The notes under the pieces were generated by a model. It searched no databases, was not told where the DNA came from, and worked only from the letters and a program-made list of their open reading frames with translations. Source: an uncultured Streptococcus sp. (GTDB lineage: Bacteria; Bacillota; Bacilli; Lactobacillales; Streptococcaceae). Taken from it: a stretch of 64,000 nt of DNA. The position numbers and the translations under genes are program-made. How positions within the stretch are numbered: position 1 is the first letter of the stretch; each line of letters starts with the position of its first letter. Positions 1 through 64,000 of this stretch are shown here, piece by piece. The stretch spans positions 18,853 to 82,852 of the forward strand of contig CAUSOG010000002.1 in assembly GCA_963533195.1 (NCBI GenBank), given 5' to 3'.

Positions 1-964
1 CTTTTGGAAAATACCGCACATAAATCTGACGCTCTTCTAGCTGCTGGAAAAGCTCTGCTGCAGAGATTCCACTAGGCTGGGCTAGGACAAAGTTAGTCTG
101 ACTAGGCAGGACTTGGAAATCCAGCGCAGCCAATTCCCCAGCAAACCAATCTCGGGTTTCTTGAATGGCACTACCGGTCTCCAGATAATAATCCCAATCT
201 TCCACTGCCGCAAGAGCCAAGCGCTCTGCTAACATATCCACTGAGTAAGGATTGATGGAGTCCTTGACAGCTTTCATGACAGCTATTAAGTCTGGATGAC
301 CAATACCATAGCCCACCCGCAGACCAGCCAAGGCCGCATCCTTGGAAAAGGTTCGTGTGATAAAGAGGTTGGGATAGGTTTCTAGCAGAGGCAGGGCAGA
401 TTGATTGCCAAAGTGAATATAGGCCTCATCCACCACCACTACCACATCCTGATTGGACGCCAGAATTTCCTCCAACTGATCCAGCGACAGATAAATCCCC
501 GTCGGAGCATTGGGATTGGCTAGGATAATGCCGCCATTGTCTCCAAAATAGTCGGAGGGATGGATCTCAAAATCAGCTGTCAGAGGGATTTCTCGAAAAG
601 GCACGTGGTAGAGGTCCGCCCAGACCTTGTAAAAACCATAGGTCAAATCCGGAAATAAGACCGACTCGCCGCTGTTAAAGAAAGCCAGGAAAGCCATGGA
701 CAAGATGTCGTCGCTGCCGTTACCAATAATGAGCTGGTCGGGTGATACACCCAAGTTTGTCGCCAAAGCCTGACAGAGCTCCGCCTGATCCAAACTGGAA
801 TACTTACGCAAGTCCTGGGCATCAAAGCTCTGCAGGGCCTCTGCCACCTTAGGACTCGGTCCATAAGCATTTTCATTGGTATTGAGCTTAATCATGTCTG
901 GCTCATTGGGCTGCTGCCCCGCTACATAAGGATTGATCTGCCTGAGACCTTTTAGCTTAACCAT
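1..964 (-). CDS. hisC: Histidinol-phosphate aminotransferase (3' end outside window)
   Basis: Manual translation from ATG at 964: [69 protein letters not shown] (PLP lysine motif); open to window edge. Confidence 0.93.
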
Positions 965-1087
965 CTTGCCACCTCTCTTTCACACTAGCCATTATCTGAC
1001 ACTTACTTTAGAACTTCTAATAAATGAAAGACGAAATTTACCGCTTTGGTAACGGAAAATAGGGGAATCTTCTAGTTTAAATATAAT

Positions 1088-1345
1088 AAAAAGCCCTCGC
1101 AAAAAAACTTTGCAAGGACGTTGACACGTGGTTCCACCTTTATTCGAACCTCAGTCGCCTGAGGACCCTCTGGGAGTACAGGACTCCAGATTGATAACGG
1201 CAATCAGCCGTCGGACACTAGTCTCAGACTGCTGACTGATTTCGCATCCGCACTCAAGAATGTGTCGTCTAAGGATTGCATGCCATCTCACCATTAGGCA
1301 CTCTCTGTTTCTTGTCTTAGACTTTTTCTCTCATCGCTTTCAATT
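1088..1345 (-). promoter_or_regulatory. T-box riboswitch (His specifier) upstream of his operon
   Basis: Minus strand shows AGAGA..GGTGA stem I motifs, CAC codon at 1262-1264, T-box AAGGTGGAACCACG, then terminator hairpin and U tract. Confidence 0.88.
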
Positions 1346-1430
1346 TATTGTTGAATATTCTACATGAATTTTTATTAAAAAGCAAGAGGAAAATTGAAAA
1401 AAATTAATTATTTTTTCCTTTCTAAATAAA

Positions 1431-1736
1431 TTATCGTTCTTTCAGCATAGAGCTGGACAAATCTAACAGATTAATCGCTGTCTCAAAATGCTCCCCCATC
1501 AGGTCATAGACAGCATCTTCACTTAAGACGCCGCAAGCTATATTTTCAGGGAAATCCGGTCCATTCGAGAATTCTATATCATCAAAAAATTCCTGACCAA
1601 TATAATAGTCCCTCAACTGGATATAATCTGACTGGCAGCGCTCCAGCTCAGCTAAAGCTTCCTGGGCTCTTGCCAATACCTGAGAATATTTATTCAGGTG
1701 CTTTTCCATTTTTTGAATGCGTTCTAACTGTTCCAC
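1431..1736 (-). CDS. Small conserved protein (DUF4298-like)
   Basis: 101-aa ORF with CGVLSEDAVYDL motif. Confidence 0.7.
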   Translation of the reverse strand: MEQLERIQKMEKHLNKYSQVLARAQEALAELERCQSDYIQLRDYYIGQEFFDDIEFSNGPDFPENIACGVLSEDAVYDLMGEHFETAINLLDLSSSMLKER

Positions 1737-1769
1737 AGGCTTCTTTCCTTTCTGGACACGACAAACTAA

Positions 1770-4700
1770 TCAATCAACCTTAACCACTTGCAGCTGCTCA
1801 CCGCCTAGCAAAATCAAATATTTTTCAATTTGAGAAATGCCATAAGAGCGGCCGAGAGCTTGAGCATATAAGTCTAGCTGGCCATGGTAGCGAGCAATCA
1901 ACTCAGATGAATCCTTATATTTATCCGTCTTGTAATCAAAGAGGATAATCCGATCCTCAAAGAGCAGGTAACCATCCAAAATCCCCCGCAAAACAAATTC
2001 CTGACCACTAGCGTCATCCCTCTTGAGCATGGCAAACGGTGCTTCTCGACGAACTCTGTCACTGTTCTCAATCAAGAGTCGTCCCAAATCTGTCTCGAAG
2101 AAAGATGCAATCTTAGGCAGCTGAATCTGCTTTTTGACCGCGTCATCGGCCTGAACCTGAGCCAAGGCAGAACGAAGTACAGCCATGCTTGGACTGCTAT
2201 CCAAAGGAATTCGCTGCATGAGCTCATGAACGGCACTGCCGACTTGCGCTCCAGTCACTTTGGCTTTCTTGCCAAAATCAGGCAACTCAAAGCTAGGCTG
2301 AGGTCGAACAGCTGCTCGCTCATCCATGATATCCAGACCATCCGTATCCATGATTGGCTCATAAAACTTCTTAATCTGGCTTGGAGTTCGCACACTAGGC
2401 AGATCAATGGCAGAGCGGTACTGGCTATTGAGACGATCCACGCTTTCTAAAATATCCAGAGCCCGACAGATGTCGTCCGACTGACGATTATCTGCCAAAT
2501 CATCCGCTGGAAAGAGCACTGGCTCATTAATCTGCCCTATCTCTTCGGCAGTTAGCTCCTCATCAGTGACAAAACGGGTCTCGTAGGCAAGATTCTCATC
2601 AGAAAAAACAGCCTGAATAGCATAGAGCCAGTCTTGGAAATTACTGAGCTGGCTGCGCAGACTGGCAGACAAACGCCCTTGTTGGCTCTTGCCCCACTGA
2701 CGCTTATCCAAAACCTCCTGACTGCCCTTTCCGACCAGATAGAGCTTGGTTTCAGCCCGCGTCATGGCCACATAAAGCAAACGCATCTGCTCAGACAGAC
2801 TAGCCAACTGCAGCTCCGCTAGATTCTGCTGATAAGGCAGCGTATCCATGGAAATGCGCAGCTGATTCGGTGCATAGGGATCTTCCACAGACACCGATAC
2901 ATCAGCCACATACTTGATGCCGATTCCCTTGGTCCGGCTAAGGATAATGGCAGAGCTGCTATCCTGACGGTTGAAGGCCTTGTCCATATTGAGCAGGAAA
3001 ACATACTTGAACTCCAGCCCCTTACTCTTATGAATGGTCATGAGACGAACGGCGTCCTTAGGCGCCGCCACTGGCACACTAGCTAGATCATGCTGGTTTT
3101 CCAAGATACGGTCTATCATCCCGATAAAACGAGACAGGCCTTTAAAGCTAGACTTTTCATACTCATTAGCCCGCAAAGAGAGGGCATAGAGATTAGCCTG
3201 TCTCTGGGCACCATTGGCTAGAGTTCCCACCATGTCATAGTAGAAACGGTCCTGGTAGATCTTCCAAATCAAGTCATACAGCGAATGTGTCTTGGAATAG
3301 GTCCGCCAGCTTTGCAGGGTCTCATGGAAATGCTGCAGCTTTTTCTGCAGTTTCTCAATGACTAAAGCAGGATGCAAACCTCTTCCTTCAAGAGCATTGA
3401 CCAGCTTTTCATAAAGATTTTCCTGAGAATGTTCTTGACTGGCCTGCAGGGACAGCCGAGCCAGCTCGTCCTCACCAAAGTCAAACATGGGAGATTTGAG
3501 AAGGGCGGTCAGGGCATAGTCATTCAGCGGATTATTGATGGTCCGCAGGGTATCTAGCATGACTAAGACCTCAACCGACTGCAGATAATTTGCTGCGCCA
3601 TCATCTGGTACCAGCGGAATCTGGTGCTGCTCAAAGGCAGCTAAAATCAAATCATTGCGGGTTCTGGATGCCGTCAGCAGCGTAATATCTTTAAAAGCCA
3701 CTCCTTCTTCATTGTGCAGGCGGATGATTTCCTTGATGACTAGATCCACTTCCCCAGCTGATACTGCCTGTGGCAAGCCTTCATCCCCCTCCTCTTCCGG
3801 ATTCTCCTTGGAGCCTTCATAGATTAAGAAAGAAGCACGGTTAGCTGGATTAGGCTCACGTTTAGCTGGATTGCCAGCCACCAGATAGTGGGTTTCATTG
3901 TAGTCAATTTCCCCGACTTCTTCATCCATCAGATGTTTGAAAACATCGTTGGTCGCTTCCAGCACCTCAAGATGACTGCGGAAATTTTCCTTAAGGACGA
4001 TTAGCTTGCCCTGACTGCTATCCTCTTGATAAGCCTTAAACTTATCACTGAAAATCTGCGGATCCGCTTGACGGAAACGGTAGATAGACTGCTTGATATC
4101 CCCCACCATAAAGCGATTTTGCCCTCTTGACAGCAAGTCCAGCATGCGCTCCTGCGTGTGGTTGGTATCCTGATACTCATCCACCATGACCTCGTGGTAG
4201 CGTTCCTGATAAAAGCGACGCACCTCTGGGAATGTCTCTAAAATCTCAATAGCAAAATGGCTGATATCGCCAAATTCAAAGGCATTTTCTGCTTTCTTAC
4301 GCTCCAAGTAAGCCTGTGCAAAGTCCGCCACAAAGTCCCGCAGAAGCTCAACCAGAGGCAGGCACTCTTCCTGGTGCTGCTCAATAAAGTCCAGTTGATA
4401 AAGCTGCTGATCAAAGCTTCGCAGCCGCTCAATCATAGGCTTCCTGGCCTCATTGTAGTCCTTGGCCATTTCTTTTTTGAGCTCGTCTGCATTCTTGCCA
4501 ACCCGAGCTGTAAAGGCCTGGCCATTGGATAGTTGGGAAAGTGCCACAATCTGTTTGAGAACCTGAGCTGTCTCCTCTATCGGTGACAGTTCATTCAGGC
4601 TTGCTAAGACGGTCAGAGCATCTTGGACATTTTCCTGATATTTAGCACCCGCAAATTCTCTTCCTTCATGCTCCAAATGAGCAGAAAAGAAAGCTTCCAG

Positions 4701-5444
4701 CTCCCAAAGGGCTGATTTGATTTGACCGAATATCCGCTCTCTCTCTGCTGCAAAGTCACTGTGCTCATAGCCATAGAGGAAGGTTTCTTCCAGCCAGCGC
4801 TGAGGGTTGCTGGTTGACTGCAGAAAACTGTAAATCCGATAAACTTGCTCCCGAAAGCCTGATAAATCCTTGCGCTTACCAGTAAAGTTCTTTACCAAAC
4901 GGCTAAACAAAGCCTGACGCTCGCTGTCATAGTAACGGTCAAATAGTTGGCTAAAGACTTCATTTTGCAGAATCAGCTGCTCACTGGCAGATTGGAGAAT
5001 CCGAAAATTCGGTGCTAAACCAAGCAGGTAACCATAACGACTAAGCACTTTCTGGGTAAAGGCGTCCATGGTACCGATATCCGCATTGGGCAGGTCAGCT
5101 AATTGCTGGGCCAAATGTTGCTTGAGTTCAGGACTCTCGGCCTCTTTCAAGGCCTGCCCCAGTTCCTTCTCCAGCCTCTCTTTTAGCTCGCCTGCCGCCT
5201 TAACAGTGAAGGTCGAGATAAAGAGCTGGCTGACAGCAACACCTCTAAGAATCTGGTCTATAATCCGCTGGACCATGACAAAAGTCTTACCCGATCCGGC
5301 CGAAGCGGAGACCAGAATATTCTGGCCAGAGGAATAGATGGCCTCAATCTGCTCTGCCGTCTTTTTCTGTGGCTTGTCCGAAGCAGCTTCTTGGGCTTGC
5401 TTAAGAGCAATTTCTTCTGCAGTTAAAAAAGGAATTCTCTTCAT
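1770..5444 (-). CDS. addA: ATP-dependent helicase/nuclease subunit A (AddA/RexA)
   Basis: ASAGSGKT Walker [18 protein letters not shown]-terminal DYKTD nuclease motif. Confidence 0.97.
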
Positions 5445-8400
5445 TTTTCCATCTCCTCCCTCATCTTTTCTAGCCAGGCCTGGCGTAGCTTCTCACTAGT
5501 CGGCCGCCTATCAAACTTGCTTGCATCCAGCTTTTCCAGCTGGCGTGCCTGTCCTAGGTGGAGATTGGCTTCAAAGCCTGTAATGGCCTTAAACTGCTCT
5601 ACATAAGGAGCAATGCTGCGCCCATTCTCTGTATAAGGATTAACTGCAAAATGGCCTGATAGAATGCCTTCTGCAGCTTTTTTGTAGAGATAAGCATTGT
5701 AGGCCAACAGCAAGTCCAAGTCTTCCTGACTCAGCAAGTTTGTCTTATTTTTCTCATAGAGCGGACCAAGTTCCTTGACAGCATCAGCCACAAAAAGTCC
5801 CTTGTACCGGAGTGGCTTCATAGACTGACTGACTGCATCCGCCAAGGTCTTGGTATCTTTAAGCGCCACAATCGGATCGGTCATCTGCAAATACATGGCA
5901 CCAAATGTTCCCTTATCTTCTTGATAGTCTGCTAAGTCCTCAATCGCTGCCAGATAGGTCGGCAGCTGAGAATTCAACCCATTAAAGAACTTCTCAAAGC
6001 TAAACTTAATATCGCCAGACTTATAGTCAACCACTCCCAGACTCTCGGTCTTGGTCAGACGGTCAATCCGGTCCACCTTACCGCTCACGGTTACTGCTCT
6101 GCCATTTTCCAAGGTCAGGAAAGGCTTAGAAGCAGATCCAAAGCCAGTCTCCTCACCAATGGTCTCAATCCCAGTTGGATGAGCCAGCACACGGCCAGTC
6201 GCCCGCGCCGTATCCAGCAAGAGCTGGCGGGCAAAACGAGTTTGGCCTGACTCACTGTAGATGCTCTCAAACTCAGCCTCTCGGCTGGTCTCTTCCATAG
6301 CCTGCGCTAAACGCCGGTCAAAATCGGCAGACGAATCATCCTGCAAAACCTTTTCAAAGATCCGGTGAAGGAAAATCCCGTGACTGCGAGCATCTGGATG
6401 AATGGTCCACTCTTCCTGCAGGCGCAGAACATACTTGAGAAAATAAGCATACTGATGCCGGAAATATTCGTTGAGAGCAGAGGCTGAAAGTCGGAGAGGC
6501 TCCTCCTGAGGGTAAAGGGCTTGCAGAGTTTCTGGCTGCAGAGACTCCGTTTGCAGTTCCTTGCTGATTTGCGGAATGCTGATGCCTTCTGCTGCTAATT
6601 TCTTGCGCAGAACCCGCACAGCCACTGCCCAAAAAGTCTGCTCCTCCGTTGTCCACTCTCGATCAATCTCCTCTTGGTGGAGCTCGATGATTTGAGACAA
6701 GAGAGCACGGTAGCTGCCAATATCGTCACTAGAAGCCTGAGGCTTTTTGACAATGATGGGCAAAGAAAGGGGAGCAGCAGTCAATTCCAGCAGATAGGTC
6801 GACATACTGTCCTCTACTTCATTGACCAAGGCCGGCGCAGACAAGACCAGCTCTCTGGTAGCAGAATTCATCAGCGACAGAGCCGTATAGCGATTCTTCT
6901 TGAGATTCTCAGAGCTGGCAATCTGGAGTTCCGCCTGAGAATCCGTTGCGTCATTGAGCCGAGCCCGGTCTTCATCACTGAGCAAACTCTTGTTTTGCGC
7001 GATTTTCGGGAAGCGCTCTTGAGTCAGTCCAATCGCATAGACATAAGGAGCTGCTAAAGGCTCTATCAGGTCATAAGACTGGACCTTAACCACATCTACT
7101 GTCGCTGGCACTGTCCGATAGTTGGACAAAAGCATACCTGACAAGACCAAGGCTAGAAAGTCGTCCAGTTTGACCTTGCTATCTGCAAAGACCTGAGCAA
7201 ACTGCTCTAGAACATGACTGAAAGCCTTCCAGACTTCCTCATGGCGCTCCTGCTCCTGCTGACTTGCTCCCTGCAGCAGAGCTGTCAAATTATCCGACAA
7301 ACGGGCTGCTTGGACGAACTCCGTAAACTTAGCTAAGAGCCCCGACGCCGTCTGACTGCGGGATTTGAAAAAGTCTTGCAGTGGAGTCATAACCTGACGA
7401 CGAATATGATTAAGACGGTCTAGGTCAAATTTCCCTTGGCTATTGGCCGTGAAATCCTTAGCTAGCTTGCCTGCACCCTTGATATCCGCAAAGCGCAGAT
7501 ATTGCTCAAAATGATCCAGCTCCTCCTGATTCAAATCGCCGTAGAGACCTGTCTTTAAGAGATTGAGCAAGTCTTCCAGTTGGAAATTATAGCGCTTGAG
7601 CCGCTCCAAGGACTCGACAAACTGAACCAGCGGATGCTGGGCCATCGACTCGCTCCGCCCCAGATAGTAGGGAATCTGATACTGGTCAAAAATGGTCTTG
7701 AGCTGAAGCTGGTAGGCTTCCACATCTCCCAAAAGCAGACGAATATCCTTATAGTGCACACCATCATGAACCCGCTGCCGGATGGACTTAGCCACAAACT
7801 CCAGCTCTTCTTTCTGGTTCATAGTAGCCCAAATTTGAAGCTGTGAGCGGTCTGTCTCACTAAGACTAACCGTTGATTCTGAAAAGTCATAACGACTCTC
7901 CAAGACCTTAGAAATCCGTCCAAAGGCATCTTCTGCTTCCGCATGAGAGATATAGTCAGGTTTGACCTGATAATCCTCGGCCAGTTTTCTCAGAAAATCC
8001 ACGCTGGCTTGATAGAGATTGCCCTCACGAAAGGCTGCTCGATAGGCTTTTTGACTGGCATAAGTCCCAATAACAATCTCCACACCTTTCCGATGCAGGA
8101 GACTGACCAGATATTCCTCTTCGGCAGAAAAACGCGTAAAGCCGTCAATGACCAAGGCCAAATCTGCCAATTCCTCATCTGTATCGCCAGCCAGAATATG
8201 CTGGGCAAAAGCAGCAATCTGAGAAGATGAATCAAAATCGCCCTTATTGAGAGCAGCAGTCACCTCTGTAAAAATCTTGACCAGATCCTCCCGCTTCTCA
8301 GGCTCCTCGAGAAATTCCAGATCCGCAAAGGACATCTGGGCGGTCTGCAGTTCATGGTAAAGATCCATCAATTGCTGGATAAACTGGGGATCCTTCTTAA

Positions 8401-8722
8401 TTCTGCCATAGATCTTAAGCTCTCCATCATCTAACTCTGTCAAGGTCCGATAAATCAGCATTCCCAGACCAATATCGTCCAAACTCTGCCCGTGCCGAAC
8501 ATCATTAAGGACAAAATACCGAGCCATCTGGGCAAAGCGCGTCACCGTAATGGCAAAGGAAGCCTGATTTTCTAAACACTCCAAAACCGCCCGCTCCTTC
8601 TCAAAAGAAAGCGAATTAGGCGCAATATAAAAGACTCGCTTACCAGCCGCCACCAAGCTCTCAGCCTCCGCCACCAAGACCTTGGTCAAAGAATGGCGAA
8701 TATCTGTATAAAGTAATTTCAT
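5441..8722 (-). CDS. rexB: ATP-dependent nuclease subunit B (RexB/AddB)
   Basis: 1093 aa, GKVDRID..VVDYKS nuclease motif, overlaps addA start. Confidence 0.96.
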
Positions 8723-8923
8723 AGCCTGCCTTTTCCTCTAGAAAATATAGGAACATTATACCATTTTTACCGATAATTCTCATGAGCTATACTTTCAAAG
8801 CCGGGGCAAACTTTATCGCTAAAATAGTACTTCTCTGACAAGCATGCCGCACCAAGAAATAAATGAAAAAGCCACTGCCTCCAGTGACTTCCTAAAGTCT
8901 CTTACTTCTTTACAAGTAAGTGC

Positions 8924-9235
8924 TCACTTGATCTTATGCTTATTCATCTTTTCTTCAAAAATGCTTGCCATAATCACGCGCAATTCTTCTCTTTCCTTGT
9001 CAGGAAGTTCACCTTGCTGCTTGGCGACAGCGTACAAATCAGGATATTGCTTAGCAACTCGCTCAACCGTCTTGGTCGTTGCATGCCCTCTCACGAAGAA
9101 AGGAATCCTCTTAATCCACTCTTGGGGCACAAGTGCTAGAATCTTTTTGGCAGCTTCCTTATCGGAAATTTCTGCAGTGCTAAGCCCTTGATTAATCTGC
9201 TCCTGTTCCTTTTCTGTAAAATCTTTTAATTCCAT
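8924..9235 (-). CDS. Hypothetical protein
   Basis: 103-aa ORF preceded by GGAG RBS. Confidence 0.65.
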   Translation of the reverse strand: MELKDFTEKEQEQINQGLSTAEISDKEAAKKILALVPQEWIKRIPFFVRGHATTKTVERVAKQYPDLYAVAKQQGELPDKEREELRVIMASIFEEKMNKHKIK

Positions 9236-9281
9236 ACGCTAAATCTCCCGGTTCTATTTTCTTAATGCTAACTGAAGCACA

Positions 9282-10127
9282 CTATTTACCCTCTACCCAC
9301 TTATCATTGTCCATGATAAAAGGTTTGGCCAGTCCTTCTCCTGTGTAGTCCTTATATTTTGTCTGCAAGTATTTGTAGACATCTTCCTTGGTCGCAAACT
9401 TGATTGCCTGATAAGGCTCTTCAAAGGTCAGCTTTTCGATAAATAAATAGCCATCTTTATCTGGAACCAAGACGCCAACATGCCCTACAAAGAGAGAATC
9501 ACCATCAAGATTGTCGTGGACTATGACAGAAAGCATCCTCGCCTTTTCGCTAAACTTGAACTGTTTGAAGTATTCCTCCATCTTCTTAGCATGGACTTTT
9601 ACATCTTGAGTCGCTTCAGTCTTGACTCTTGAAAATAGGATATTAAAATCTTCCTTCTCCTTGGCATCAAAGAGCTTCCCCTTGTCAATCGAATCATTAT
9701 CTATGAACAAGAGTTCATCATCTTTTTCAATTTGAGGAATTTCGATGCTATTTTTCAGCAAAGTATAGGTATTAATCCGACAATTTGTCCCGATAAAATC
9801 ACCCTTCTTTGCCTGCCATAGAGGATTGATTTTTTCTACATCATATTCGGTTTTGGTAAACTTAGTGAAATCGCCCGTTAATCCAGTAGAGCCAACAAGT
9901 CCATTGTAGTCATTGACTAGATTGACAAAGTTATCGACACTGTCTTTATCCAAGTCGGCAGCCAACAAATTCTTGACTTCTTCGACACTTTTTTTACTGT
10001 TTAGATTTGAATAAGTCGATGTATTTTGACTTGTTTCTTTATTTTTCTGCGAACTAGCACATGCTGCCAGCCCCAAAGCCATAGCCAGGCAGGCACAGGA
10101 CATGATTATTTTACTATATTTTTTCAT
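9282..10127 (-). CDS. Lipoprotein (DUF4300-like)
   Basis: Start moved to MKKYSK; lipobox LAAC; NCRIN and FVGHVGVL motifs. Confidence 0.75.
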   Translation of the reverse strand: MKKYSKIIMSCACLAMALGLAACASSQKNKETSQNTSTYSNLNSKKSVEEVKNLLAADLDKDSVDNFVNLVNDYNGLVGSTGLTGDFTKFTKTEYDVEKINPLWQAKKGDFIGTNCRINTYTLLKNSIEIPQIEKDDELLFIDNDSIDKGKLFDAKEKEDFNILFSRVKTEATQDVKVHAKKMEEYFKQFKFSEKARMLSVIVHDNLDGDSLFVGHVGVLVPDKDGYLFIEKLTFEEPYQAIKFATKEDVYKYLQTKYKDYTGEGLAKPFIMDNDKWVEGK

Positions 10128-10161
10128 ATTTTTTTCTTCTCCACTACTCGTATTCAATTAA

Positions 10162-10704
10162 TTACTTTAATTTACAATTTTTCTGATGAGCCTTCAACTT
10201 TTTCATGGCCCAGTCATAATGACTGGAGGTAGCACTTACAAAATAGGAACCTAGTACAGTCCCTCCGACCCATTTATAGACATTTTTTGAAAATAATTCT
10301 TCGTTCGTAAATGTTTCTGCCAAGTCCAAAACATCTTGATGCGACTGACGAAAGATTTCAGTCGCATCTTCAAGAGAAGTATTCTGATGTTTCTTCCAAA
10401 ATTCCAGATTCAGCTCTCCATAAGTCTTCCAGTTATAGGGAGCAGGAAGAAAAGGCTGCTCTTGCCCCTTTTGATTGGAATGCACCCAATTCAACAAGAG
10501 CTGATGCCACTCATAGAGGTGAATCAAAACATCTCTTAGATTTTTATCTCGTCTCCAATGGGCCTCTTTCTTCTTTTCATCCCGAGAAAAATCAAAGGGA
10601 GTGTTTAGTTCCTCATCAGACAGTTTGGAGATGAGAGTTTGTAGTTTCCCATAGTTTACTTTAGCAGCCAGAATCAAATCTTCTTTAGTTTTCGGTCTGG
10701 GCAT
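10162..10704 (-). CDS. ClbS/DfsB family (DUF1706) helical bundle protein
   Basis: MPRPKTKEDL N-terminus, RDKNLRDVLIHLYEWH, TSSHYDWA. Confidence 0.85.
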   Translation of the reverse strand: MPRPKTKEDLILAAKVNYGKLQTLISKLSDEELNTPFDFSRDEKKKEAHWRRDKNLRDVLIHLYEWHQLLLNWVHSNQKGQEQPFLPAPYNWKTYGELNLEFWKKHQNTSLEDATEIFRQSHQDVLDLAETFTNEELFSKNVYKWVGGTVLGSYFVSATSSHYDWAMKKLKAHQKNCKLK

Positions 10705-10732
10705 AAGATTGCACTCCTTGCATAGTTAAAGC

Positions 10733-11143
10733 TTAATCGTTATTATTACGAAATGAATGTTCAGAAACCCATTTTGAGTAGCTTTTTAAATTTTGCTCAG
10801 ACAGTGATTCAACCGCTATTCTTACACACATTTCAACTGCTTCTTCAAGCGTAACAGCAAAATGATAACCGTTTAATCGTAAAAATTTTACTAAGACATA
10901 AAAAGCCGTTCGTTTATTAGCACTAGCAAAAACATGCTTTTTTATCAATTGAACAAATAAAATTGTCGCCTTATCAAATATTGATGGATAAAGAGGTTTT
11001 CCAAAAACAAATTGTTCAGGTAAGTTCACAATCATATTTAGTGCTGATGGACTAATCATCTTGATTTGTTCTTTTGGAGAATAGCGCTGAATAACTAAAG
11101 TATTAATCTTTTCAATTTGAATTTCTGTTAAATAGACTGTCAT
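10733..11143 (-). CDS. Type II TA toxin, Doc/Fic family
   Basis: HVFASANKRTA Fic/Doc-type motif; overlaps antitoxin stop. Confidence 0.88.
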   Translation of the reverse strand: MTVYLTEIQIEKINTLVIQRYSPKEQIKMISPSALNMIVNLPEQFVFGKPLYPSIFDKATILFVQLIKKHVFASANKRTAFYVLVKFLRLNGYHFAVTLEEAVEMCVRIAVESLSEQNLKSYSKWVSEHSFRNNND

Positions 11144-11376
11144 TTTTCCACCAAAGCTTTAAAAATATCGTTGTATTCATCAAAAATATTATCTAAATCC
11201 AATTCAAAAGATTCGTCCGAAATATAAGTAACCTGATTTTCAGTCTTTTCCGGAGTAAAGACAATTTCGCCACTCGGTAACAATTTAGCATCGTAATGCA
11301 CGCCACTCGGAATATTAAATTCACTTGGAATCGTTATTGTTATAGAATTCCCTTGTTTTCTAGTTTTTACTGCCAT
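11140..11376 (-). CDS. AbrB/MazE-type antitoxin
   Basis: KTRKQGNSITITIP swapped-hairpin N-terminus, acidic C-terminus. Confidence 0.88.
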   Translation of the reverse strand: MAVKTRKQGNSITITIPSEFNIPSGVHYDAKLLPSGEIVFTPEKTENQVTYISDESFELDLDNIFDEYNDIFKALVEK

Positions 11377-11494
11377 CTTGCTTCCTCCTAAGGGATATTA
11401 TAACAGATAATTACAGTAATTACAAAATAGAATAATCTTTCGACTTATCTTATTTAGAATACATCATGGGATTAAGATATTAGCTAAACACATC

Positions 11495-13252
11495 TCAAAT
11501 GCAAGACTCATCACAACAAACTACAAATCCCTTTGGTAAGATGAGAACTTGTTGGTCATCAGTTTGGCAATGACTCACCAAATCAGCTGAATCTCTGTCT
11601 AAAAGATAATTCTCATTCGACTGATTAAAAATGGCTCTGATTGCTTGATGATCATGTTCCCATTCTAAAGCCAGCACATTAGGCTTGATTTCTTCTAGGG
11701 TAAATTTCCCATACTGAATAATGCCCGCAACATCTTTGCGAAGCTGAATCAAGTTCTTCATAAAATTGAGCATATCATTGTTATTGAAAACCCGGTCCCA
11801 AGGCATGACCCGTCTACAATCCGGGTCCATAGCTCCACCCAATTCTAGCTCGGTCCCATAATAGATACAAGGCGTCCCTCTTTGTAAAAAGAGAAAGGCT
11901 AGTGCGGATTTGACAAGCTGGATATCTCCTTGAGCTGTCGTCAAGATGCGCTCCGTATCATGCGAATCCAAGAGATTAAACATAACCTCAGAAATTTGCT
12001 GCTTGTAGTACATGGACTGGCAATTAATCTCAGCTATAAATTGACTGGTCTTCTTGCTCCTACTCAAAAAGTAGTCCTTGATACTATCCGATAGAGGATA
12101 GTTCATGACCGCGTGAAACTCATCTCCATTTAACCAAGGCTGAGAGGTATGCCAAACTTCTCCAAGAATATAAAGGTCAGGCTTTTGGGCCAAAACAGCC
12201 TTACGAAAATCTCGCCAAAATTGATGATCAACCTCATTGGCTACATCCAGTCGCCAAGCATCAATATCAAAATGTTCAATCCAATAGGTCGCAACGCTTA
12301 AAAGATAGTCTTTCACCTCAGGATTTGCCGTGTTTAACTTAGGCATATAGCTGGCAAATGCAAAGGTATGATAAGGCAGTTCTTTTGGATTCACAAGCTT
12401 GTCATTCGTCACTGGGAACTTTTGAATGTGGAACCAGTCTTTGTAAGCTGACTTTTCACCATGCTTGAGAACATCCTGCCATTGAGCGGATTGATCGCCC
12501 ATATGATTGAAAACTGCATCCAGCATGACCTTCATGCCACGCTGATGAGCTTGATCCACCAGTTGACGGAAAGTCTCCTTGTCCCCAAAGTGTCGATCAA
12601 TTTCAAAGTAATCTGTCGTATTGTATTTGTGATTGCTTGACGATTCAAAGATGGGACAGAGGTAAAGCCCTGTAATGCCTAAGTCTTGCAAATAATCCAG
12701 ATGCTCAATAATCCCTTGTAAATCCCCACCAAAGAAATCCATACTTTTAGGTGTGATAGATGAATCCCAATCTAGAGCTCCTTCTGGTGAAAGTTCAGCA
12801 TTCCCATTGGCAAATCGTTCTGGAAAAATCTGATACCAGACCGTTTTTGAAACCCAGTCAGGAACCTGACAACCATCAATTTCGTGAATATAAGGAAGCT
12901 TAAAGCCATTGCCCTCTAAAGCAAGGTTTTCTGGACTTTTGTCAGCGAAACCTTTATCCCCATATAATATGCTCTGGCCTTCTTTATCTCTCAGCTCAAA
13001 CAGATACTGAATCCGAGCAAAGCGCACAGAGACAGCTACTTGCCAATAATCAAATAAGGCATCAGAGGTCACTTTGACCATCTCTTTCACATCTTCATAA
13101 GAATCCTCAAGAAAGATAAAGGGATCGCCATAGTGCAAAACGATTTTCTCTAGATCATCTTTCTTAGTCCTAATTCTGATATGCACTTGACCTTCTTTAT
13201 AAAGATAGGCATACTCCGACTCCGGCCTGTGGTAAATGGCTGTTAATTCCAT
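11495..13252 (-). CDS. GH13 neopullulanase/cyclomaltodextrinase
   Basis: YQIFPERF, DAVFNH, AWRLDVANE, GEVWH, LLDSHD conserved regions. Confidence 0.93.
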   Translation of the reverse strand: MELTAIYHRPESEYAYLYKEGQVHIRIRTKKDDLEKIVLHYGDPFIFLEDSYEDVKEMVKVTSDALFDYWQVAVSVRFARIQYLFELRDKEGQSILYGDKGFADKSPENLALEGNGFKLPYIHEIDGCQVPDWVSKTVWYQIFPERFANGNAELSPEGALDWDSSITPKSMDFFGGDLQGIIEHLDYLQDLGITGLYLCPIFESSSNHKYNTTDYFEIDRHFGDKETFRQLVDQAHQRGMKVMLDAVFNHMGDQSAQWQDVLKHGEKSAYKDWFHIQKFPVTNDKLVNPKELPYHTFAFASYMPKLNTANPEVKDYLLSVATYWIEHFDIDAWRLDVANEVDHQFWRDFRKAVLAQKPDLYILGEVWHTSQPWLNGDEFHAVMNYPLSDSIKDYFLSRSKKTSQFIAEINCQSMYYKQQISEVMFNLLDSHDTERILTTAQGDIQLVKSALAFLFLQRGTPCIYYGTELELGGAMDPDCRRVMPWDRVFNNNDMLNFMKNLIQLRKDVAGIIQYGKFTLEEIKPNVLALEWEHDHQAIRAIFNQSNENYLLDRDSADLVSHCQTDDQQVLILPKGFVVCCDESCI

Positions 13253-13296
13253 ATTTTTATCTCCTAGATTTCTCTATTTAAACTCATCACAACTTT

Positions 13297-13352
13297 ATGC
13301 AAACGATTCCATAATCTAGCCCTAGTATACTATTTTAAAAAAATGATTGCAA
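13297..13352 (-). promoter_or_regulatory. Promoter TTGCAA-N17-TATACT with downstream LacI-family (MalR/cre-like) operator
   Basis: ATGCAAACGATTCCAT at 13297-13312 resembles the MalR site GCAAACGTTTTCC; lies upstream of a maltodextrin enzyme. Confidence 0.6.
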
Positions 13353-13482
13353 GTTGTGGGCTAGTTTATGAGCAGGAGCTTATCTGTGCAAGTTAAAAAG
13401 CCTTGGAGATAAGGCTTAATAGTAGTTTCAATTTTGAGATTTCATTTAATTCTTTTCTTTTTCCAAATTGATATTCCAACCC

Positions 13483-13920
13483 TTATTCAGTATTATTCTT
13501 GTTCATATACCAACTTGGGACTAATCGGTTCATATAATCATACCATTCTAAAATTTCCTTAGCTTGATTTTGCATTACTGATACTTCTTCTTCTCCATAA
13601 GGAATAGCCCATGGAAGAGCTCCAATTAAGTTACTTAGAATGTAAACGGCAAGAAGTTTCCAAAATAAATCTGGAACTTTGTCATCAAAATATCCATTTA
13701 TCATACCTGATGCAAAAGAGGGAGATACTTGAGCTGACCACACAATACGATTGAACTCCTCCCAAGGATCTCCAAAGTCAAAACGATCAAAATCAATCAC
13801 ATAAATCTCACGATCCTCTCCAATCATGAAATTCCCAATATGATAATCACCATGTTGCAAAACTTGGGGTCTATTTTTTAGCAGTTCACGGTTTTCGTTC
13901 AAAAAATCAATGAAGACCTG
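13483..13920 (-). pseudogene. 5'-truncated aminoglycoside-phosphotransferase-family kinase
   Basis: Retains HGDYHIGN and IDFDR motifs; frame reads QVFIDFLNENR back to ~13920, then meets an in-frame TAA; N-lobe absent. Confidence 0.8.
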
Positions 13921-13984
13921 ATGTTAGTATGATTGGAGTTCTGTCAATATTTTGGACACATAGAAAAGGAACAATGTATTCTTA

Positions 13985-15610
13985 CTAAACCAAGTCGTTT
14001 AAGTCGATACATTCATCAAACAAAGATGCTAGTTCATCATTCAAATGATGAGTTACAAATAGTACTGTCTTACCCCTATCTTTTAAAATATCACGTTCGA
14101 TTTCCTTTCGAATTTGTTCGTCAATTGCAGACGTTCCCTCGTCAATAAGCCAGATTGGTTTGTCCTCTAAAAATAACCTTGCTAGCATAATTCGTTGCTT
14201 CTGACCAGTGGAAATATCAAGTTTAGTTTCAGATAAGATAGTATCTAAACCTTGAGGTAATGTATCAATCCAGTCCTTCAAATAGACCCGTTCTAAGACG
14301 CTATCTATATCTGATTTTTGTATACTTTTACCAAGGGTTAAATTGAAAAATAGTGATTCGTTGAATATATGATCATCAGAAGAAATATAGCTTATGCTCT
14401 CTTGTAAATTTGACAATGAACATTTCTCCGAATTATTGCTGATAAAATAAACATTTCCTTTTGTGGGATGTAATTCTTGATTAATTATCTTTAATAATGT
14501 TGATTTACCAATACCTGATTTTCCAATCATTGCATATTTACGATTAGCACAAAACTTCAATGAAAGATCACTAAATATTGATGAGTTGCTTCGTTCTAAC
14601 GATATATTATCTAAGATAATGCTCCCATTTAATTTTCTACCTTCAAGTGGTAACGAATTATCTACTTCTACTTCACGCCATTCACTATCAATATTTTCAA
14701 ACTTTTCAAAAATTTTATTTACTGACTTGAATTCTGCATAGTTTGCAGTTAGACCAGTCAAACCTGCAAAAATTATTGACGAAAAATACTGTGATGAAGA
14801 TACACCTCCCAGAGGGATTAGTTTAAGGAAATAAAGGCAACCTGCATGAATTAAAATAGCGATTTGACTAATAAAACTTGTACCATTTTGAACAGCCATT
14901 AAACCACCTAAAGTTTTAGCATAATTTATTTTTGCAACTGAATACCTATTCGCAAAATTAATAATTTTTGAAGTCATGAAAGAAATCTTATTATTATTCT
15001 TTAAATTCCTATAGCCCGATAATACGTCATCTACCGCTTGAACTAATTCTTCATTTTTTTCGGAAAAAATCAGAGCATTCTTATCCAGTTTTGAAGTAAA
15101 AATTTTTGGTAGTTTTATCATCGTAATAAGGAAAACTGTAATCGTGAACAACAACGAAAAATGAAAACTAAGAAATGCAATAATTGCAAACAATATATTT
15201 AGTGATTGCATTAACATTAGCTCTAATGTTTCAAATCCAAGATCACTTATTGTCTTAATATCATTTGTCATCCATGATAAGTAGGTAGACTTGCTTTTTT
15301 TCTCGTAATTTTCAATCCCTGCTTCTTCTAATTTTAATGAAATATCTTTTCTTATCTCATTACACATGGCTTGAATAGCTTTTTCATTTGCTTTTGAACC
15401 TTGATAAATTTGAACCACCCACAATATATTTACTAACAAAATTGCGGTACTGTAAATAATAAACTCTCTCAAGTTAAAATTTACCAGTGTTGTTATTGCT
15501 CTGGCACTAAGCATTCCATTTAAAAACACACAGAGTGAATTAATAAAAATCCAAAACAGCCAAATTAAATTTTCTTTCTTACATCTAATTAGATATGTCC
15601 TAATATTCAA
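13985..15610 (-). CDS. ABC exporter (TMD+NBD), LanT-like, no C39 peptidase domain
   Basis: N-terminal TM segments, GKSGIGKST, ISTGQKQR signature, LIDEGTS; TTG start overlaps lanC stop. Confidence 0.88.
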   Translation of the reverse strand: MNIRTYLIRCKKENLIWLFWIFINSLCVFLNGMLSARAITTLVNFNLREFIIYSTAILLVNILWVVQIYQGSKANEKAIQAMCNEIRKDISLKLEEAGIENYEKKSKSTYLSWMTNDIKTISDLGFETLELMLMQSLNILFAIIAFLSFHFSLLFTITVFLITMIKLPKIFTSKLDKNALIFSEKNEELVQAVDDVLSGYRNLKNNNKISFMTSKIINFANRYSVAKINYAKTLGGLMAVQNGTSFISQIAILIHAGCLYFLKLIPLGGVSSSQYFSSIIFAGLTGLTANYAEFKSVNKIFEKFENIDSEWREVEVDNSLPLEGRKLNGSIILDNISLERSNSSIFSDLSLKFCANRKYAMIGKSGIGKSTLLKIINQELHPTKGNVYFISNNSEKCSLSNLQESISYISSDDHIFNESLFFNLTLGKSIQKSDIDSVLERVYLKDWIDTLPQGLDTILSETKLDISTGQKQRIMLARLFLEDKPIWLIDEGTSAIDEQIRKEIERDILKDRGKTVLFVTHHLNDELASLFDECIDLNDLV

Positions 15611-16785
15611 CTTATGTCTCCTCTACAATTTATACCAAAAATCTCTTCACCAATAATTCTTCTTTTAAATTTGAGCGATAGAGCAACCAGTGCGATACCA
15701 AGTTTACCATCTAGTATTCCCCATTCGCTATATTCTGATAAAACCTCATTTTCAAAATAGTTTGATTCTATTAATTTTACAAATTCCTCTGATTCATCAG
15801 ACGTAATAACATCACAACACGAATAGAACGTGCCAGACAACCCATGACAAAAACTAACATTATTGGTTTTCTTTCTGCATCTAACTAATCTTTGAGCTTC
15901 ATCCAAAAGCATATTTAAAAGACTATCTTTAATCACATAATCATTATTTTTTAAAAAAATATAATGACCATACAGTCCATAACACCATGAATAATTTATA
16001 GTATCACTAGAATATATTGGAGTTATATTCATTTTTTCGTCTACTGTAATGTATTCCGAAATTCTAAAACTTAAGTTACTAAATCGTTTATAAACATTCT
16101 CAATAAAACTCAAACTATATCTATAAAAATTGATATTAGAGAAATCAAAAAATGTGAGTGAATTAAAAAGCGAAATAATTCCATGCGACATACCAAAATT
16201 TATAGGAATAGCCTCTTTGGAACGATTTTTAAAACTTTGTTGTCCTTCTTCTACTGTTGTCGCTATTTCATAAATTCTCAATTTATCAAAAATTTCTATT
16301 ATTTTTCCCATCAAATCATCCGGGAGACTGAACTGCCGATTATAGTTTTTTAAAGATGTAAAATAGATTAGTCCTCCCGCTAGTCCATAAATTATATCCA
16401 CATTATAGCAACTTTGAAAATCTTCTATCTTATCCTCCACAAAAGTTCTAATGATACTTTCAGCAACTAAATTTAATTCTTGTGATAAATATTCAAATAT
16501 TTTGTTATTTGAATACTTACACCATAAATTTAATACAAAAGCAAAACCTAGCGGACCAGACCATAAGCCTCTATTTTCCCTATTTACAACCAAATTTAGG
16601 TTCATTTTTCGTATTACACTAATAGCAAGTTCTTCGTAGTATATATCCTTATCTATTGAATATAGATTAAGTAGTAACAACAAGTATCCTGAAGCACCAT
16701 TTAGTAGAGAAATATCTTCAAAATTAGAAAAATTCTCTAAACAATCCTTAATTGATATCAATTCTAATTCCGTTTTTTGCCGCAT
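15607..16785 (-). CDS. lanC: Lanthionine cyclase LanC
   Basis: GMSHG, WCYG and FCHG (catalytic His and Zn ligands), repeated GxxG motifs; GAGG RBS inside lanB 3' end. Confidence 0.92.
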   Translation of the reverse strand: MRQKTELELISIKDCLENFSNFEDISLLNGASGYLLLLLNLYSIDKDIYYEELAISVIRKMNLNLVVNRENRGLWSGPLGFAFVLNLWCKYSNNKIFEYLSQELNLVAESIIRTFVEDKIEDFQSCYNVDIIYGLAGGLIYFTSLKNYNRQFSLPDDLMGKIIEIFDKLRIYEIATTVEEGQQSFKNRSKEAIPINFGMSHGIISLFNSLTFFDFSNINFYRYSLSFIENVYKRFSNLSFRISEYITVDEKMNITPIYSSDTINYSWCYGLYGHYIFLKNNDYVIKDSLLNMLLDEAQRLVRCRKKTNNVSFCHGLSGTFYSCCDVITSDESEEFVKLIESNYFENEVLSEYSEWGILDGKLGIALVALSLKFKRRIIGEEIFGINCRGDIS

Positions 16786-19627
16786 TAAGTACCTCTAAAA
16801 TATAGTTTCTATACCTAAATTCTAAATCTAAGTCACCAAATAATCTATTGAAGTGCATATGTAATAGACTATCCGCTAGCTGTTCGTATGGGACTGTTCG
16901 CAGATTTATTATTGATTTCAGTAAATCTTTACACTCTTTATATGATTTCAACCCTTGACATCTAGAATAATAGTTATTATTTCTCAATTCAGACTTTATT
17001 AAGTTAGCTTCAGATTTATCTAATTTATCGGATTTTTGTCGGAAAATAAATTCCTGATTTTCTATTTTATCTAAGAAAAGTTGTAATAAACCTATCGCTA
17101 CATAAACATTAAGACTTTTGAACTCAGTGTTGCTTAAACTTCCTTTTAATTTTAAAATATCTAAACATAACTTAGAATCCACCATAAAGAATTTTTCAAT
17201 TAAGTTATAATTGCCAGCTCCGTATCTTTCATACTCTCTCTCGTAGGGGCAAATAGAATAGTCATCAATGTACTCTAAAGTTAATGCTATACTAATAAAA
17301 GAAAAGACTTCTTGTAGAGAATTAGTACCATTCCCATGAAGATATATCCTCAACCTGATGTGTGGTCTATCATCTTGATACCTTATATAGAACCAATTAG
17401 AAATACTATTTGTTGAAACATAATCAGCTATGTACTCTAAAAGATAATTTTGTAAATTTTTAGAACAATATAATTTAACATAAAACCACCCTTCACCATC
17501 CAAAAGACTTTGAAATCTATCTTTATTATCTATAACAGGATTAATACGGTAATCACTAGCCTTTATATTATTATCAAATAAAGTAACTGTTAATTCAGAA
17601 GCAAATCTACCTTCTGGGGATCTACCATATATAAATCCTAAATCTTCATAAATTTCAATCATCTCCTCCCTTCTAAAGATTTCTTCCAATAATTCCATAT
17701 CTAGACGTCTAGTTATATCTAGGTTCAATATTTGATCATTTATTGCTAAAGCAAACTGACTAGGTACACCGATTCTATTTAAAAATTCCAACAAAGATTC
17801 AGAAGAACTCTCTTTATATAGCTTTTGATACAATGTCCACTTCTCAGGTATAATAATAATATTATTGAAAACAATTCTTTTTTGATGTAAAGGTGATAAT
17901 GATTCTAATTTTGATAAAAAGCCACCTATTCGATCGGTCTGTGAGTTAAGTAAACCTAAAAATTTTATATAATCATTGCTCAAATCTAAGTTCATCATAC
18001 CTCTCATATCCACAATGATTCTATTCCCACTATTATCATGTAAGTAAAATTCATAATTGCTTGATATTCCAACATATACATCTGATAAAGATAAATCCAT
18101 ATCGTTATTCTTATATGTGTTGATAATTATATTATTTTTATAGCGATTCTTATTTGCTGTAACTATATTCTTTATCTTTTTATCTTTGGGATAGTATATG
18201 ATTCCATGAGTAAAAGAGGGAATTTCATTCAACTCTAGAAAATCAAATCGCCCATGATAACCTCTTGGAGTCCTAGAATACGCTGAACGTCCTAACGAAA
18301 ATATAATGTTTTTATCACTACCATATATGTTAAAATTCAAATCGAATCCTCTTATATTTTCATTACGATTTGCATTTTTTAACTTTGCTAAATTAAATAC
18401 TTCTTCTTCATCAAATTCATACAAAGCCTTTAAATCATCTTCCCATAACTTTTCTTCTCTTAGATTTTGATCAATTACAATATCCTTACTAAATGGAGAA
18501 CCTAGTCCTTTAATATCATCAAATAATTCAACAAGATTTACAGACTTATAATAACCATATCGCTCAGAGAATATGTCCTTATATTGTTCAAGCTGGACTC
18601 TGTCTCTACTATAGGACTTATTAAAATCAGACATAACAAAATCCGCAAATTTTGTTATATTTCGAATTTTATCATTTGATAATGAAATTGAGTTTTCAGT
18701 TGATAACTCTTCATTGATTATATATTTTTCAGAAATGTCTATCTCTTGTAATAGATAATCTATTTTTTCTAAAATATCTAGACTTTTACTTTTAGAATAT
18801 GAATCCATTAATTCCAAAAGACTACCTAAGTATTCAATAGATTTTAAATGTTTACGTGATGTCTCTATAAGTCGCAAGACAGTGTCAATATTCATATCAA
18901 GAGGATATATATTGAGAATTATAAGCTTTTGTTTAAGAAGCTCTTTTAGAAAATCTATTACCAACGATTCGGAATATTGCGGGAATTCAGAAGTTAAAAG
19001 AATAATCAAATCTGATAACGTATAACTGTTCTTCGTTAAAGAATCAATAAGCAAGTTTAGCACATCATTTTTGTAAAAGTATAATCTATTTCCCTCACTT
19101 GCATCTTCAATAATCGATGGTAGATAAAAATCAAAAAAGTTTCTTCTATTTTGTGTTGCAGCGTTCAAATAACACTTCAAATAACTTTTTTTAAAATCTA
19201 ATATATCCAATATTTCATAGTAAAAATAATCTAAAATTTCGGGCGCTAAATATATATGACTTCTTGTCTTTCCTAATATTTTTAAACAATCTTGACCTGA
19301 TTTTTTATGTAAACTCGCCTTACCAATCTTTGCAAAACTTCCAAACGGAGTTGCTCTATAGGCTGCTCTTAATATATATTTATAAAGTGATAGACAAATT
19401 TTTCTTTGTTTTTTAATACTATACTTTCTAATATTTTGCAAATTCGAAATAAACACTGGTGAGGCTATATAGATTGCTTTTTTTAATTCTTCGTTTACTA
19501 ATACTTGATTAACCAGATGAATATAATCTTCTTTTACGAAGTAATGGTCTAATTCTGGTATCAATTTCTCTATATCGTTAATATGGAAATTACTTACTCT
19601 TACTATAGCATCATTGGATATTATCAT
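16748..19627 (-). CDS. lanB: Class I lanthipeptide dehydratase LanB
   Basis: 959 aa; YILRAAYRATPFGSFA, WFYIRYQDDRPHIRLR, YEREYERYG, LLHMHFNRLFG. Confidence 0.95.
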   Translation of the reverse strand: MIISNDAIVRVSNFHINDIEKLIPELDHYFVKEDYIHLVNQVLVNEELKKAIYIASPVFISNLQNIRKYSIKKQRKICLSLYKYILRAAYRATPFGSFAKIGKASLHKKSGQDCLKILGKTRSHIYLAPEILDYFYYEILDILDFKKSYLKCYLNAATQNRRNFFDFYLPSIIEDASEGNRLYFYKNDVLNLLIDSLTKNSYTLSDLIILLTSEFPQYSESLVIDFLKELLKQKLIILNIYPLDMNIDTVLRLIETSRKHLKSIEYLGSLLELMDSYSKSKSLDILEKIDYLLQEIDISEKYIINEELSTENSISLSNDKIRNITKFADFVMSDFNKSYSRDRVQLEQYKDIFSERYGYYKSVNLVELFDDIKGLGSPFSKDIVIDQNLREEKLWEDDLKALYEFDEEEVFNLAKLKNANRNENIRGFDLNFNIYGSDKNIIFSLGRSAYSRTPRGYHGRFDFLELNEIPSFTHGIIYYPKDKKIKNIVTANKNRYKNNIIINTYKNNDMDLSLSDVYVGISSNYEFYLHDNSGNRIIVDMRGMMNLDLSNDYIKFLGLLNSQTDRIGGFLSKLESLSPLHQKRIVFNNIIIIPEKWTLYQKLYKESSSESLLEFLNRIGVPSQFALAINDQILNLDITRRLDMELLEEIFRREEMIEIYEDLGFIYGRSPEGRFASELTVTLFDNNIKASDYRINPVIDNKDRFQSLLDGEGWFYVKLYCSKNLQNYLLEYIADYVSTNSISNWFYIRYQDDRPHIRLRIYLHGNGTNSLQEVFSFISIALTLEYIDDYSICPYEREYERYGAGNYNLIEKFFMVDSKLCLDILKLKGSLSNTEFKSLNVYVAIGLLQLFLDKIENQEFIFRQKSDKLDKSEANLIKSELRNNNYYSRCQGLKSYKECKDLLKSIINLRTVPYEQLADSLLHMHFNRLFGDLDLEFRYRNYILEVLNAAKNGIRIDIN

Positions 19628-19641
19628 AAAATCTCTCTCCT

Positions 19642-19713
19642 AAAAAAGTATCTATTCTTAGTTATACAAATAATATATTACTATTTGTTAATAACAAGAA
19701 CAGATACTTTTTT
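19642..19713 (-). terminator. Long hairpin plus U tract between precursor gene and lanB RBS
   Basis: AAAAAAGTATCT.TTCTT.GTTAT..ACAAATA / TATTTGT..ATAAC.AAGAA.AGATACTTTTTT imperfect inverted repeat. Confidence 0.75.
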
Positions 19714-19773
19714 CTTTTTTCTCAATTTACCAGATTGCAATAAATTTTGAAAATCATTTAAAATTGCAATTTT

Positions 19774-19908
19774 TTAATGACAGCTTGGTGTTGAAGAACA
19801 TCCACCTGAACCGCCTGTATGCTTCACTCTCTGTTCTGATTGTCCAATAGACAATGTTTTAGTATCAATTTTAAGTGTTACTAACAACTCGTTTTTTACA
19901 TTTTCCAT
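19774..19908 (-). CDS. Lanthipeptide precursor LanA (44 aa; not in ORF track)
   Basis: AGGAGG RBS; MENVKNELLVTLKIDTKTLSIGQSEQRVKHTGGSGGCSSTPSCH*; Cys-free leader and Ser/Thr/Cys-rich C-terminus; immediately upstream of lanB. Confidence 0.9.
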   Translation of the reverse strand: MENVKNELLVTLKIDTKTLSIGQSEQRVKHTGGSGGCSSTPSCH

Positions 19909-19966
19909 CTGGAATACCTCCTATATTTTTTTAAAACTATGTGAGCAATCTGTTTTCTACCATAGC

Positions 19967-20010
19967 TTTCCACTAAGTATTAATCTGATTACGTTAATAT
20001 TTAGTGGAAA
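19967..20010. repeat. 17-bp inverted repeat between pheromone gene and lanA
   Basis: TTTCCACTAAGTATTAA-N10-TTAATATTTAGTGGAAA, one mismatch. Confidence 0.8.
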
Positions 20011-20055
20011 ACCAGGGGAATAATTTAATTATTACATCTCCCCAATATTTCCTAT

Positions 20056-20184
20056 CTATTTAGTTTGACCATTAGCTGGACCTGGATCAACCCCATTATA
20101 GACTGAAGATCGTGTAATAGGACTCCTTACAAATGCAAAAGAGAGCAACAAAGTAATAATAAAGAATTTAGATAAGCGTTTCAT
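20056..20184 (-). CDS. PhrA-like RRNPP signalling peptide precursor (42 aa; not in ORF track)
   Basis: AAGGAG RBS; MKRLSKFFIITLLLSFAFVRSPITRSSVYNGVDPGPANGQTK*; basic plus hydrophobic signal-like N-terminus; C-terminal NGVDPGPAN parallels PhrA SNGLDVGKAD. Confidence 0.82.
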   Translation of the reverse strand: MKRLSKFFIITLLLSFAFVRSPITRSSVYNGVDPGPANGQTK

Positions 20185-20212
20185 CGTAACTGCTCCTTAA
20201 TTTGTTTTCTCA

Positions 20213-20241
20213 ATTATAGCTCAGTAAAAACATTTTGTCAA
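20213..20241 (-). promoter_or_regulatory. Consensus sigma-A promoter of the pheromone/lan operon
   Basis: TTGACA (20241-20236), 17-nt spacer, TATAAT (20218-20213). Confidence 0.85.
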
Positions 20242-20422
20242 TTATTTTTATAGCTATTTCTTATATTTTTTTTTTTTTTATGCACATATTGCATGTGGAT
20301 TGGTGTGTTAAATCAATTTCGATATACTAAAACGGTGAGTAAGAGAAAAATAGTAAGTAAAGTTTAATATGAGTCTCAATTCATGGGCAACACCACTCTC
20401 ATAAAATACAACAAAAAATCAA

Positions 20423-22349
20423 GAGTCTGGGACAATAGTCCCTTTGCTACAAAAAAAGCAACGGATTTTTTTCGTTGCTTTTTGCATGGTTGCGATGGTC
20501 TTGCTAAAATGGAATTGCTCAATTAAACATTTAGAAAGGCTATCCCATGCACATTCACTATAACAAAATTCAAACGACTTTACCACTAGAACTTGCTTGC
20601 ATTTTACCACAATACCATATTGTCTTTACCATGGAAAAAGTGGTGAATGCCTTGAAGTAATGATGATAGAAAATATCGCCATGCAGTACTTAACAGGACA
20701 GTTGCTTGTCAGTTACCACACCGTCAATCGCTTTCGAGTCGCTGTGGGGATGGAAAACCTCATTCGTGATCTTTTCATTGACCTCAATCTTCGTTTAAAA
20801 TTAGAAGAGTTTGTGACTTTATACTTAACAAAAATCTAAATTGTACGTATAATTGAAGTATGACAAAAACAACATTTACTCCAGCGGACAAAACACTTCT
20901 CACAGAAGCACTCAAAGATAAGAAAAACGTGCGTTTTCATAAACGCATTCAGTGTGTGCTATTTCGGATAGACGGCTTAAGCTATCGCAAAATCGCCGAA
21001 TTAACAGGGCTTTCCCCTCAAACGGCTTCCAATCAAGTGTAGCGCTACCAAGACCAAGGACTAGCTGCACTCTTAACAGACAAGCGTGGTGGGAGCTTCC
21101 GTTATTACATGACTCATGATGAAGAGATTGATTTTCTTGCAGAGCAGTTCAAGAAGGCGAGCGAAGGTGAGTGGTTAACCATTAAATCTCTTCACGAAGC
21201 CTATCAAGCCAAGATTGGTAAGAAAACGACTAGAGAGGGATTTTATGCTCTTCTCAAGCGACATGGTTGGCGAAAAATTATCCCCAGACCGGAACATCCA
21301 CAGAAAGCAGACGCTCAAGCAATTGTGACGTCTAAAAATAAAATCCTTGTACGAGAGCACATGCAAACGATTGCCTCATAAAAGAGTGCGACTGCTTTAC
21401 CAAGACGAGGCCGGATTTGGACGAATTAGTAAACCAAGTGCTTGTTGGGCTCCAAAAGGAATCAGACCCAATGTTCCTTGTCACCATGTTCGTGAATTTC
21501 GCTATTGTTATGGAGCCGTCGATGCGCATACAGGAGATGCCTTTTTCATCATTGCAGGCGCTTGTAACACCGCTTGGATGAACGAATTTTTACAGCAATT
21601 ATCTGCCTATTATTCTGATAGTTACCTGATTTTGGTCATGGATAACGCTACATGGCACAAGTCTCAGGCTTTGGATTTGCCAGAAAATATCGAGTGTACA
21701 TTTATTCCTCCCTACACGCCAGAAATGAATCCCATTGAGCAAGTTTGGGCGGAGATACGAAAGCGTGGATTCAAAAACAAGGCCTTCAAATCTCTAGAAG
21801 AAGTCATTTTGAAGTTAGAAGCAGTGATTCGAAACTTAGAAACAGAGTTTCTGAGGAGGATTGTTCACAGAAAGTGAATTTGTCCAGAATAGATTTTTGG
21901 TGAGTATTAGATTGTCTGTTTATTGATGGCACTATGATTGAAGCCAACGCCAACAAGTATAGTTTCGTATGGAAAAAGGCCACAGACAAGTTTTCCGTCA
22001 AACTTCAAGAACAGATACAGGTCAATTTCCAAGAAGAAAAATCACCCCCCTTATCCATCAGGCGATTGCGCTGGATGAAAAAGAACCTATTGCCTCAGAA
22101 CAGTTGACCGAGTTCGCTCAACGTAAGATTGATGCGGAACCTGTCTTTGGGCAGATAAAGGCTTGTTTGGGTTAAAAGAGATGTAATCTGAGAGGTAAGC
22201 GTCAAGTGAAAATTGACATTAGTTTAGTGCTCATGACCAATAATCTCCTTAAATACAATAAGAAAACGGTTCAAAATTAAAAAGCTAAAGTTCACATAAT
22301 TGGGAACCTTTAGCTTTTTTGTGACTGAGAACTATTTTGTCTCAGACTC
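20423..22349 (+). mobile_element. Degenerate IS1182-family element interrupted by an IS630-family element
   Basis: Terminal IRs GAGTCTGGGACAA / TTGTCTCAGACTC; fragments MHIHYNKIQTTLPLE, YHTVNRFR, DCLFIDGTMIEANANKYSFVWKK, QRKIDAEPVFGQIK; internally deleted. Confidence 0.85.
20822..21906 (+). mobile_element. IS630-family insertion sequence (transposase pseudogene)
   Basis: IRs TACTTAACAAAAATCTA / TAGATTTTTGGTGAGTA flanked by TTA; HTH ORF with in-frame TAG at 21040-21042; DDE ORF with QDEAGFG, MDNATWH, PPYTPEMNPIEQVW. Confidence 0.9.
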
Positions 22350-22405
22350 GTGAAATATTTTTTTCTCAGACTTTTCTATATACTCTTAATTCTTACAAAA
22401 TAGCA

Positions 22406-23293
22406 CTATAGAGACGAAAAATTTTCATACAAGTATCTACTTAACTCTAAACTCATCTTCTCGTTGTTAGCTAGTTGAAAAAGAAACTGTGATCGCTGAT
22501 AATATGCTTTTACCTGTTCTTTCTCGTGAAACCCTTCGCTAATATTACCTAATAAACAGTATAATTCTGCCAATAGGAACCTCGACTGATAGTCGTTACA
22601 GACCTCAATAGTTTCAAGAGTTTCTATAATTGCCTGCTCTGTTCTATTACCTAACAACCATAATTGCCTACAATAATTATATCTAATTTTGATTAAGTTC
22701 TTAAAGTTCTCTATTTTAGATAAATCGCTTCTTTTCAACTCAGCCACTATTTCTATAAACTCTTGTTCTAATTCTATAAAGTTTGAACCCTTTCCTTCCA
22801 ATAAAAAATTTAATAATGTATTCTTTAGATACAGATGAGAGTCTATTTGACTACCTATTTGAGAAATTATTTTTCTCAATTTTTTCAAACCCTCTTTTTG
22901 TTTTTTATCATAATAGAACAAAACTAACGATTCAACCCAAGTAAGATATATTTTATCAGAAAGAGAATATTTTATCGATTTTTGAGTAGATAATTCCAAA
23001 TCAAGTATATACTTAACTGAGGCAAAATCCTGTAATTCAATGTGTTTTTCTAATATTTCTTTCAATTGTGTAACCTGAGAAGTCTCTACACTAATTGTCT
23101 TATCATAAAAATAGTCTAATGTAACATCTAATCTCTGAGCCAGTGAATGTAATAAATCTGAATTTGGAACATATTTCCCCTGTTCAATTCTACTAATTTT
23201 AGCCTGCTCACATAATCCCTGAGCAAGTTCACTTTGTGATAAATGAAGCTCTAAACGACGCTCTCTCATTCTAGTTGCTAGTAAACTATTCAC
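22406..23293 (-). CDS. TprA/PlcR-like RRNPP transcriptional regulator (XRE HTH plus TPR-like helices)
   Basis: RRLELHLSQSELAQGLCEQAKISRIEQGKYVPNSDLL..LDYFY; 295 aa, helical C-terminus; GTG start with AAGGAG RBS. Confidence 0.85.
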   Translation of the reverse strand: MNSLLATRMRERRLELHLSQSELAQGLCEQAKISRIEQGKYVPNSDLLHSLAQRLDVTLDYFYDKTISVETSQVTQLKEILEKHIELQDFASVKYILDLELSTQKSIKYSLSDKIYLTWVESLVLFYYDKKQKEGLKKLRKIISQIGSQIDSHLYLKNTLLNFLLEGKGSNFIELEQEFIEIVAELKRSDLSKIENFKNLIKIRYNYCRQLWLLGNRTEQAIIETLETIEVCNDYQSRFLLAELYCLLGNISEGFHEKEQVKAYYQRSQFLFQLANNEKMSLELSRYLYENFSSL

Positions 23294-23595
23294 ATATTAC
23301 TCCTTATATTTGATTTAGTACAGTTAACTACTGCCAAAGCCTAAGCTATACACTTAGAATAAGTCATTATGAAACAAGCTCACCTGCCAGTGAGTTTGGA
23401 CTTGTGGAGATTACCTAGTATAAGACGCGACAACACCTCCATCATTCATGTCATTAAAATTCCTCAGAATCCCACCTTGTTGACTAAAAATAACTTCTCA
23501 TTTCATGAGAATAAGCTATGTCAAACTTGATTTTCCTTAATTTTTAGTTAACTTTATACTTAGTTTTTATTTAACTCAATTATACAACATTTGCT

Positions 23596-25494
23596 CTACC
23601 AAATTTTAACTCTATCAATTTCACATCTCCACATAGAATCTCCTTGAGCAACTCCAAATGTATCATGAAACTCCTTAAGATTAGATAGTGGGACATTAAC
23701 TCTTTCCTCATTTGGAGAATGAACATCTAAAACTTCTTGAATTTCTCCATACTCCTTATTCAATATCGAGCGATGACATCTTGCAAAGGTTGTAAAGAAA
23801 TCTTCCAAACTATACTCTTCTCTACCCATCAATGAATTAAGTGAACAAATCAATCCTGCTAAGTCAGCTATATCTTCAGAAATAGTCATCTTATTAACTA
23901 AATTTTTATCTTTTACAAGATATTGTTTATTGAGTTTGCTAGAAATTTTCATCAACTCTTGATAATCAGAATCTAACCACCAGCTTCCTCTATTCCCATC
24001 CGAATCAAACATTGAACCATTTAAGTCAAAAGCATGTGAGATTTCATGTGCAATCAGAGTTCCTAAGCCACCATAATTTTGAGACAAAGTATAGTCAGTC
24101 GAAAAAAATGGTTCATTAAGTATCGCAGCTGGAATAATTATCATATTTCTTCTAAAATCATATAAAGCATTTACTGTATGTGCTGAAATACTCCACTGAT
24201 TTCTATCAGTTGGTTTATTCCATTGTTTCCACATATAGCTAATAGAATTTGCGAGAATCATTTGTATATTTTCAATTAAAGTTTTATCCAAATTTATTTT
24301 TTTAAATTGATATGTAGGTGGCAAATTACTTGGCTTCCCAACTTGAATATTCATTTTATCTAATTTTTCTAAAGTTATTTTTTTAGTACTAGCTGATAAC
24401 CAAGTATTTGCTAAAAGCTCTTTTCTATACTCTTCTATAAGATCTTCAACTATTCTTTCAACTCTTAAAAAAATATCCTTTGAAAAAAAATTATCTGCAT
24501 ACCAATTTCCTATAGCTTGCATATATAAAGACTGTGCTAAATAGAATGCTTCCTTATCTTTCTTTCTTACTTCTTTGATTCCGTAAAGGTATCTTCCAAA
24601 TTCACCAGAAGAAATGCGAATCTCTTCAGTTAGATAAGCAGCGTAAGTAAGGATAACCTGATAAATCAGCAATGATTTTATATATTTCCAGTTCTCAGAA
24701 CAAAAAATTTTTCTTGAATTTTTCCAAAACTTCTCTTCAGCTACTATGATAACATCAGGTATTTCTCCTATTAAATTATAAAAGTATCTTCCAAAATCAA
24801 TTTCTTCATTCCAACTATTGAACTCAGAGAAGGGGTATATATTATATATTTTGTTATAATCGGACATTTCTTCTTTAGAAATATTTAACTCAGATACTAT
24901 TCTATCTAAATAGATAATATCATCCAGCATGCTCTCTGCTTCTTCTAATTCGAATCCAAAATTTGAAATTAATTTAAGCTGGCATTGTTTCCATTTTTGA
25001 ATTAGATTATTGCCATATTGATATTGATCTGTATAAAATAGTGTATCTGGCAATATAGTTTTTAGTCCCCAAGCCCAAAGTACATTTGTATTTGACTTTT
25101 TAAAATCTGGCTCAATTGAAAATGGCATTAAAGATGGATTACCAGATAACTCTAACTCAGGTAATTTGGCAATAAAATCAGCAAAGCTCTCTATGCCTTG
25201 ATACAAATCTAAAATTTTTTTAATTGGCTCTATGCCAATCTTATCTCTTTTTTCAAAGTCAGATATGAGTGTATAGTATTTAATAAATTCAACCATGTAA
25301 TCATCACTAGCAATAAGTTCAGTCATATTTGTAAAACTATCTTGAGATACAGACAAAAGCTTTTGAATTTTTTTTTCAATATCTACTTGAATTTCTGTAA
25401 ATGAATCCATTTCAGCTAAATCAGATGGTATTATGGCCGACTTTTCCCACTTCTCATTTACAAATCTATAAAAATTATTATTTGCAGTCATCAT
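23596..25494 (-). CDS. M13 family zinc endopeptidase (PepO/neprilysin-like), island-borne
   Basis: NFYRFVNEKW, VNALY, HEISHAFD, EDIADLAG, DVHSP; no signal peptide; AT-rich. Confidence 0.92.
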   Translation of the reverse strand: MMTANNNFYRFVNEKWEKSAIIPSDLAEMDSFTEIQVDIEKKIQKLLSVSQDSFTNMTELIASDDYMVEFIKYYTLISDFEKRDKIGIEPIKKILDLYQGIESFADFIAKLPELELSGNPSLMPFSIEPDFKKSNTNVLWAWGLKTILPDTLFYTDQYQYGNNLIQKWKQCQLKLISNFGFELEEAESMLDDIIYLDRIVSELNISKEEMSDYNKIYNIYPFSEFNSWNEEIDFGRYFYNLIGEIPDVIIVAEEKFWKNSRKIFCSENWKYIKSLLIYQVILTYAAYLTEEIRISSGEFGRYLYGIKEVRKKDKEAFYLAQSLYMQAIGNWYADNFFSKDIFLRVERIVEDLIEEYRKELLANTWLSASTKKITLEKLDKMNIQVGKPSNLPPTYQFKKINLDKTLIENIQMILANSISYMWKQWNKPTDRNQWSISAHTVNALYDFRRNMIIIPAAILNEPFFSTDYTLSQNYGGLGTLIAHEISHAFDLNGSMFDSDGNRGSWWLDSDYQELMKISSKLNKQYLVKDKNLVNKMTISEDIADLAGLICSLNSLMGREEYSLEDFFTTFARCHRSILNKEYGEIQEVLDVHSPNEERVNVPLSNLKEFHDTFGVAQGDSMWRCEIDRVKIW

Positions 25495-25671
25495 ATCTCC
25501 TTGAGTTTTGATAAAATTTTCAGATACAATCTTATCATAAAAGAATTAACAAAGCAACAAAATAGAAAATATAGATATACTTTTTCAAAGAAATATGTTA
25601 AAATAAACAAAACAAATCTCTATTTATTTAAAAATAATATATCAAAAAACAAGAAAGTAGTGTTATAGACA

Positions 25672-26628
25672 ATGATTAGTGCTTTTTCAATTGACGATAA
25701 AAAAAGTAACATCGCTCGAATTATTTCTGAACACCGTAGTGAATACATACTCGGATTTCAAAATAATGATACCCAAAAAATCCGCAAACTTAGTTTAAAA
25801 AATCAGCTTTATCATATAGGAGACTTTATTAAGTATTCTGTTATAAATAACTCTATTTCAAATATAGAATTGTTACCTCGGAAAAATGTAATTTGTAAAT
25901 CTAGTAATACAACTAAAAAAAGCTATAACTTCTCTGAATCTAATCAAATTTTAGCCACAAATGTTGATCAACTCTTTATATTTATTCCTCTTGATAAAAA
26001 TTTTTCTCTGTCAAAAATTGAAAGATATATTTTAGTCTTTTCTCAACAAAATGTTAATGTAACAATTGTGCTAAGTAAAAAGGATCTTTTTTCAAATTAT
26101 AAAGAATATCTGTCTAAAGTTAAACAATTATATCCTAAGATTAATATTTGTCCTATCAGTTTATATGACGAATTATCTATCAAAAAATTCAAAGAATTAC
26201 TAATTCCTGGTAAAACAGGTATGTTTATTGGCTCATCAGGAGCAGGAAAATCTAGTTTACTTAATCACCTACAAACAAATTATACTGCAAGAGTTAATAA
26301 TGTTCGAAATGACTATAAGGGAAAACACACAACAACTAGTAGTTTAATCATTTTCTGTCCAGAGATAGAATACAATATTATTGATACTCCTGGTTTTAAA
26401 GGTATTGATACAACTTTAGATATTGATAAGAAAATATTGTTTGAAGAAATAGAGGAATGTGCTAAATATTGTAAATTTAACGATTGCTTACACCTTACTG
26501 AACCTAAATGTGCAGTAAAAGAAGCGGTCAAAAATAATATTATTAGACCAGAAATACTGGAAAGATATCACTATAACATTAAAAAGCTCGAATTATTATC
26601 TAAAAGAAGAGCCAGCTGGAGATTATAA
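25672..26628 (+). CDS. RsgA-family circularly permuted GTPase, probable accessory paralog
   Basis: ATNVDQ, SKKD (G4), GSSGAGKSS (G1), GKHTTT, DTPG, CKFNDCLHLTEPKC zinc finger. Confidence 0.9.
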   Translation: MISAFSIDDKKSNIARIISEHRSEYILGFQNNDTQKIRKLSLKNQLYHIGDFIKYSVINNSISNIELLPRKNVICKSSNTTKKSYNFSESNQILATNVDQLFIFIPLDKNFSLSKIERYILVFSQQNVNVTIVLSKKDLFSNYKEYLSKVKQLYPKINICPISLYDELSIKKFKELLIPGKTGMFIGSSGAGKSSLLNHLQTNYTARVNNVRNDYKGKHTTTSSLIIFCPEIEYNIIDTPGFKGIDTTLDIDKKILFEEIEECAKYCKFNDCLHLTEPKCAVKEAVKNNIIRPEILERYHYNIKKLELLSKRRASWRL

Positions 26629-26677
26629 TTTACAAAAACACACTCACAGTTGCCTCATCAAAAACTTTAATTGCTTA

Positions 26678-26730
26678 ATTTCAACTATTAGGAAAGAATT
26701 TAAAAATTGTACTTTCCTAATAGTTGAAAT
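26678..26730. terminator. Perfect 19-bp inverted repeat after the RsgA-like gene
   Basis: ATTTCAACTATTAGGAAAG-N15-CTTTCCTAATAGTTGAAAT. Confidence 0.7.
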
Positions 26731-26926
26731 ACAAAAGCTTCTAGAGAATGAACTGAATTACTATGAAAAACTGTTTTCCTTTTTGCTGTAGGGTACTTTG
26801 AATTTTTAAAAAAATTCAAATAATGGGATTGATAAAATGAAAAAAGCTATTAGAATATTTGATATTTTAGGGGAAGAACATTTGAAAATTCAATACAGTG
26901 AACACTATGCTAATCTCATAAATTAA
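26712..26926 (+). pseudogene. C-terminal remnant of an Rgg/GadR/MutR-family regulator
   Basis: Across two A-run frameshifts reads FLIVEIQKLLENELNYYEK/TVFLFAVGYFEFLK/NSNNGIDKMKKAIRIFDILGEEHLKIQYSEHYANLIN*. Confidence 0.65.
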
Positions 26927-27164
26927 AAATTTTATATCGTTGTACTTACCAACAATGAATTCAAAGATCATACCATTATCCAGTTTCTCTCTTATTACAA
27001 GAGACAGTATTTACTTATCCTCGGGAAACTCTTTATTACAGTATTATTTTTTTTACCTACTAGTAGTCTATGGTAATAAAACCACATATTTTAATCAAGT
27101 TTTCAGTATTATTCCAATAACCTCAACTTGAGTGCTCGCTTTTATACATCCCCACCACAAAGCA

Positions 27165-27188
27165 AAAAGCCTTGCAATCAAGGCTTTT
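27165..27188 (-). terminator. Intrinsic terminator after rlmD
   Basis: AAAAGCCTTG-CAAT-CAAGGCTTTT. Confidence 0.75.
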
Positions 27189-27213
27189 CATTATCCCTTT
27201 CGTTCAAAGGTTT

Positions 27214-28629
<1,416 letters not shown>

Positions 28630-28653
28630 CTACCTTTCATTATATCATATATC

Positions 28654-30003
28654 TTATCTGAGACCCATTTGCTGCAGTCTTTCTTTATAGGCTTCAAAGT
28701 CAATCAAGAGACCTTGGCCACCGTACATATCATAGGTATCAACCCAGTCACCATTTTCCGGAATTGTCAGGCGCTCAACCCCATTGCGAGAATCTCCTGC
28801 CATAGAGAGACCATTGGTCAAAAGGAAGCTGTAAGGCACATTGGTCGAAGTCAAGGCAAAGACCTTACCTAGAGCCTCTGACCCAGTAAAGAGCTTAGTC
28901 GGATCTTTGACCTGCTGGAAAACAGCTGTCAAAACTTCCTGCTGGCGGCGGGTCCGGCCAAAGTCACCCTCGTCATCTTTGCGGAAGCGAGCGTAGTTGA
29001 GCAAGGTTCGACCGTCCATCTGCTGCTGACCTACCTTGATTGTTTGGTTGGGCACCACACCGTCTTTCATATTCAGGTCATCTGGCACTTCAACTTCTGT
29101 CACCTTTTCCCCATCAATGGTTGAGAACTGAGCATTCATGCTGACGCCATTTGGGAAAAGGGTGTCAATAGCTGTCGCAAAGGTCTGAAAATCCACCAGT
29201 GCATAATATTTGATGTCCAGATCGAAATTATCTTTGAGCATCTGGCGAACATAGTCTGCACCGCGATTGTGGTTTTGCTCCCCAATCGTATAGGCAGAAT
29301 TGAGCTTTTGGTCATAGTAATCTGCCTGCGACGGATCCGTGTACTCATTGCTGACACCATCGATGTGAATGAGAGTATCACGCATAAAGCTGACCAATTT
29401 CACCTTGTGGTCCTTATTACCAACATTCAAGACCATAATGGAGTCGGTCCGTGTCTCAGTCGAGTCATCACCAACTCGGCCGTCCGTCCCAAGAATGAGG
29501 ATATTCACTCCGTCCTTAGTGTCCTTGCCGTCAAAGAATTCCGTTTCTGCTGGTTTAGAATTTCCATTATGAGCTGTCGTCAAGCCTTTGATAAACATGA
29601 AAATCATGCCCCCCAAGACCATCAGCAGGAAAATCCCTGCCCAAAGCAAAATTCGTTTCAAGCGGATTTTTTTGCGGGGTTTCTTGGGCTTGTCTTGTCC
29701 CAGACCAGCACCTGCCAGAACTCCCGGCTCCTTCTTTTGCTTTCTGCTGCGAGAAGAACGCTCAGGGTACTTGGGTAAGAGGCCAGAAGAATCCATTTCC
29801 ACTGGCTCTTGCTCGTAGGTGTTGCTAGCCGTTTGCGGCTGCTCTTCATGGTCAGGCACACTGGCTGAACCTCCAATCCCCTTGGACTTCTGACGCAAAT
29901 AGTCAAATTCTTTCTTTTCTTTAGCGTTTAGATAATAATAATTTTTATAGAGATAATCTAAGCGGAGCCGTTCATGATGGCTAAGATTTTCTGGTTTCTT
30001 CAT
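28654..30003 (-). CDS. LytR-CpsA-Psr (LCP) family protein
   Basis: Single TM helix, ILILGTD, RTDSIM, SFMRD, YARFRKDDEGDFGRTRRQQ. Confidence 0.92.
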   Translation of the reverse strand: MKKPENLSHHERLRLDYLYKNYYYLNAKEKKEFDYLRQKSKGIGGSASVPDHEEQPQTASNTYEQEPVEMDSSGLLPKYPERSSRSRKQKKEPGVLAGAGLGQDKPKKPRKKIRLKRILLWAGIFLLMVLGGMIFMFIKGLTTAHNGNSKPAETEFFDGKDTKDGVNILILGTDGRVGDDSTETRTDSIMVLNVGNKDHKVKLVSFMRDTLIHIDGVSNEYTDPSQADYYDQKLNSAYTIGEQNHNRGADYVRQMLKDNFDLDIKYYALVDFQTFATAIDTLFPNGVSMNAQFSTIDGEKVTEVEVPDDLNMKDGVVPNQTIKVGQQQMDGRTLLNYARFRKDDEGDFGRTRRQQEVLTAVFQQVKDPTKLFTGSEALGKVFALTSTNVPYSFLLTNGLSMAGDSRNGVERLTIPENGDWVDTYDMYGGQGLLIDFEAYKERLQQMGLR

Positions 30004-30021
30004 CTCTTCTCCAATCTACCG

Positions 30022-30851
30022 CTACTGGTTCTGAATCAGAAACACACTGTAGCTACCAAAAATTTTATAAGTAATTCCAAGACTTGTCAACTCTTGATAG
30101 GCAAAATCCGCCAATTTTTTCTGTTCGTTGTCAATGTCAATAATGAAGAAATACTCTCCCAAAGCCGTTTTTAGAGGCCGGCTCTCAATCTTGGTCAAAT
30201 CAATCCCACGCCAAGCAAAGGTCGACAAAGCCTTATAGAGGGCACCAGGCAGATTGTCTGGCAAGGTCAAAGCTAGTGTCTGCTTGTCTCCTGTCTTGGC
30301 CAGTTGAAGCTTAGGAACCTCATGACCTAGAATCCAGAAGCGGGTATAATTTTCTTCCATTTCCTGAATGTCGCTGGCCGCTACTTTAAGCCCGTATTCT
30401 GCTGCAGCCGTGCGAGGGGCAATAGCCGCAAAATTCTTTTCAGGATGTTCTGCCACAAAACGAGCTGCATAGGCTGTACTAGCCGTAACCTCAATGGCAG
30501 CCTGCGGATAATGCTGGCGGATATATTTTTTTCCTTGGGCAATAGCCTGCGGGTGAGAAAATATCTTCTCAATTGGCTTCTCCAAATCCGTCACCAAGAG
30601 CTGCTGCTTAATGGGCTGAACGATTTCAGCCACCGCCTGAATGTCTGCTTGATGAAAAAGATAGTCCAGCGTCTCGTGGACACTACCCTCGATGGAATTT
30701 TCCACCGGAACGACTGAGTAATCCACTTCCCTAGCCTCATAAGCCTTCATGACCTCGGTGATATTCTGATAGGGTACCAAGTCCTCGCTGGGAAAGGCAG
30801 CTTGGGCTACATGGTGAGAAAAGGAGCCTCTAGGACCTAAAAATGCTATTT

Positions 30852-30855
<4 letters not shown>
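30022..30855 (-). CDS. pheA: Prephenate dehydratase
   Basis: FLGPRGSFS, PVENSIEG, NYTRF, IESRP ACT domain. Confidence 0.95.
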
Positions 30856-32634
<1,779 letters not shown>

Positions 32635-32735
32635 TTATTTTATCATAAAAAGACCAGAAATTCTTAAAATTTCTGGAATCCTAGCTGAAGCAAAAAGAAT
32701 CCGGGTATTCATCCCAGATTCTTCTTTTTATTAGC

Positions 32736-33074
32736 TTACTTAAGCAAATCCTGCACCGGATCAAAGATAATACGCTCAATGTCCGCCAGATAGATGGACA
32801 GTTGCTGCTGCTTATTGAAGAATTCAGAAAGAACAGCATTGCCCTGAATCTTCTCGCCAAAGGAAGTCAGCTTGTCCTGCACCTCCTGAGTCGGTACCTG
32901 ACCAGTCTGAGCTAGCTGTTGCAACTCCTGCTGGAAAGCCAGATAATCCGCAAAAATAGCCTTGGCTTCGCTATCAGCATCTACTGCTTTCTTACTTTCT
33001 GCGACTGCCTTGTACTCAGGTAAATCACGCAGATTTCTGCTCAGTTCATTGGCTAAATCATAAATATTTGACAT
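32736..33074 (-). CDS. YlbF/YmcA family protein
   Basis: [16 protein letters not shown]-terminus; located in aro cluster. Confidence 0.8.
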
Positions 33075-33092
33075 AGAATTCTCCAATCTATA

Positions 33093-34199
33093 TTAGTCTA
33101 CGGATACTTGGTAATCCGTATGTTCTCTTACTATTGTAGCAGATTTTTCCAAATCTTGGCGATTTTTAAAGGTGATTTGCAGAATACCGTTGATATCTTC
33201 TCGGTTTTCCTCATTAATCCGAATATTGACAACTGAAATTCCCCGCAGAAGCTCCAAAATACCCAAAATCGCATCTTCTTCGTCAGGCACCTCAATAAAG
33301 AGGTCATAAAAGCTATCCACACCAGCTCGTTTATGAATTTCCATCTGCTTGCGGCTCTGCCGTCCTCGGTTGAAAAACTCCCAGATAGCTGTCTCGTCCT
33401 TAGCCTCAATCGCTGCGGCAACCTTGTCTAACTGATCTTTAAAATCTTCCAGCCGCTCCAAAATGGCTTGAGGATTTGTCAAGAGGATAGAGGTCCACAT
33501 GCCCGGCTCACTCTCCGCAATCCGCGTCATATCTCGAAAACCACCAGCTGCAAAAGACTGGGTCAGCTCATGCTCTTGGCTATAAGCTGCTGCTTGCTCC
33601 ATAAGGCTGGAGGCTAGGATATGCGGAAAATGGCTGATTTGGCTGGTCACTCGGTCGTGCTCGGCTGCGTCCACCTGGATAAAGCGGGCATGAAGACCAC
33701 TCAGCAAGTCTTTCATTTCCTCAAGCGTACCAGGCTTGGTCAGACTAGAGGGGGTGAAGATATAATAGGCGTTTTCAAAGAGAGTAACATGGGCGGCCTT
33801 GGCTCCGGTCTTGTGACTTCCGGCCATAGGGTGAGCACCGACAAAGCGGACAGGCTTATTCTGCAGATACTTTTCTGCTGCTGCCACAATCTCTGCCTTA
33901 GTCGATCCAGCATCAGAGATGATAACATTTTCTTTCAGGTCCAGCTCCGCTAGTTCCTTTATAAATGCTATGGTCTGCTTGATGGGCACAGCCAGAATAA
34001 TCGCATCAGCCAATGGAGCAAAGGCGGCAAAATCATCCGTTACCCGGTCTACCATTCCCCTCTCTAATGCAACTCTGCGCGATTCTTCACTACGATTGTA
34101 GCCAAGAATCTCTATCTCAGGATGAGCTCTCCTGATGCCCAGAGCCAAGGAAGCTCCAATCAGTCCCAGACCTGCGATATAGACTGTTTTTCTCTCCAT
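33093..34199 (-). CDS. tyrA: Prephenate dehydrogenase
   Basis: GLGLIGAS, DAGSTK, HPMAGS, SHFPH, GGFRDMTRIA; start moved to MERKTV. Confidence 0.94.
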   Translation of the reverse strand: MERKTVYIAGLGLIGASLALGIRRAHPEIEILGYNRSEESRRVALERGMVDRVTDDFAAFAPLADAIILAVPIKQTIAFIKELAELDLKENVIISDAGSTKAEIVAAAEKYLQNKPVRFVGAHPMAGSHKTGAKAAHVTLFENAYYIFTPSSLTKPGTLEEMKDLLSGLHARFIQVDAAEHDRVTSQISHFPHILASSLMEQAAAYSQEHELTQSFAAGGFRDMTRIAESEPGMWTSILLTNPQAILERLEDFKDQLDKVAAAIEAKDETAIWEFFNRGRQSRKQMEIHKRAGVDSFYDLFIEVPDEEDAILGILELLRGISVVNIRINEENREDINGILQITFKNRQDLEKSATIVREHTDYQVSVD

Positions 34200-34215
34200 G
34201 CCCTTCTCCTTACTT

Positions 34216-35382
34216 CTAAAAGTTCTTGACAAATTCCCGATGGCGAGCTACCGCATCCTTTAGTTCTTCCAGATTGTCCGAAGAGAACTTCTCCAGAACT
34301 TCGGTGGCTAAAACTGTTGCCACCACGCTTTCCATGACAACACCCGCCGCTGGCAGAGCCGTAGGATCGCTCCGTTCCACTGTCGCCTTATAAGGCTCGT
34401 GGGTCTCAATATCCACGCTCATCAGTGGCTTATAAAGAGTTGGAATGGGCTTCATAACACCTCGCACCACGATTGGCTGACCATTGGTCATACCACCCTC
34501 AAAGCCGCCTAGATTATTGGTCCTGCGAGTGAAGCCATCTTCCTCAGACCAGAGGATTTCATCCATGACTTGACTGCCCTTGAGACGACCGGCTTCAAAG
34601 CCCACGCCAAACTCAACTCCCTTGAAAGCATTGATGGACACGACTCCTTGAGCAAGCTTGGCATCCAGCTTCTTGTCCCATTGGACATAGGAGCCCAGAC
34701 CAACCGGAACACCGCCAACGACAGTCTCAATGACACCACCGATGGTATCCCCGTCTTTCTTAATCTGATCAATGTAGGCCTTGATTTCTTCTTCACGCTC
34801 GGGATTGACAATGGAAACCTCTGACTGTGCAGCTCTTTCCTTGATTTCTGCTACAGTCAGATTGTCTGGTACATCGATATCAATACCGCCAAAGGTCACG
34901 ATATGACTGGCAACTTCAACACCGATTTCTTCCAGCAAGCGCTTGGCGACTGCTCCGACCGCTACACGCATGGTCGTTTCCCGTGCAGAAGAGCGCTCCA
35001 AAGAATTCCGTAAATCGTCAAAGCGGTATTTCATCCCGCCTACCAAGTCAGCATGGCCAGGGCGTGGTTTGGTAATCTTGCGCAGTCCTTTTTTCTTTTC
35101 ATCCACATCTGCCGCACTCATAATCTCCAGCCACTTCTGATGATCGAGATTTGTGACATTGAGGGTAATCGGACCGCCCATGGTCAAGCCATGCCGAACT
35201 CCAGAGGTAATCTCAACTTGGTCGCTTTCAATCTTCATACGGGCACCACGGCCGTAACCACCCTGGCGGCGCTTGAGCTCAGCATTGATATAGTCAGCGG
35301 TCAAAGAAAGACCAGCCGGCACTCCCTCAATAATAGCTGTCAGGCGTGGTCCGTGCGATTCTCCTGCTGTTAAGTATCTCAT
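34216..35382 (-). CDS. aroC: Chorismate synthase
   Basis: [27 protein letters not shown]. Confidence 0.97.
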
Positions 35383-35473
35383 ACATTTTCTCCTATTTCT
35401 GGGATGGAAAGATATGGACAGCCTGTCTATTTTTCATCCAAACTGTCCAATCGTCTTAAACTCCATCTGGCAC

Positions 35474-36541
35474 TTATTTCTTCAGAAATTCTTTCATCTC
35501 TTCCAGCGGAATCTGGTGAATACTAGCCGACCCTAGCTCGGGCACAAGTACCAGCTTGATAGAGTTGCCTCGAGCTTTCTTATCGTGGGTCAGAGCCTGA
35601 TAGAGAGCATTCTCATCCCAGGGCTGGTAAGCCACCGGCAAGCCAAACTTCTGACACATACGGATGATATTTTCTGTAATTCCGGCTGGCATAAGACCTT
35701 GCTTTTCAGCGACACTAGAAACCTGTACCATACCAATCGCCACAGCTTCACCATGCATGACCTTGCCATATCCTGCTGTCGCTTCGATAGCGTGCCCAAT
35801 AGTATGGCCGAAATTCAGATAGAGGCGAACGCCATTATCCAGCTCGTCCTCGACCACAATCTTACGCTTTACATCGCAGGAATGGTAGATGATACTCTCC
35901 GCATGCTCCAAAATCGACTCTGGACTGCCATCCATTTCTGAAAGCTCGTCCCAGAGTTCCTTATCCTCAATCAAGCCGTACTTGACTACCTCGCCTATAC
36001 CTTCGATCAATTCACGCTGGCCCAAAGTATGCAAGACTTCTGGGTCAATCAGAACTCCGTCAGGCTGGGTAAAGGTCCCGACCATATTCTTGGCCCAAGG
36101 CGTATTGACGCCTGTCTTACCACCGATAGAGGAATCCACTTGAGCTGTCAGACTGGTCGGAATCTGCACGAAATGAACGCCCCTCATGTAAGTCGAAGCG
36201 GCAAAGCCCGCCAAATCACCGACGACTCCGCCTCCCAAGGCTACAATCCCGTCGCTGCGGGTCAGACCAACCTTGACCAAAAACTCATAGACCTTGTTGA
36301 CCGTCTTTAAGTTCTTGCTGGCTTCACCCTCTAAAAAGTCAAAGACATAGGCCTCAAACCCAGCCGCTTCCAAGCTCAGCTTGACCTTTTCCGCATAGAG
36401 TCTAGCCACTCGATTGTCCGTGACGATGACTACCTTCTGAGGCTGCCACAGCTGACGCAGCCAACTTCCAGCCTGAGATAGAGACCCCTTTTCGATGAGA
36501 ATATCATAGGGATGGTGCGGGAGATTCACATTCAGTTTCAT
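35474..36541 (-). CDS. aroB: 3-dehydroquinate synthase
   Basis: [30 protein letters not shown]. Confidence 0.97.
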
Positions 36542-36551
36542 AAGCTCCTCC

Positions 36552-37406
36552 TTATTTATACAATTCTTCTAAACACTGCCAAATTTCCTGACTAGGCATG
36601 GTCTTTCCGGTCCAAAGATTAAAGGCTTCTGCTCCTTGATAGAGCAGCATACCAAGTCCATTGACCGCTGTGACATTTTGATTTCTTGCCCATTTGAGAA
36701 AGTGCGTTTCAAAAGGTTGGTAGATAACATCCGCAACTAAAATCTGGCTAGGCAGCTCAATCTGTTCAGGCAGGGGCATGCTGATGCCATCCATACCTAG
36801 ACTAGTCCCATTGACCAGAAGGTCTGATTGGTTTATTTTATACTGCAAACTATCCGCATCCTCCAAGGTTAAAACTTGGATACGACTCTTGGTTTGGTGG
36901 CTGATAGCTACCATCTTTCTGACAGTCTTCTCATAGGAAGCTTGCCGAGTAAAGACGAAAATTTCCTCTGCATTGTCCAAAGCTGCTTGAGCAATAATAG
37001 CTGTCGCTGCTCCACCTGCTCCCAAAATCGTCATTTTTTTGCCCCGAATAGCAAAAGAAGGCAAGCTCTTAAAAAATCCCTTGCCATCTGTGTTATAACC
37101 AACTAAAATTCCATTTTTATTCACAACCGTATTGACTGCTCCGATAAGGCGGGCACTGACATCCAGCTCGTCCAGATAAGGTATCACTTCCTGCTTATAG
37201 GGCATGGAAAGATTGACACCAAACATATCGTATCTGCGGATATTTTCTATACTGGCCTGCAGATCCTTCGCTTCCACTTCCCAAGCTAGATAGACACCAT
37301 TGACATCAGTCTTTTCAAAAGCCATATTGTGAATAAGAGGAGAAATACTGTGCTTAATTGGCTTGGCAACCACAGCAGCCATGCGGGTGTGGCCATTAAT
37401 TCTCAT
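36552..37406 (-). CDS. aroE: Shikimate dehydrogenase
   Basis: HSISP, NLSMPYK, GAVNT, NTDG, GAGGAA, GLGML. Confidence 0.95.
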
Positions 37407-38073
37407 TCAAAATCTCCTGGATTTTCTTCATATTGTTCAGAGAAATCTGACCAGGTGCTGACGCCATCTCCTGGCTGGCAAATGACCAGCTGGAACCTGT
37501 CAAGTCAGCCGCAATGCGTGAAATCTTACCGATTTTTCCCATGGAAATGGTGACAAAATCCTGCTCAGGATTCAAAGTCTTGAAACCGCGAGTATAGTTC
37601 ATCAAGTCCAGCACATCCTGCTCATTGTGAGCCATGACAGAAACCTTGACCACCTTAGGGGTCAGAGAAGTAAGCTCAGACAGGATTTCCATCATATTTT
37701 CAGGTGTCTCCTCAAAGTTGTGGTAGCTCAGCACCAGATTAGGAAACTCCAGCATTTCTTCAAATTTCCCCTTGTGAGAGAAATATTCAAAGTCGATATA
37801 ATCCGGCTGGTAAAAACTGGCTACTTCCTTGATGAGATCTACATATTCATCATCGGACAGTTCGATTTCTCCGCCTTCCTGACGGGTCCGCAAGGTGAAA
37901 ATCAATTCACGTCCGGCAAATTTTTCAAAAATAGCTGGCGCAACATTTAAAATGTCATCCTTGGCCAGAAAATCTGCCCGCCATTCAATAATATCCGCAT
38001 CTTCGTAGCGTGATACATCAATTTCTTGAGCTTCTTCTAAACTCTTGGGCATTACAGAAACGACTAATTTCAT
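37396..38073 (-). CDS. aroD: Type I 3-dehydroquinate dehydratase
   Basis: EWRAD, FTLRT..EGG, SYHNF, APGQ. Confidence 0.95.
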
Positions 38074-39233
38074 TGGTCCACCTTTATTGTAAATACCTTG
38101 AGGTAATTACTGCTCCCGTCTTTTTTATTATAGACAAAGTCTGCTGGCAGGCCATACTTCGCAAGATAGCGGTGCTTTCTGCCGGCAAAACCTTTTTCAA
38201 TTTCTTGTTTAAACTTACTTTTGGAAAGATTGGCTGCATTGGTACTTAAAATCATGATTCCCTGAGGATTCAGGATTTCCAAAGCTTGTGCAACCAAACG
38301 ATGATAATCTTTAGCAACCGAGAATGTCCGCTTCTTATTTCTAGCAAAGCTAGGCGGATCTATCACAATGACATCAAAGCTTAGTTCGTGGCGCTTAGCG
38401 TACTTGAAATAATCAAAGACATCCATCACCTGAAAGCGATGCTGATCCAGTGTCAAACCATTAGCCAGAAAATGAGACTCTGACAGCTCACGGCTTCGCT
38501 TGGCCAAATCCACTGAGACTGTCTGACTGGCACCGCCCATAGCTGCTGCTACTGAAAAAGCAGCTGTATAGGAAAACATATTGAGTAAACTTTTACCAGC
38601 AGCCAGACCATCTACCAGACTAGCACGCACATCGTGCTGATCCAGAAAGATACCGGTCATGAGACCGTCATTCAGAAAAACCCGATAGCGAACACCGTTC
38701 TCCAAGACTGTGAAAGTTTCCGGTGCTTCCTCTCCATAGAGATGAGCCGATTCGTAGTTCAAACCCTTGAAACGAATCTTTTCATAAGCTCCCTGAATCT
38801 CTGGGAAAACCTTAGCGAAGGCTGTCAGAATCTGCTCCTTGATAGCAAAGACAAAGTCATTGTACCAAGAAAAAAGCGCAAAGTCATTGTAGAAATCCAC
38901 CGAGAAGCCACCGAAGCCATCCCCCTCTTGATTAAAGAGTCGAAAGGCTGTCGTGTCAGACGAATGGAAATAAGTAGAACGTCTGCTCTTAGCCTGCTCA
39001 AAGAGGTCTTGAAAAAAATCCGAGTTCAGCTCTACCTTCTTCTGGGAAATCAGCCAGCCTACTCCCTTATTCTGCGGAGAGAGATAAGCTGTGCCTAAGA
39101 ACTTTCCCTGACGGTTTTGCAGCTCCACACATTGATTCTGAAGCGAAAGAGCGCCAAAATCCTTTTTATCTAATAAAAGAATGCCCTTTCTCAGTTTTTC
39201 TTCTGCCTGTTGAGTAACAGTAAGTTTATTCAT
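38070..39233 (-). CDS. Class I SAM-dependent rRNA methyltransferase (RlmI-like)
   Basis: [28 protein letters not shown]. Confidence 0.88.
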
Positions 39234-39483
39234 AAATTATATTATACCAAAGATTGTGAAAATTCTCAAAACATATTTTACATTTGAGTTAATAAAAGAT
39301 TTCACAAACGAGTGCAAAACGACTATAAACCTCTCCATAGAGGGGATAAGGCTTTTATAGAAATATTACAATTTCGCCGATTTAAAATATCTCAAATGCA
39401 GCTCAAATTTTCCTTAACTGGAGAAATTATGTTATACTTAGAGGAGAAAATTTTTAGGAAATAAGACAAGGAAGTAACTTTTT

Positions 39484-41679
39484 GTGAAAAAAATAACCAA
39501 GAATTTACTCAATTTCATGAGTACGAGACTAGGTTTTGTCTTGATTTTACTGGTCCTCTATTGGATAAAAACCATGTGGGCCTATACGATTGATTTTAAC
39601 CTCGATATTCAGGGTCTTTATCAAGTATTTTTAGCTATTATCAACCCTTTCCCTATCAGCCTCTTGCTGCTGGGACTGGCGCTTTATGTAAAACGAACCA
39701 AATTATTCTACAGCCTAGCCTTCGGAATCTATCTACTCCTCTTTGCTTGGCTGGTATCTAACTCCATTTACTACCGTGAGTTCAGTGACTTTGTCACAGT
39801 CAATACCATGCTGGCTTCTAGCAGCGTTTCTGCTGGACTTGGGGAAGCAGCACTTGAGCTCTTCCGCCCTTGGGATATTCTTTATCTGATTGATTTCCCG
39901 ATTTTGGCCTTCTTATTCTTTAAGAAATACATCCGCATGGATGATCGGCCTTTCAATAAACGCGCCAGCTTTGCTGTGACCTCCCTGTCTGCCATGCTAT
40001 TCTCAGCCAACCTTTTCTTGGCTGAAATTGACCGGCCTGAGCTCTTGTCACGTGGATTTTCCAACTATTATGTCGTTCGGGCTCTGGGCTTGCCAGCCTT
40101 TCTAGGTTACAGTGCTAACCAGACATATACCGCCAATCGTGAGCGCTCCAAAGCTTCTGAAAAAGACTTGGAACCAGTAACAGAATATATCCAATTCCAT
40201 TATGCGGAACCTAATCCAGAATATTACGGGATTGCCAAAGGTCGCAACGTCATCTATGTCCATCTGGAAAGCTTCCAGCAGTTCCTGATTGACTATAAGC
40301 TGCAGGCAGATGGGAAAGAGTACGAGGTGACACCTTTCCTTAACTCCCTCTACCACTCCAACTCGACTTTAGCTTTCTCTAATGTCTTCAACCAGGTCAA
40401 GGCTGGTAAGACTTCTGATGCTGAAACCATGATTGAAACTGGGCTCTTCGGTCTCAATCAAGGCTCCTTCATGGTTAACTACGGTGGTACCAATACCCAG
40501 CAAGCTGCACCTTTTATTCTTTCCAAAAACGGCGGCTATACTTCTGCTGTTTTCCACGGAAATACAGGAAGCTTCTGGAACCGCAATACAGCTTACAAGC
40601 AATGGGGTTATAACTATTTCTTCGATGCGTCTTACTTTACCAAGCAGGACGACACCAACTCTTTCCAATACGGCTTGAATGACAAGATTATGCTGAAAGA
40701 TTCCATCAAATATCTGGAACACCTGCAGCAGCCTTTCTATGCTAAGTATATCACGGTTTCCAATCACTATCCTTACACGACAAGTCTGATTGGTGACGAG
40801 ATTGGCTTCCCACTGGCCAAGACCAAGGATGAAACCATCAACGGTTACTTTGCCACTGCCAACTATCTAGATTCTTCTGTCAAGGCCTTGTTTGACTATC
40901 TCAAAGAATCCGGCCTCTATGACAACTCTATTATCGTTCTCTACGGAGACCATTTTGGAATTTCCCAAACCCGCAATCCTAACTTGGCCCCTCTTGTAGG
41001 CAAATCCTCTGAGACTTGGTCCAATTATGACAATGCTATGATGCAGCGCGTACCATACATGGTAGTGGTACCTGGCATGGACAAAGGAAAGATCATTGAT
41101 ACCTACGGCGGTCAAGTGGATATGCTGCCAACATTGGAGCATTTGCTGGGCATTGACTCTAAAAACTACCTTCAGGTTGGACAAGACCTGCTGTCATCTC
41201 AGCATCAACAAATCACAGCATTCCGATCCAGCAATAACTTTGTCACTCCAAAATACACTAGCTTCAACGGACGAACCTACTACACCCAGACCGGTGAGGA
41301 AATTACCAATCCAGATGAAACCATCAAGAAAGAGCTAGATGAGATTCGTAATGCCGCCAATACTCAGCTGAAGATGAGTGACGCTATTCAAACCGGTGAC
41401 TTGATTCGCTTCTACAAAGGAAATGACTTAGGCAAGGTCAACCCTAAAGATTACTCTTATCTTAATTCAATGAAAGCCTTGTTGGCTATTGAAAAAGAAA
41501 AAGGCGACCAATCAACCAGTCTTTACTCCAAGCGAGGCAATGTTTCCACTGTGGACCTCTTTAACTCGCCAAGCTATCGTGCACTGCATCCAGAGCAGTT
41601 CCAAACTAGCAGCAGCGATGAAGACAGCAGTCAAGAAGACTCAAGCTCTTCCAGCTCTAGTTCCACAGCTAATCCATAG
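39484..41679 (+). CDS. ltaS: Lipoteichoic acid synthase family protein
   Basis: N-terminal TM helices, HLESFQ, GKTSDAE, SNHYPY, YGDH. Confidence 0.9.
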   Translation: MKKITKNLLNFMSTRLGFVLILLVLYWIKTMWAYTIDFNLDIQGLYQVFLAIINPFPISLLLLGLALYVKRTKLFYSLAFGIYLLLFAWLVSNSIYYREFSDFVTVNTMLASSSVSAGLGEAALELFRPWDILYLIDFPILAFLFFKKYIRMDDRPFNKRASFAVTSLSAMLFSANLFLAEIDRPELLSRGFSNYYVVRALGLPAFLGYSANQTYTANRERSKASEKDLEPVTEYIQFHYAEPNPEYYGIAKGRNVIYVHLESFQQFLIDYKLQADGKEYEVTPFLNSLYHSNSTLAFSNVFNQVKAGKTSDAETMIETGLFGLNQGSFMVNYGGTNTQQAAPFILSKNGGYTSAVFHGNTGSFWNRNTAYKQWGYNYFFDASYFTKQDDTNSFQYGLNDKIMLKDSIKYLEHLQQPFYAKYITVSNHYPYTTSLIGDEIGFPLAKTKDETINGYFATANYLDSSVKALFDYLKESGLYDNSIIVLYGDHFGISQTRNPNLAPLVGKSSETWSNYDNAMMQRVPYMVVVPGMDKGKIIDTYGGQVDMLPTLEHLLGIDSKNYLQVGQDLLSSQHQQITAFRSSNNFVTPKYTSFNGRTYYTQTGEEITNPDETIKKELDEIRNAANTQLKMSDAIQTGDLIRFYKGNDLGKVNPKDYSYLNSMKALLAIEKEKGDQSTSLYSKRGNVSTVDLFNSPSYRALHPEQFQTSSSDEDSSQEDSSSSSSSSTANP

Positions 41680-41684
41680 ATAGC

Positions 41685-41717
41685 AAAAGCCTTAAGTCCA
41701 ATGGACTTAAGGCTTTT
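41685..41717. terminator. Bidirectional terminator between ltaS and pullulanase
   Basis: AAAAGCCTTAAGTCCA-A-TGGACTTAAGGCTTTT. Confidence 0.85.
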
Positions 41718-41732
41718 CTTGTAGCTAATAAC

Positions 41733-44030
41733 TTATTGAATAACTTCAAAAACAGAAACAGTCAGGTTTTCAACATAGAAAGGCTTCTTATGACGGCTAT
41801 TGCCGACTAGGAGGCGCAGCTTGTCTGCATTAGGCAGATAATAGGGCAGGCCGCTGGCATTAAAAATAACCTGATAATGCTTGTCGTCCTTAATCTCAAA
41901 GATAATCAAGCCACTGCCCTGCTCTGCTGATTGAACAAAGACATGCTTATAAATATCTTCATAAGTCTGATAAGAAAAGGCTTTGCAGCTTGTCTTGAGG
42001 CGAATGATGTCCTTGATAAAATCAATGCTCTCCTGATGGTCCTGCAAAATATCCCAATTCACCTGATTGACTGCATCTGGCGCATTGTAGCTGTTCATTG
42101 CCCTTTCGCGATCACTGGGAAGAACTTGACCGTCTTCTCCAGTCGCCACTAGCTTGGTACGGGAAAATTCCTGTCCCAGCTCCATGAAAGCCATGCCCTG
42201 CATGAGTAGGTTCATAGCAGTTGCCAGTTCAATCCGCTTGGTGCGAGTCAAAACATCATCGTCGGGATGCAGCTCCGCAAGCAAATCATGCAGGTTGAAA
42301 TTATCGTGTGCCTCCACGTAGTTAAGGACTTGATCAGGACTGCGATAGCTGCCTAGCTCACTGCTGCCAAGGATAGCCTTAGCGACGATATCCTCCGTCG
42401 CCTGACCACTGACAAAACCAGCTTTGATGCCACCGTAAACCTCGGCTCCCTTAACCGCATCCCGCTCAGTGTCGTTGAAAAATCCAATCCGTGGTAACTG
42501 ATAAGCATTGTCCTTTTTGGCCTTTTCTTCTGGTCTCAGACCCGTTCCCATATCCCAGCCTTCTCCATAGAGCAGGATTCTCGGATCCACCTTATCCATA
42601 GCTTGACGAATGGCATTCATCGTTTCCACATCATGAATTCCCATCAGGTCGAAGCGGAAGCCATCTACATTAAACTCCTCTACCCAGTAAAGCAAAGAGT
42701 CAATCATAAACTTGCGGAACATCTCATGTTCGCTGGCCGTCTCACTCCCCACTCCAGTTCCGTTTTGGAAAGAGCCATTAGGATTCATCCGATAGTAATA
42801 ATCCGGTACTGTAGCCTGAAAAGCAGAATCATAGGTCGAGTAGATGTGATTGTAAACAACATCCAGTGTCACAGAAAGCCCCGCATCATGGTAGGCCTGA
42901 ATCATTGTTTTCAAATCACGAATGGCCTGCGCTGGGTCGGCAGGATTGCTGGAAAAGCTCGTCTCCGGAGCATGATAATTCTGCGGATCATAGCCCCAGT
43001 TGTAAATCAGCTCTCCATTTTCATCATAGTCCTTGTGACGGTCAGAGACAGGCTGAAGCTGAACAACATTAACGCCTAAATCGCTGATATAGTCAAAACC
43101 TGTTTTTTGCCCTAGATAATTGGTAGTTCCTTTTTGACAGGCTCCCAAGAAGGTCCCGCGCAGCTGACTATCCACGCCTGAAGTCTCCGACTTGGTCAAA
43201 TCCCGAATGTGCATCTCATAAATCACTGCCTGATTGGGATTGTCCAAACGCCAGACAGCTTCTTTGCCTTGCCGAACTTGAAAACCATCTACTTCTGTCT
43301 CATCTGCTCCAAGAATCGCTGATCGCTTGCCATCTGGACTGGTCGCAACAGTATAGGGATCGCGAGTATAGAAATTGCGGTATTCAAAGCTAACATGGTA
43401 TTGATAAGTTTTGCCGGTCAAGTCTTCTCCTATTTCAGCTGACCAGACACCGATGCTATTTTCCTTATGGTCGTGAGAATATCGGTCACCTTTTTGCATT
43501 GAGAATATTTTATAAACAGGAGCTTGATTGTCAGCCGATTCATACACTACCAGCTCTACCTTCCTAGCTGTCGGTGCCCAAACTTTGAAAGTATGTGCGC
43601 CGTCTGTCTGGCGGTGTCCCAACCAGCCTTGATAGCCCCAGCATTCATCAAAGTAGTCTGTTCTCAGAGCCATATCAAAGTTATGAGGGCGCCGGCGTGA
43701 ATACTGGTGACTGGTCGTTGCAGCCTGCAGGGAATAATAAACCTGAGCATCTCCCTCAATCAGCCAAATTTCCGTAACCAGATGAGGAGGCAACAAATCA
43801 ATATGATAGTCACAGGACTGGCTAGACCAGTCTGAACGTTTGATAATCACATGAGCGTGATTTAAGGGCTCCCAAGTCTCAAATGACAATTCACCCTGAA
43901 TACCAAAATAATCAAGTTTGGAAAAGGCTGCTTCCTTTCCCCATTGGTTTATTTGCCACTGCCACATATCATAGGAGAAATAATCTCCAGTAGGATTGTG
44001 GTAATGGACTAAGACTTTATAGTCTAGCAT
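41733..44030 (-). CDS. pulA: Type I pullulanase (GH13)
   Basis: YNWGYDP, DVVYNH, GFRFDLMG, YGEGWD, YVEAHDN. Confidence 0.93.
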   Translation of the reverse strand: MLDYKVLVHYHNPTGDYFSYDMWQWQINQWGKEAAFSKLDYFGIQGELSFETWEPLNHAHVIIKRSDWSSQSCDYHIDLLPPHLVTEIWLIEGDAQVYYSLQAATTSHQYSRRRPHNFDMALRTDYFDECWGYQGWLGHRQTDGAHTFKVWAPTARKVELVVYESADNQAPVYKIFSMQKGDRYSHDHKENSIGVWSAEIGEDLTGKTYQYHVSFEYRNFYTRDPYTVATSPDGKRSAILGADETEVDGFQVRQGKEAVWRLDNPNQAVIYEMHIRDLTKSETSGVDSQLRGTFLGACQKGTTNYLGQKTGFDYISDLGVNVVQLQPVSDRHKDYDENGELIYNWGYDPQNYHAPETSFSSNPADPAQAIRDLKTMIQAYHDAGLSVTLDVVYNHIYSTYDSAFQATVPDYYYRMNPNGSFQNGTGVGSETASEHEMFRKFMIDSLLYWVEEFNVDGFRFDLMGIHDVETMNAIRQAMDKVDPRILLYGEGWDMGTGLRPEEKAKKDNAYQLPRIGFFNDTERDAVKGAEVYGGIKAGFVSGQATEDIVAKAILGSSELGSYRSPDQVLNYVEAHDNFNLHDLLAELHPDDDVLTRTKRIELATAMNLLMQGMAFMELGQEFSRTKLVATGEDGQVLPSDRERAMNSYNAPDAVNQVNWDILQDHQESIDFIKDIIRLKTSCKAFSYQTYEDIYKHVFVQSAEQGSGLIIFEIKDDKHYQVIFNASGLPYYLPNADKLRLLVGNSRHKKPFYVENLTVSVFEVIQ

Positions 44031-44053
44031 GTTCTTTCATCTCTCATCTATAC

Positions 44054-45004
44054 TTATTCTATTGAAAGGGCTGTCTGACTGATTTCATCGATATTGGCAA
44101 AAAATTCCAAATGTCCGTGCAGCACTTCCAGTTCAACAGGCGTATCACCGCCGTATTCCCCATCCAAATTCAGCATAAATGGACCTTTTTTGTCTAAAAT
44201 TTCCAGCTGCAGCTTGCTTGTTTTGAGGTATTCTACATTGATATCGCCAACGTGCTGACCGCCATTAATAGCCTGCATCATCAGACTCAGCATATCAAAG
44301 AGATTGGCTGTCTTAACCAAAATCAAGGTAAAATTCCCGTCATCTAATTTAGTATCCGGTGCTAGCTTTTCAAAACCACCGATAGAGTTGGTCAGAGCCG
44401 CAAACATCAGCGAAATCTTCCCTTCAAAGACACCGTGGTCGTGCTTGATACGAACCTTGCGGAACTTAGAGCGAGGGAGCTTTTTTGCTCCTTCTGCGAC
44501 ATAAGCAAAGTAGCCTAGGCGGGATTTGACCTCGCTAGGTACGCTATAAGTCAGCTCTGTTAGAGTTCCAGCCGCTGCAATATTGATAAAATACTTGTTC
44601 CCATAAGCCCGGCCAATATCCATCTTTATGGTCTGGTTCTTTTCAATAATGCGGGCTGCCGCTACTGGATCTCCCATGGGAATCTTCAAAGCACGCGCAT
44701 AATCGTTGGTTGTACCAGTTGGGATAAAGGCCAATTTAGGCCGTTCATCCAGATTTGCCACACCATTGACTACCTCATTGATGGTACCGTCACCGCCTGC
44801 CGCAATAATCAAATCAAATCCTGCTTTTGCTGCCCTTTCAGCTTCTTTTTGAGCAGAAAGAGGCGCTGGAGTGGTTTGGTAGGCGCTGGTTTCATAACCC
44901 ACATCCTCCAAAACATCCAGAACTTCCGCAATATTTTTCTTAATAATTTCCTGTCCCGAAGTCGGGTTATAAATCAATCGTGCTCGTTTAATCTTATCCT
45001 TCAT
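44054..45004 (-). CDS. Diacylglycerol kinase family lipid kinase
   Basis: NPTSG, GGDGTINE, PTGTTNDYARAL, NLDGE. Confidence 0.92.
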   Translation of the reverse strand: MKDKIKRARLIYNPTSGQEIIKKNIAEVLDVLEDVGYETSAYQTTPAPLSAQKEAERAAKAGFDLIIAAGGDGTINEVVNGVANLDERPKLAFIPTGTTNDYARALKIPMGDPVAAARIIEKNQTIKMDIGRAYGNKYFINIAAAGTLTELTYSVPSEVKSRLGYFAYVAEGAKKLPRSKFRKVRIKHDHGVFEGKISLMFAALTNSIGGFEKLAPDTKLDDGNFTLILVKTANLFDMLSLMMQAINGGQHVGDINVEYLKTSKLQLEILDKKGPFMLNLDGEYGGDTPVELEVLHGHLEFFANIDEISQTALSIE

Positions 45005-45013
45005 ACTTCAGCC

Positions 45014-46981
<1,968 letters not shown>

Positions 46982-47077
46982 TTATCACAAATACACAAAA
47001 TCTTCCTCTATTTGTTCCGAATTCTTCCTAAAAAACAAAAGGACACAAAAAGAGCGGAAATTCCGCTCTCTGCTGTC

Positions 47078-47593
47078 TTATTTTGTCAAATCAATTCGTC
47101 GGGCAATCAGGTTAATAAGGATAGCTCCAACAATCAAGGAAGCAAATTCTCCAATGGCTGTTGTAAACCAAGTCAGGAAGAATGGCAGGCCTTGTAAGAA
47201 ATGTAATTCTGCAGCAATGGTCACCATCGAAATAGAAAAGAATACTGCAAAATAGAAATGATCCAAACGAATCAATCCTTTAATCAGATATTGATTCTTA
47301 TAGCGACTGAAAAGGTAGACACCCAGTGACAGGAAGACTAAAGTGGACCCGCCACCGACAAAGACATCAACAATTCCAAAACTATAGAGATTGGCAATCA
47401 TACAGCCAATGGTCACTCCTATGATATATTTCCTATTATAAAAGGCCATAAAGTTCATCATTTCAGAAATTCTGAACTGGTAAGCACCATAGCTAATAGC
47501 ATTTAAAGGGGGCGTAATCGTTAGAGCTACGTAAATGGCAGCAACAATGGCAATCTGAGCCAAATCACGAACTGTCAGTTTTTCTTGTTTCAT
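47078..47593 (-). CDS. queT: QueT queuosine-precursor transporter (ECF S component)
   Basis: Hydrophobic, SYGAYQFRISE motif, preQ1-II riboswitch upstream. Confidence 0.9.
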   Translation of the reverse strand: MKQEKLTVRDLAQIAIVAAIYVALTITPPLNAISYGAYQFRISEMMNFMAFYNRKYIIGVTIGCMIANLYSFGIVDVFVGGGSTLVFLSLGVYLFSRYKNQYLIKGLIRLDHFYFAVFFSISMVTIAAELHFLQGLPFFLTWFTTAIGEFASLIVGAILINLIARRIDLTK

Positions 47594-47595
47594 GT

Positions 47596-47700
47596 TTTCT
47601 CCTTTAGCGGCTTTACCGCGTATAATATGCTTGGCGAAAGAAGTTAAGCGCCAAGGGTTGCGTCACCAAGAGCTTATCGCTCCGTAGTTTGGCAACCTAA
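47596..47700 (-). promoter_or_regulatory. preQ1-II riboswitch
   Basis: Minus strand CTTGGCGCTTAACTTCTTTCGCCAAGCATATTATACGCGGTAAAGCCGCTAAAGGAGAA matches class II preQ1 architecture overlapping the RBS. Confidence 0.9.
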
Positions 47701-47741
47701 CCAGTATAGCATAAATCCTAGAAATATGATAGACTATCTTT

Positions 47742-48182
47742 ATGAAAACTTTAATCAAAAAATTCTTTGACAATGAGGTTCTGTCCTATCTTTTCTTTGG
47801 TGTGGCAGCTACCCTTGTTTATATGACTACTCGTCTCCTTATCTTCGCTCTTACAGGACAGACATTATTTGCGACCATTACTGCTAATGTCACAGCAGTA
47901 CTTTTTGCCTTTATCACAAATGATACCATTGTCTTTAAGCAGCAACGCAAAGGTTGGCAAAAGCGACTTTTTAAATTTGCTCTGGCGCGTTCTGGCACTC
48001 TTTTGCTAGACATCGTTCTTGCAAAATTATTAGTGGATACTTATCCTAATATTATCGGGCAATTTGTCAACAATAACCGCAATCTTATCAACTCTATCGA
48101 GTCACTTTTTTCTCAAGTGCTTATTATTGTCCTCAACTATGTTTTTAGTAAGATTTTTGTCTTTAAAAACAAGGAAAAATAA
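47742..48182 (+). CDS. GtrA family membrane protein
   Basis: YLFFGVAAT, FAFITN..VF, LNYVFSKIFVF. Confidence 0.88.
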   Translation: MKTLIKKFFDNEVLSYLFFGVAATLVYMTTRLLIFALTGQTLFATITANVTAVLFAFITNDTIVFKQQRKGWQKRLFKFALARSGTLLLDIVLAKLLVDTYPNIIGQFVNNNRNLINSIESLFSQVLIIVLNYVFSKIFVFKNKEK

Positions 48183-48254
48183 CAACGAATTAGTCTATTT
48201 CACCCTATAAAAGCAAATCTGGACCAGATAATTCTGATCCAGATTTTTATAGTC

Positions 48255-48962
48255 TTAAATTTCCAAGCTTGGTTTTTCAATAGTCAGATGAGTAATCTCA
48301 CCCTTAACACCAAAATACTCCTCAATCAGAGTCTGGAGTTCTGTCATAGCTGCTTGGGCGCGTGCTGCTTGCTCTTCATTAATGGCCTCAATGACCAAGA
48401 TGGCGTCCTTGGTCTCCTCTGTCAGCATAGTCCGCTGCGCTTCTCGCCAGTTAAGGCAACGGCAGACAGCCCCCTCTTCATCATAGTAGATGATTTCTTC
48501 TGGCAGAGCCGGCGCGTCACTCTCAGCTCCCAGCGGGAAAAAGGCTTCGCCACCCTTGGCTTTTCCTAGATGAAGACCTCCGACAATTTTATCCAAATCC
48601 TCACCGCCACATGAAACCGCATAAGACAGCGAGACACTGTTGTAGATATCGACCAAAGGATTGATTGAATGAAATTCCCGCCCCTGACTAACCCGCTTGA
48701 GCAGGGCTTCGATAGAGGATCGTGCTCCTTTCTTGGTCTTGAATTTGCTGAAAGCCTGCCGCCACTCCTGAATGACTTCATTTTGAGTGAAGTTCTCATC
48801 TAAGATAAAGTCCTCAGCTCGTTTCGCTCCCTTATCCAGCAGGGATTTGAAATATGGGTCCTTACTTTCATCCACACTATTATCCAGCCCCTTGACCACT
48901 AAAATACTAATCTGACCTTCCGGAAATACTTGCCAAAATTCATTTTCAACTGTAACTTTCAT
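48255..48962 (-). CDS. B3/4 domain protein (PheRS-beta editing-like)
   Basis: RSSIEALLKR, INPLVDIYN, WREAQRT. Confidence 0.85.
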   Translation of the reverse strand: MKVTVENEFWQVFPEGQISILVVKGLDNSVDESKDPYFKSLLDKGAKRAEDFILDENFTQNEVIQEWRQAFSKFKTKKGARSSIEALLKRVSQGREFHSINPLVDIYNSVSLSYAVSCGGEDLDKIVGGLHLGKAKGGEAFFPLGAESDAPALPEEIIYYDEEGAVCRCLNWREAQRTMLTEETKDAILVIEAINEEQAARAQAAMTELQTLIEEYFGVKGEITHLTIEKPSLEI

Positions 48963-48979
48963 GATCTACCTCTTCAATC

Positions 48980-49429
48980 TTAATAGTTTCTTTTTTGTCC
49001 TTTTTTGACTGCTTCCCAGTCACCTGTGATGTTTTCACGCACTCGTACCAGCATTTTCTCCAAGGCTTGAACTTCCGCCTGAGAAAAGCCCTGCAGGGAT
49101 GTCTCTTCAGAATAGGCATTCTCAGCTAGGATAAAAGGATAAAGTGTTTCCCCTTTTTCCGTCACAAACCATTCCTTGTTCTTCTTGTTGCCCTTGGCTG
49201 CCTTCTGCTGGACCAAGCCCTTGGTCTCTAGCTTCTTGACAGAACGGGCAACAGTTGAGCGATCCACCTTGAGCAGCTCCGACAGTTCCTCTTGGATAAT
49301 CCCCGGATTCTCCGCGATTCGTACCAGATAAAGATATTGACCTCGTGCTAGCTCTATGTCACGGAACTCAATATTAGCAATGGAATCCAAAGCTCGGGCG
49401 ATAATCCCAATTTCCCGCAATACTGACAT
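48980..49429 (-). CDS. MarR family regulator
   Basis: wHTH: QEELSELLKVDRSTVARSVKKLETKGLV. Confidence 0.9.
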   Translation of the reverse strand: MSVLREIGIIARALDSIANIEFRDIELARGQYLYLVRIAENPGIIQEELSELLKVDRSTVARSVKKLETKGLVQQKAAKGNKKNKEWFVTEKGETLYPFILAENAYSEETSLQGFSQAEVQALEKMLVRVRENITGDWEAVKKGQKRNY

Positions 49430-49469
49430 ATCCCCTCCTTTAAACTTTTATTTGAAACTATTATATCAC

Positions 49470-49493
49470 ATTTTATTGCAAATGCAATAAAAT
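49470..49493. promoter_or_regulatory. Palindromic operator over the marR promoter
   Basis: ATTTTATTGCA-AA-TGCAATAAAAT perfect IR just upstream of a minus-strand TGATATAAT extended -10. Confidence 0.7.
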
Positions 49494-49549
49494 TAAATAA
49501 AAAGAAAAAAGAGGAAAATCCTCTTTAAATTTGGCAAAAATGTCTTTTT

Positions 49550-50562
49550 CTAGTTTTCATCTTCCTTATAGTATTTTTGTAATTCTTCCGCTGAGTTAAT
49601 AACATGACCCTGCCCATCTACTGAATATTCAGCTGGGATAGTTACATTCTCAAATACATTCGTTCCTGGCGGAAAGAAGAGTTCGGTCACGTTTTTTACT
49701 AATTCGACATCGGTTTCTTTATTTAAGAAAGCAATACAAGCATCTTTTTCATGCATAATCTTATATACTTGGGGATATTTACTTGATAGAAGTGAATTCT
49801 CAAATTGTTTTTCTGAATAAGAATTTTCTAGAGACATCCATGTTAAATGAAGTGCGACACCTCTTTTTTCCATACGTTCAGCAAAATTAGTGGCGGTCGT
49901 AAAATTATTAGGAAGATCTCTATATGGATTAATTCCCTTATCTGAAACAATTCTCCCTTCATCTAGATTAATACAATATGCCTTTTTTTATCAGTTGACT
50001 TCTGTCTTAAATAGATTACTGCATAATACTTTTGAGTGTTTGAGTCCGCTATAATATCTGAACGTATTTTTATCGGAATCAAATCAGAGTCGTAATTACG
50101 TACCATCTCAAAAACATCAAATTCTCTCTTTTTTAATTTTTTATTCTGGAATTTGTAGACTGCCAACTTCCAATATTCCCCTTTTTGAGGAATATTTCGA
50201 TTAAATTCATCTTTATTCAATAGATTTGGATTAGCTTTGAGCTTCATGTAACTATTGACGAAATATCCAGAGTCAAACTCTCTTATAACATCATAATCAG
50301 GATCTACTATATATGATTTTGCTTTTTTCATATTTTCCTGTTCTTCAGAATTTACAACGTTCCAGTTATAAGCAACAGCCTTATCGTTTTCAAGAAAGCT
50401 ATAAACAGGTTCATATTCAGGAGAATAATACGTAAACTGTCCGTATTTTTCTTGAAACTTCTTTGCCTCTTCCTTACTCCAAATAAAATAAGTTGCAGCT
50501 CCTAGAATCAAGGCTAGAGCGACCACAATACTCTTCCATTTAGTTATTTTTTTACTTTTCAT
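49550..50562 (-). pseudogene. Frameshifted membrane-anchored hypothetical protein (two ORFs, one gene)
   Basis: Adding one A to the A7 run at 49983-49989 joins ORF 49963-50562 to ORF 49550-49873 (..STDKKKAYCINLDEGR..FAERMEKRG..). Confidence 0.72.
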
Positions 50563-50594
50563 ACTTATTTATCCTTTTCCACTCCAAAACAACA

Positions 50595-51521
50595 TCAGTC
50601 CTCTTCCCCATCCTGCTCTTTCTTCTTGAAAGTAAAGCGTCCAGTGCTTTCAACTTGAAATCCTGACTCACAGGAGCTCTGGATACTGGCATTAAGTACT
50701 GCGCCAACAATCAAAATTTTAGCAATCATGATAAACCAAAACATCATCACAACCATAATGATGGAGCTAAAAAAGCGGACATCAACCAGGTGATTTAAAT
50801 AATTATCCATGTAGACAGAAAAGATATTCAGCAAGGCCAGAATAGTCAGAAGAACGAAGGCGCTGCCTGGCAGAACATAGCGTTTTTTGTTGATTTTCAC
50901 ATTGGGCAGGAAATAATAGAACATGACCAAAACCGCAAAGAGTAAGGCGTAAATCAATGGCTCGGTAAAATTCTGCAAGTGCTGATAGAGTTGGCTATCT
51001 AGCTTCCAGTAAGTACGGAGGAAATCTAGCGACATATGGCCAAACATGGTCAGAAAGAGGGTCAAGGCAAAGAGAATCTGCAGACCTAGACTCACAAAGA
51101 GACTCATGATGCGATGAGAAATCAGCCCCCGGCTCTTGGCTACTCCATAGGCTTTATTAAAGGCAATTTGCAGGAAATTCATAGACTTGGAAAAAGTCCA
51201 AAGAGCCGACAAGACTGAGAAGCTCAGCAGGCCAGTCGAAGGCTGGGTCAGCACTTCACGCATGATTTTTGCTACAACATCATATAAAGTCTCTGGCAGC
51301 ATGTCCTTGATGGCTGTCAGAAAATCCGTCACCGGAATGTGAAAATAGGGCAAAATATTCACCACAATTAAGAGCAAGGGAAAAACGGAAATCAGCCAAT
51401 AATAAGCAACTGCAACGCTGCTCAGCTCACTATCTGCCTCTTTATAAAAACGGAAAAATTCTCTTAAAAACTGATTGTTGCGAACCTTACCAAATAATTT
51501 TTTCACTCTCTTCTCCTTCAA
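50595..51521 (-). CDS. YihY/BrkB family membrane protein
   Basis: AVAYYWLISVFP, AFNKAYG, YYFLPN..LPGS. Confidence 0.88.
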   Translation of the reverse strand: MKEKRVKKLFGKVRNNQFLREFFRFYKEADSELSSVAVAYYWLISVFPLLLIVVNILPYFHIPVTDFLTAIKDMLPETLYDVVAKIMREVLTQPSTGLLSFSVLSALWTFSKSMNFLQIAFNKAYGVAKSRGLISHRIMSLFVSLGLQILFALTLFLTMFGHMSLDFLRTYWKLDSQLYQHLQNFTEPLIYALLFAVLVMFYYFLPNVKINKKRYVLPGSAFVLLTILALLNIFSVYMDNYLNHLVDVRFFSSIIMVVMMFWFIMIAKILIVGAVLNASIQSSCESGFQVESTGRFTFKKKEQDGEED

Positions 51522-51553
51522 AAAAGCTGAGACAAGTGCCCAGCCTTTGATTT

Positions 51554-52411
51554 CTAATAAGTCCCTTCTTCTCCCTGGCTGGTCAGAATGACAGGACCAT
51601 CTTTTGTAATGACAAACTGATGCTCATATTGACAGGACAGACCGCCATCCAGCGTTTTATGTGCCCAGCCGGTCTCAAAGTCCGTATCAATTTCCCAGGT
51701 ACCTGTATTGATCATTGGCTCGATAGTCAGAACCATTCCCTCACGCAAGCGCAAGCCACGTCCTGCTCGACCGTAATGCGGCACCATAGGCTCCTCATGC
51801 ATGGTTGGGCCAACACCGTGCCCTACCAAATCCCGCACAACGCCATAGCCATGACTTTCAGCATATTCCTGAATAGCTGAACCAATGTCGCCGATACGAT
51901 TGCCGACCTTAGCTGCCGCAATTCCACGGTAGAGACATTCCTTGGTCACGTCCATCAGCTGCTGAGCTTCTGGGCTAATTTTCCCTACTGCATAGGTCCA
52001 GCAAGAATCTGCCACACCGCCCCGGAAGCTCTCTGTGTGTTGCTTCATCTGTTCCACATTGTCAAAATCTAGCTTGGACACATCCAGCTCTGCCTTATCG
52101 ATCAAGCCAACCACCATATCAACGCTGATGACATCACCTTCTACCAGCTTCTGATGACGGGGAAAGGCATGGGCGACTTCGTCATTAAGAGAGCAGCAAG
52201 TCGCATAAGGATAGTCCATAACAGAACCTTCAACACCAATTTGCAGAGGCAAGGCATTGTCTTCTTTACAACGCTTGCGAACATACTCTTCAATGTCCCA
52301 CATGTCAATGCCTGGCTTAATCAAGTCTCTCAAACCAATGTGGACTGAAGCCAAAAAATCTCCGCTCTTGTCCATCAAGTCAATTTCACGCTGTGATTTT
52401 AAAGTAATCAT
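51554..52411 (-). CDS. map: Methionine aminopeptidase
   Basis: SLNDEVAH, GHGVG..MHEEP, TIEPMIN, QYEH. Confidence 0.95.
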   Translation of the reverse strand: MITLKSQREIDLMDKSGDFLASVHIGLRDLIKPGIDMWDIEEYVRKRCKEDNALPLQIGVEGSVMDYPYATCCSLNDEVAHAFPRHQKLVEGDVISVDMVVGLIDKAELDVSKLDFDNVEQMKQHTESFRGGVADSCWTYAVGKISPEAQQLMDVTKECLYRGIAAAKVGNRIGDIGSAIQEYAESHGYGVVRDLVGHGVGPTMHEEPMVPHYGRAGRGLRLREGMVLTIEPMINTGTWEIDTDFETGWAHKTLDGGLSCQYEHQFVITKDGPVILTSQGEEGTY

Positions 52412-52432
52412 TCTTTCTCTAATTTCCTCTTC

Positions 52433-53710
52433 TTAATTAATTTTCACTGTAATCGTCGCTTTGGCAACTAGCATCGCTTCCAGATACATCTCAAAGTCAA
52501 TAATAGCTGTCCGCCTAGTCTGACGGATAATACGCGGCTGGATATGCAGCAGGTCATCAATCTGAACCGCCTGAAAGAAATAAATCATCAGCTGGTCGAT
52601 AATGAGACTGCGGCCGCTGTTGACCATAAGCTGCTGGGTAATCCGAGTCAGAATTTCTGTCAGCACACCGTTGGCCAGCACACCATTTTGCTCCAGCATA
52701 AAAGGCTCAACGGTAAAGGAAAACAAATCATCCTGACGGCTAATCTTCTGTCCTACTTGCTCACTGAAAGTCGGCAAGCTGGAAATCTGAGAACGGCTCA
52801 TTTTTTCCATAATATCCCGACGCGTGATTACACCCAGCAAGGTCTGGTTGCTGCGAACTACTGGTATCATCTCAAAATCTTCTGCAATCATGCGCTGGCT
52901 AATATTGGCAATATTGGCAGATAAGCCTGTCATAAAGACGTTTTTCGTCATGACCTTGTCCAAGGTTGTCAGAGGAGACTTATCCCCTGCATCCCGCATG
53001 GTTACTACTCCTACCAGCATCTGCTGTTGGTTGATAACCGGAAACCGGCTGGCGCGATTGCGACGGACCAAGTCCAGATAGTCTCGAACAGTATCAGTAT
53101 CATGCAAAAAGCCGTACTCGTGGCTGGAGCGATAGACCTGCTCCACTGTTAAAATATCAGTCTTGATTTGCATATTGGAAAGGGCACGATTAATCATGGT
53201 TGCAACAGTGTAGGTATCGTGCTTGGTCCTGAGAACCGGTATATTAAGCAGATTAGCCATCTTCAGAACTTCCGAGCTGACTTCAAAACCTCCGGTTACC
53301 AGCACCGCATTCTCATTTTCCAGGGCCAAGAGCTGAATTTTCGTCCGGTCTCCGACAATCAGGAGACCGCCCTCTGTCAGATAGCGCAGGATATTCTGCT
53401 CCGTCATGGCTCCGATGGAAAATTTATTGAATTCTTTTTCCAGACCATCTTCTCCTGCCAATACTTCTGAGCCAGTAATATCAACAATTTCCTTGTAGGT
53501 CAGATGCTCCAAGACCACTTTCTTGGACTTAACCCGAACCGTACCACTCCGAGGTCTAGTCTCAACAATACCGCGGTTCTCCGCTTCCTTGATAGCACGA
53601 TAGGCCGTCCCATCACTAACTCCCAGATAGTTTGAAATACTGCGGACACTGACCCTCTTGCCAATTGGAAGATTTTCAAGATAGGTTAAAATTTCCTGAT
53701 GCTTACTCAT
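52433..53710 (-). CDS. spxR: SpxR regulator (HTH-DRTGG-CBS-HotDog)
   Basis: Start MSKHQEIL; VSDGTAYRAIK HTH, IVGDR, CBS pair. Confidence 0.85.
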   Translation of the reverse strand: MSKHQEILTYLENLPIGKRVSVRSISNYLGVSDGTAYRAIKEAENRGIVETRPRSGTVRVKSKKVVLEHLTYKEIVDITGSEVLAGEDGLEKEFNKFSIGAMTEQNILRYLTEGGLLIVGDRTKIQLLALENENAVLVTGGFEVSSEVLKMANLLNIPVLRTKHDTYTVATMINRALSNMQIKTDILTVEQVYRSSHEYGFLHDTDTVRDYLDLVRRNRASRFPVINQQQMLVGVVTMRDAGDKSPLTTLDKVMTKNVFMTGLSANIANISQRMIAEDFEMIPVVRSNQTLLGVITRRDIMEKMSRSQISSLPTFSEQVGQKISRQDDLFSFTVEPFMLEQNGVLANGVLTEILTRITQQLMVNSGRSLIIDQLMIYFFQAVQIDDLLHIQPRIIRQTRRTAIIDFEMYLEAMLVAKATITVKIN

Positions 53711-54254
53711 TAAAATCTCCTCTCTCATAACGGTACTCCAGATAATCTCGCATCTTCCTGGTGTACCGGTCACTTCCTTTAAACTGCCGGTAGAGGCTGA
53801 AGCCAGATTTTTGAGCCACCTTTTGACTGGCTAGGTTCTCTGCATGAGTGATAATACTGAGGCGCTTGAAGTCAAAGCGAGTAAAAGATAGAAAAGCAAT
53901 TTCCCGAACAATTTCTGTCATCAGCCCTTGTCCCCAGTAGTCTTGGCGCAGAAAATAGCCTAACTCAGCTTCTTTCTTAATCTCGTCCATCTTTTCAAAC
54001 TTGACAGAGCCAATCATTTCCTGCGTTTCCTTGTGACAAATAGCCCAAATCCCCAGAGGATTTTTCATAAAGAAATTGGCAATGACGTATTCACTTTCCT
54101 CTAGGCTTGCTTCTGTCGGAAAAATGAACTGAGTATTTTCCGGATTGGACGCAATCTTATATAGGGCTCCTGCATCTTCAAAGACAATGGGCCGCAAAAA
54201 AGCATGCTCCGTCTCAATAAATGAACAGGCTGCTAAATGTGTCCATAAATTCAT
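53703..54254 (-). CDS. GNAT (RimJ/RimL-like) acetyltransferase
   Basis: ELGYFL..YWGQGLMTE, NLASQKVAQKSGF. Confidence 0.88.
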   Translation of the reverse strand: MNLWTHLAACSFIETEHAFLRPIVFEDAGALYKIASNPENTQFIFPTEASLEESEYVIANFFMKNPLGIWAICHKETQEMIGSVKFEKMDEIKKEAELGYFLRQDYWGQGLMTEIVREIAFLSFTRFDFKRLSIITHAENLASQKVAQKSGFSLYRQFKGSDRYTRKMRDYLEYRYERGDFNE

Positions 54255-54287
54255 CTGCTACCTCTACAAAAAATAAGCGAAAAACGC

Positions 54288-55547
54288 TTATTCTTCTATC
54301 AACTGGATATCCGCACCCAGACTTGTTAATTTTTCAATAATATTAGAATAACCACGCAGGATAAACTCGATATTAGTAATTTCTGTCTTTCCTTGAGCCA
54401 TCAAACCTGCAATAACCAAAGCAGCTCCTGCTCGCAAATCAGTCGCCTTGACCTGAGCTCCCTGCAGTTGATTTGGCCCCTCATAGACAATCTGGTCGCT
54501 GCTGGTCGAAATCTTGCCTGCCATCTTAGCCAGCTCCGCCACATGGTTAACTCGCTTCTCATAGATGGTGTCCGTAATCTTACCGTGGCCATTAGACGTC
54601 AGTAAGAGCGGAGTGATAGGCTGTTGTAGGTCAGTTGCAAAGCCTGGATAAGGAGAAGTCTTAATGTTTATAGCTCTCAGAGTTTGCTGCTCTTCGACAA
54701 AAATGCTGTCTTCAGAAACCGTCATCCGAACACCCATTTCCTCAAGCTTGGCAATAAAACTCTCTAAATGCTCATAAAGGACATTATTAATCTGAATTCC
54801 CTGACCAATAGCTGCAGCAAGGGCGATATAAGTTCCTGCCTCGATACGGTCAGGAATTACTTGATGGCGCGTTCCATGAAGGTGTGGAACACCCTCAATC
54901 GTAATAATATCAGTTCCTGCTCCGCGGATGTGCGCTCCCATATTGTTCAAGAGAGTTGCCACATCGATGATTTCTGGCTCTCTCGCTGCATTTTCAATAA
55001 TGGTCCGACCTTTGGCCTTGACAGCAGCCAACATCGTGTTGATGGTAGCACCCACGCTGACCGTATCCATATAAATGCTAGCGCCTTTCAGCTGCTGGCC
55101 CCCTGTGGATAGGTTCATGTAGTTGCCGTCCATGGTCATCTTAGCTCCCATGGCTTCAAAAGCTTTGAGATGCAAGTCAATAGGACGCGGACCCAAGTCA
55201 CAGCCACCAGGCAGACCTACCGTCGCTTCACCATAGCGGCCTAGCAAGCTGCCATAGAAATAATAAGAAGCCCTTAGACTATTGATTTTTCCATAAGGCA
55301 TAGGGACGTTTCGGATACCACGCGGATCAATTGTCAGACTGTCCTCAGAGCGAGTAACACTAGCCCCCATGGCAACCATAATATCAATCAGACTATCCAC
55401 ATCCGAAATATCCGGAACACCATCTAACGTTACAATATCATCCGCCAGAATCACAGCTGGAATCAAGGCAACGACACTGTTTTTAGCACCATTAATAGTC
55501 ACCTCTCCTTTTAAGGGGCGACCACCATGTATTACAATTTTTTTCAT
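54288..55547 (-). CDS. murA: UDP-N-acetylglucosamine 1-carboxyvinyltransferase
   Basis: [41 protein letters not shown]. Confidence 0.95.
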
Positions 55548-55815
55548 GTTTAAAATAAAGCTCTTTCAAGGTATTGCCATTTATTATACCACAGATTCGG
55601 GAAATTTCCTATACTTTTAGATAAATAAGACAATCGAAATTAAAATGAAACAGGGAAAATGGTTTTTTCAATAATTTTTCAGAAAAAACAGGATTGCAAA
55701 AAATGAAAGAAGCGCAAGGTTAGACTGCTTGCCTTTTAAAAGTTGCCTGTATAGAAATGACTTTTTCTTAAAAAAATAGAAAAGTTCCCAATCATGACGA
55801 TTGAGAACTGTCTTC

Positions 55816-57006
55816 TTACTGCACTGCTGCTTTCAAAGCCTCTACCTTATCTAACTTTTCCCAAGGCAGGTCAATGTCTGTCCTACCCATGTGACCATAA
55901 GCTGCTGTCTGACGGTAGATTGGTCGTTTCAGATCCAGCATTTGAATGATACCGGCTGGACGCAGATCAAAAATCTGACGAACTGCTTCTTGCAATTTGC
56001 TTTCTGCAACTGCTCCAGTACCAAAAGTATCGATGCGTACAGAAACCGGCTGAGCCACACCAATAGCATAGGCTAGCTGCACTTCTGCTTTCTTGGCCAG
56101 TCCTGCAGCAACAATGTTTTTAGCGATGTAACGAGCTGCGTATGAAGCTGAGCGGTCAACCTTGGTTGCATCCTTACCAGAGAAGGCGCCGCCGCCGTGA
56201 CGAGCATAACCACCGTAAGTATCCACAATAATCTTGCGGCCAGTCAAGCCAGAATCCCCTTGCGGACCGCCAATTACAAAACGGCCGGTTGGATTGATGA
56301 AGAATTTTGTCTTCTCATCCAAATATTGGGCTGGGATGACTGCTTTAATCACCTTTTCAATCACATCACGATGAATCTCTTCATTGGTCGCTTCTGGGTC
56401 ATGTTGGGTTGAAATAACCACTGTATCCACACGCACAGGCTGGTCATTTTCATCATACTCAACGGTCACCTGTGACTTAGCATCTGGACGCAGATAGGCA
56501 ATCTCTCCTGATTTGCGCAACTCTGCCAATCGACGAACAAGCTTATGGCTGAGCGAGATAGGCAGCGGCATGAGCTCTGGCGTTTCATCCACAGCAAAGC
56601 CAAACATAAGCCCTTGGTCACCAGCTCCGATTAAGTCCAATGGATCTTGGTCTGTATTCCCACGAACTTCCAGAGCTTCATTGACACCCTGAGCAATATC
56701 TGGTGATTGCTCCACCAAAGACGGATGCACACCGACCGTCTCTGCTGAAAATCCATACTCTGTATTGGTGTAGCCAATCTCTGCAATGGTATCACGAACC
56801 ACACGGTTAATATCTACATAAGCTGTGGTCGAAATCTCACCAAAAACATGAACCGAGCCCGTATAAACGGCTGTTTCAGCAGCCACATGGGCATCTGGAT
56901 CCTGACTCAAGACAGCATCCAAAATAGCATCGGAAATTTGGTCTGCAATCTTATCAGGATGTCCCTCCGATACAGACTCAGACGTGAAAAGTTTACGTTC
57001 TGACAT
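55816..57006 (-). CDS. metK: S-adenosylmethionine synthetase
   Basis: [25 protein letters not shown]. Confidence 0.98.
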
Positions 57007-57011
57007 AGAAA

Positions 57012-57090
57012 TGTCCCCCCTTAAATAAATTGTTATAGAGTTACAAAGTACTGATAGAAGTTTCCTACCACCTTATCGGGACTATATAAC
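57012..57090 (-). promoter_or_regulatory. SMK box (SAM-III) translational riboswitch
   Basis: Minus strand GTCCCGATAAG..TTGTAAC..GGGGGGAC; anti-SD pairs with metK SD; TGGTATAAT upstream. Confidence 0.8.
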
Positions 57091-57182
57091 TTCTTCATTA
57101 TACCACTTTTCGCTAAAAAATTCAGAATTTTTTAAATAGAAAAAGCTATAATCAGAAACTATAGCTTTATTGCAATGATAAA

Positions 57183-57797
57183 CTAAGGGCAGCTTGCTAA
57201 CAACTCTTCAACTTCCGCCTTACCGATAGCATCACCAGCTTGTTCAAAAAGTCTGATAGCAGCCGCAAAGTTGGTTCTTGCTTCTTTGAGATTTCCCAAA
57301 GCTTGAGCAATTTCACCCAATCCTCGGCAAATACATGCATGGTTTACCACATCATCTGACTCCTTAGCATAGATATGCGACTTTCTCATAAACTCCTGAG
57401 CTTGAGTCAATCGGCCTAATTTAAGATTTAGGTAGCCTAACTCATAGAGATTTACTGAATGACGATAATGGTCATCTGGGAAATACATCGCTAGGAAAGC
57501 AGCTTCTTTTTCTATCCACTCTAAAGCTTGATAAAAATCTCCCGCAGCTCTAGCAACATAGCCTAGCTGATGATAAGCGATATGCTCATTTTCAATATCA
57601 CTATCATTCTGAGCCTGAATCAAATAAAGCTCCAAATTTGCAAAAGCGTTCTGATAATCCTGCCTTTCTACAGCTAGATAAGCCCGTAAATTCCAGCGGC
57701 TAAAGGAATCTTTTTCAAGCTGCCGCTCTAGTTCTTCGGCCTTATTTAACCGTCCTTCAAAGAAATGCTGCCAAGCGGCTGCCAATCTCTCATTCAT
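57183..57797 (-). CDS. Tetratricopeptide-repeat protein
   Basis: Start moved to MNERLAA (AAAGGAG RBS); TPR-like AYHQLGYV, LYELGYL, CRGLGEIA. Confidence 0.75.
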   Translation of the reverse strand: MNERLAAAWQHFFEGRLNKAEELERQLEKDSFSRWNLRAYLAVERQDYQNAFANLELYLIQAQNDSDIENEHIAYHQLGYVARAAGDFYQALEWIEKEAAFLAMYFPDDHYRHSVNLYELGYLNLKLGRLTQAQEFMRKSHIYAKESDDVVNHACICRGLGEIAQALGNLKEARTNFAAAIRLFEQAGDAIGKAEVEELLASCP

Positions 57798-57831
57798 CTG
57801 CCTTCTCCTTTTACCTCCAGAACTTCTCCCA

Positions 57832-58299
57832 CTAAACCAAATCCGTCTGAGCGATAGCCTTCTTGACATCATCCAGCGGCAAATGAACCAATTCCACCTC
57901 TTTTTCCTTGTAGAGATATTGAGCATAGTCATCTATCCGATATTGGTTGATATAGACCACCCGTTTGCAGCCGACCTGAAGCAGTTGCTTGGTACAGTTG
58001 AGACATGGAAAATGGGTCACATAAGCCGTAAAGCCCTTGGGAACCCCCCGCTCGGCTCCTTGCAAGATGGCATTGACCTCGGCATGCAAAGTCCGCACGC
58101 AGTGACCGTCAATAACCAAGCACTCATGGTCAATACAGTGCTCAGTCCCTGAAACTGAGCCATTGTAACCAGTTGAAATAACCTTATTATCCTTGACCAA
58201 GACAGCGCCGACTTTGGCTCGTTTGCAAGTTGAGCGATTAGCGATTAAGAGAGCCTGAGCCGCAAAATACTGATCCCAAGCCAAACGATTCTCTGACAT
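57832..58299 (-). CDS. comEB: dCMP deaminase (ComEB family)
   Basis: TGYNG, HAEVNA, PCLNC. Confidence 0.88.
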   Translation of the reverse strand: MSENRLAWDQYFAAQALLIANRSTCKRAKVGAVLVKDNKVISTGYNGSVSGTEHCIDHECLVIDGHCVRTLHAEVNAILQGAERGVPKGFTAYVTHFPCLNCTKQLLQVGCKRVVYINQYRIDDYAQYLYKEKEVELVHLPLDDVKKAIAQTDLV

Positions 58300-58516
58300 A
58301 ATTTCTCCATTCTACTGATTTTTTATTCACATAAGTATCTGTTTTTCCTATTATATCGCAAATTCCTATTTTTAACTAGCTTTACCATGAAAGCTGTCTT
58401 ATCAGCAACATGCCTTTATCTATACTATAAGTGGCATGGCAGACTATTTCCCTCCTCATACTTTTCATTAAGAATTATCGAAAAAGAACCAAGGAAATCC
58501 TCAGTTCTTATTTTAA

Positions 58517-58876
58517 TTATTTACCAAGCTTAGCTTTAGCTGCATCTGCAAGAGCTGTGAAAGCTGCTGCATCGTTAACAGCCAAGTCAGCCAACATTTT
58601 ACGGTTAACTTCAATCTCAGCCAATTTCAAACCATGCATCAATTGTGAGTATGAAAGGCCGTTCAATCGAGCTGCCGCGTTGATACGAGTGATCCAAAGT
58701 TTGCGGAAGTCACGTTTTTTCTGACGGCGGTCACGGTATGCATAGTAGTAAGAGTTCATTACTTGCTCTTTTGCAGTACGGAACAAGATATGTTTTGCTC
58801 CATAGTAACCTTTAGCTAATTTTAAAATACGTTTACGACGTTTGCGTGATACAACGCCACCTTTAACACGTGCCAT
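58517..58876 (-). CDS. rplT: 50S ribosomal protein L20
   Basis: [19 protein letters not shown]. Confidence 0.99.
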
Positions 58877-58927
58877 GTTTTATTTCCTCCAAATATTTCC
58901 TAGAATTGTTTACTTACAGATACGCGA

Positions 58928-59128
58928 TTATTTCAAGCGAGTAAGCATTGCTTTGATACGTTTGAAATCTCCTGAATGCACCATAGATGCTTTACGAAGA
59001 TGACGACGTTGTTTCTTAGTTTTTCCGTGGAAACGGTGAGAAGTGTAAGCACGGAAACGTTTCAAGCCACCAGAACCTGTACGTTTGAAACGTTTAGCTG
59101 ATGCGCGGTGTGTTTTTTGTTTTGGCAT
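58928..59128 (-). CDS. rpmI: 50S ribosomal protein L35
   Basis: [20 protein letters not shown]. Confidence 0.99.
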
Positions 59129-59161
59129 AATGTTTTCTCCTTTTTCTATCTTTCTGACAAT

Positions 59162-59692
59162 CTATTTTTTGTCAGGAATTGGCGCCATCTGCATGAACAT
59201 CTGACGTCCATCCATCTTAGGCTTTTGCTCAATGATAGCAACATCCTGAGTCGCTTCAGCAAAATCTGCTAAAACTTTAGCCCCGATTTCTTTGTGGGTA
59301 ATCATCCGGCCTTTGAAGCGGATAGATACCTTTATTTTATTTCCTTTTTCAAGGAACTTGCGTGCGTTGCGAAGTTTAGTGTCAAAGTCTCCCTTGTCGA
59401 TGGTTGGACTGAGACGGACTTCCTTCACAGTAACAACACTTTGTTTCTTGCGTTGTTCTTTTTGTTTTTTCTGGTACTCAAATTTGAACTTGCCATAGTC
59501 CATAATTTTTGCAACAGGTGGTTTAGCTTGTGGCTGAATCAGGACCAAATCGACATTTGCTTCATCCGCAAGAGACTGCGCTTCGCTCAGCGGTTTAATA
59601 CCTAATTGTTCGCCGTCAAGACCGATCAAGCGAACTTCACGCACACGAATTTCATCATTGATGAATAAGTCTTGTTTTGCTATGGTTTTCAC
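59162..59692 (-). CDS. infC: Translation initiation factor IF-3 (true start possibly ATA at 59683)
   Basis: [28 protein letters not shown]. Confidence 0.98.
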
Positions 59693-59704
59693 CTCTTTTT
59701 TTAT

Positions 59705-59835
59705 TTTTAGAGAAAAACAAGTGCGGACCTGCTAACGCAAACCCGCACTACACGATAGTATTTCATTACTGAAACTGAATCCTGTAGAGCCAGACAACGT
59801 TAGTCGCAAGGCGAGAAGCTCTCACTTCTGCTTTT
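59705..59835 (-). promoter_or_regulatory. L20 leader (ribosomal protein autoregulatory RNA)
   Basis: AAGCAGAAG..CTTCTC and GTGCGG..CCGCAC hairpin with U tract upstream of infC-rpmI-rplT. Confidence 0.75.
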
Positions 59836-59865
59836 CTCAACTCTACTATCATACCAAGTTTCATT

Positions 59866-60543
59866 TTATTTGTCAATGATTTTTTTCGCTTTTTCTTCGA
59901 TAAAGGCAACAACTTCAGAAATGCCAACGCCCGTAGTATCAAAATGCAGGGCATCATCAGCCGGTTTTAATGGCGAAACCTCGCGGTGACTGTCCTTATA
60001 ATCCCGCTCTGCAATTTCTTCTTTCAGTTTCTCCAAGTCAGCAGGAATGCCTTTGGACAAGTTTTCTTTGTAACGGCGCTCAGCTCTTTCGTCAACAGAG
60101 GCTACCAGATAAATCTTGAGCTCAGCCTGAGGCAAGACAACCGTTCCAATATCACGGCCATCCATGACAATCCCTCCCTGAGCTGCAATTTGCTGCTGCA
60201 AGGCCACCAGTTTCTCACGAACTTGAGGAATGGCAGATACCCAGGAAACGTTATTAGTAACTTCATTTTCCCGAATCGGGTGAGTCACATCCACATCGCC
60301 GACAAAGACTAGCTGCTCGCCATCTTCCGCTCGGCCAAAACTGACCGAATGATTATTGAGCAAGTCTACAATTTCAGTGGCGTCTGCTTCTGTCAGATGA
60401 TGCCGCAGAGCCAGATAGGTTGCAGCCCGGTACATGGCTCCTGTATCTAAATAAGTATAGCCAAAGTCCTTGGCAATAATCTTGGCAACGGTCGATTTTC
60501 CACTGGAAGCTGGACCGTCAATCGCAATTTGAATCTGTTTCAT
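59866..60543 (-). CDS. cmk: Cytidylate kinase
   Basis: [28 protein letters not shown]. Confidence 0.97.
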
Positions 60544-60552
60544 GGCTGGCTC

Positions 60553-60990
60553 CTACTCAATCTTCACAACATCACCTGGATTGGCATACCAAGAACCAGT
60601 TGACATATGAGAAGGGTTAAGCTGTTCAAGCTTGGCAATAGAAATACCTGCACGCGCCGCAATAGCTGCTTCTCCTTCGCCAGGCTGAACAGTCAGAGTC
60701 CCTTCAGATGATTCTGTGGTATTTGCCGCTGGCTGCTCTGCTGTAGAAGACGCTTCACTGCTGGAACTTGCTGCTGAAGTGCCGTAGAAACCTTCCATTT
60801 GGGTCTGTCTATTACTTCCCCCAGTAGACAGATAGGTCAAGAAGCACACCACCGCAACCACTAAAATACAGAAAATAATGGTTAATATGGTCAACAAACG
60901 ATCAGCATTCAAGGCGCTAAATTTCTTGGTTCGTTTCAACTTATCTTCTCCGTTATCGTATACATCTTCTTCCCATGGTTCTTTTTCCAT
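60553..60990 (-). CDS. Membrane-anchored protein with C-terminal LysM-like domain
   Basis: One TM helix, Ser/Thr linker, TVQPGEG..IAARAGISIAKLEQLNP. Confidence 0.8.
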   Translation of the reverse strand: MEKEPWEEDVYDNGEDKLKRTKKFSALNADRLLTILTIIFCILVVAVVCFLTYLSTGGSNRQTQMEGFYGTSAASSSSEASSTAEQPAANTTESSEGTLTVQPGEGEAAIAARAGISIAKLEQLNPSHMSTGSWYANPGDVVKIE

Positions 60991-61029
60991 GACTTCCTCC
61001 TTGAGTTTTTCTTAAAATCTTATTACAAT

Positions 61030-61233
61030 ATGGGTATGAAAGTAACACTCATTCCCGAACGGTGCATTGCCTGCGGGCTTTGTCAAACCTACTCAGATCT
61101 TTTTGACTATCATGACAATGGCATCGTCAAATTTTACCAGGACGACCAGCTCCTAGAAAAGGAAATCGCTGAGGATCCCGATGTCGTGGAAGCCATCAAA
61201 AACTGCCCAACCCGAGCTCTTTTGAAAGACTAG
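61030..61233 (+). CDS. Ferredoxin
   Basis: CIACGLC..CPTRA. Confidence 0.9.
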   Translation: MGMKVTLIPERCIACGLCQTYSDLFDYHDNGIVKFYQDDQLLEKEIAEDPDVVEAIKNCPTRALLKD

Positions 61234-61718
61234 GATTTTTTGGACTGACTGCCATAGTAAGCTTCAAAATAATCAATATGGGTAAAATTATCTACTAATT
61301 CTACCTCACCCTTAAAATGCTCATTAAGGGCCAGGGCATTGACAAAATATTTCTTAGGCCACTTACGCATACAAAAACTCCGGCTGCGGTTCTGCCCTTT
61401 AAAATATAAGGTAATAGACGTCTTGGTCACTTCGACTTTTTCAATAACTGAAATCTTGACCTTTATCGGAGTAAAGGGATTAGCTGTGATAATTCGCAAG
61501 GTTCCATCATCATAAATAGTAAAATAACGATGAACTCCCATTCCCAACAAAACCATGAACAAGAAGAAAGAAAACAGAACAAGAGTCGGCACTCGTGAGC
61601 TTTCATACATCAAAGCCAGGCCAACAAAAATCGGAATGACCGATAAAGACCAATATATTATCAGGATAGCTACATCTGGCTGCCAGTGATAGCGAACCTT
61701 ACCGAAAATCTTTATCAT
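61230..61718 (-). CDS. ebsA: EbsA family membrane protein
   Basis: MIKIFGKVRYHWQPD..IIYWS; two TM helices. Confidence 0.8.
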   Translation of the reverse strand: MIKIFGKVRYHWQPDVAILIIYWSLSVIPIFVGLALMYESSRVPTLVLFSFFLFMVLLGMGVHRYFTIYDDGTLRIITANPFTPIKVKISVIEKVEVTKTSITLYFKGQNRSRSFCMRKWPKKYFVNALALNEHFKGEVELVDNFTHIDYFEAYYGSQSKKS

Positions 61719-61824
61719 GCTCACACCCCCATACTACTAGTTTAGCATAAATTAAGAAAAAATAGAACAGGTAGACTTGCCTATTCTATTTTTTATTTAT
61801 AAATTTTAAGTTTAGAAATATTAT

Positions 61825-63237
61825 TTAGAAAATTTGAGTAAAGAAGTAAATTATATAAGTAACCAAAGGAAAGTACGTCACAACTACTATACCATTGAGA
61901 AATGTTCGTTTAAGTTTTGCTATATTGGGTATAAATGTCAGTAATAGCAAGCTATAGGCGATAAAATACCTTTGTTGAACTCCTTCAATTATATCAGAAC
62001 CAACGAGAGAAAATTGAAGATATAAAATAAGGAAGGTGGATAAAATAATCGCAAAGAAAGAGAATATTTTGCCTATTTGAATTAAATTGAATTTTTTAAT
62101 ATCTATTTTAGTCACTCTATATTCTTTTTCTTGATAAAGCCAACTGAGTCCATAGGCAACATAATACAGTATAGAAACTAGGATAGGAGGCTTTTGATAA
62201 GTCACTTCCTCTGCATACCCTAGCTGAATCACTGTATAATCATACGAGAAAATCTCTCGAAGATACATGCTTATAAATTTAAAAATATTTGAAAAAATAT
62301 GAGATAACTGCTTAAAGGTATTTACATTTCTCCCAAAATAAGCACCTGTATTTACATCCTTTATCAATACAATCAATAGTAATGAACAAAGTATTGAGAA
62401 GAATAAAGTAAATAACAGAAAAAAATTTATAAATCTACTAGTTAGCTTTTCTTTATTTGCAAAATAGAGCATCGGGAAAACAGATATTATAATTAAGAAA
62501 GCTGGTACTTTAGCTAGAGAAACTAAGATAATCGATATTCCTAGTTGTATTGCATCTAACTTTTGAAAAGTTTTTAACTTTGCTACTTTATAGGTGACTT
62601 TAGTTAAACAAGCTACAAAAAAAATGATAGAAACATTTGTAAAAACATCAGCTGAAATAGCGCTGTTTGTTAATAAGATTGTAGGATGAAGACTTAGCGC
62701 AGCAATTGTCCACTTACTAAATGGCATTATTCGAATTGACAATATTAAAACGAAAAAGGCAAAGGTCAATCCGGATAATCTCATAAAAATGAATTCAGTT
62801 GCTGGAGTTAAATGCAAAATTTTATTCAATAAGGCAATCAAGACATAGGGAAAGTAAACAAGAGGATGATAAGGAACGGCATTGGTAGCCGCTTGAAATC
62901 TGTTTTTTTCAGAATACTGTAATTTACCAACCTCTGATAAAGGATATAAACCAAACGTATGGTTAGGCCCATTTTTTATAAAATAATCCATAAAAGATTG
63001 CTGATTTTCTGATACCATTCCTCCAAATAAAGCCATATTCCCATTATCATTTTTGTAAACATCTCCATTACTAATTTGAATCGCTCTATAATAATGAGAT
63101 TGTTCATCCATCCAAGATCCGGGATTTCTATATAGTACTGCACCTAAGGCGATAACAAAACTAATACAAAGTGCTATAAAAACATGGCGAGCATATGTTT
63201 CCTCTTTTATTCCTAATAATTTTTCAATTCTCTCCAT
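61825..63237 (-). CDS. Polytopic membrane protein (DUF2142-like, possible GT-C glycosyltransferase)
   Basis: DEQSHYYRA, ISADVF, GVQQRYF motifs; many TM segments; AT-rich. Confidence 0.7.
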   Translation of the reverse strand: MERIEKLLGIKEETYARHVFIALCISFVIALGAVLYRNPGSWMDEQSHYYRAIQISNGDVYKNDNGNMALFGGMVSENQQSFMDYFIKNGPNHTFGLYPLSEVGKLQYSEKNRFQAATNAVPYHPLVYFPYVLIALLNKILHLTPATEFIFMRLSGLTFAFFVLILSIRIMPFSKWTIAALSLHPTILLTNSAISADVFTNVSIIFFVACLTKVTYKVAKLKTFQKLDAIQLGISIILVSLAKVPAFLIIISVFPMLYFANKEKLTSRFINFFLLFTLFFSILCSLLLIVLIKDVNTGAYFGRNVNTFKQLSHIFSNIFKFISMYLREIFSYDYTVIQLGYAEEVTYQKPPILVSILYYVAYGLSWLYQEKEYRVTKIDIKKFNLIQIGKIFSFFAIILSTFLILYLQFSLVGSDIIEGVQQRYFIAYSLLLLTFIPNIAKLKRTFLNGIVVVTYFPLVTYIIYFFTQIF

Positions 63238-63264
63238 TTATGTACTCTCCTAATATATTTATTA

Positions 63265-64000
63265 TTAATACTCCGCATTAAATTGATAAATTCTATTTCC
63301 GTCTTTATCAGGACCATATAGGAGTTGGAATCCTTTCCCAAACCTGATCGCTAAATCTCGACTTGAAATAACATAGTTAACATGTAACTCTTTTAAAGTT
63401 GCAGTGTTGACTTGCATATCTAAGACATCTGGACTACTGTTAGACATACTTACTTTATCATCAACTAAAATCGGCTTAATATGAGCATAACGATTCCACT
63501 CGTTAACATATTCACCATTGGTATCTATCTTCTTCATTTCTTCTATATCCGGATAAAAGCGAACACCATTAATCATTTTTGCTCCAAACATTTGTGGATA
63601 ATCATAAAGCATGTTGTTGTCTGTCAACCAAATAGATTGTGGATTTCTTTTGACCATGTCTTTAATTGCTATTCCTAGCTTTTTATTCTCAACAACTGCT
63701 GTTCCTCTAACAATTGGATTCACTGTAAAACCAGTTAATAAAGATAAAATTAACATAGATAGAGTAAATAGTTTCTTATATTTTAAAATTCCTAGCAAAA
63801 ATGTTAAGAAAAGCAGAAAAGCTGACAGTAATATATAGCTTCTTGAGATATAATCCTTATAAACTTGATTGTAAGATATCAAATAGGCAAAGAGAATAAA
63901 ACTAAGTATACTTATAGGCAGAAGAACTTTAAAAAGCTTCTTGCATTCCATTTTCCAAACAAAGTCAATAAACCAAAAACTAATAAATACTGCTATAACA
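63265..64000 (-). CDS. Membrane protein, probable cell-wall polysaccharide locus (5' part outside window)
   Basis: Frame stays open from 63951 to window end; TM segments, VNPIVRG, WNRYAH. Confidence 0.65.
   Translation of the reverse strand, partial: VIAVFISFWFIDFVWKMECKKLFKVLLPISILSFILFAYLISYNQVYKDYISRSYILLSAFLLFLTFLLGILKYKKLFTLSMLILSLLTGFTVNPIVRGTAVVENKKLGIAIKDMVKRNPQSIWLTDNNMLYDYPQMFGAKMINGVRFYPDIEEMKKIDTNGEYVNEWNRYAHIKPILVDDKVSMSNSSPDVLDMQVNTATLKELHVNYVISSRDLAIRFGKGFQLLYGPDKDGNRIYQFNAEY

Follow-up and report, generated by a model that had tools for sequence, protein, structure and literature searches.

An AT-rich gene block acquired by a Streptococcus carries a class I lanthipeptide operon that is probably controlled by a TprA/PhrA-type pheromone

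The pheromone circuits most like the one described here are TprA/PhrA and TprA2/PhrA2 of Streptococcus pneumoniae, in which a cytoplasmic PlcR-family regulator and a small secreted peptide are encoded immediately upstream of a lanthipeptide operon. As far as the available portions of PMC11323143 and PMC5436883 go, PhrA is exported by Sec, imported by Ami, and frees a downstream lantibiotic operon from repression by TprA; in the excerpts at hand, the pneumococcal loci (lanA/lanM/lanT and lcpAMT) encode a class II LanM and a C39 transporter, and the published TprA2 and PhrA2 genes lie on opposite strands (PMC5436883, in part). The mutacin operons of S. mutans (I, II, and III/1140) also combine a cytoplasmic peptide-sensing regulator with a short upstream pheromone gene and have no LanRK, but MutR is an Rgg-type regulator with a convergent mutS, and the operons carry immunity genes such as mutF (PMC11848300, in the part available). 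RRNPP-type control of class I lantibiotics already has a precedent in MutRS, and what would be new here is the lanthipeptide family. The class I reference is the nisin cluster NisABTCIPRKFEG.

We analyzed a stretch of 64,000 nucleotides from an uncultured Streptococcus sp. (the window), in which eight genes and their signals occupy a block also found in Streptococcus caprae (L003):

13970..26667, no strand, cargo block common to the window and S. caprae L003 4844-15659 (blastn, GC)
13985..15610, minus, LanT-like ABC half-transporter, 541 aa (Pfam ABC_membrane and ABC_tran)
15607..16785, minus, LanC cyclase, 392 aa (Pfam LANC_like, 1.7e-26, full length)
16748..19627, minus, LanB dehydratase, 959 aa, full length (Lant_dehydr_N and Lant_dehydr_C)
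19642..19713, minus, long AT-rich hairpin followed by U6, directly before the lanB RBS; putative attenuator or terminator between lanA and lanB
19774..19908, minus, candidate lanA precursor, 44 aa, with a 29-residue leader, core HTGGSGGCSSTPSCH, and a good RBS
19960..20017, minus, strong hairpin between phr and lanA (RNA folding)
20056..20184, minus, candidate Phr-type pheromone precursor of 42 aa; N-terminus resembling a signal peptide, C-terminus ...NGVDPGPANGQTK
20213..20241, minus, perfect sigma-70 consensus promoter TTGACA-17-TATAAT upstream of phr (score 12/12)
20421..22350, plus, nested IS remnants (DDE_3, HTH_33, NF033545)
22406..23293, minus, TprA/PlcR-family RRNPP regulator, 295 aa (Pfam HTH_3)
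23596..25494, minus, M13 (PepO-like) zinc endopeptidase, 632 aa (Pfam Peptidase_M13_N and Peptidase_M13)
25672..26628, plus, divergent RsgA-family GTPase paralog (RsgA2), 318 aa (Pfam RsgA_GTPase, 5.9e-37; TIGR00157, 135 bits)

Several claims of an earlier note on this DNA hold as they stood: the genes it listed are all intact at these coordinates (ORFs, Pfam, and NCBIfam); the block is AT-rich, at 26-32% GC within a genome of about 46%; lanB overlaps lanC by 38 nt and lanC overlaps the ABC gene by 4 nt, as measured from the ORF coordinates; and no S8/LanP, LanI, LanFEG (ABC-2), or LanRK domains were found by Pfam or NCBIfam among the island ORFs scanned. The regulator aligns with PlcR (2qfc) over residues 6-275 at E = 3.5e-15 and is 36% identical (E = 9e-50) to a regulator (L061) that adjoins a canonical PhrA gene, whose ORF ends in LDVGKAD, the peptide given in the available part of PMC5436883; its homolog in L005 matches RNPP_C. 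Small Phr-like ORFs with G[LVIF]DxG adjoin related regulators in many genomes of the same genus, including the canonical ...GLDVGKAD, and ORFs combining this motif with a signal-peptide-like N-terminus accompany regulator homologs at 19 of the 28 loci scanned (L038-L065). The island motif VDPGPAN is related to pneumococcal LDVGKAD and VDLGLAD, the latter two as given in sources seen in part, but it is followed by 2-4 further residues, and the regulator and phr are co-directional; we therefore regard this system, which belongs to a 'DPGPAN' subtype, as a sister type rather than canonical TprA/PhrA. The promoter before phr is the best-scoring site in 13.7 kb, its strength fits the repressor control described in the accessible portion of PMC11323143, and the same -35/-10 architecture with an upstream A-tract recurs in L003, L005, and other Phr loci. 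The hairpin between phr and lanA folds at -23.7 kcal/mol in the window, -28.2 in L003, and -25.1 in L005 (z = -5.3 to -8.1); its position is conserved, its sequence differs between lineages, and no U-tract follows it.

In place of the class II enzymes of the pneumococcal loci, the island has class I LanB and LanC with a NisT-like ABC protein, and in contrast to the mutacin operons it has no immunity genes and a PlcR/TprA-type regulator. As in the nisin cluster, the order is LanA-LanB-LanC with a transporter lacking a peptidase domain (no C39 domain was found in the 13985-15610 product by Pfam or NCBIfam), and a hairpin separates lanA from lanB; in the island this is an 18-nt inverted repeat at 94% that folds as RNA at -30.9 kcal/mol (z = -7.8) and recurs in L003. 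LanB aligns with NisB at full length (residues 34-932 against 4wd9/6m7y, E ~2e-36) but is distant from it at 129 bits. LanC has the catalytic motifs GMSHG198, WCYG267, and CHG313, and the exporter has a Walker A motif, GKSGIGKS, at residue 363. The differences from nisin are the missing LanP, LanI, LanFEG, and LanRK, and a core of only 15 residues, Gly/Ser-rich with two Cys, which is identical in S. caprae and differs only in the last residue in L005/L006.

On base composition and alignment, the cargo block is horizontally acquired. GC is 0.26-0.32 over 14001-27000, but 0.34-0.43 over the IS; the remainder of the window is mostly 0.40-0.52, with lower stretches at 9001-14000, 50001-51000, and 61001-64000. 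S. caprae carries all eight genes in an unchanged order, about 92% identical in nucleotide sequence (three long blastn segments of 91-93% and one 78-nt segment of 82%), so the island is no chance grouping. Identity begins about 35 nt past the RsgA2 stop and ceases about 20 nt past the ABC stop; the DNA on either side is unrelated. The S. caprae copy is flanked by MobC/relaxase on one side and a tyrosine integrase on the other, and the G005 version of the cluster adjoins a PgrA-type surface-exclusion gene; the closest relative, G407, has 5.2 kb of different DNA inside the same flanks. Against S. caprae, dN/dS is 0.07-0.24 across all eight genes, with similar dS (LanA 0.07, M13 0.11, ABC exporter 0.15, RsgA2 0.15). 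The IS remnants (GC 0.43), comprising an IS630-family transposase in three pieces (20860-21877, plus strand) within a weak IS1182-like fragment, are absent from the S. caprae copy; they are inserted in a hairpin that in L003 comes after the regulator gene.

The grouping of a class I LanB/LanC cluster behind a PlcR/TprA regulator and a Phr gene, which had been proposed for this one locus, recurs elsewhere: the whole Reg-Phr-LanA-LanB-LanC-ABC module is kept in a distant lineage (L005, L006, and G005) at 39-63% protein identity (57% for the ABC of L005/G005), with a near-identical 15-residue core, HTGGSGGCSSTPSC[H/S], despite a LanB only 42% identical. On this recurrence, which through synteny supports the grouping well, the conserved core is a TprA/PhrA-type regulator/pheromone pair in front of lanA-lanB-lanC-ABC. 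In the collections searched, the family is represented by no more than two or three independent lineages, and LanI/LanFEG were found in none of them; in one, G944, the lan cluster has decayed to lanB/lanC remnants and a lanA-like ORF, for which BLASTP gave no alignment and the likeness consists of position and a short low-complexity motif. As for the suggestion that this is a distinct, undescribed architecture, no match in print was found for the core peptide, and LanB has only three close relatives in 5.8 billion proteins searched, but an RRNPP regulator in place of LanRK is not new in kind.

We consider it probable, at roughly 70%, that the 12.7 kb block is AT-rich cargo that mobilisable or conjugative elements carry from one streptococcus to another, and that the class I lanthipeptide system it encodes is pheromone-controlled and of an undescribed family, with RsgA2 probably a partner of the exporter or a self-protection factor and M13 an add-on. 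Production of the lanthipeptide would probably be switched on by the secreted pheromone: i) the TprA/PlcR-family regulator would repress the consensus promoter before phr; ii) by homology with TprA/PhrA, the 42-residue precursor would be exported by Sec and processed, and a VDPGPAN-containing peptide re-imported by the oligopeptide permease to relieve repression; iii) transcription would then proceed in the order phr-lanA-(hairpin and U-tract)-lanB-lanC-ABC; iv) LanB would dehydrate Ser/Thr in the core HTGGSGGCSSTPSCH, and LanC would close up to two thioether rings within its 15 residues; and v) the NisT-like ABC protein would export the product, with the leader presumably cut after a conserved Lys by a protease not encoded in the conserved module.

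The strongest alternative, though still an unlikely one, is that M13 and RsgA2 are passengers without any functional tie to the lanthipeptide, donor neighbors captured in one transferred segment. The boundaries of the segment common to both hosts coincide exactly with gene ends, and the segment brings no mobility genes of its own; M13 is unique to the island lineage; and RsgA paralogs mostly occur without lan genes, in housekeeping neighborhoods (Era/YbeY, RelA, NrdI, ribosomal proteins), and 7 of 14 RsgA-paralog loci have no ABC or lan gene nearby. Against this, both genes are under purifying selection in both hosts, and RsgA2-like genes repeatedly lie directly beside a LanT-like ABC 34-40% identical to that of the island, far more than chance would give: at 4 of 14 non-island loci in three bacterial families (G944, G784, G021, and G875), once (G944) within a lanB-lanC-ABC-RsgA string, following the decayed lanA/B/C genes.

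RsgA2 resembles RsgA/YjeQ in its circularly permuted GTPase motifs and C-terminal Zn finger, exceeds the TIGR00157 cut-off (135 vs 100 bits), and matches solved RsgA structures at about 1e-24; its G1, G3, and Zn-finger motifs are intact, and the GTPase and Zn-finger motifs are invariant in all 13 aligned paralogs. It differs in being a second copy, only 26% identical to the housekeeping RsgA of the same genome, with an insertion of about 16 residues before the GTPase domain, and in its patchy occurrence (14 of the 400 family genomes at E <= 1e-30), often beside ABC exporters. The proposed co-occurrence of RsgA with LanB and the ABC extends beyond the island to the G944 remnant and the three other pairs, but fails in G005, whose complete genome encodes the same core peptide and gave no RsgA paralog hits, so that the paralog is not required by the lan family; of the 10 ABC homologs found at 34% identity or more, 9 also have no adjoining RsgA paralog. 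Recurrence beside this ABC lineage, and once beside a related lan operon, makes a role with the exporter or in self-protection probable; immunity as such we only infer.

Somewhat less likely than passenger status is that M13 is a dedicated pheromone-degrading enzyme that resets the adjacent TprA/Phr-type circuit. The gene immediately precedes that of the regulator and shares its strand, no signal peptide was found in its product, and it is the third, divergent M13 paralog of the genome, sharing 38% and 27.5% identity with the others; PepO acts on other streptococcal RRNPP pheromones, and M13-family PepO is published as governing how much XIP is present in S. mutans, in a paper that also cites Wilkening et al. 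However, M13 and the regulator are separated by a hairpin resembling a terminator, and an M13 gene accompanies none of the 18 closest regulator homologs at Phr/TprA-like loci and none of the L005, L006, and G005 clusters, the only M13 match in the G005 genome being a generic PepO about 120 kb away. Like streptococcal and lactococcal PepO, the island protein has both M13 domains, HExxH (HEISH at 483, with EDIADLAG near residue 540), the same length, and no signal peptide; unlike them, it is island-borne, falls below the NCBIfam PepO equivalog cut-off (454 vs 1000 bits), and is only 38-41% identical to generic streptococcal PepO (present in 224 of 400 family genomes). Found in one of three lineages of the lan family, M13 is, on these comparisons, an add-on of this one island lineage that may serve in pheromone turnover or leader removal, or may have no link to the system at all.

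Nor do we favor, at a slightly lower probability again, a small signaling or otherwise non-lytic lanthipeptide, which would explain why immunity genes are unneeded. The core is very short, has two Cys, and is almost invariant between clusters; the lack of LanI/LanFEG throughout the family also fits. In the available part of PMC5436883, TprA2-controlled LcpA affects virulence and no bactericidal role is demonstrated. On the other side, the variable chromosomal site that the island occupies carries bacteriocin-type genes (CAAX protease, ABC exporters) in G407, and an exporter alone can give self-protection. The core also has a T-P-x-C arrangement, reminiscent of the second ring in lipid II binders of the nisin type.

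Least probable is a coherent new architecture in which M13 replaces LanP as leader peptidase and RsgA2 replaces LanI/LanFEG, as the earlier note had suggested: the missing genes, the intact, selected, and co-inherited M13 and RsgA2, possible cytoplasmic action of an M13 without a signal peptide, and the survival of ABC and RsgA, intact where lanA/B/C have decayed (L094) and as a pair where lan genes are absent (L034 and L095), as would be expected if they formed an orphan immunity module, speak for it, but M13 as the missing protease finds no comparative support, being absent also from the G944 remnant and from all 14 RsgA-paralog loci, G005 makes the same core without RsgA2, and M13/PepO enzymes usually prefer a hydrophobic P1', which the Lys|His leader/core junction of LanA does not fit.

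Of the words sampled from the stretch, no public sequencing run contained at least half, and the fraction in the listed RNA runs was at most 0.05. The 'DPGPAN' Phr subtype is also found beside other gene sets (ThiF-family, MFS).

Every gene that the earlier note had listed for the AT-rich island (13970..26667) is present and intact in ORF, Pfam, and NCBIfam scans, as follows:

13985-15610, minus strand: ABC exporter, 541 aa, with ABC_membrane and ABC_tran domains (Pfam/NCBIfam) and a Walker A motif, but no C39 domain
15607-16785, minus strand: LanC, 392 aa
16748-19627, minus strand: LanB, 959 aa, with both dehydratase domains
19774-19908, minus strand: lanA, 44 aa
20056-20184, minus strand: phr, a small ORF of 42 aa with a signal peptide
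20860-21877, plus strand: IS630-family transposase in three pieces (Pfam/NCBIfam)
22406-23293, minus strand: HTH regulator, 295 aa
23596-25494, minus strand: M13 peptidase, 632 aa
25672-26628, plus strand: RsgA-like GTPase, divergent, 318 aa

The overlaps on which translational coupling had been proposed are there, at 38 nt for lanB/lanC and 4 nt for lanC/ABC; the block is indeed AT-rich, with a GC content of 0.26-0.32 save over the IS, against 0.40-0.52 in most of the remaining window; and no LanP, LanI, LanFEG, or LanRK (S8 protease, immunity lipoprotein, ABC-2, or two-component system) could be found in the scanned island ORFs, nor in the metagenomic locus L005 or the genome G005, which carry a second, distant lineage of the same lan family.

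The biosynthetic genes argue, at the level of sequence, for a class I lanthipeptide cluster, as first proposed. Specifically, i) LanB is full length, with its N- and C-terminal dehydratase parts at residues 45-647 (PF04738, 2.5e-45) and 714-932 (PF14028, 4.7e-34), and can be aligned to NisB from residue 34 to 932 (E about 2e-36); ii) LanC is encoded separately, matches PF05147 (1.7e-26), and retains GMSHG198, WCYG267, and CHG313, which we take to be the His, Cys, and Cys-His motifs of the zinc site; and iii) an adjacent precursor gene, lanA, located 146 nt upstream of lanB and preceded by a good RBS, encodes a 44-aa peptide, MENVKNELLVTLKIDTKTLSIGQSEQRVKHTGGSGGCSSTPSCH, with a Ser/Thr/Cys core that has 6 Ser/Thr and is conserved in L005, in its sister locus L006, and in L003, a Streptococcus caprae locus with the same island. 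Neither LanC (by phmmer) nor LanA (at E <= 10) matched anything in the PDB, and the LanA core sequence was not found in a full-text search of the main texts of papers. LanB is isolated in sequence space: when 5.8 billion proteins were searched by word index, 6 of 7999 scored candidates reached E <= 0.001, with identities of 94, 42, 41, 26, 25, and 27%; LanA matched a single cluster (91% identity) among the same 5.8 billion proteins, a weak guide to rarity since small ORFs are often uncalled. No public sequencing run held half or more of the words sampled from 16700-20400 (best share 0.35), and RNA runs among the matches listed held at most 0.05 of them.

A LanB-pattern scan of 185,579 species genomes found a single locus, that of S. 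caprae CCUG 67170 (1 of 246 pattern matches confirmed), and a metagenome scan (3 of 231 confirmed) added L004, a partial copy with 94% LanB identity, together with L005 and L006 (42-43%). These last two encode a regulator 39% identical to that of the window, with HTH_3 and RNPP_C domains; a 49-aa pheromone ORF with a signal peptide and the C-terminus GIDPGPANFK; a lanA gene encoding MEKSINDLLVTVKIETTPAKQPEVMLKHTGGSGGCSSTPSCS; and, downstream of lanA, LanB, LanC (41%), and an ABC protein (57%), from which we take the conserved module to be regulator-phr-lanA-lanB-lanC-ABC. Between the two lineages the enzymes are now about 42% identical, and all but the last residue of the core peptide are identical. 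The lanthipeptide family itself is new: an undescribed class I family whose 15-residue core hardly varies between clusters with LanB proteins 42% identical, found on mobilisable elements among streptococci, and represented by only two to three independent lineages in the collections searched.

G005, a genome of the same genus that is complete in one contig, has the L005-type cluster too, 99.6% identical. A PgrA/SEC10 surface-exclusion gene lies upstream of the cluster, which is directly followed (L005 15720-20914) by an epsilon/zeta pair; next are an OLD-family ATPase-TOPRIM protein and a UvrD-type helicase. The latter two are presumably Gabija-like. Because these genes adjoin it, we regard the G005 cluster as ICE-type cargo; the conjugative element that carries the L005/G005 lan cluster carries defence genes as well. 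A decayed L005-type cluster is found in another genome (G069, L133 3109-11921), where the regulator, the final ~50 LanC codons, and an intact ABC exporter survive, with another copy of the regulator about 7 kb away.

In the S. caprae locus the eight genes keep their order and are 91-93% identical at the nucleotide level, and the IS is missing. Its flanks are unrelated to those of the window, identity beginning and ending no more than about 35 nt from the outermost stop codons, and because MobC and a relaxase lie on one side of the block, and a sigma-70-region-4 protein and a tyrosine integrase on the other, we place it inside an integrative mobilisable element; no att sites or direct repeats were seen at the island ends. 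The insertion site in the window, which has an alpha-amylase-family gene on one side and a TRAM/tRNA-U5-type methyltransferase gene on the other (13418-13970 and 26667-27219), is variable: G407, the nearest relative, has flanks 93-94% identical to those of the window (408-13417 and 27220-28928) and carries at the same site (L075 13021-18192) 5.2 kb coding for a CAAX protease, an ABC exporter, and an ABC-2 transporter set instead. All eight genes show low dN/dS (0.07-0.24) and similar dS (0.18-0.29) between window and S. caprae, and were therefore inherited as a single block and all kept functional. The IS remnants (~20421-22350), a three-piece IS630-family transposase nested in a weak IS1182-like fragment, split what is, in S. 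caprae, a hairpin downstream of the regulator gene, and leave every coding sequence unbroken.

Just outside the island, and missing from S. caprae, a 139-aa ORF (13483-13902, minus strand) has a match to the APH phosphotransferase family that is confined to the C-terminal part of the profile (positions 155-231 of 239), and is probably a gene fragment. At 10733-11376 (minus strand, GC 0.36), a 136-aa Fic/DOC-domain ORF whose start is overlapped by a family-less ORF of 78 aa looks like a toxin-antitoxin pair. Low-GC stretches of the window outside the island (0.30-0.40), at 62001-64000, 9001-11000, and 50001-51000, may be more foreign DNA.

Of the promoter matches in 13.7 kb, the best lies ahead of phr (20241-20213) and is a perfect TTGACA-17-TATAAT, an architecture that, together with its upstream A-tract, recurs in S. 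caprae, L005, and other Phr loci; such a consensus promoter would fit control by a repressor. A hairpin between phr and lanA is found in the window, S. caprae, and L005 versions alike (-23.7, -28.2, and -25.1 kcal/mol; z = -5.3 to -8.1); the three differ in sequence but share their place and the ends TTTCC...GGAAA, and no U-tract follows. The gap between lanA and lanB holds a long AT-rich hairpin with U6 abutting the lanB RBS (-30.9 kcal/mol, z = -7.8), and a hairpin in this place is the usual device by which lanA mRNA comes to exceed lanB mRNA. No common palindrome that might serve as a shared operator was recognised by eye in the phr promoter, the M13/RsgA intergenic region, and the region upstream of the regulator.

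The regulator begins with an HTH_3 domain and has PlcR (2qfc; E = 3.5e-15, residues 6-275) as its best solved relative; an RNPP_C domain is matched only in the L005 homolog. At E <= 1e-15, homologs occur in 149 of 400 genomes of the same genus, at 33-48% identity plus one at 92%, and one of them (L061, 36% identical, E = 9e-50) adjoins a divergent small ORF ending ...SSGLDVGKAD. The heptapeptides published for PhrA and PhrA2 are LDVGKAD and VDLGLAD, respectively (PMC5436883), and the window phr ORF, which reads MKRLSKFFIITLLLSFAFV...NGVDPGPANGQTK, has an end that fits the pattern common to both, [LVI]DxGxA[DN]. Signal-peptide ORFs beside other regulator homologs end in GIDPGPAN plus 2-4 residues (L055/L066, L056, L062, L065, and L063), or in GFDPGELY.., GIDPGV[VI]H.., or GIDTGAYY... 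A TprA/PhrA-type pair is thus upheld in its PlcR/TprA-homologous regulator and its adjacent export-signal ORF with the motif, but not in the published gene order nor in a motif at the extreme C-terminus: in L061 and in TprA2/PhrA2 (PMC5436883) the peptide gene lies on the opposite strand, whereas phr lies downstream on the same strand; and the active peptide of the published systems is at the extreme C-terminus, whereas 4 residues follow the motif here. For these two reasons we file the pair as a sister subtype, and its sequence assigns it to the TprA/PhrA family in the broad sense, as a co-directional 'DPGPAN' subtype.

In the TprA/PhrA mechanism, as set out in PMC11323143, the peptide is exported by Sec and imported by AmiA-F, and relieves TprA repression of the downstream lantibiotic operon. 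By homology, the window pheromone would likewise be exported by Sec, taken up by AmiA-F, and relieve repression of the lan operon by its regulator. The loci under TprA/PhrA and TprA2/PhrA2 control are class II (LanM), whereas the window pair precedes class I genes; the predicted TprA-type (DPGPAN) control of this family is new, and would carry TprA/PhrA-type pheromone control beyond class II to lanthipeptides of class I. We wish to stress that pheromone control in place of LanRK, for which a TprA-type pair in front of the lan genes does speak, is already known in kind from the MutRS-controlled mutacin operons of S. mutans, mutacins I and III being class I (LanB/LanC) lantibiotics.

The 'DPGPAN' pheromone subtype is widespread, ahead of varied gene sets. 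At L062 3063-4744, L065 3061-4631, and L066 6199-9377, TprA-like regulators and 'IDPGPAN' pheromone ORFs stand before other cargo, either ThiF-family genes (two genomes) or a family-less 482-aa protein and an MFS transporter, and the one pheromone subtype seems to control cargo of different kinds.

The M13 peptidase has the motifs HEISH and EDIADLAG, lacks a signal peptide, and aligns over its full length with bacterial M13 structures, so that catalysis is plausible. It is the third copy in its genome (38 and 27.5% identical to the other two) and is 38-41% identical to generic PepO, itself present in 224 of 400 family genomes, among which no closer relative could be found. Assignment to the PepO equivalog was rejected (NCBIfam NF052391, 454 bits against a cut-off of 1000); both Pfam domains and HEISH make it a member of family M13. 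The earlier note had made it part of the architecture and a possible substitute for LanP, and had named a lack of co-occurrence with this LanB clade as the finding that would speak against this. An M13 gene is absent within 1.5 kb of all 18 closest regulator homologs, from all 14 RsgA-paralog loci, from L005, L006, and G005, and from the remnant in G944, a genome with decayed lan genes; the finding named in the earlier note as speaking against the idea therefore holds for M13. PepO-type enzymes degrade RRNPP pheromones in other streptococci (PMC9173638), and resetting of the signal would be as plausible a role as leader removal. The absence of a dedicated protease or immunity gene in any lineage is new.

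The RsgA paralog shows the circularly permuted G4-G1-G3 order and a C-terminal Cys/His zinc finger (SKKD, GSSGAGKS, DTPGF, and CKFNDCLHLTEPKC) and scores 135 bits against TIGR00157 (cut-off 100). It is not the housekeeping RsgA of 30S maturation: a separate copy (197 bits) is located on contig C1, and the island copy shares 26% identity with it, is sporadic, and lies on foreign DNA. The motifs are invariant in 13 full-length paralogs, which share an insertion of ~16 residues missing from the housekeeping protein. Paralogs were found in 14 of 400 family genomes at E <= 1e-30 (six at 40-57% identity) and in 9 of 400 order genomes at E <= 1e-45. Their context was examined at 14 loci in 13 genomes; eight weaker family matches (29-34% identity, frames of 368-379 aa; G018, G020, G036, G040, G043, G049, G052, and G064) and the second RsgA-type match of G021 lie outside this count.

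At 4 of the 14 loci (G021, G784, G944 contig 10, and G875, where the exporter is truncated), a homolog of the island ABC exporter, 34-40% identical, directly adjoins the paralog on the same strand; three others have unrelated ABC exporters adjoining, seven have neither, and three paralog copies among the 14 loci are truncated or split. G944 carries in a string a lanA-like ORF, a fragmented LanB (30-41% identical), a split LanC, an intact ABC gene, and an intact RsgA paralog; the lanA-like ORF contains ...HSGSGTSSSTPSY..., has lost its Cys, and gave no BLASTP alignment with window LanA. Conversely, a paralog stands beside 1, and lan genes beside 2, of the 10 ABC homologs of at least 34% identity in 370 order genomes, and an RsgA paralog is lacking altogether from G005, whose core peptide is the same. 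The link between paralog and exporter is therefore real but not obligate, and the proposed co-occurrence of RsgA with this LanB clade stands as far as the adjacency at 4 loci and the decayed lanABC of G944 go, but does not extend to G005. This RsgA-paralog/exporter association is new; among the matches listed, no literature record tied RsgA/YjeQ/EngC to lantibiotics or lanthipeptides.

The intact ABC and RsgA genes beside decayed lanABC resemble an orphan immunity or export module. It is conceivable, if unlikely, that RsgA paralog and LanT-like ABC protein form a two-gene module for lanthipeptide self-protection or export, in which the fold of a ribosome-assembly GTPase has been recruited to RiPP immunity/export and from which the orphan pair outlasts decayed biosynthetic genes; a predicted complex of the two proteins scored 0.00, which is evidence in neither direction. 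Were the recurrent pairing functional, the paralog would represent a RiPP accessory protein of a new kind, and a module of this sort would hint at an intracellular, possibly ribosomal, target of this tiny, almost invariant lanthipeptide.

Outside the window, contig C7 of the same genome carries a second class I lanthipeptide island (L121 4000-12500), also AT-rich (about 28% GC) and flanked by ISL3 transposase fragments, one of which occupies the expected place of lanA; no lanA ORF was recognised there. It codes for a LanB of 999 aa that is 23% identical to the LanB of the window, an 88-aa ORF, an FMN-reductase-like flavoprotein, a LanC of 417 aa, an ABC protein of 563 aa, and a CAAX protease.

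Follow-up and report, generated by a model that had tools for sequence, protein, structure and literature searches.

The 44-codon open reading frame described here is very probably the lanA gene of a hitherto uncharacterised class I lanthipeptide family and is carried in a mobile six-gene module within the window, a 64,000-nucleotide stretch of DNA from an uncultured Streptococcus sp. The product of the module is predicted to be an exported lanthipeptide of 15-17 residues, probably bicyclic, that is controlled by quorum sensing and represents a new core family. As listed in Table 1, the six genes lie on one strand in the order regulator, 42-aa pheromone ORF, lanA, lanB, lanC and lanT, with a spacer of 146 nt between lanA and lanB, and all of them are open and full length in the window. 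Two orthologous modules are used for comparison throughout: one from S. caprae CCUG 67170, and one from a second Streptococcus species, referred to below as G005.

Table 1. Coordinates of the genes and signals of the module in the window.
Feature	Position	Strand	Basis or remarks
lanT, ABC exporter, 541 aa, without C39 peptidase domain	13985..15610	-	Pfam ABC_membrane and ABC_tran
lanC, lanthionine cyclase, 392 aa, overlapping the end of lanB	15607..16785	-	Pfam LANC_like 1.7e-26
lanB, full-length lanthipeptide dehydratase, 959 aa	16748..19627	-	Pfam Lant_dehydr_N 2.5e-45, Lant_dehydr_C 4.7e-34
Long hairpin followed by a U run, lanA-lanB gap	19642..19713	-	RNA folds
lanA, probable class I lanthipeptide precursor gene, 44 codons and stop	19774..19908	-	Translation; orthologues beside lanB
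lanA stop codon	19776..19774	-	
lanA conserved block K29-H44	19824..19777	-	
lanA leader, residues 1-28	19908..19825	-	
lanA start codon ATG	19908..19906	-	Read from sequence
Shine-Dalgarno AGGAGG, 8-nt spacer to the lanA ATG	19917..19922	-	Read from sequence
Long hairpin without U run, gap between pheromone gene and lanA	19963..20014	-	RNA folds, alignment
PapR/PhrA-like pheromone precursor ORF, 42 aa	20056..20184	-	Basic-hydrophobic N-terminus, C-terminal ..NGVDPGPANGQTK
Sigma-70 promoter TTGACA-17-TATAAT, upstream of the pheromone gene	20213..20241	-	12/12 consensus match
Palindrome ATGCA-N5-TGCAT, candidate regulator box, deviant	20280..20294	-	Sits where relatives carry ATAC-N6-GTAT
PlcR/TprA-type RRNPP regulator, 295 aa, HTH and C-terminal repeat domain	22406..23293	-	HTH_3

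The minus-strand translation of positions 19774-19908 is MENVKNELLVTLKIDTKTLSIGQSEQRVKHTGGSGGCSSTPSCH, followed by the stop codon TAA. A sequence-only reading of this DNA had claimed a 44-codon lanthipeptide precursor gene here without naming its strand; the frame is present, on the minus strand, and so is the AGGAGG ribosome-binding site that the same reading placed before it. Its counts are also correct: the leader contains no cysteine, while the last 17 residues hold two cysteines (C37 and C43) and six serines or threonines (T31, S34, S38, S39, T40 and S42). It had further remarked on the lack of an F(N/D)LD box, and we agree, LKID occupying residues 12-15 at about the place where FNLD would be expected. 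The description of the core as short and polar, with no hydrophobic tail, is upheld; in the block K29-C43 not one residue is hydrophobic. That the gene is unannotated holds for the ORF track that the reading had at hand, but not elsewhere, as the exact LanA sequence is already on record in public protein sets from NCBI, Logan and ENA (9 contigs), and one relative carries the database name 'hypothetical protein [Streptococcus intermedius]'. Comparison of LanA with Pfam and NCBIfam returned no family at E 0.01, the gallidermin/nisin precursor models being among those unmatched; by these profiles, LanA is outside the gallidermin/nisin precursor sequence family.

Several features of a class I cluster are present, namely a full-length LanB with its glutamylation and elimination domains, a separate LanC, and a small co-directional precursor gene adjoining lanB, its leader free of Cys and its core bearing Ser/Thr and Cys. 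In LanC, the motifs SHG, WCYG and CHG, which we take to be those that form the zinc site of NisC (His and Cys-Cys-His), are kept in three of three orthologues; a sequence search of LanC against solved structures gave nothing at E 0.001. The residues of LanB are identical to those of NisB at R87, T89, R786, R826 and H961 (chain numbering offset +3), presumably the catalytic positions of the latter enzyme. Furthermore, residues 34-932 of LanB align to NisB (PDB 6m7y/4wd9) with an E value of 1.6e-36. The exporter LanT has full-length matches to peptide exporters in NCBIfam, all of them below the family cut-off.

Neither LanP-, LanI- nor LanFEG-like genes were found in or beside the module in the window, in S. 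caprae or in G005 (three of three lineages), where the absence of immunity genes was judged from the Pfam domains of ORFs of at least 70 aa, so that a small novel immunity protein could escape detection. The module also holds no metal-uptake genes. The window's genome has a single match to an S8 peptidase, on another contig and within an open frame of 1528 aa. A precedent for maturation in a system without LanP may be offered by subtilin, which relies on general secreted proteases.

Conservation across genomes and proteins

A scan of genome collections matched 42 stretches, one of which is a relative, from S. caprae CCUG 67170. Its LanB is identical at 864 of 959 positions (90%) and its LanA at 42 of 44, and the regulator, the 42-aa ORF and lanA follow one another in the same order, with no IS element. 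LanB was also sought among 401 genomes of the family, six of which, the window's own included, carried a match at E <= 1e-10; G005 is the true relative among these, at 43% identity, and the other four lie at 26-27%. The same six genes are present in G005, and compared with the window the identity amounts to 40% for the regulator, 38% for the pheromone ORF, 43% for LanB, 43% for LanC and 57% for LanT. The leader of LanA in G005 is heavily altered, and the block K29-C43 is identical at 15 of 15 positions.

A LanA profile run against 401 genomes of the genus identified three true carriers: the window's genome, G005, and G624, whose coordinates coincide with those of the S. caprae record. Two other candidates (G412 and G499, E 0.01) were rejected, as neither has an ORF with the motif. 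A search with LanB in 401 genomes of the order yielded no further close relative, and a profile built from 15 LanA sequences yielded no further carrier in 391 genomes of the class. A LanA match in G994 (E 5.7e-4) was dismissed as chance, consisting of 17 residues within a 332-aa frame. Among metagenomes, 336 stretches were matched and two are relatives, both of the G005 type with the same neighbours. The plasmid collection contained 85 records with a LanB-like match, all below 60% identity (22-24% for the ten listed), and no close relatives. Apart from the S. caprae and G005 orthologues, LanB is about 23-27% identical to any other LanB found. Because the genome sets searched are samples, the LanA family is to be regarded as not found in those searched, rather than absent.

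A profile search of 1.84 billion representative proteins recovered only three, designated P0002, P0003 and P0004, whose clusters comprise 9, 4 and 1 members, respectively, with one member found on 309 contigs. P0002 is a close variant of LanA, and the cluster of P0003 includes the 'hypothetical protein [Streptococcus intermedius]' mentioned above. In P0004, an unrelated leader precedes I-K-H-T-G-G-S-G-G-C-S-S-T-P-S-C-H. The ESM Atlas offered no lead, its best feature scores of 0.78-0.79 being under the level often reached by shuffled sequences.

The surroundings of the module are different in each case. Its neighbours are an APH fragment, an amylase and an M13 peptidase in the window; a sigma-70 region 4 protein and an integrase in S. 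caprae; and epsilon/zeta, OLD-type ATPase and UvrD genes in G005. Since the flanks past lanT and past the regulator differ in all three genomes, the six genes appear to move as a unit. Within that unit, the ORF is conserved beside orthologous lanB genes in both S. caprae and G005, the very comparison that the sequence-only reading had proposed as a test, and its claim of a lanthipeptide precursor gene is thereby upheld.

Alignment of 15 distinct LanA sequences shows 13 invariant positions within the block K29-C43: K29, H30, T31, G32, S34, G36, C37, S38, S39, T40, P41, S42 and C43. Variation in the core is confined to G33, which may be Ala, G35, which may be Asn, and the last residue, which is His, Ser or Gly. 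Immediately before the block, residue 28 is always hydrophobic (Val, Met, Leu or Ile), and residue 27 is Arg, His, Lys, Gln, Met, Leu or Val. The leaders diverge among the 15 sequences, that of P0004 being unrelated to the others, and 14 of the 15 carry LKID, VKIE or IKID at an FNLD-like distance, with VNLI in the fifteenth.

The codons tell the same two regions apart. Between the window and G005, the 16 codons K29-H44 comprise 9 identical, 6 synonymous and 1 non-synonymous, the last affecting the terminal residue, whereas the 26 alignable leader codons comprise 7 identical, 5 synonymous and 14 non-synonymous. In S. caprae, the core codons are identical to those of the window. The synonymous bias of change in the core implies that the lanA frame is translated and that it is the core peptide, and not the DNA or RNA, that is conserved; as judged from these substitutions, the LanA core is under strong purifying selection, with the qualification that only two to four deep lineages exist, which leaves few independent comparisons behind the conservation statistics. 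That the core hardly varies between lineages, and is kept even behind an unrelated leader, speaks for one exacting target of the predicted product.

Pheromone gene, regulator and transcription signals

The best solved relative of the regulator is PlcR (2qfc; E 3.5e-15, residues 6-275), and the orthologous regulator of G005 matches Pfam RNPP_C. Related regulators are found in 150 of 401 genomes of the genus at E <= 1e-25. Thirty related loci were scanned, and 13 of them have a co-directional small ORF ending in I/V-D-P-G-(P/A)-A-N plus 2-4 residues; a LanA-like ORF bearing cysteine is present in two of the thirty, both belonging to the lanA family. The cargo of four relatives that were extended consists of an ABC exporter alone, of DAHP synthase with aminotransferases, or of unknown proteins with an MFS pump. 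As the cargo differs among related regulator loci, the switch is best described as a generic module with exchangeable cargo.

The pheromone ORF is kept in the window, S. caprae and G005, with DPGPAN invariant. A 2025 study of the salivarius group (PMC12445099) describes precursors with I-D-P-G-P-A-N/H as PapR/TprA-like autoinducers, gives the identity of their regulators to TprA as 37-40%, and reports the detection by LC-MS of a C-terminal autoinducer fragment in the supernatant of S. thermophilus JIM8232. In pneumococcus, TprA and TprA2 repress lanthipeptide operons and are the targets of the heptapeptides LDVGKAD and VDLGLAD (PMC5436883). A complex prediction for the regulator and the 42-aa precursor, run without controls, scored 0.29 against a mark of 0.32 and is given no weight. 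Regulation of the MutRS type was also considered, and was rejected on account of gene orientation, the type of pheromone, and PlcR being the best solved relative.

The TTGACA-17-TATAAT promoter upstream of the pheromone gene is kept in S. caprae, in G005 and in related loci, and it is the probable promoter of the whole phr-lanABCT unit. The sequence ATAC-N6-GTAT is found exactly in seven of ten upstream regions and with one mismatch in another; the window has ATGC-N7-GCAT in its place, and S. caprae has no recognisable box. No box of the ATAC-N6-GTAT type stands before lanA. In the window only, the spacer that separates regulator and pheromone holds an IS630-type element (HTH_33 and DDE_3, split into three frames), situated on the regulator side of the promoter; the spacer of S. 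caprae measures 428 nt. Contigs of related strains part from the window at position 20385, and the pheromone promoter together with about 140 nt upstream is retained in the window. Given the IS630-type insertion and the deviant candidate box, regulation may be altered in this genome.

Two long hairpins flank lanA. The hairpin that follows the gene, with its U run, occurs in three of three lineages, at the same place and with a different sequence in G005 (z = -5.55 in the window, -5.44 in S. caprae and -4.83 in G005); it is likely to be an attenuator or terminator that would give an excess of lanA transcript. The hairpin between the pheromone gene and lanA (z = -3.17, -4.85 and -3.26, in the same order) has a conserved outer stem, GCUUUCC/GGAAAGC, and an inner stem that differs in G005. 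No Rfam family matches either hairpin. Elsewhere, Rfam gave a sub-threshold partial match to the SpF25 sRNA at 20447..20500 and a chance match to U2.

From these signals we infer a single transcription unit under pheromone control, in which lanA is followed by an attenuator. If the system operates as membership of its family would suggest, the PapR/PhrA-like peptide would be secreted and processed, and its C-terminal part with V/I-DPGPAN would be re-imported to act on the PlcR/TprA-type regulator, turning on the promoter at 20241..20213. Transcription would then proceed through the pheromone gene and, by way of the structured spacer, through lanA, after which the hairpin and U run would pass only part of it into lanBCT. 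A search of public runs found no RNA runs with this stretch, near-identical DNA being present only in DNA contigs. The best DNA runs share 0.24 of words with the stretch, and four DNA runs (all contigs) contain a relative of about 93% identity with a G35N/R27H variant of LanA.

Predicted product and rival explanations

LanB would bind the lanA leader, probably via the conserved LLVxxKI(D/E) stretch, and would dehydrate some or all of T31, S34, S38, S39, T40 and S42 by glutamyl-tRNA-dependent glutamylation and elimination. LanC would add C37 and C43 to two of the resulting dehydro residues. Since LanA has two cysteines and six serines or threonines in this region, two thioether rings are the most that can form, and the conserved metal-ligand motifs of LanC suggest that both cysteines are consumed in thioethers. 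Our guess at the simplest, and likeliest, arrangement is a bicyclic peptide joined from S34 (or T31) to C37 and from T40 to C43, in which up to four dehydro residues would be left.

The modified peptide would be exported by LanT, and a protease from outside the module would remove the leader next to K29-H30 to release a polar product of 15-17 residues. Cleavage after EQR had earlier been proposed by analogy with the PR of nisin. This does not fit the alignment, in which residues 27 and 28 both vary and invariance begins at K29. Given the variation of residue 27, the leader would not end at the arginine proposed earlier, and the cut must adjoin the invariant K29-H30; as bracketed by conservation, the predicted site must lie after the hydrophobic residue 28 or one to two residues beyond. 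For the unmodified core, the calculated masses are 1600.672 (17-mer beginning at V28), 1501.604 (16-mer beginning at K29) and 1373.509 (15-mer beginning at H30), and every dehydration would lower them by 18.011.

Once outside the cell, the product would act on a target so exacting that hardly any alteration of the peptide is allowed. The sequence-only reading had suggested that an intracellular role was possible, and this is unlikely because a dedicated ABC exporter has been retained in three of three lineages. Its suggestion that the peptide may not be membrane-active fits the lack of immunity genes beside the module. As neither LanI nor LanFEG was found in any of the three lineages and K29-C43 contains no hydrophobic residue, pore formation is unlikely; on this evidence the product is probably not pore-forming, and the producer would probably need no dedicated immunity system.

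Several other explanations of the locus have to be weighed. It is possible, though doubtful, that the module makes a conventional narrow-spectrum lantibiotic, in which the T-P-S-C ring of a small bicyclic peptide, similar to ring B of nisin, would engage lipid II or some other precursor of the cell wall and competing streptococci would be inhibited without pores, self-protection being provided by LanT or by a gene outside the module. T40-P-S-C43 does resemble the T-P-G-C of nisin/epidermin-type precursors, yet the full two-ring motif, S-x-x-x-C with T-P-G-C directly behind it, is absent: two serines stand between C37 and T40, and the first possible ring differs in size from that of the nisin type. 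In favour, LanB and LanC are of the ordinary type, and the module lies in variable islands beside defence and mobility genes, a frequent setting of competition loci; against, LanI and LanFEG were found in none of the three lineages and the block K29-C43 has no hydrophobic residues. Quorum-sensing control is usual for streptococcal bacteriocins (MutRS, PMC11848300; TprA/PhrA, PMC5436883). An invariant core alongside enzymes that fall to 43% identity is nevertheless unusual for them. Bacteriocins tend to diversify. A peptide that binds metal through H30, the C-terminal His, free Cys thiols or a combination of these, LanC leaving at least one ring open, is improbable. His, Cys and Gly abound in the polar core, which had previously been called His-flanked; H30 is indeed invariant, whereas two lineages have Ser or Gly in place of the C-terminal His, and this variability weakens the metal-binding idea as it was framed. 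Conservation of the metal-ligand motifs of LanC, which points to both cysteines being used in thioethers, and the module's lack of metal-uptake genes also speak against it.

There are two further explanations. The cluster could be a decaying or silent remnant in this genome, with an intact lanA uncoupled from its regulator so that the strain makes no peptide. The IS630-type element that fills the regulator-pheromone spacer in the window alone, and the departure of the candidate regulator box from the family consensus, would be in keeping with this; still, we regard it as unlikely, because each of the six genes is open over its full length, about 140 nt before the pheromone promoter are in place together with the promoter itself, the regulator gene is intact and regulators can act in trans, and the core codons of lanA equal those of S. 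caprae. That the ORF is not a substrate of LanBC at all, being a chance or regulatory small ORF with the true precursor elsewhere, is barely credible. The pattern of synonymous and non-synonymous change reveals selection on the peptide sequence; the ORF is the only Cys-containing small ORF adjoining the regulators in the loci of two relatives; and its position, strand, ribosome-binding site and downstream attenuator-like hairpin are typical of lanA. Set against these are the non-canonical leader box and the failure to match any lantibiotic precursor family.

The ORF is thus read here as the precursor gene of an exported, probably bicyclic lanthipeptide. As to what that peptide does, we tentatively propose, as a doubtful but distinct possibility, that it is a non-antibiotic, quorum-gated and immunity-free extracellular effector or second-tier signal, a polar lanthipeptide of 15-16 residues whose entire sequence would be held constant by its fit to one conserved bacterial or host receptor. 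In such a molecule, K29 and H30 may add lysinoalanine- or histidinoalanine-type cross-links to the surplus dehydro residues with no dedicated enzyme. If this non-antibiotic, cross-linked form were correct, the product would be compact and cage-like, with no parallel among the class I lanthipeptides described so far.

Relation to known systems

The module shares its basic plan with the nisin and epidermin clusters (NisA/NisB/NisC/NisT). A small precursor gene lies directly upstream of those for LanB, LanC and an ABC exporter that has no peptidase domain, LanB and NisB can be aligned over their whole length, a hairpin follows lanA, and the core contains T-P-x-C. In 14 of the 15 leaders, a hydrophobic-x-hydrophobic-acidic stretch (LKID, VKIE or IKID) stands near the position of FNLD. 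Unlike in nisin and epidermin, however, the core has 15-17 residues rather than 22-34, contains no hydrophobic residues and only two cysteines; the leader has neither FNLD nor a Pro-Arg end; and the module is without LanP, LanI, LanFEG and LanRK. In contrast to nisin-type lipid II binders, which have the S-x-x-x-C/T-P-G-C pair, only T-P-S-C is present here.

In its regulation, the module resembles systems that pair a PlcR-family regulator with a Phr-type peptide beside a lanthipeptide operon, as do TprA/PhrA and TprA2/PhrA2-lcpAMT of S. pneumoniae. The pneumococcal pheromone ends, LDVGKAD and VDLGLAD, resemble the V/I-DPGPAN found here, and the lcpAMT product has no known antibiotic role (PMC5436883). 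The lcpAMT system consists of a class II LanM, a 71-aa precursor and an exporter with a C39 peptidase, with divergent regulator and pheromone genes, whereas the present module has a class I LanB and LanC, co-directional genes, and 2-4 residues after the pheromone motif. A second comparison is offered by S. mutans MutRS (mutacins I, II and III), in which an RRNPP-type regulator and a short pheromone gene likewise stand immediately upstream of a lantibiotic operon. It differs in its Rgg-like MutR, its hydrophobic pheromone and the immunity genes of its operons, and in the orientation of mutS, which converges on mutR and diverges from mutA, unlike the co-directional genes of this module. The PapR/TprA-like systems of S. 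thermophilus JIM8232 and other members of the salivarius group have the same precursor build and the I-D-P-G-P-A-N/H motif.

In the literature searched, with subscription papers beyond its scope, the core motif GGCSSTPSC had no match, and in one supplement of the RODEO lanthipeptide survey (PMC7268733), of which other supplements could list the peptide, CSSTPSC, GGSGGC and STPSC have zero occurrences. The 'novel class I lanthipeptide' of S. intermedius B196 (PMC6165006) is a different peptide. The four PapR/TprA-like relatives examined carry cargo other than this lanthipeptide.

LanA would therefore stand as an uncharacterised core family of class I lanthipeptides with unusual features. The system is small and tractable, and could be used to ask what minimal lanthipeptides do, how a leader is removed with no LanP, and how LanB recognises leaders that lack FNLD, even the unrelated one that precedes this core in P0004. 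Since relatives are also present in the S. intermedius group, to which commensals that form abscesses belong, a part in colonisation or in interactions between species merits study. The class I lanthipeptides are familiar mainly as membrane-active antibiotics, long and amphipathic, whose genes come with those for a protease and for immunity. The LanA family departs from them in its minimal machinery, its PapR/TprA-type switch, its very short and all-polar core, and the near-frozen state of that core beside enzymes of 43% identity, a pattern that speaks for a conserved and specific target, and perhaps for a function that is not killing.

Interruption of the regulator-pheromone spacer

In the window, the gene for the PlcR/TprA-type regulator and the promoter of the pheromone ORF are separated by an IS630-type element, which is distributed over three frames (20860-21042, 21109-21381 and 21347-21877). 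The related-strain contigs part from the window sequence at position 20385, and S. caprae, whose LanB is 90% identical, lacks the element and has a spacer of 428 nt at this place. Near the boundary of the insertion, SpF25, an sRNA family of Streptococcus, gave a partial match (20447-20500, minus strand); this match is cut at the edge of the searched stretch, and its score of 31.7 bits lies below the gathering score of 48.

Features of the window and of related loci (L handles denote loci in other Streptococcus genomes; L001, S. caprae; L008, second Streptococcus species G005)
Feature	Position	Strand	Remarks
Two small overlapping ORFs, 78 aa and 136 aa	window 10733-11376	-	
139-aa ORF, partial APH phosphotransferase match	window 13483-13902	-	directly after lanT
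Long hairpin, pheromone gene/lanA spacer	window 19963-20014; L003 about 4698-4740	- in both	
IS630-type element	window 20860-21877; the insertion extends to about 20385	+	HTH_33 and DDE_3 domains
M13 (PepO-like) metallopeptidase	window 23596-25494; L001 2020-3915	-; +	adjoins regulator gene
G005 flank, downstream of lanT	L008 48-5879		epsilon-antitoxin/zeta-toxin pair; OLD-type AAA_15-TOPRIM protein and UvrD-like helicase

The hairpin between the pheromone gene and lanA has a conserved outer stem, GCUUUCC/GGAAAGC; its inner stem is different in G005. It carries no U run, and no Rfam family was found to match it. The hairpin may serve in processing or in stability, or alternatively as a protein-binding palindrome.

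Genes flanking the lan module

The lan module lies in a variable island. Of the 239 positions of the APH family profile, the 139-aa ORF matches only 155-231, in the C-terminal third, and it looks like a truncated kinase gene; it is absent at the corresponding place in both S. caprae and G005. On the other side, both the window and S. caprae have the M13 metallopeptidase beside the regulator gene; in G005 it is missing from this place. In S. pyogenes, peptide pheromones are degraded by PepO, and a tie between the metallopeptidase and the pheromone system is a matter of speculation here. At the flank of the S. caprae module are an integrase and a sigma-70 region 4 protein. Beside the G005 module, the AAA_15-TOPRIM protein and the helicase form a Gabija-like defence pair. 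Elsewhere in the window, the 78-aa and 136-aa ORFs resemble a toxin-antitoxin pair in their arrangement.

An unrelated leader and related regulator-pheromone modules

The LanA core also occurs behind another leader, in a 46-aa database protein (P0004) on record from one 2530-base contig; its leader has no similarity to other LanA leaders, and the core is the same.

In other Streptococcus genomes, a TprA-like regulator followed by a co-directional pheromone ORF with the end I-D-P-G-P-A-N-G-x-x constitutes a widespread module (loci L023-L032, L043 and L047-L050). This pheromone ORF is preceded by a conserved promoter, which is accompanied by the box ATAC-N6-GTAT as well as a long run of A, and the cargo of the TprA-like module varies by genome, being an ABC exporter alone, a DAHP synthase with aminotransferases, or unknown proteins with an MFS pump.

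Follow-up and report, generated by a model that had tools for sequence, protein, structure and literature searches.

The window, i.e., the whole stretch of 64,000 nucleotides of Streptococcus DNA that we analysed, carries a low-GC island at the 3' end of a gene which, named from a reading of its sequence, appears rumA-like (Table 1). GC content across the island is about 27-39% in 2-kb windows, versus 45-50% for the genes to its right, and in the related genome G012 the segment 13418-27220 is replaced by ~5 kb of different DNA. The island carries a whole cassette comprising a PlcR/Tpr-family regulator gene, a 42-codon ORF and the genes lanA, lanB, lanC and an ABC exporter. The same cassette occurs in S. 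caprae at ~92% DNA identity, adjoining a relaxase-like gene and without the IS elements found here. These lie between the regulator gene and the ORF and consist of an IS1182-family remnant with an IS630 nested inside it; a public contig joins 20818 directly to 21907, the edges of the IS630, and the remnant replaces exactly a 53-bp stem-loop (z -8.9) that is found 3' of the regulator gene in S. caprae. The 180 nt 5' of the -35 box of the ORF's promoter were left intact. At the left edge of the island lies a truncated phosphotransferase gene (APH-family domain, PF01636; 13483-13902, minus strand).

Table 1. Features of the island and its cassette (positions are those of the window).
Feature	Position	Strand	Basis or remark
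Low-GC island carrying the whole cassette, at the 3' end of a rumA-like gene	13418..27220	.	GC, comparison
ABC exporter, 541 aa	13985..15610	-	Pfam
lanC cyclase, 392 aa, PF05147	15607..16785	-	Pfam
lanB dehydratase, 959 aa, PF04738 and PF14028	16748..19627	-	Pfam
Long stem-loop with U-run, between lanA and the lanB RBS	19642..19713	-	folding, z -5.9
lanA precursor, 44 aa; predicted core HTGGSGGCSSTPSCH after K30, two Cys	19774..19908	-	alignment of alleles
Stem-loop between pheromone gene and lanA, 18 bp, without U-tail	19964..20013	-	folding, covariation
Putative pheromone precursor gene (Phr/PapR type, tandem DPG subclass), 42 aa	20056..20184	-	ORF, alignment, HMM
Predicted mature region GVDPGPANGQTK, G31-K42; N-terminus inferred	20059..20094	-	allele conservation, tail-length statistics
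Predicted N-terminal export signal, basic and hydrophobic, residues 1-19	20128..20184	-	hydropathy, family alignment
Shine-Dalgarno AAGGAG, spacer 8 nt to ATG	20193..20198	-	sequence
Sigma-70 promoter TTGACA-17-TATAAT, 12/12	20213..20241	-	A-tracts 5' of -35, as in family
IS1182-family remnant with nested IS630 (20819-21906)	20422..22349	.	domains, comparison
PlcR/Tpr-family HTH regulator, 295 aa, likely cognate receptor	22406..23293	-	domain search, PlcR match, tree
Extra M13 (PepO-like) peptidase, upstream of regulator	23596..25494	-	domains; HEISH motif present

The cargo of the cassette has the make-up of a class I lanthipeptide cluster, namely a LanA with Ser/Thr and Cys residues, a LanB, a LanC and an exporter. 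No peptidase domain was among the Pfam matches of the ABC exporter, and neither a LanP nor an immunity gene was recognised among the island ORFs scanned. A search of 1.84 billion representatives gave two close clusters for lanA at 50% identity, which include sequences from S. caprae, S. parasanguinis and S. intermedius; a third match, to a repetitive 1288-aa protein, was disregarded. While the leader is variable, the 14-residue core H-T-G-[GA]-S-[GN]-G-C-S-S-T-P-S-C is near invariant and was kept at three loci (this window, L001 9587-9721 and L065 11782-11910), although LanB is 43% identical. Scanning metagenomes with LanB returned one partial locus, which ended within lanB and short of the pheromone gene, and the core pattern had 0 matches in viral contigs. 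A literature search with two words of the lanA core found no relevant paper. The lanthipeptide appears to be undescribed and probably holds more novelty than the rest of the locus.

The ORF at the head of these genes was found much as the earlier note had described it. It has 42 codons with an AAGGAG ribosome-binding site at a spacing of 8 nt, a perfect consensus promoter (20241-20213), a basic N-terminus (MKR..K) followed by a hydrophobic segment (peak 11-residue hydropathy 2.77), and a position upstream of lanA, which starts at 19908, 147 nt downstream. An HMM built from 17 homologs, with the window and S. caprae rows left out, placed the ORF at the top of the 50,620 small-ORF starts of the genome (E 1.8e-6), with the next unrelated ORF at only E 1.2, and an ending of the form [GE][IVF]D[PT]G was unique to this ORF within that set. 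Frame, length and stop are conserved in the S. caprae copy, which carries five synonymous and four non-synonymous codon changes, and likewise in 16 close alleles. The gene had been called unannotated; the identical protein is present as a called CDS in NCBI, ENA and Logan sources and the S. caprae copy (WP_380427796.1) is labelled 'hypothetical protein', so that the ORF is unnamed rather than uncalled. Pfam and NCBIfam contained no family matching the ORF or lanA, and eight weak matches of the 19-member family alignment, each from a single member, were disregarded.

The promoter of the ORF is the sole 12/12 site within 18000-22000, a region in which sites of at least 9/12 were, overall, about as frequent as chance predicts (18 observed, 18.2 expected). 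Near-consensus promoters (10-12/12) stand just 5' of 19/19 genes of the family when the best site within 130 nt is chosen. A run of ~15 A (20264-20279, minus strand), 25-40 nt 5' of the -35 box, is also present in S. caprae and in genome G097, and could be either an UP element or a length-variable tract. The direct repeat ATAATTGA[CG]AAAA across the -35 and -10 boxes is more poorly conserved in S. caprae and is not claimed here as an operator; no palindrome over the promoter was among the 25 longest inverted repeats listed. Whereas a cre site has been reported for the TprA locus, none was found near this promoter: with a cre consensus pattern and up to two mismatches, none of the 42 matches (63 expected) fell within 19600-22400.

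On the minus strand between the ORF and lanA we found no promoter of at least 9/12 and no terminator-like site, which makes co-transcription of the two genes plausible from the sequence. The 18-bp hairpin in this interval had z scores of -4.2 to -5.6 in three cassettes and a constant base (TTTCC...GGAAAGCTATG). Both sides were changed in 5 of its 18 pairs, a count as high as this arising in 7 of 500 shuffles, with the covariation resting on the same three sequences from which the structure was derived. It is a candidate RNA processing or stability element, while the long stem-loop ahead of lanB is likely a partial terminator or mRNA stabiliser. Three RNA runs (match shares of 0.04) left the ORF uncovered and gave one contig of depth 2 over lanA. 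The order regulator-pheromone-hairpin-lanA-lanB-lanC-ABC recurs in G097, where LanB is just 43% identical, the peptide ends GIDPGPANFK, the lanA core is the same, and the regulator is 40% identical and belongs to another clade.

The regulator aligns with PlcR across residues 6-275 (E 3.5e-15) and is the sole full-length homolog found in the genome, in which three other matches are HTH-only. It retains N158 and N206, which are invariant in 26/26 aligned regulators, together with K202 and R209, which are common to most regulators of the DPG class and are R and H in TprA. We take N158, K202 and N206 to correspond to peptide-binding residues of PlcR. Conversely, it deviates at Q88, E243 and S285, positions conserved in most other regulators. 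The regulator gene lies 2225 nt from the ORF, compared with 431 nt in S. caprae, where a 92% identical regulator stands 5' of the ORF without IS; the gap of 2.2 kb is due to insertion of the nested IS elements, which S. caprae lacks, and may lead detectors that rely on distance to miss the pair of regulator and peptide. In the tree, TprA-type proteins formed a 100/100 clade, with the window regulator outside it, among the tandem class, and 34-37% identical to the TprA-clade proteins sampled. Its nearest relatives accompany DPGV[VI]H or DPGELY peptides, and it stands apart from the regulators of other DPGPAN peptides, that of G097 included; an AU test gave p 0.024 against its joining the PAN clade, a group picked after the tree had been inspected. 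Prediction of a complex between the regulator and precursor residues 13-42 (26-row alignment) scored 0.02, which speaks neither for nor against binding. The protein encoded at 22406-23293 is likely the receptor for the peptide. Identity with MutRS was considered and rejected, MutR being described as an Rgg homolog (PMC11848300) whereas the regulator here matches PlcR and the peptide matches the PapR rows of PMC12445099; SpoV is, by context, unrelated.

To place the locus in its family, we searched 401 Streptococcus genomes with the regulator. Matches at E <=0.001 were obtained in 237, many of them HTH-only, and the neighbourhoods of 46 distinct regulator sequences were examined. Two layouts were seen. 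At three loci the peptide gene is divergent and its product ends LD[VL]GKAD, i.e., the TprA/PhrA type; among the PhrA-type loci sampled, 3/3 with a peptide found had it divergent and ending G-K-A-D. At the remaining loci with a recognisable peptide, the gene lies downstream on the same strand and encodes a core G[IVF]D[PT]G plus a tail. The window ORF belongs with the latter, since its gene follows that of the regulator in tandem and its DPG stands ~7 residues from the C-terminus. A profile of 19 peptide rows matched 61/401 genomes. Of 66 family matches, 52 followed a listed PlcR/Tpr regulator on its own strand at a distance of up to 2.5 kb (median 208 nt), and 0 lay on the strand opposite one; as the pairing used the best 150 of 486 regulator matches, the other 14 peptides are not thereby orphans. 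For many related regulators no peptide gene could be recognised. At loci L008, L020, L022-L024, L026, L027, L033, L034, L038, L040 and L041 a near-consensus promoter is kept downstream, but no gene for a DPG peptide turned up within 700 nt; loss of the peptide gene seems common among these relatives. Judged by sequence and gene layout, the ORF is a member of the widespread tandem G[IV]DPG subclass of Tpr/Phr systems and not a PhrA pherotype, and the tandem G[IVF]DPG subclass is PapR/TprA-like and likely of the TprB/C type.

Members of this branch are already in print. PMC12445099 lists PapR/TprA-like precursors ending NGIDPGPANIMVK, GRIDPGPAHSMVS and DRIDPGPANLF in S. thermophilus and S. salivarius, with regulators 37-42% identical to TprA. 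Like the window ORF, they are 42-48 aa long with a basic and hydrophobic N-terminus and (N)G[IV]DPGPAN followed by a short tail; unlike it, their tail is IMVK or LF in place of GQTK, and the locus here has a separate regulator lineage and class I lan cargo. The C-terminal peptide of the NGIDPGPANIMVK precursor was detected by LC-MS/MS in S. thermophilus (PMC12445099); the systems are otherwise predictions, and the available text of that paper reports no functional test. In pneumococcal strain TIGR4, PhrB and PhrC are ~80% identical to each other and <25% to PhrA (PMC11323143). Since S. pneumoniae proteins ending GIDPGPANFI or GIDPGPANGQAL belong to the same precursor family as our ORF, we infer from the reported levels of identity that they are PhrB and PhrC; TprB/PhrB and TprC/PhrC differ from the present system in having other cargo and no more than ~30% precursor identity and 38-40% regulator identity to it. 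TprA and TprA2 hold lanthipeptide loci repressed until C-terminal peptides release them (PMC5436883; PMC7595303), and repression of lanthipeptide or bacteriocin loci with divergent encoding is likewise described in PMC4873490, PMC6753895 and two 2025 bioRxiv preprints. The TprA/PhrA and TprA2/PhrA2 systems share with ours a PlcR-family regulator, a C-terminal D-x-G peptide and an adjacent lanthipeptide cluster under control, but have divergent genes, peptides ending G-[KL]-A-D and lanM-type cargo. The PlcR/PapR system of the Bacillus cereus group resembles the window in its tandem order of regulator and peptide, its full-length regulator similarity and its C-terminal peptide with a central proline, the active PapR form being the C-terminal heptapeptide (PMC2441798); it differs in that PlcR activates a global regulon, the heptapeptide has a FEF core and identity is low. 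The available portions of PMC11848300, PMC8117530, PMC9765709, PMC13234698 and PMC11954270 contain nothing specific to this pheromone locus.

Taken together, the analysis suggests that the peptide would be exported, re-imported and sensed by the regulator at 22406-23293, switching on a pheromone-lanA-lanB-lanC-ABC transcript (probability about 0.78). The elements of an RRNPP system are in place, i.e., an adjacent PlcR-homologous HTH-TPR regulator and a short precursor with a conserved C-terminal motif. The genome encodes one RseP/Eep and seven PF00496 oligopeptide-binding proteins above the cut-off, and the presence of Opp/Ami was judged on these binding proteins. The N-terminal signal would take the precursor out of the cell via Sec and/or PptAB-Eep; cleavage would then probably yield a C-terminal peptide of ~10-12 residues, most likely G31-K42 with its tail retained; and Opp/Ami would bring the peptide back in to bind the TPR groove of the regulator. 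As to the sign of control, we lean slightly toward a regulator that represses the promoter as TprA does, with the peptide lifting repression, over activation as in PlcR, because a perfect consensus promoter makes repression more likely and because the near-consensus promoters of the whole family favour derepression, as for TprA. Once bound, the peptide would induce both the gene that encodes it and the lan genes, the two hairpins would raise lanA mRNA relative to lanB and lanC, and cells would thereby likely be able to switch on the lanthipeptide genes at high cell density. The positive feedback that had been ascribed to co-transcription with lanA would come instead from the peptide inducing its own promoter. 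The earlier note is supported in taking the ORF for a pheromone precursor of secreted type, here of the Tpr/Phr (PlcR/PapR) kind, at the head of a class I lan operon, and a PlcR-like regulator does lie in its vicinity. The PhrA pherotype is not supported, trimming is not implied, and the likely receptor had not been named.

An alternative, in line with the first proposal, is a PhrA-type pherotype whose trimmed core, (N)GVDPGPAN, would be the active form, a carboxypeptidase or the M13 peptidase of the island having cut off GQTK. This we regard as unlikely, although 5 of 10 positions of the NGVDPGPAN region are identical to SNGLDVGKAD, the C-terminal decapeptide of PhrA (PMC11323143), and an AU test did not reject grouping of the regulator with TprA in a sister position (p 0.12, 21 of 46 rows). 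Positions 1, 5, 8 and 10 are invariant in PhrA alleles (bioRxiv 2025.12.10.693483), but the window peptide keeps D5 alone and differs at the other three; moreover, the aligned stretch is internal and lacks the terminal Asp, and the genes are tandem instead of divergent. Nor is the Asn of NG-x-D conserved, residue 30 being Asn in 3, Lys in 12 and Arg in 1 of the 16 close alleles (K/R in 13/16), whereas GQTK and GVDPGP are each kept in 15/16; these alleles are kin, some from single metagenome contigs. The DPGPAN core itself was known before, NGIDPGPAN-type precursors being tabulated already in PMC12445099. As for the extra C-terminal trimming read into the GQTK tail, four residues are the family norm: 60 of 98 homologs, the window ORF included, end exactly seven residues past DPG (the motif being absent in 5/98), and 43 of 52 DPG[PA]AN peptides have a four-residue tail of highly variable sequence. 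Trimming is therefore not implied, and a constant length with a variable sequence fits a retained, perhaps specificity-bearing, tail better than a trimmed one. Across the family, however, tail lengths span 2 to >10 residues, and natural two-residue tails (FI, FK, FF) in 5/52 DPG[PA]AN peptides indicate that four residues are not needed family-wide, so that trimming or dispensability is conceivable. An extra M13 peptidase on the island would suit trimming, but the 20 kb examined at the G097 cassette contain none, and for S. thermophilus the detected peptide corresponds, by its description, to the precursor's C-terminus (PMC12445099).

Since G097 shares the lan cargo and its order but has a regulator from another clade, regulator and cargo have likely been reshuffled, and this is the main source of residual doubt about the pairing of peptide and regulator. 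At its extreme, a pheromone-lan block might have recombined behind a regulator of other specificity, or been uncoupled from it by IS, leaving little peptide control and a perfect promoter that drives lan. The differing nearest relatives of regulator and cargo, the IS between regulator and pheromone with loss of the stem-loop, and the loci elsewhere that lost the peptide gene and kept the promoter would fit such a decayed module. We nevertheless hold it to be quite improbable, because regulator, pheromone and lan genes are intact and together in S. caprae at 92% DNA identity, their cluster members share longest-contig sizes, consistent with the same contigs, and the 180 nt 5' of the -35 box are undisturbed. 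Least probable by far is that the ORF encodes a small membrane or leader peptide serving lanthipeptide export, immunity or translational control, and not a diffusible signal. A single hydrophobic helix, first place in the operon and an island with no recognisable immunity gene would be in keeping with it; against it, homologs track the regulator and not the cargo (the peptide family occurs in 61/401 genomes, this LanB at >=43% identity in 3/401), and conservation within the precursor family is limited to the C-terminal DPG motif.

At 22406-23293 in the window and at L065 12492-13364, the same pheromone core and lan cargo go with two regulator lineages, 40% identical, which points either to shuffled modules or to two different pockets that can read a single core.

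The pheromone is a further allele of the published tandem DPG branch, and the peptide-controlled lan operon of the preferred reading, in which the regulator senses the tailed C-terminal peptide, is an ordinary design. What the locus supplies is a peptide that may serve to induce a rare cluster of class I lanthipeptide genes, the lanA core of which we did not find in print. In addition, the natural tail series GQTK, GPSK, FK and GKAL offers a handle on tail use, specificity and repression versus activation in the DPG subclass, matters for which we found no test of TprB/C-type systems in the available text of the published sources. A broader picture, which we put forward only speculatively and think rather doubtful, is that tandem DPG-tail systems form a functionally uncharacterised branch of PlcR signalling in streptococci with an 11-12-residue pheromone, in which the shared DPGPAN core would serve cross-species talk (pneumococcus, mitis group, S. 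suis, S. thermophilus) and the variable four-residue tail would be the address. In the window, a distinct regulator lineage would then read this core and drive an undescribed, near-invariant two-ring lanthipeptide that, because no immunity gene was recognised, may be a signal or host-acting molecule and not an antibiotic, and the M13 peptidase might mature it or quench the pheromone.

The M13 peptidase is one of three in the genome. Together with a divergent RsgA-like GTPase it occupies 23596-26628; both genes also occur in S. caprae, whereas neither flanks the cassette of G097. The peptidase might quench the pheromone or remove the leader; a literature search on a leader-protease role of M13 enzymes in lanthipeptide maturation returned nothing relevant by title. 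Finally, three close alleles (P0006, P0132 and P0166) have changes inside the core (GPVD, GPAD, VYPG) and are possibly pherotype variants of the cassette or, in the rarer ones, sequencing errors.

Follow-up and report, generated by a model that had tools for sequence, protein, structure and literature searches.

A distant accessory RsgA GTPase in a streptococcal lanthipeptide island and its recurring ABC exporter neighbours

The window analysed here is a 64,000-nucleotide stretch of DNA from an uncultured Streptococcus sp., in which an island of lanthipeptide genes also carries a gene for RsgA, a GTPase of ribosome biogenesis. What such a gene does in such a place is the question raised by the locus. 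An earlier note had taken it for a probable paralog that may confer self-resistance by protecting 30S maturation, with an unrelated passenger as its other option. The reading favoured here, at a probability of about one half, is that of a horizontally acquired accessory RsgA which travels with exporters of translation inhibitors and would act as an optional 30S-rescue factor under translation stress.

The RsgA gene and the lanthipeptide island

The open reading frame at 25672–26628 on the plus strand is unbroken and encodes a 318-residue protein (TIGR00157, 135.4 bits against a curated cut-off of 100; Pfam RsgA_GTPase, E 6e-37) that combines an OB fold, a circularly permuted GTPase domain and a zinc finger, the layout by which RsgA is recognised. 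The complete G4-G1-G2-G3 motifs and zinc finger described in the earlier note were all located in this product, with SKKD (G4) at residues 135–138, GSSGAGKS (G1) at 187–194, GKHTTT (G2) at 217–222 and DTPG (G3) at 238–241, and with C267/C272/H274/C280 as the zinc site. His-219 of the GKHTTT motif aligns to the switch-1 histidine, His248 of the E. coli GQHTTT motif, which is at least 90% conserved in a 57-row alignment and is named as catalytic in E. coli RsgA (PMC5499641). The AlphaFold model (57-row alignment) has a mean pLDDT of 86.6, and RsgA/YjeQ structures make up all of its 15 best fold matches. The three-domain layout, the permuted G motifs, the switch-1 histidine and the zinc site are common to the island protein and the housekeeping RsgA/YjeQ/CpgA proteins of E. 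coli (5NO2, 7BOI), T. maritima (1U0L) and B. subtilis (1T9H), with TM-scores of 0.54–0.74. In contrast, identity to these solved members is only 20–25%, and 26% to the core copy of the host, the first residue of G4 is Ser where the aligned solved RsgAs have Asn, the gene does not lie beside rpe/thiN, and the subclade to which the protein belongs conserves a K-x-x-N-x-T-x-K stretch at the OB-fold end.

The GC content is ~0.27–0.32 from ~13,900 to ~27,100, the insertion-sequence remnant excepted, with a step at ~27,100, and the island so delimited holds lanT, lanC, lanB, lanA, a signalling-peptide gene, IS630 remnants, an HTH/RRNPP-type regulator, pepO and rsgA; the 3′ end of the core gene rlmD/rumA (27214–28608, minus strand, TIGR00479) borders it. 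On the minus strand lie an ABC exporter, LanT (13985–15610; 541 residues, assigned by Pfam and family comparison), a LanC cyclase (15607–16785; 392 residues, LANC_like), a LanB dehydratase (16748–19627; 959 residues, Lant_dehydr_N and _C) and, from the open reading frame list, a predicted LanA precursor of 44 residues (19774–19908). Its C-terminal HTGGSGGCSSTPSCH is the same in L046, a Streptococcus caprae locus (the same locus as G400), and is identical except for the last residue in the genome G097. A predicted signalling-peptide precursor of 42 residues with a hydrophobic N-terminus (20056–20184, minus strand), which presumably resembles PhrA, has a perfect TTGACA-17-TATAAT promoter and is matched by homologues at the corresponding position of L046 and G097. 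Insertion-sequence remnants at approximately 20597–22210, absent from L046, include an IS630 transposase fragment (21347–21877, plus strand) and are followed by an HTH regulator of RRNPP type (22406–23293, minus strand; 295 residues, HTH_3), whose G097 homologue (40% identity) matches RNPP_C. The 632-residue M13/PepO-like endopeptidase (23596–25494, minus strand) is an extra copy, the two further M13 genes of the genome encoding proteins 38% and 28% identical to it.

An RRNPP-type regulator and a secreted signalling peptide directly upstream of lanthipeptide genes are shared with the S. pneumoniae lanthipeptide loci under TprA/PhrA control; unlike those loci, the island has class I (LanB/LanC) enzymes, its regulator and peptide genes are in tandem rather than divergent, and pepO and rsgA are added (PMC7595303). 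The window (19774–20184) and G097 (L216:15782–16174) together represent a small family of class I lanthipeptides whose core, rich in glycine and serine, is conserved, and the paired signalling peptide ends in G-x-D-P-G-P-A-N in both. The predicted core was not found in the papers searched. The genome of the window has a second class I lanthipeptide cluster (G000:C7 ~34,900–41,900; L252:4886–11891, minus strand), which encodes a 999-residue LanB-like protein, a 235-residue unknown protein, a 417-residue LanC-like protein and a 563-residue ABC protein, adjoins an ISL3 transposase gene and has no adjacent RsgA. Between addB and the island, an accessory stretch (window 8924–13902) contains genes for a DUF4300 protein, a DUF1706 protein, a Doc toxin with a probable antitoxin, a neopullulanase-like amylase and a truncated APH-fold kinase.

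Codon use in rsgA is AT-rich like that of the lan genes, as the earlier note had observed: GC3 is 0.18 in rsgA, 0.21–0.26 in lanBCT, the regulator and pepO, and 0.48–0.53 in the flanking core genes, the genome median being 0.46, and only 3 of 1526 long open reading frames of the genome reach 0.18 or less. The divergent arrangement with the M13 gene was likewise described correctly, the intergenic region common to rsgA and pepO (25495–25671) measuring exactly 177 bp. That shared promoter region, together with the regulator that adjoins rsgA in the window, L046 and G358, would suit a helper in production or regulation, where the GTPase keeps up the supply of ribosomes once the quorum-controlled cluster is on, or resets the signal with PepO, and has no protective role. 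However, pepO stands beside a subclade RsgA only in the window and L046/G400, 2 of 22 loci, most subclade loci are without a biosynthetic gene and the literature searched offered no precedent, which leaves a helper of this kind highly improbable.

The rsgA gene lies 5.8 kb from lanA on the opposite strand, outside the lan transcription unit. A candidate extended −10 element, TGnTAAAAT (25596–25604, plus strand), picked out by eye and absent from the promoter-scan output, may serve it; L046 has the same element and G1206 has TGnTATAAT at the matching place. Just 3′ of rsgA a stop-interrupted frame (window 26660–26930, plus strand) resembles, by eye, the C-terminal remnant of an Rgg/MutR-type regulator, and the homology of L046 to the window stops at 26667.

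Origin, distribution and transfer of the gene

The check for a separate core rsgA proposed in the earlier note was run, and a core copy is present on contig C1 in the usual rsgA-rpe-thiN order, which rules out that the island gene is the sole rsgA of the genome. The island gene neither lies in such an arrangement nor encodes a protein that groups with core copies, as would a housekeeping orthologue. In a quick tree of 96 rows it falls within a 45-row subclade with a long stem (SH-aLRT 99), which falls together with other second-copy RsgAs, away from the streptococcal core copies. A careful tree of 27 rows supports the subclade at 100/99 and rejects a joint clade of the subclade with streptococcal core RsgA (p-AU 0.0004). 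Relative to the other second-copy RsgAs the subclade is nested in the quick tree and a sister group in the careful one. Because of the 26% identity to the core copy and the p-AU of 0.0004, a recent duplication of host rsgA is ruled out, and the island RsgA is a distant xenolog, foreign in origin, from a small, well-supported Firmicute subclade of accessory RsgA. Thus, of the probable paralog that had been claimed, the second copy stands and the duplicated host gene does not.

With the accessory second RsgAs of Bacilli and Streptomyces, of which SCO6149 of the WblC regulon (left out of the RsgA tree) is an example, the island protein shares a side of the tree away from the core copies, and like them it is an extra, non-essential copy; a link to translation stress has been suggested for those proteins (PMC7157823). 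In contrast to them, it belongs to a long-stemmed subclade of its own, is shorter and recurs beside ABC exporters and on mobile DNA, and its gene displays neither an RNHCP neighbour (no match among the island open reading frames) nor a conserved upstream ORF (none seen by eye in the ~65-nt leader of the window, L046 and G1206).

The subclade is a rare one: in samples that overlap, it was found in 8 of 401 genomes of the genus Streptococcus, in 9 of 401 genomes sampled from the order and 4 of 401 sampled from the class, as well as in 9 of 131 genomes of family f4 and 1 of 106 of family f3. It comprises ~19 clusters at 50% identity above the score step, with no fused forms among its representatives. 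The copies are broken at 3 of 22 loci (G246, G338 and G543), all three without the LanT-family exporter and two of them beside a Tet(46)-like exporter pair. Decay after separation from the module was considered for these copies and set aside, the 90% cluster that holds two of them having intact 318-residue members. Three subclade genes (L043, L035 and L174 of G381, G338 and G543) are located in the phoH-ybeY-dgkA(-era) region among other genes of 30S maturation, directly upstream of ybeY in G381.

The L046 locus contains the whole module in the same order, at 91–95% nucleotide identity and without the insertion sequence. As the module is placed there between a relaxase/mobC pair on one side and an integrase on the other, it is the cargo of an integrative and conjugative element. 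Compared with L046, the island rsgA has a dN/dS of 0.15, which rules out a pseudogene, and a dS of 0.22, within the 0.21–0.29 of five other module genes (dN/dS 0.11–0.24). Thus, rsgA is under purifying selection and has been transferred jointly with the lan module. A fragment 85% identical to the 3′ end of rumA (L037:12565–12688) lies 1.2 kb from the regulator-rsgA-exporter module of G358 and suggests that this module also arrived on an element using rumA. Viral-contig scans with RsgA, P0006 and P0124 as queries gave no match, and plasmid and phage searches returned distant relatives only. A study on RsgA and T4 phage has reportedly been made.

Biosynthesis genes and exporters around the subclade

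Neighbourhoods were examined at 22 subclade loci in 21 genomes, most over ~10 kb on each side, those of G1206 (only 160 bp upstream), G565, G586, G573 and G747:C10 being shortened by contig ends. The lanB or lanC genes are near the subclade RsgA at three of them, the window, G400 and G747:C10, and absent nearby from 19. The presence of homologues independent of lan clusters, which the earlier note had itself named as telling against its proposal, is thus the situation at most loci, and a consistent co-occurrence with the LanB clade, which it wished to see checked, did not emerge from the genomes either. Among 401 genomes 12 have LanB matches; the nine with a distant LanB are all without subclade RsgA, which accompanies two of the three close LanB clusters, those of the window, G400 (90%) and G097 (43%). 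G097, a single contig at 100% completeness, has the regulator, the signalling peptide, intact lanBCT and a lanA whose predicted core is that of the window but for the last residue, with no subclade RsgA and no adjacent pepO. An obligate link of RsgA to the LanB clade is ruled out by G097 and the 19 loci. As this sister cluster shares the predicted core and lacks a subclade RsgA, the paralogue is not required by this type of lan cluster, provided that G097 makes its peptide. Close LanC proteins are also encoded by numerous contigs labelled S. parasanguinis and S. intermedius.

These counts bear directly on specific self-resistance, in which the small lanthipeptide would enter cells and block the 30S subunit or the housekeeping RsgA, with the paralogue as immunity protein. 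Such a role is favoured by the transfer of rsgA with the lan module under selection, by a same-strand lanA-lanB-lanC-lanT-rsgA run in G747:C10, which comes from a distant family and is independent of the window, and by enzyme-free cassettes of exporter and rsgA in G1139/G573 and G358, which would then be orphan immunity modules. It also draws on the missing lanFEG genes: no lanFEG-like open reading frame was found in the island and no TIGR03733 match in the genome, so that the statement of the earlier note on lanI and lanFEG is correct for lanFEG; proteins of the LanI type vary too much for exclusion by profile. However, the lanB and lanC genes of G747:C10 are fragmented and its precursor is free of cysteine, five subclade loci pair with an unrelated exporter, G097 does without the GTPase, and the part of a RiPP review considered here puts lanthipeptides at the envelope and names no ribosome-directed one (PMC8183687). 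Specific self-resistance therefore appears unlikely, and the island RsgA is probably not a required immunity gene of this lanthipeptide cluster. The claim of the earlier note survives in that a second copy is present, selected and moves with the lan module; it fails in that this copy is no host duplicate and in that most loci and G097 separate it from the biosynthesis genes. A similar division is seen against the target-duplication genes exploited by ARTS and psi-footprinting (PMC9290621), with which the locus shares the presence, within a biosynthetic island devoid of lanFEG, of a translation-related gene in addition to its housekeeping copy. Unlike those genes, rsgA is not derived from the host, is not obligatory for the cluster and is mostly found without it, so that consistent co-occurrence with biosynthetic genes is lacking (3 of 22 loci; two of three close LanB clusters). 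The ARTS table of that paper marks rsgA in one column of three, the first, and gives it no cluster number (PMC9290621).

The commonest neighbour of the subclade is instead the LanT family of the window. A member lies within ~10 kb at 7 of 22 loci (the window, G400, G358, G747:C10, G671, G573 and G1139), which represent five branches from the base to the tip of the subclade and three gene orders, and the linkage is kept across proteins only 33–56% identical. In the window the exporter is 10 kb from rsgA on the opposite strand, in G358 the order is regulator, rsgA and a split exporter, and in G671 the exporter is a fragment. A regulator-exporter-rsgA cassette without any biosynthesis gene lies between transposases in G1139 and is near-identical to that of G573, which belongs to another family. 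RsgA and exporter are probably adjacent in a further, eighth lineage (87 sequences of RsgA, 84 of the exporter), as indicated by accessions that nearly follow on each other (MGR5847635/MGR5847637) and by 4 of 15 contig sizes in common; equal contig sizes count as hints only, because P0042 and P0157, whose adjacency had been hinted at in this way, are 36 kb apart in G381. Five further loci (G381, G338, G543, G056 and G1157, from two families) adjoin one orthologous heterodimeric exporter of a Tet(46)/BmrCD-like kind, 49–85% identical, placed upstream of rsgA at three loci and downstream at the other two. Among families it matches Tet(46)A/B best, at 656–835 bits and below the cut-off of 1250, and its best solved relative is B. 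subtilis YheI/YheH; antibiotics acting on protein synthesis have been described as inducers of BmrCD (PMC4191407).

None of 88 other RsgA loci has the LanT family, lanB or lanC, and none has the second exporter pair (E<=1e-100). This contrast is overstated because the control, which includes the exclusively distant RsgAs of a metagenome scan, consists mostly of distant taxa, with only 12 Lactobacillales loci of 20 kb and only 39 of 88 having 3 kb on both sides; five Flavobacteriaceae loci are also part of it, and the two of these that were examined group with core copies. Both exporter families are in turn found without subclade RsgA, in G097 and as unlinked copies in G246 and G381. The stand-alone LanT-family members of the latter two (L247:7665–9263 and L248:6264–7844; 40–41% identical, with host-like GC) have no peptide genes seen around them and are possible orphan exporters.

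The subclade RsgA recurs beside two exporter families and is probably no random passenger. This weakens the option of an unrelated passenger kept open by the earlier note, one of the two families being the LanT family of this very cluster. A broader form of that option would have an ordinary accessory RsgA, once captured beside exporters, carried on mobile DNA as a gene useful to the host and unconnected to the cluster. Consistent with it, neither exporter is nearby at 10 of 22 loci (G1206 among them), where the neighbours are unrelated, several subclade copies have a host-like GC of 0.42–0.47, rsgA has its own promoter-like site and diverges from the cluster, the G097 cluster lacks it, related accessory RsgAs occur frequently (in 120 of 401 Bacilli genomes at E<=1e-62) and RsgA/exporter co-divergence is not significant (rho 0.29, p 0.29, six pairs). 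Under passive carriage, however, reshuffling should break the linkage, and that to the LanT family survives three gene orders and deep divergence, just as that to the Tet(46)-like pair survives upstream and downstream placement in two families. Such a hitchhiker is rather unlikely on this balance.

A proposed role under translation stress

A general aid under translation stress is likelier than required immunity, because the relatives mostly adjoin peptide or drug exporters and not peptide-making enzymes. By analogy with E. coli RsgA, the paralogue would bind the 30S decoding region through its OB-fold loop and hydrolyse GTP with the switch-1 histidine H219, and under translation stress it may re-mature or clear 30S subunits. 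Judging from the gene neighbours, the exporter would lower the intracellular level of the inhibitor and the GTPase would meanwhile restore the affected subunits. Known RsgA sits on the decoding region of the 30S subunit and helps to resolve trapped assembly intermediates (PMC5499641), and one of the two RsgA paralogues of S. coelicolor is among the WblC-activated, tetracycline-responsive paralogues (PMC7157823). In the searches run, which covered few subscription journals, no paper was found on RsgA in a RiPP cluster or on this subclade, and no shown function for any second RsgA copy. The subclade was thus not found described in the literature searched, and its recurring exporter partnership keeps a protective role likely.

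Second RsgA copies are common, and within them the subclade offers a compact handle, being mobile, under selection and found again and again with two exporter families; one resembles a pump for tetracycline, a 30S drug, and the other serves a lanthipeptide not found in the papers searched. If the paralogue protects 30S subunits, a ribosome-assembly factor joins the protection proteins. A bolder proposal, which we regard as doubtful, is that the 15-residue glycine/serine-rich class I lanthipeptide inhibits the 30S subunit or its maturation inside the cell, and that the RsgA subclade and the matching exporter together provide a two-part immunity, which also spreads by itself as an orphan cassette. 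For a lanthipeptide, action on the 30S subunit would be out of the ordinary. Were the two-part immunity true, RsgA would join the ribosome-protection proteins as a new type, with HflXr as its parallel on the 50S subunit, and would serve as a genome-mining marker for 30S-directed peptides. The contribution of RsgA is directly testable in the natural pair of clusters that have the same predicted core, one with and one without the GTPase. Downstream of the sister lan cluster, the G097 genome (L216:4685–9403) contains a zeta toxin gene and, from Pfam matches, a pair of genes for an OLD-family nuclease and a UvrD helicase, which we take to resemble a Gabija-type defence system.
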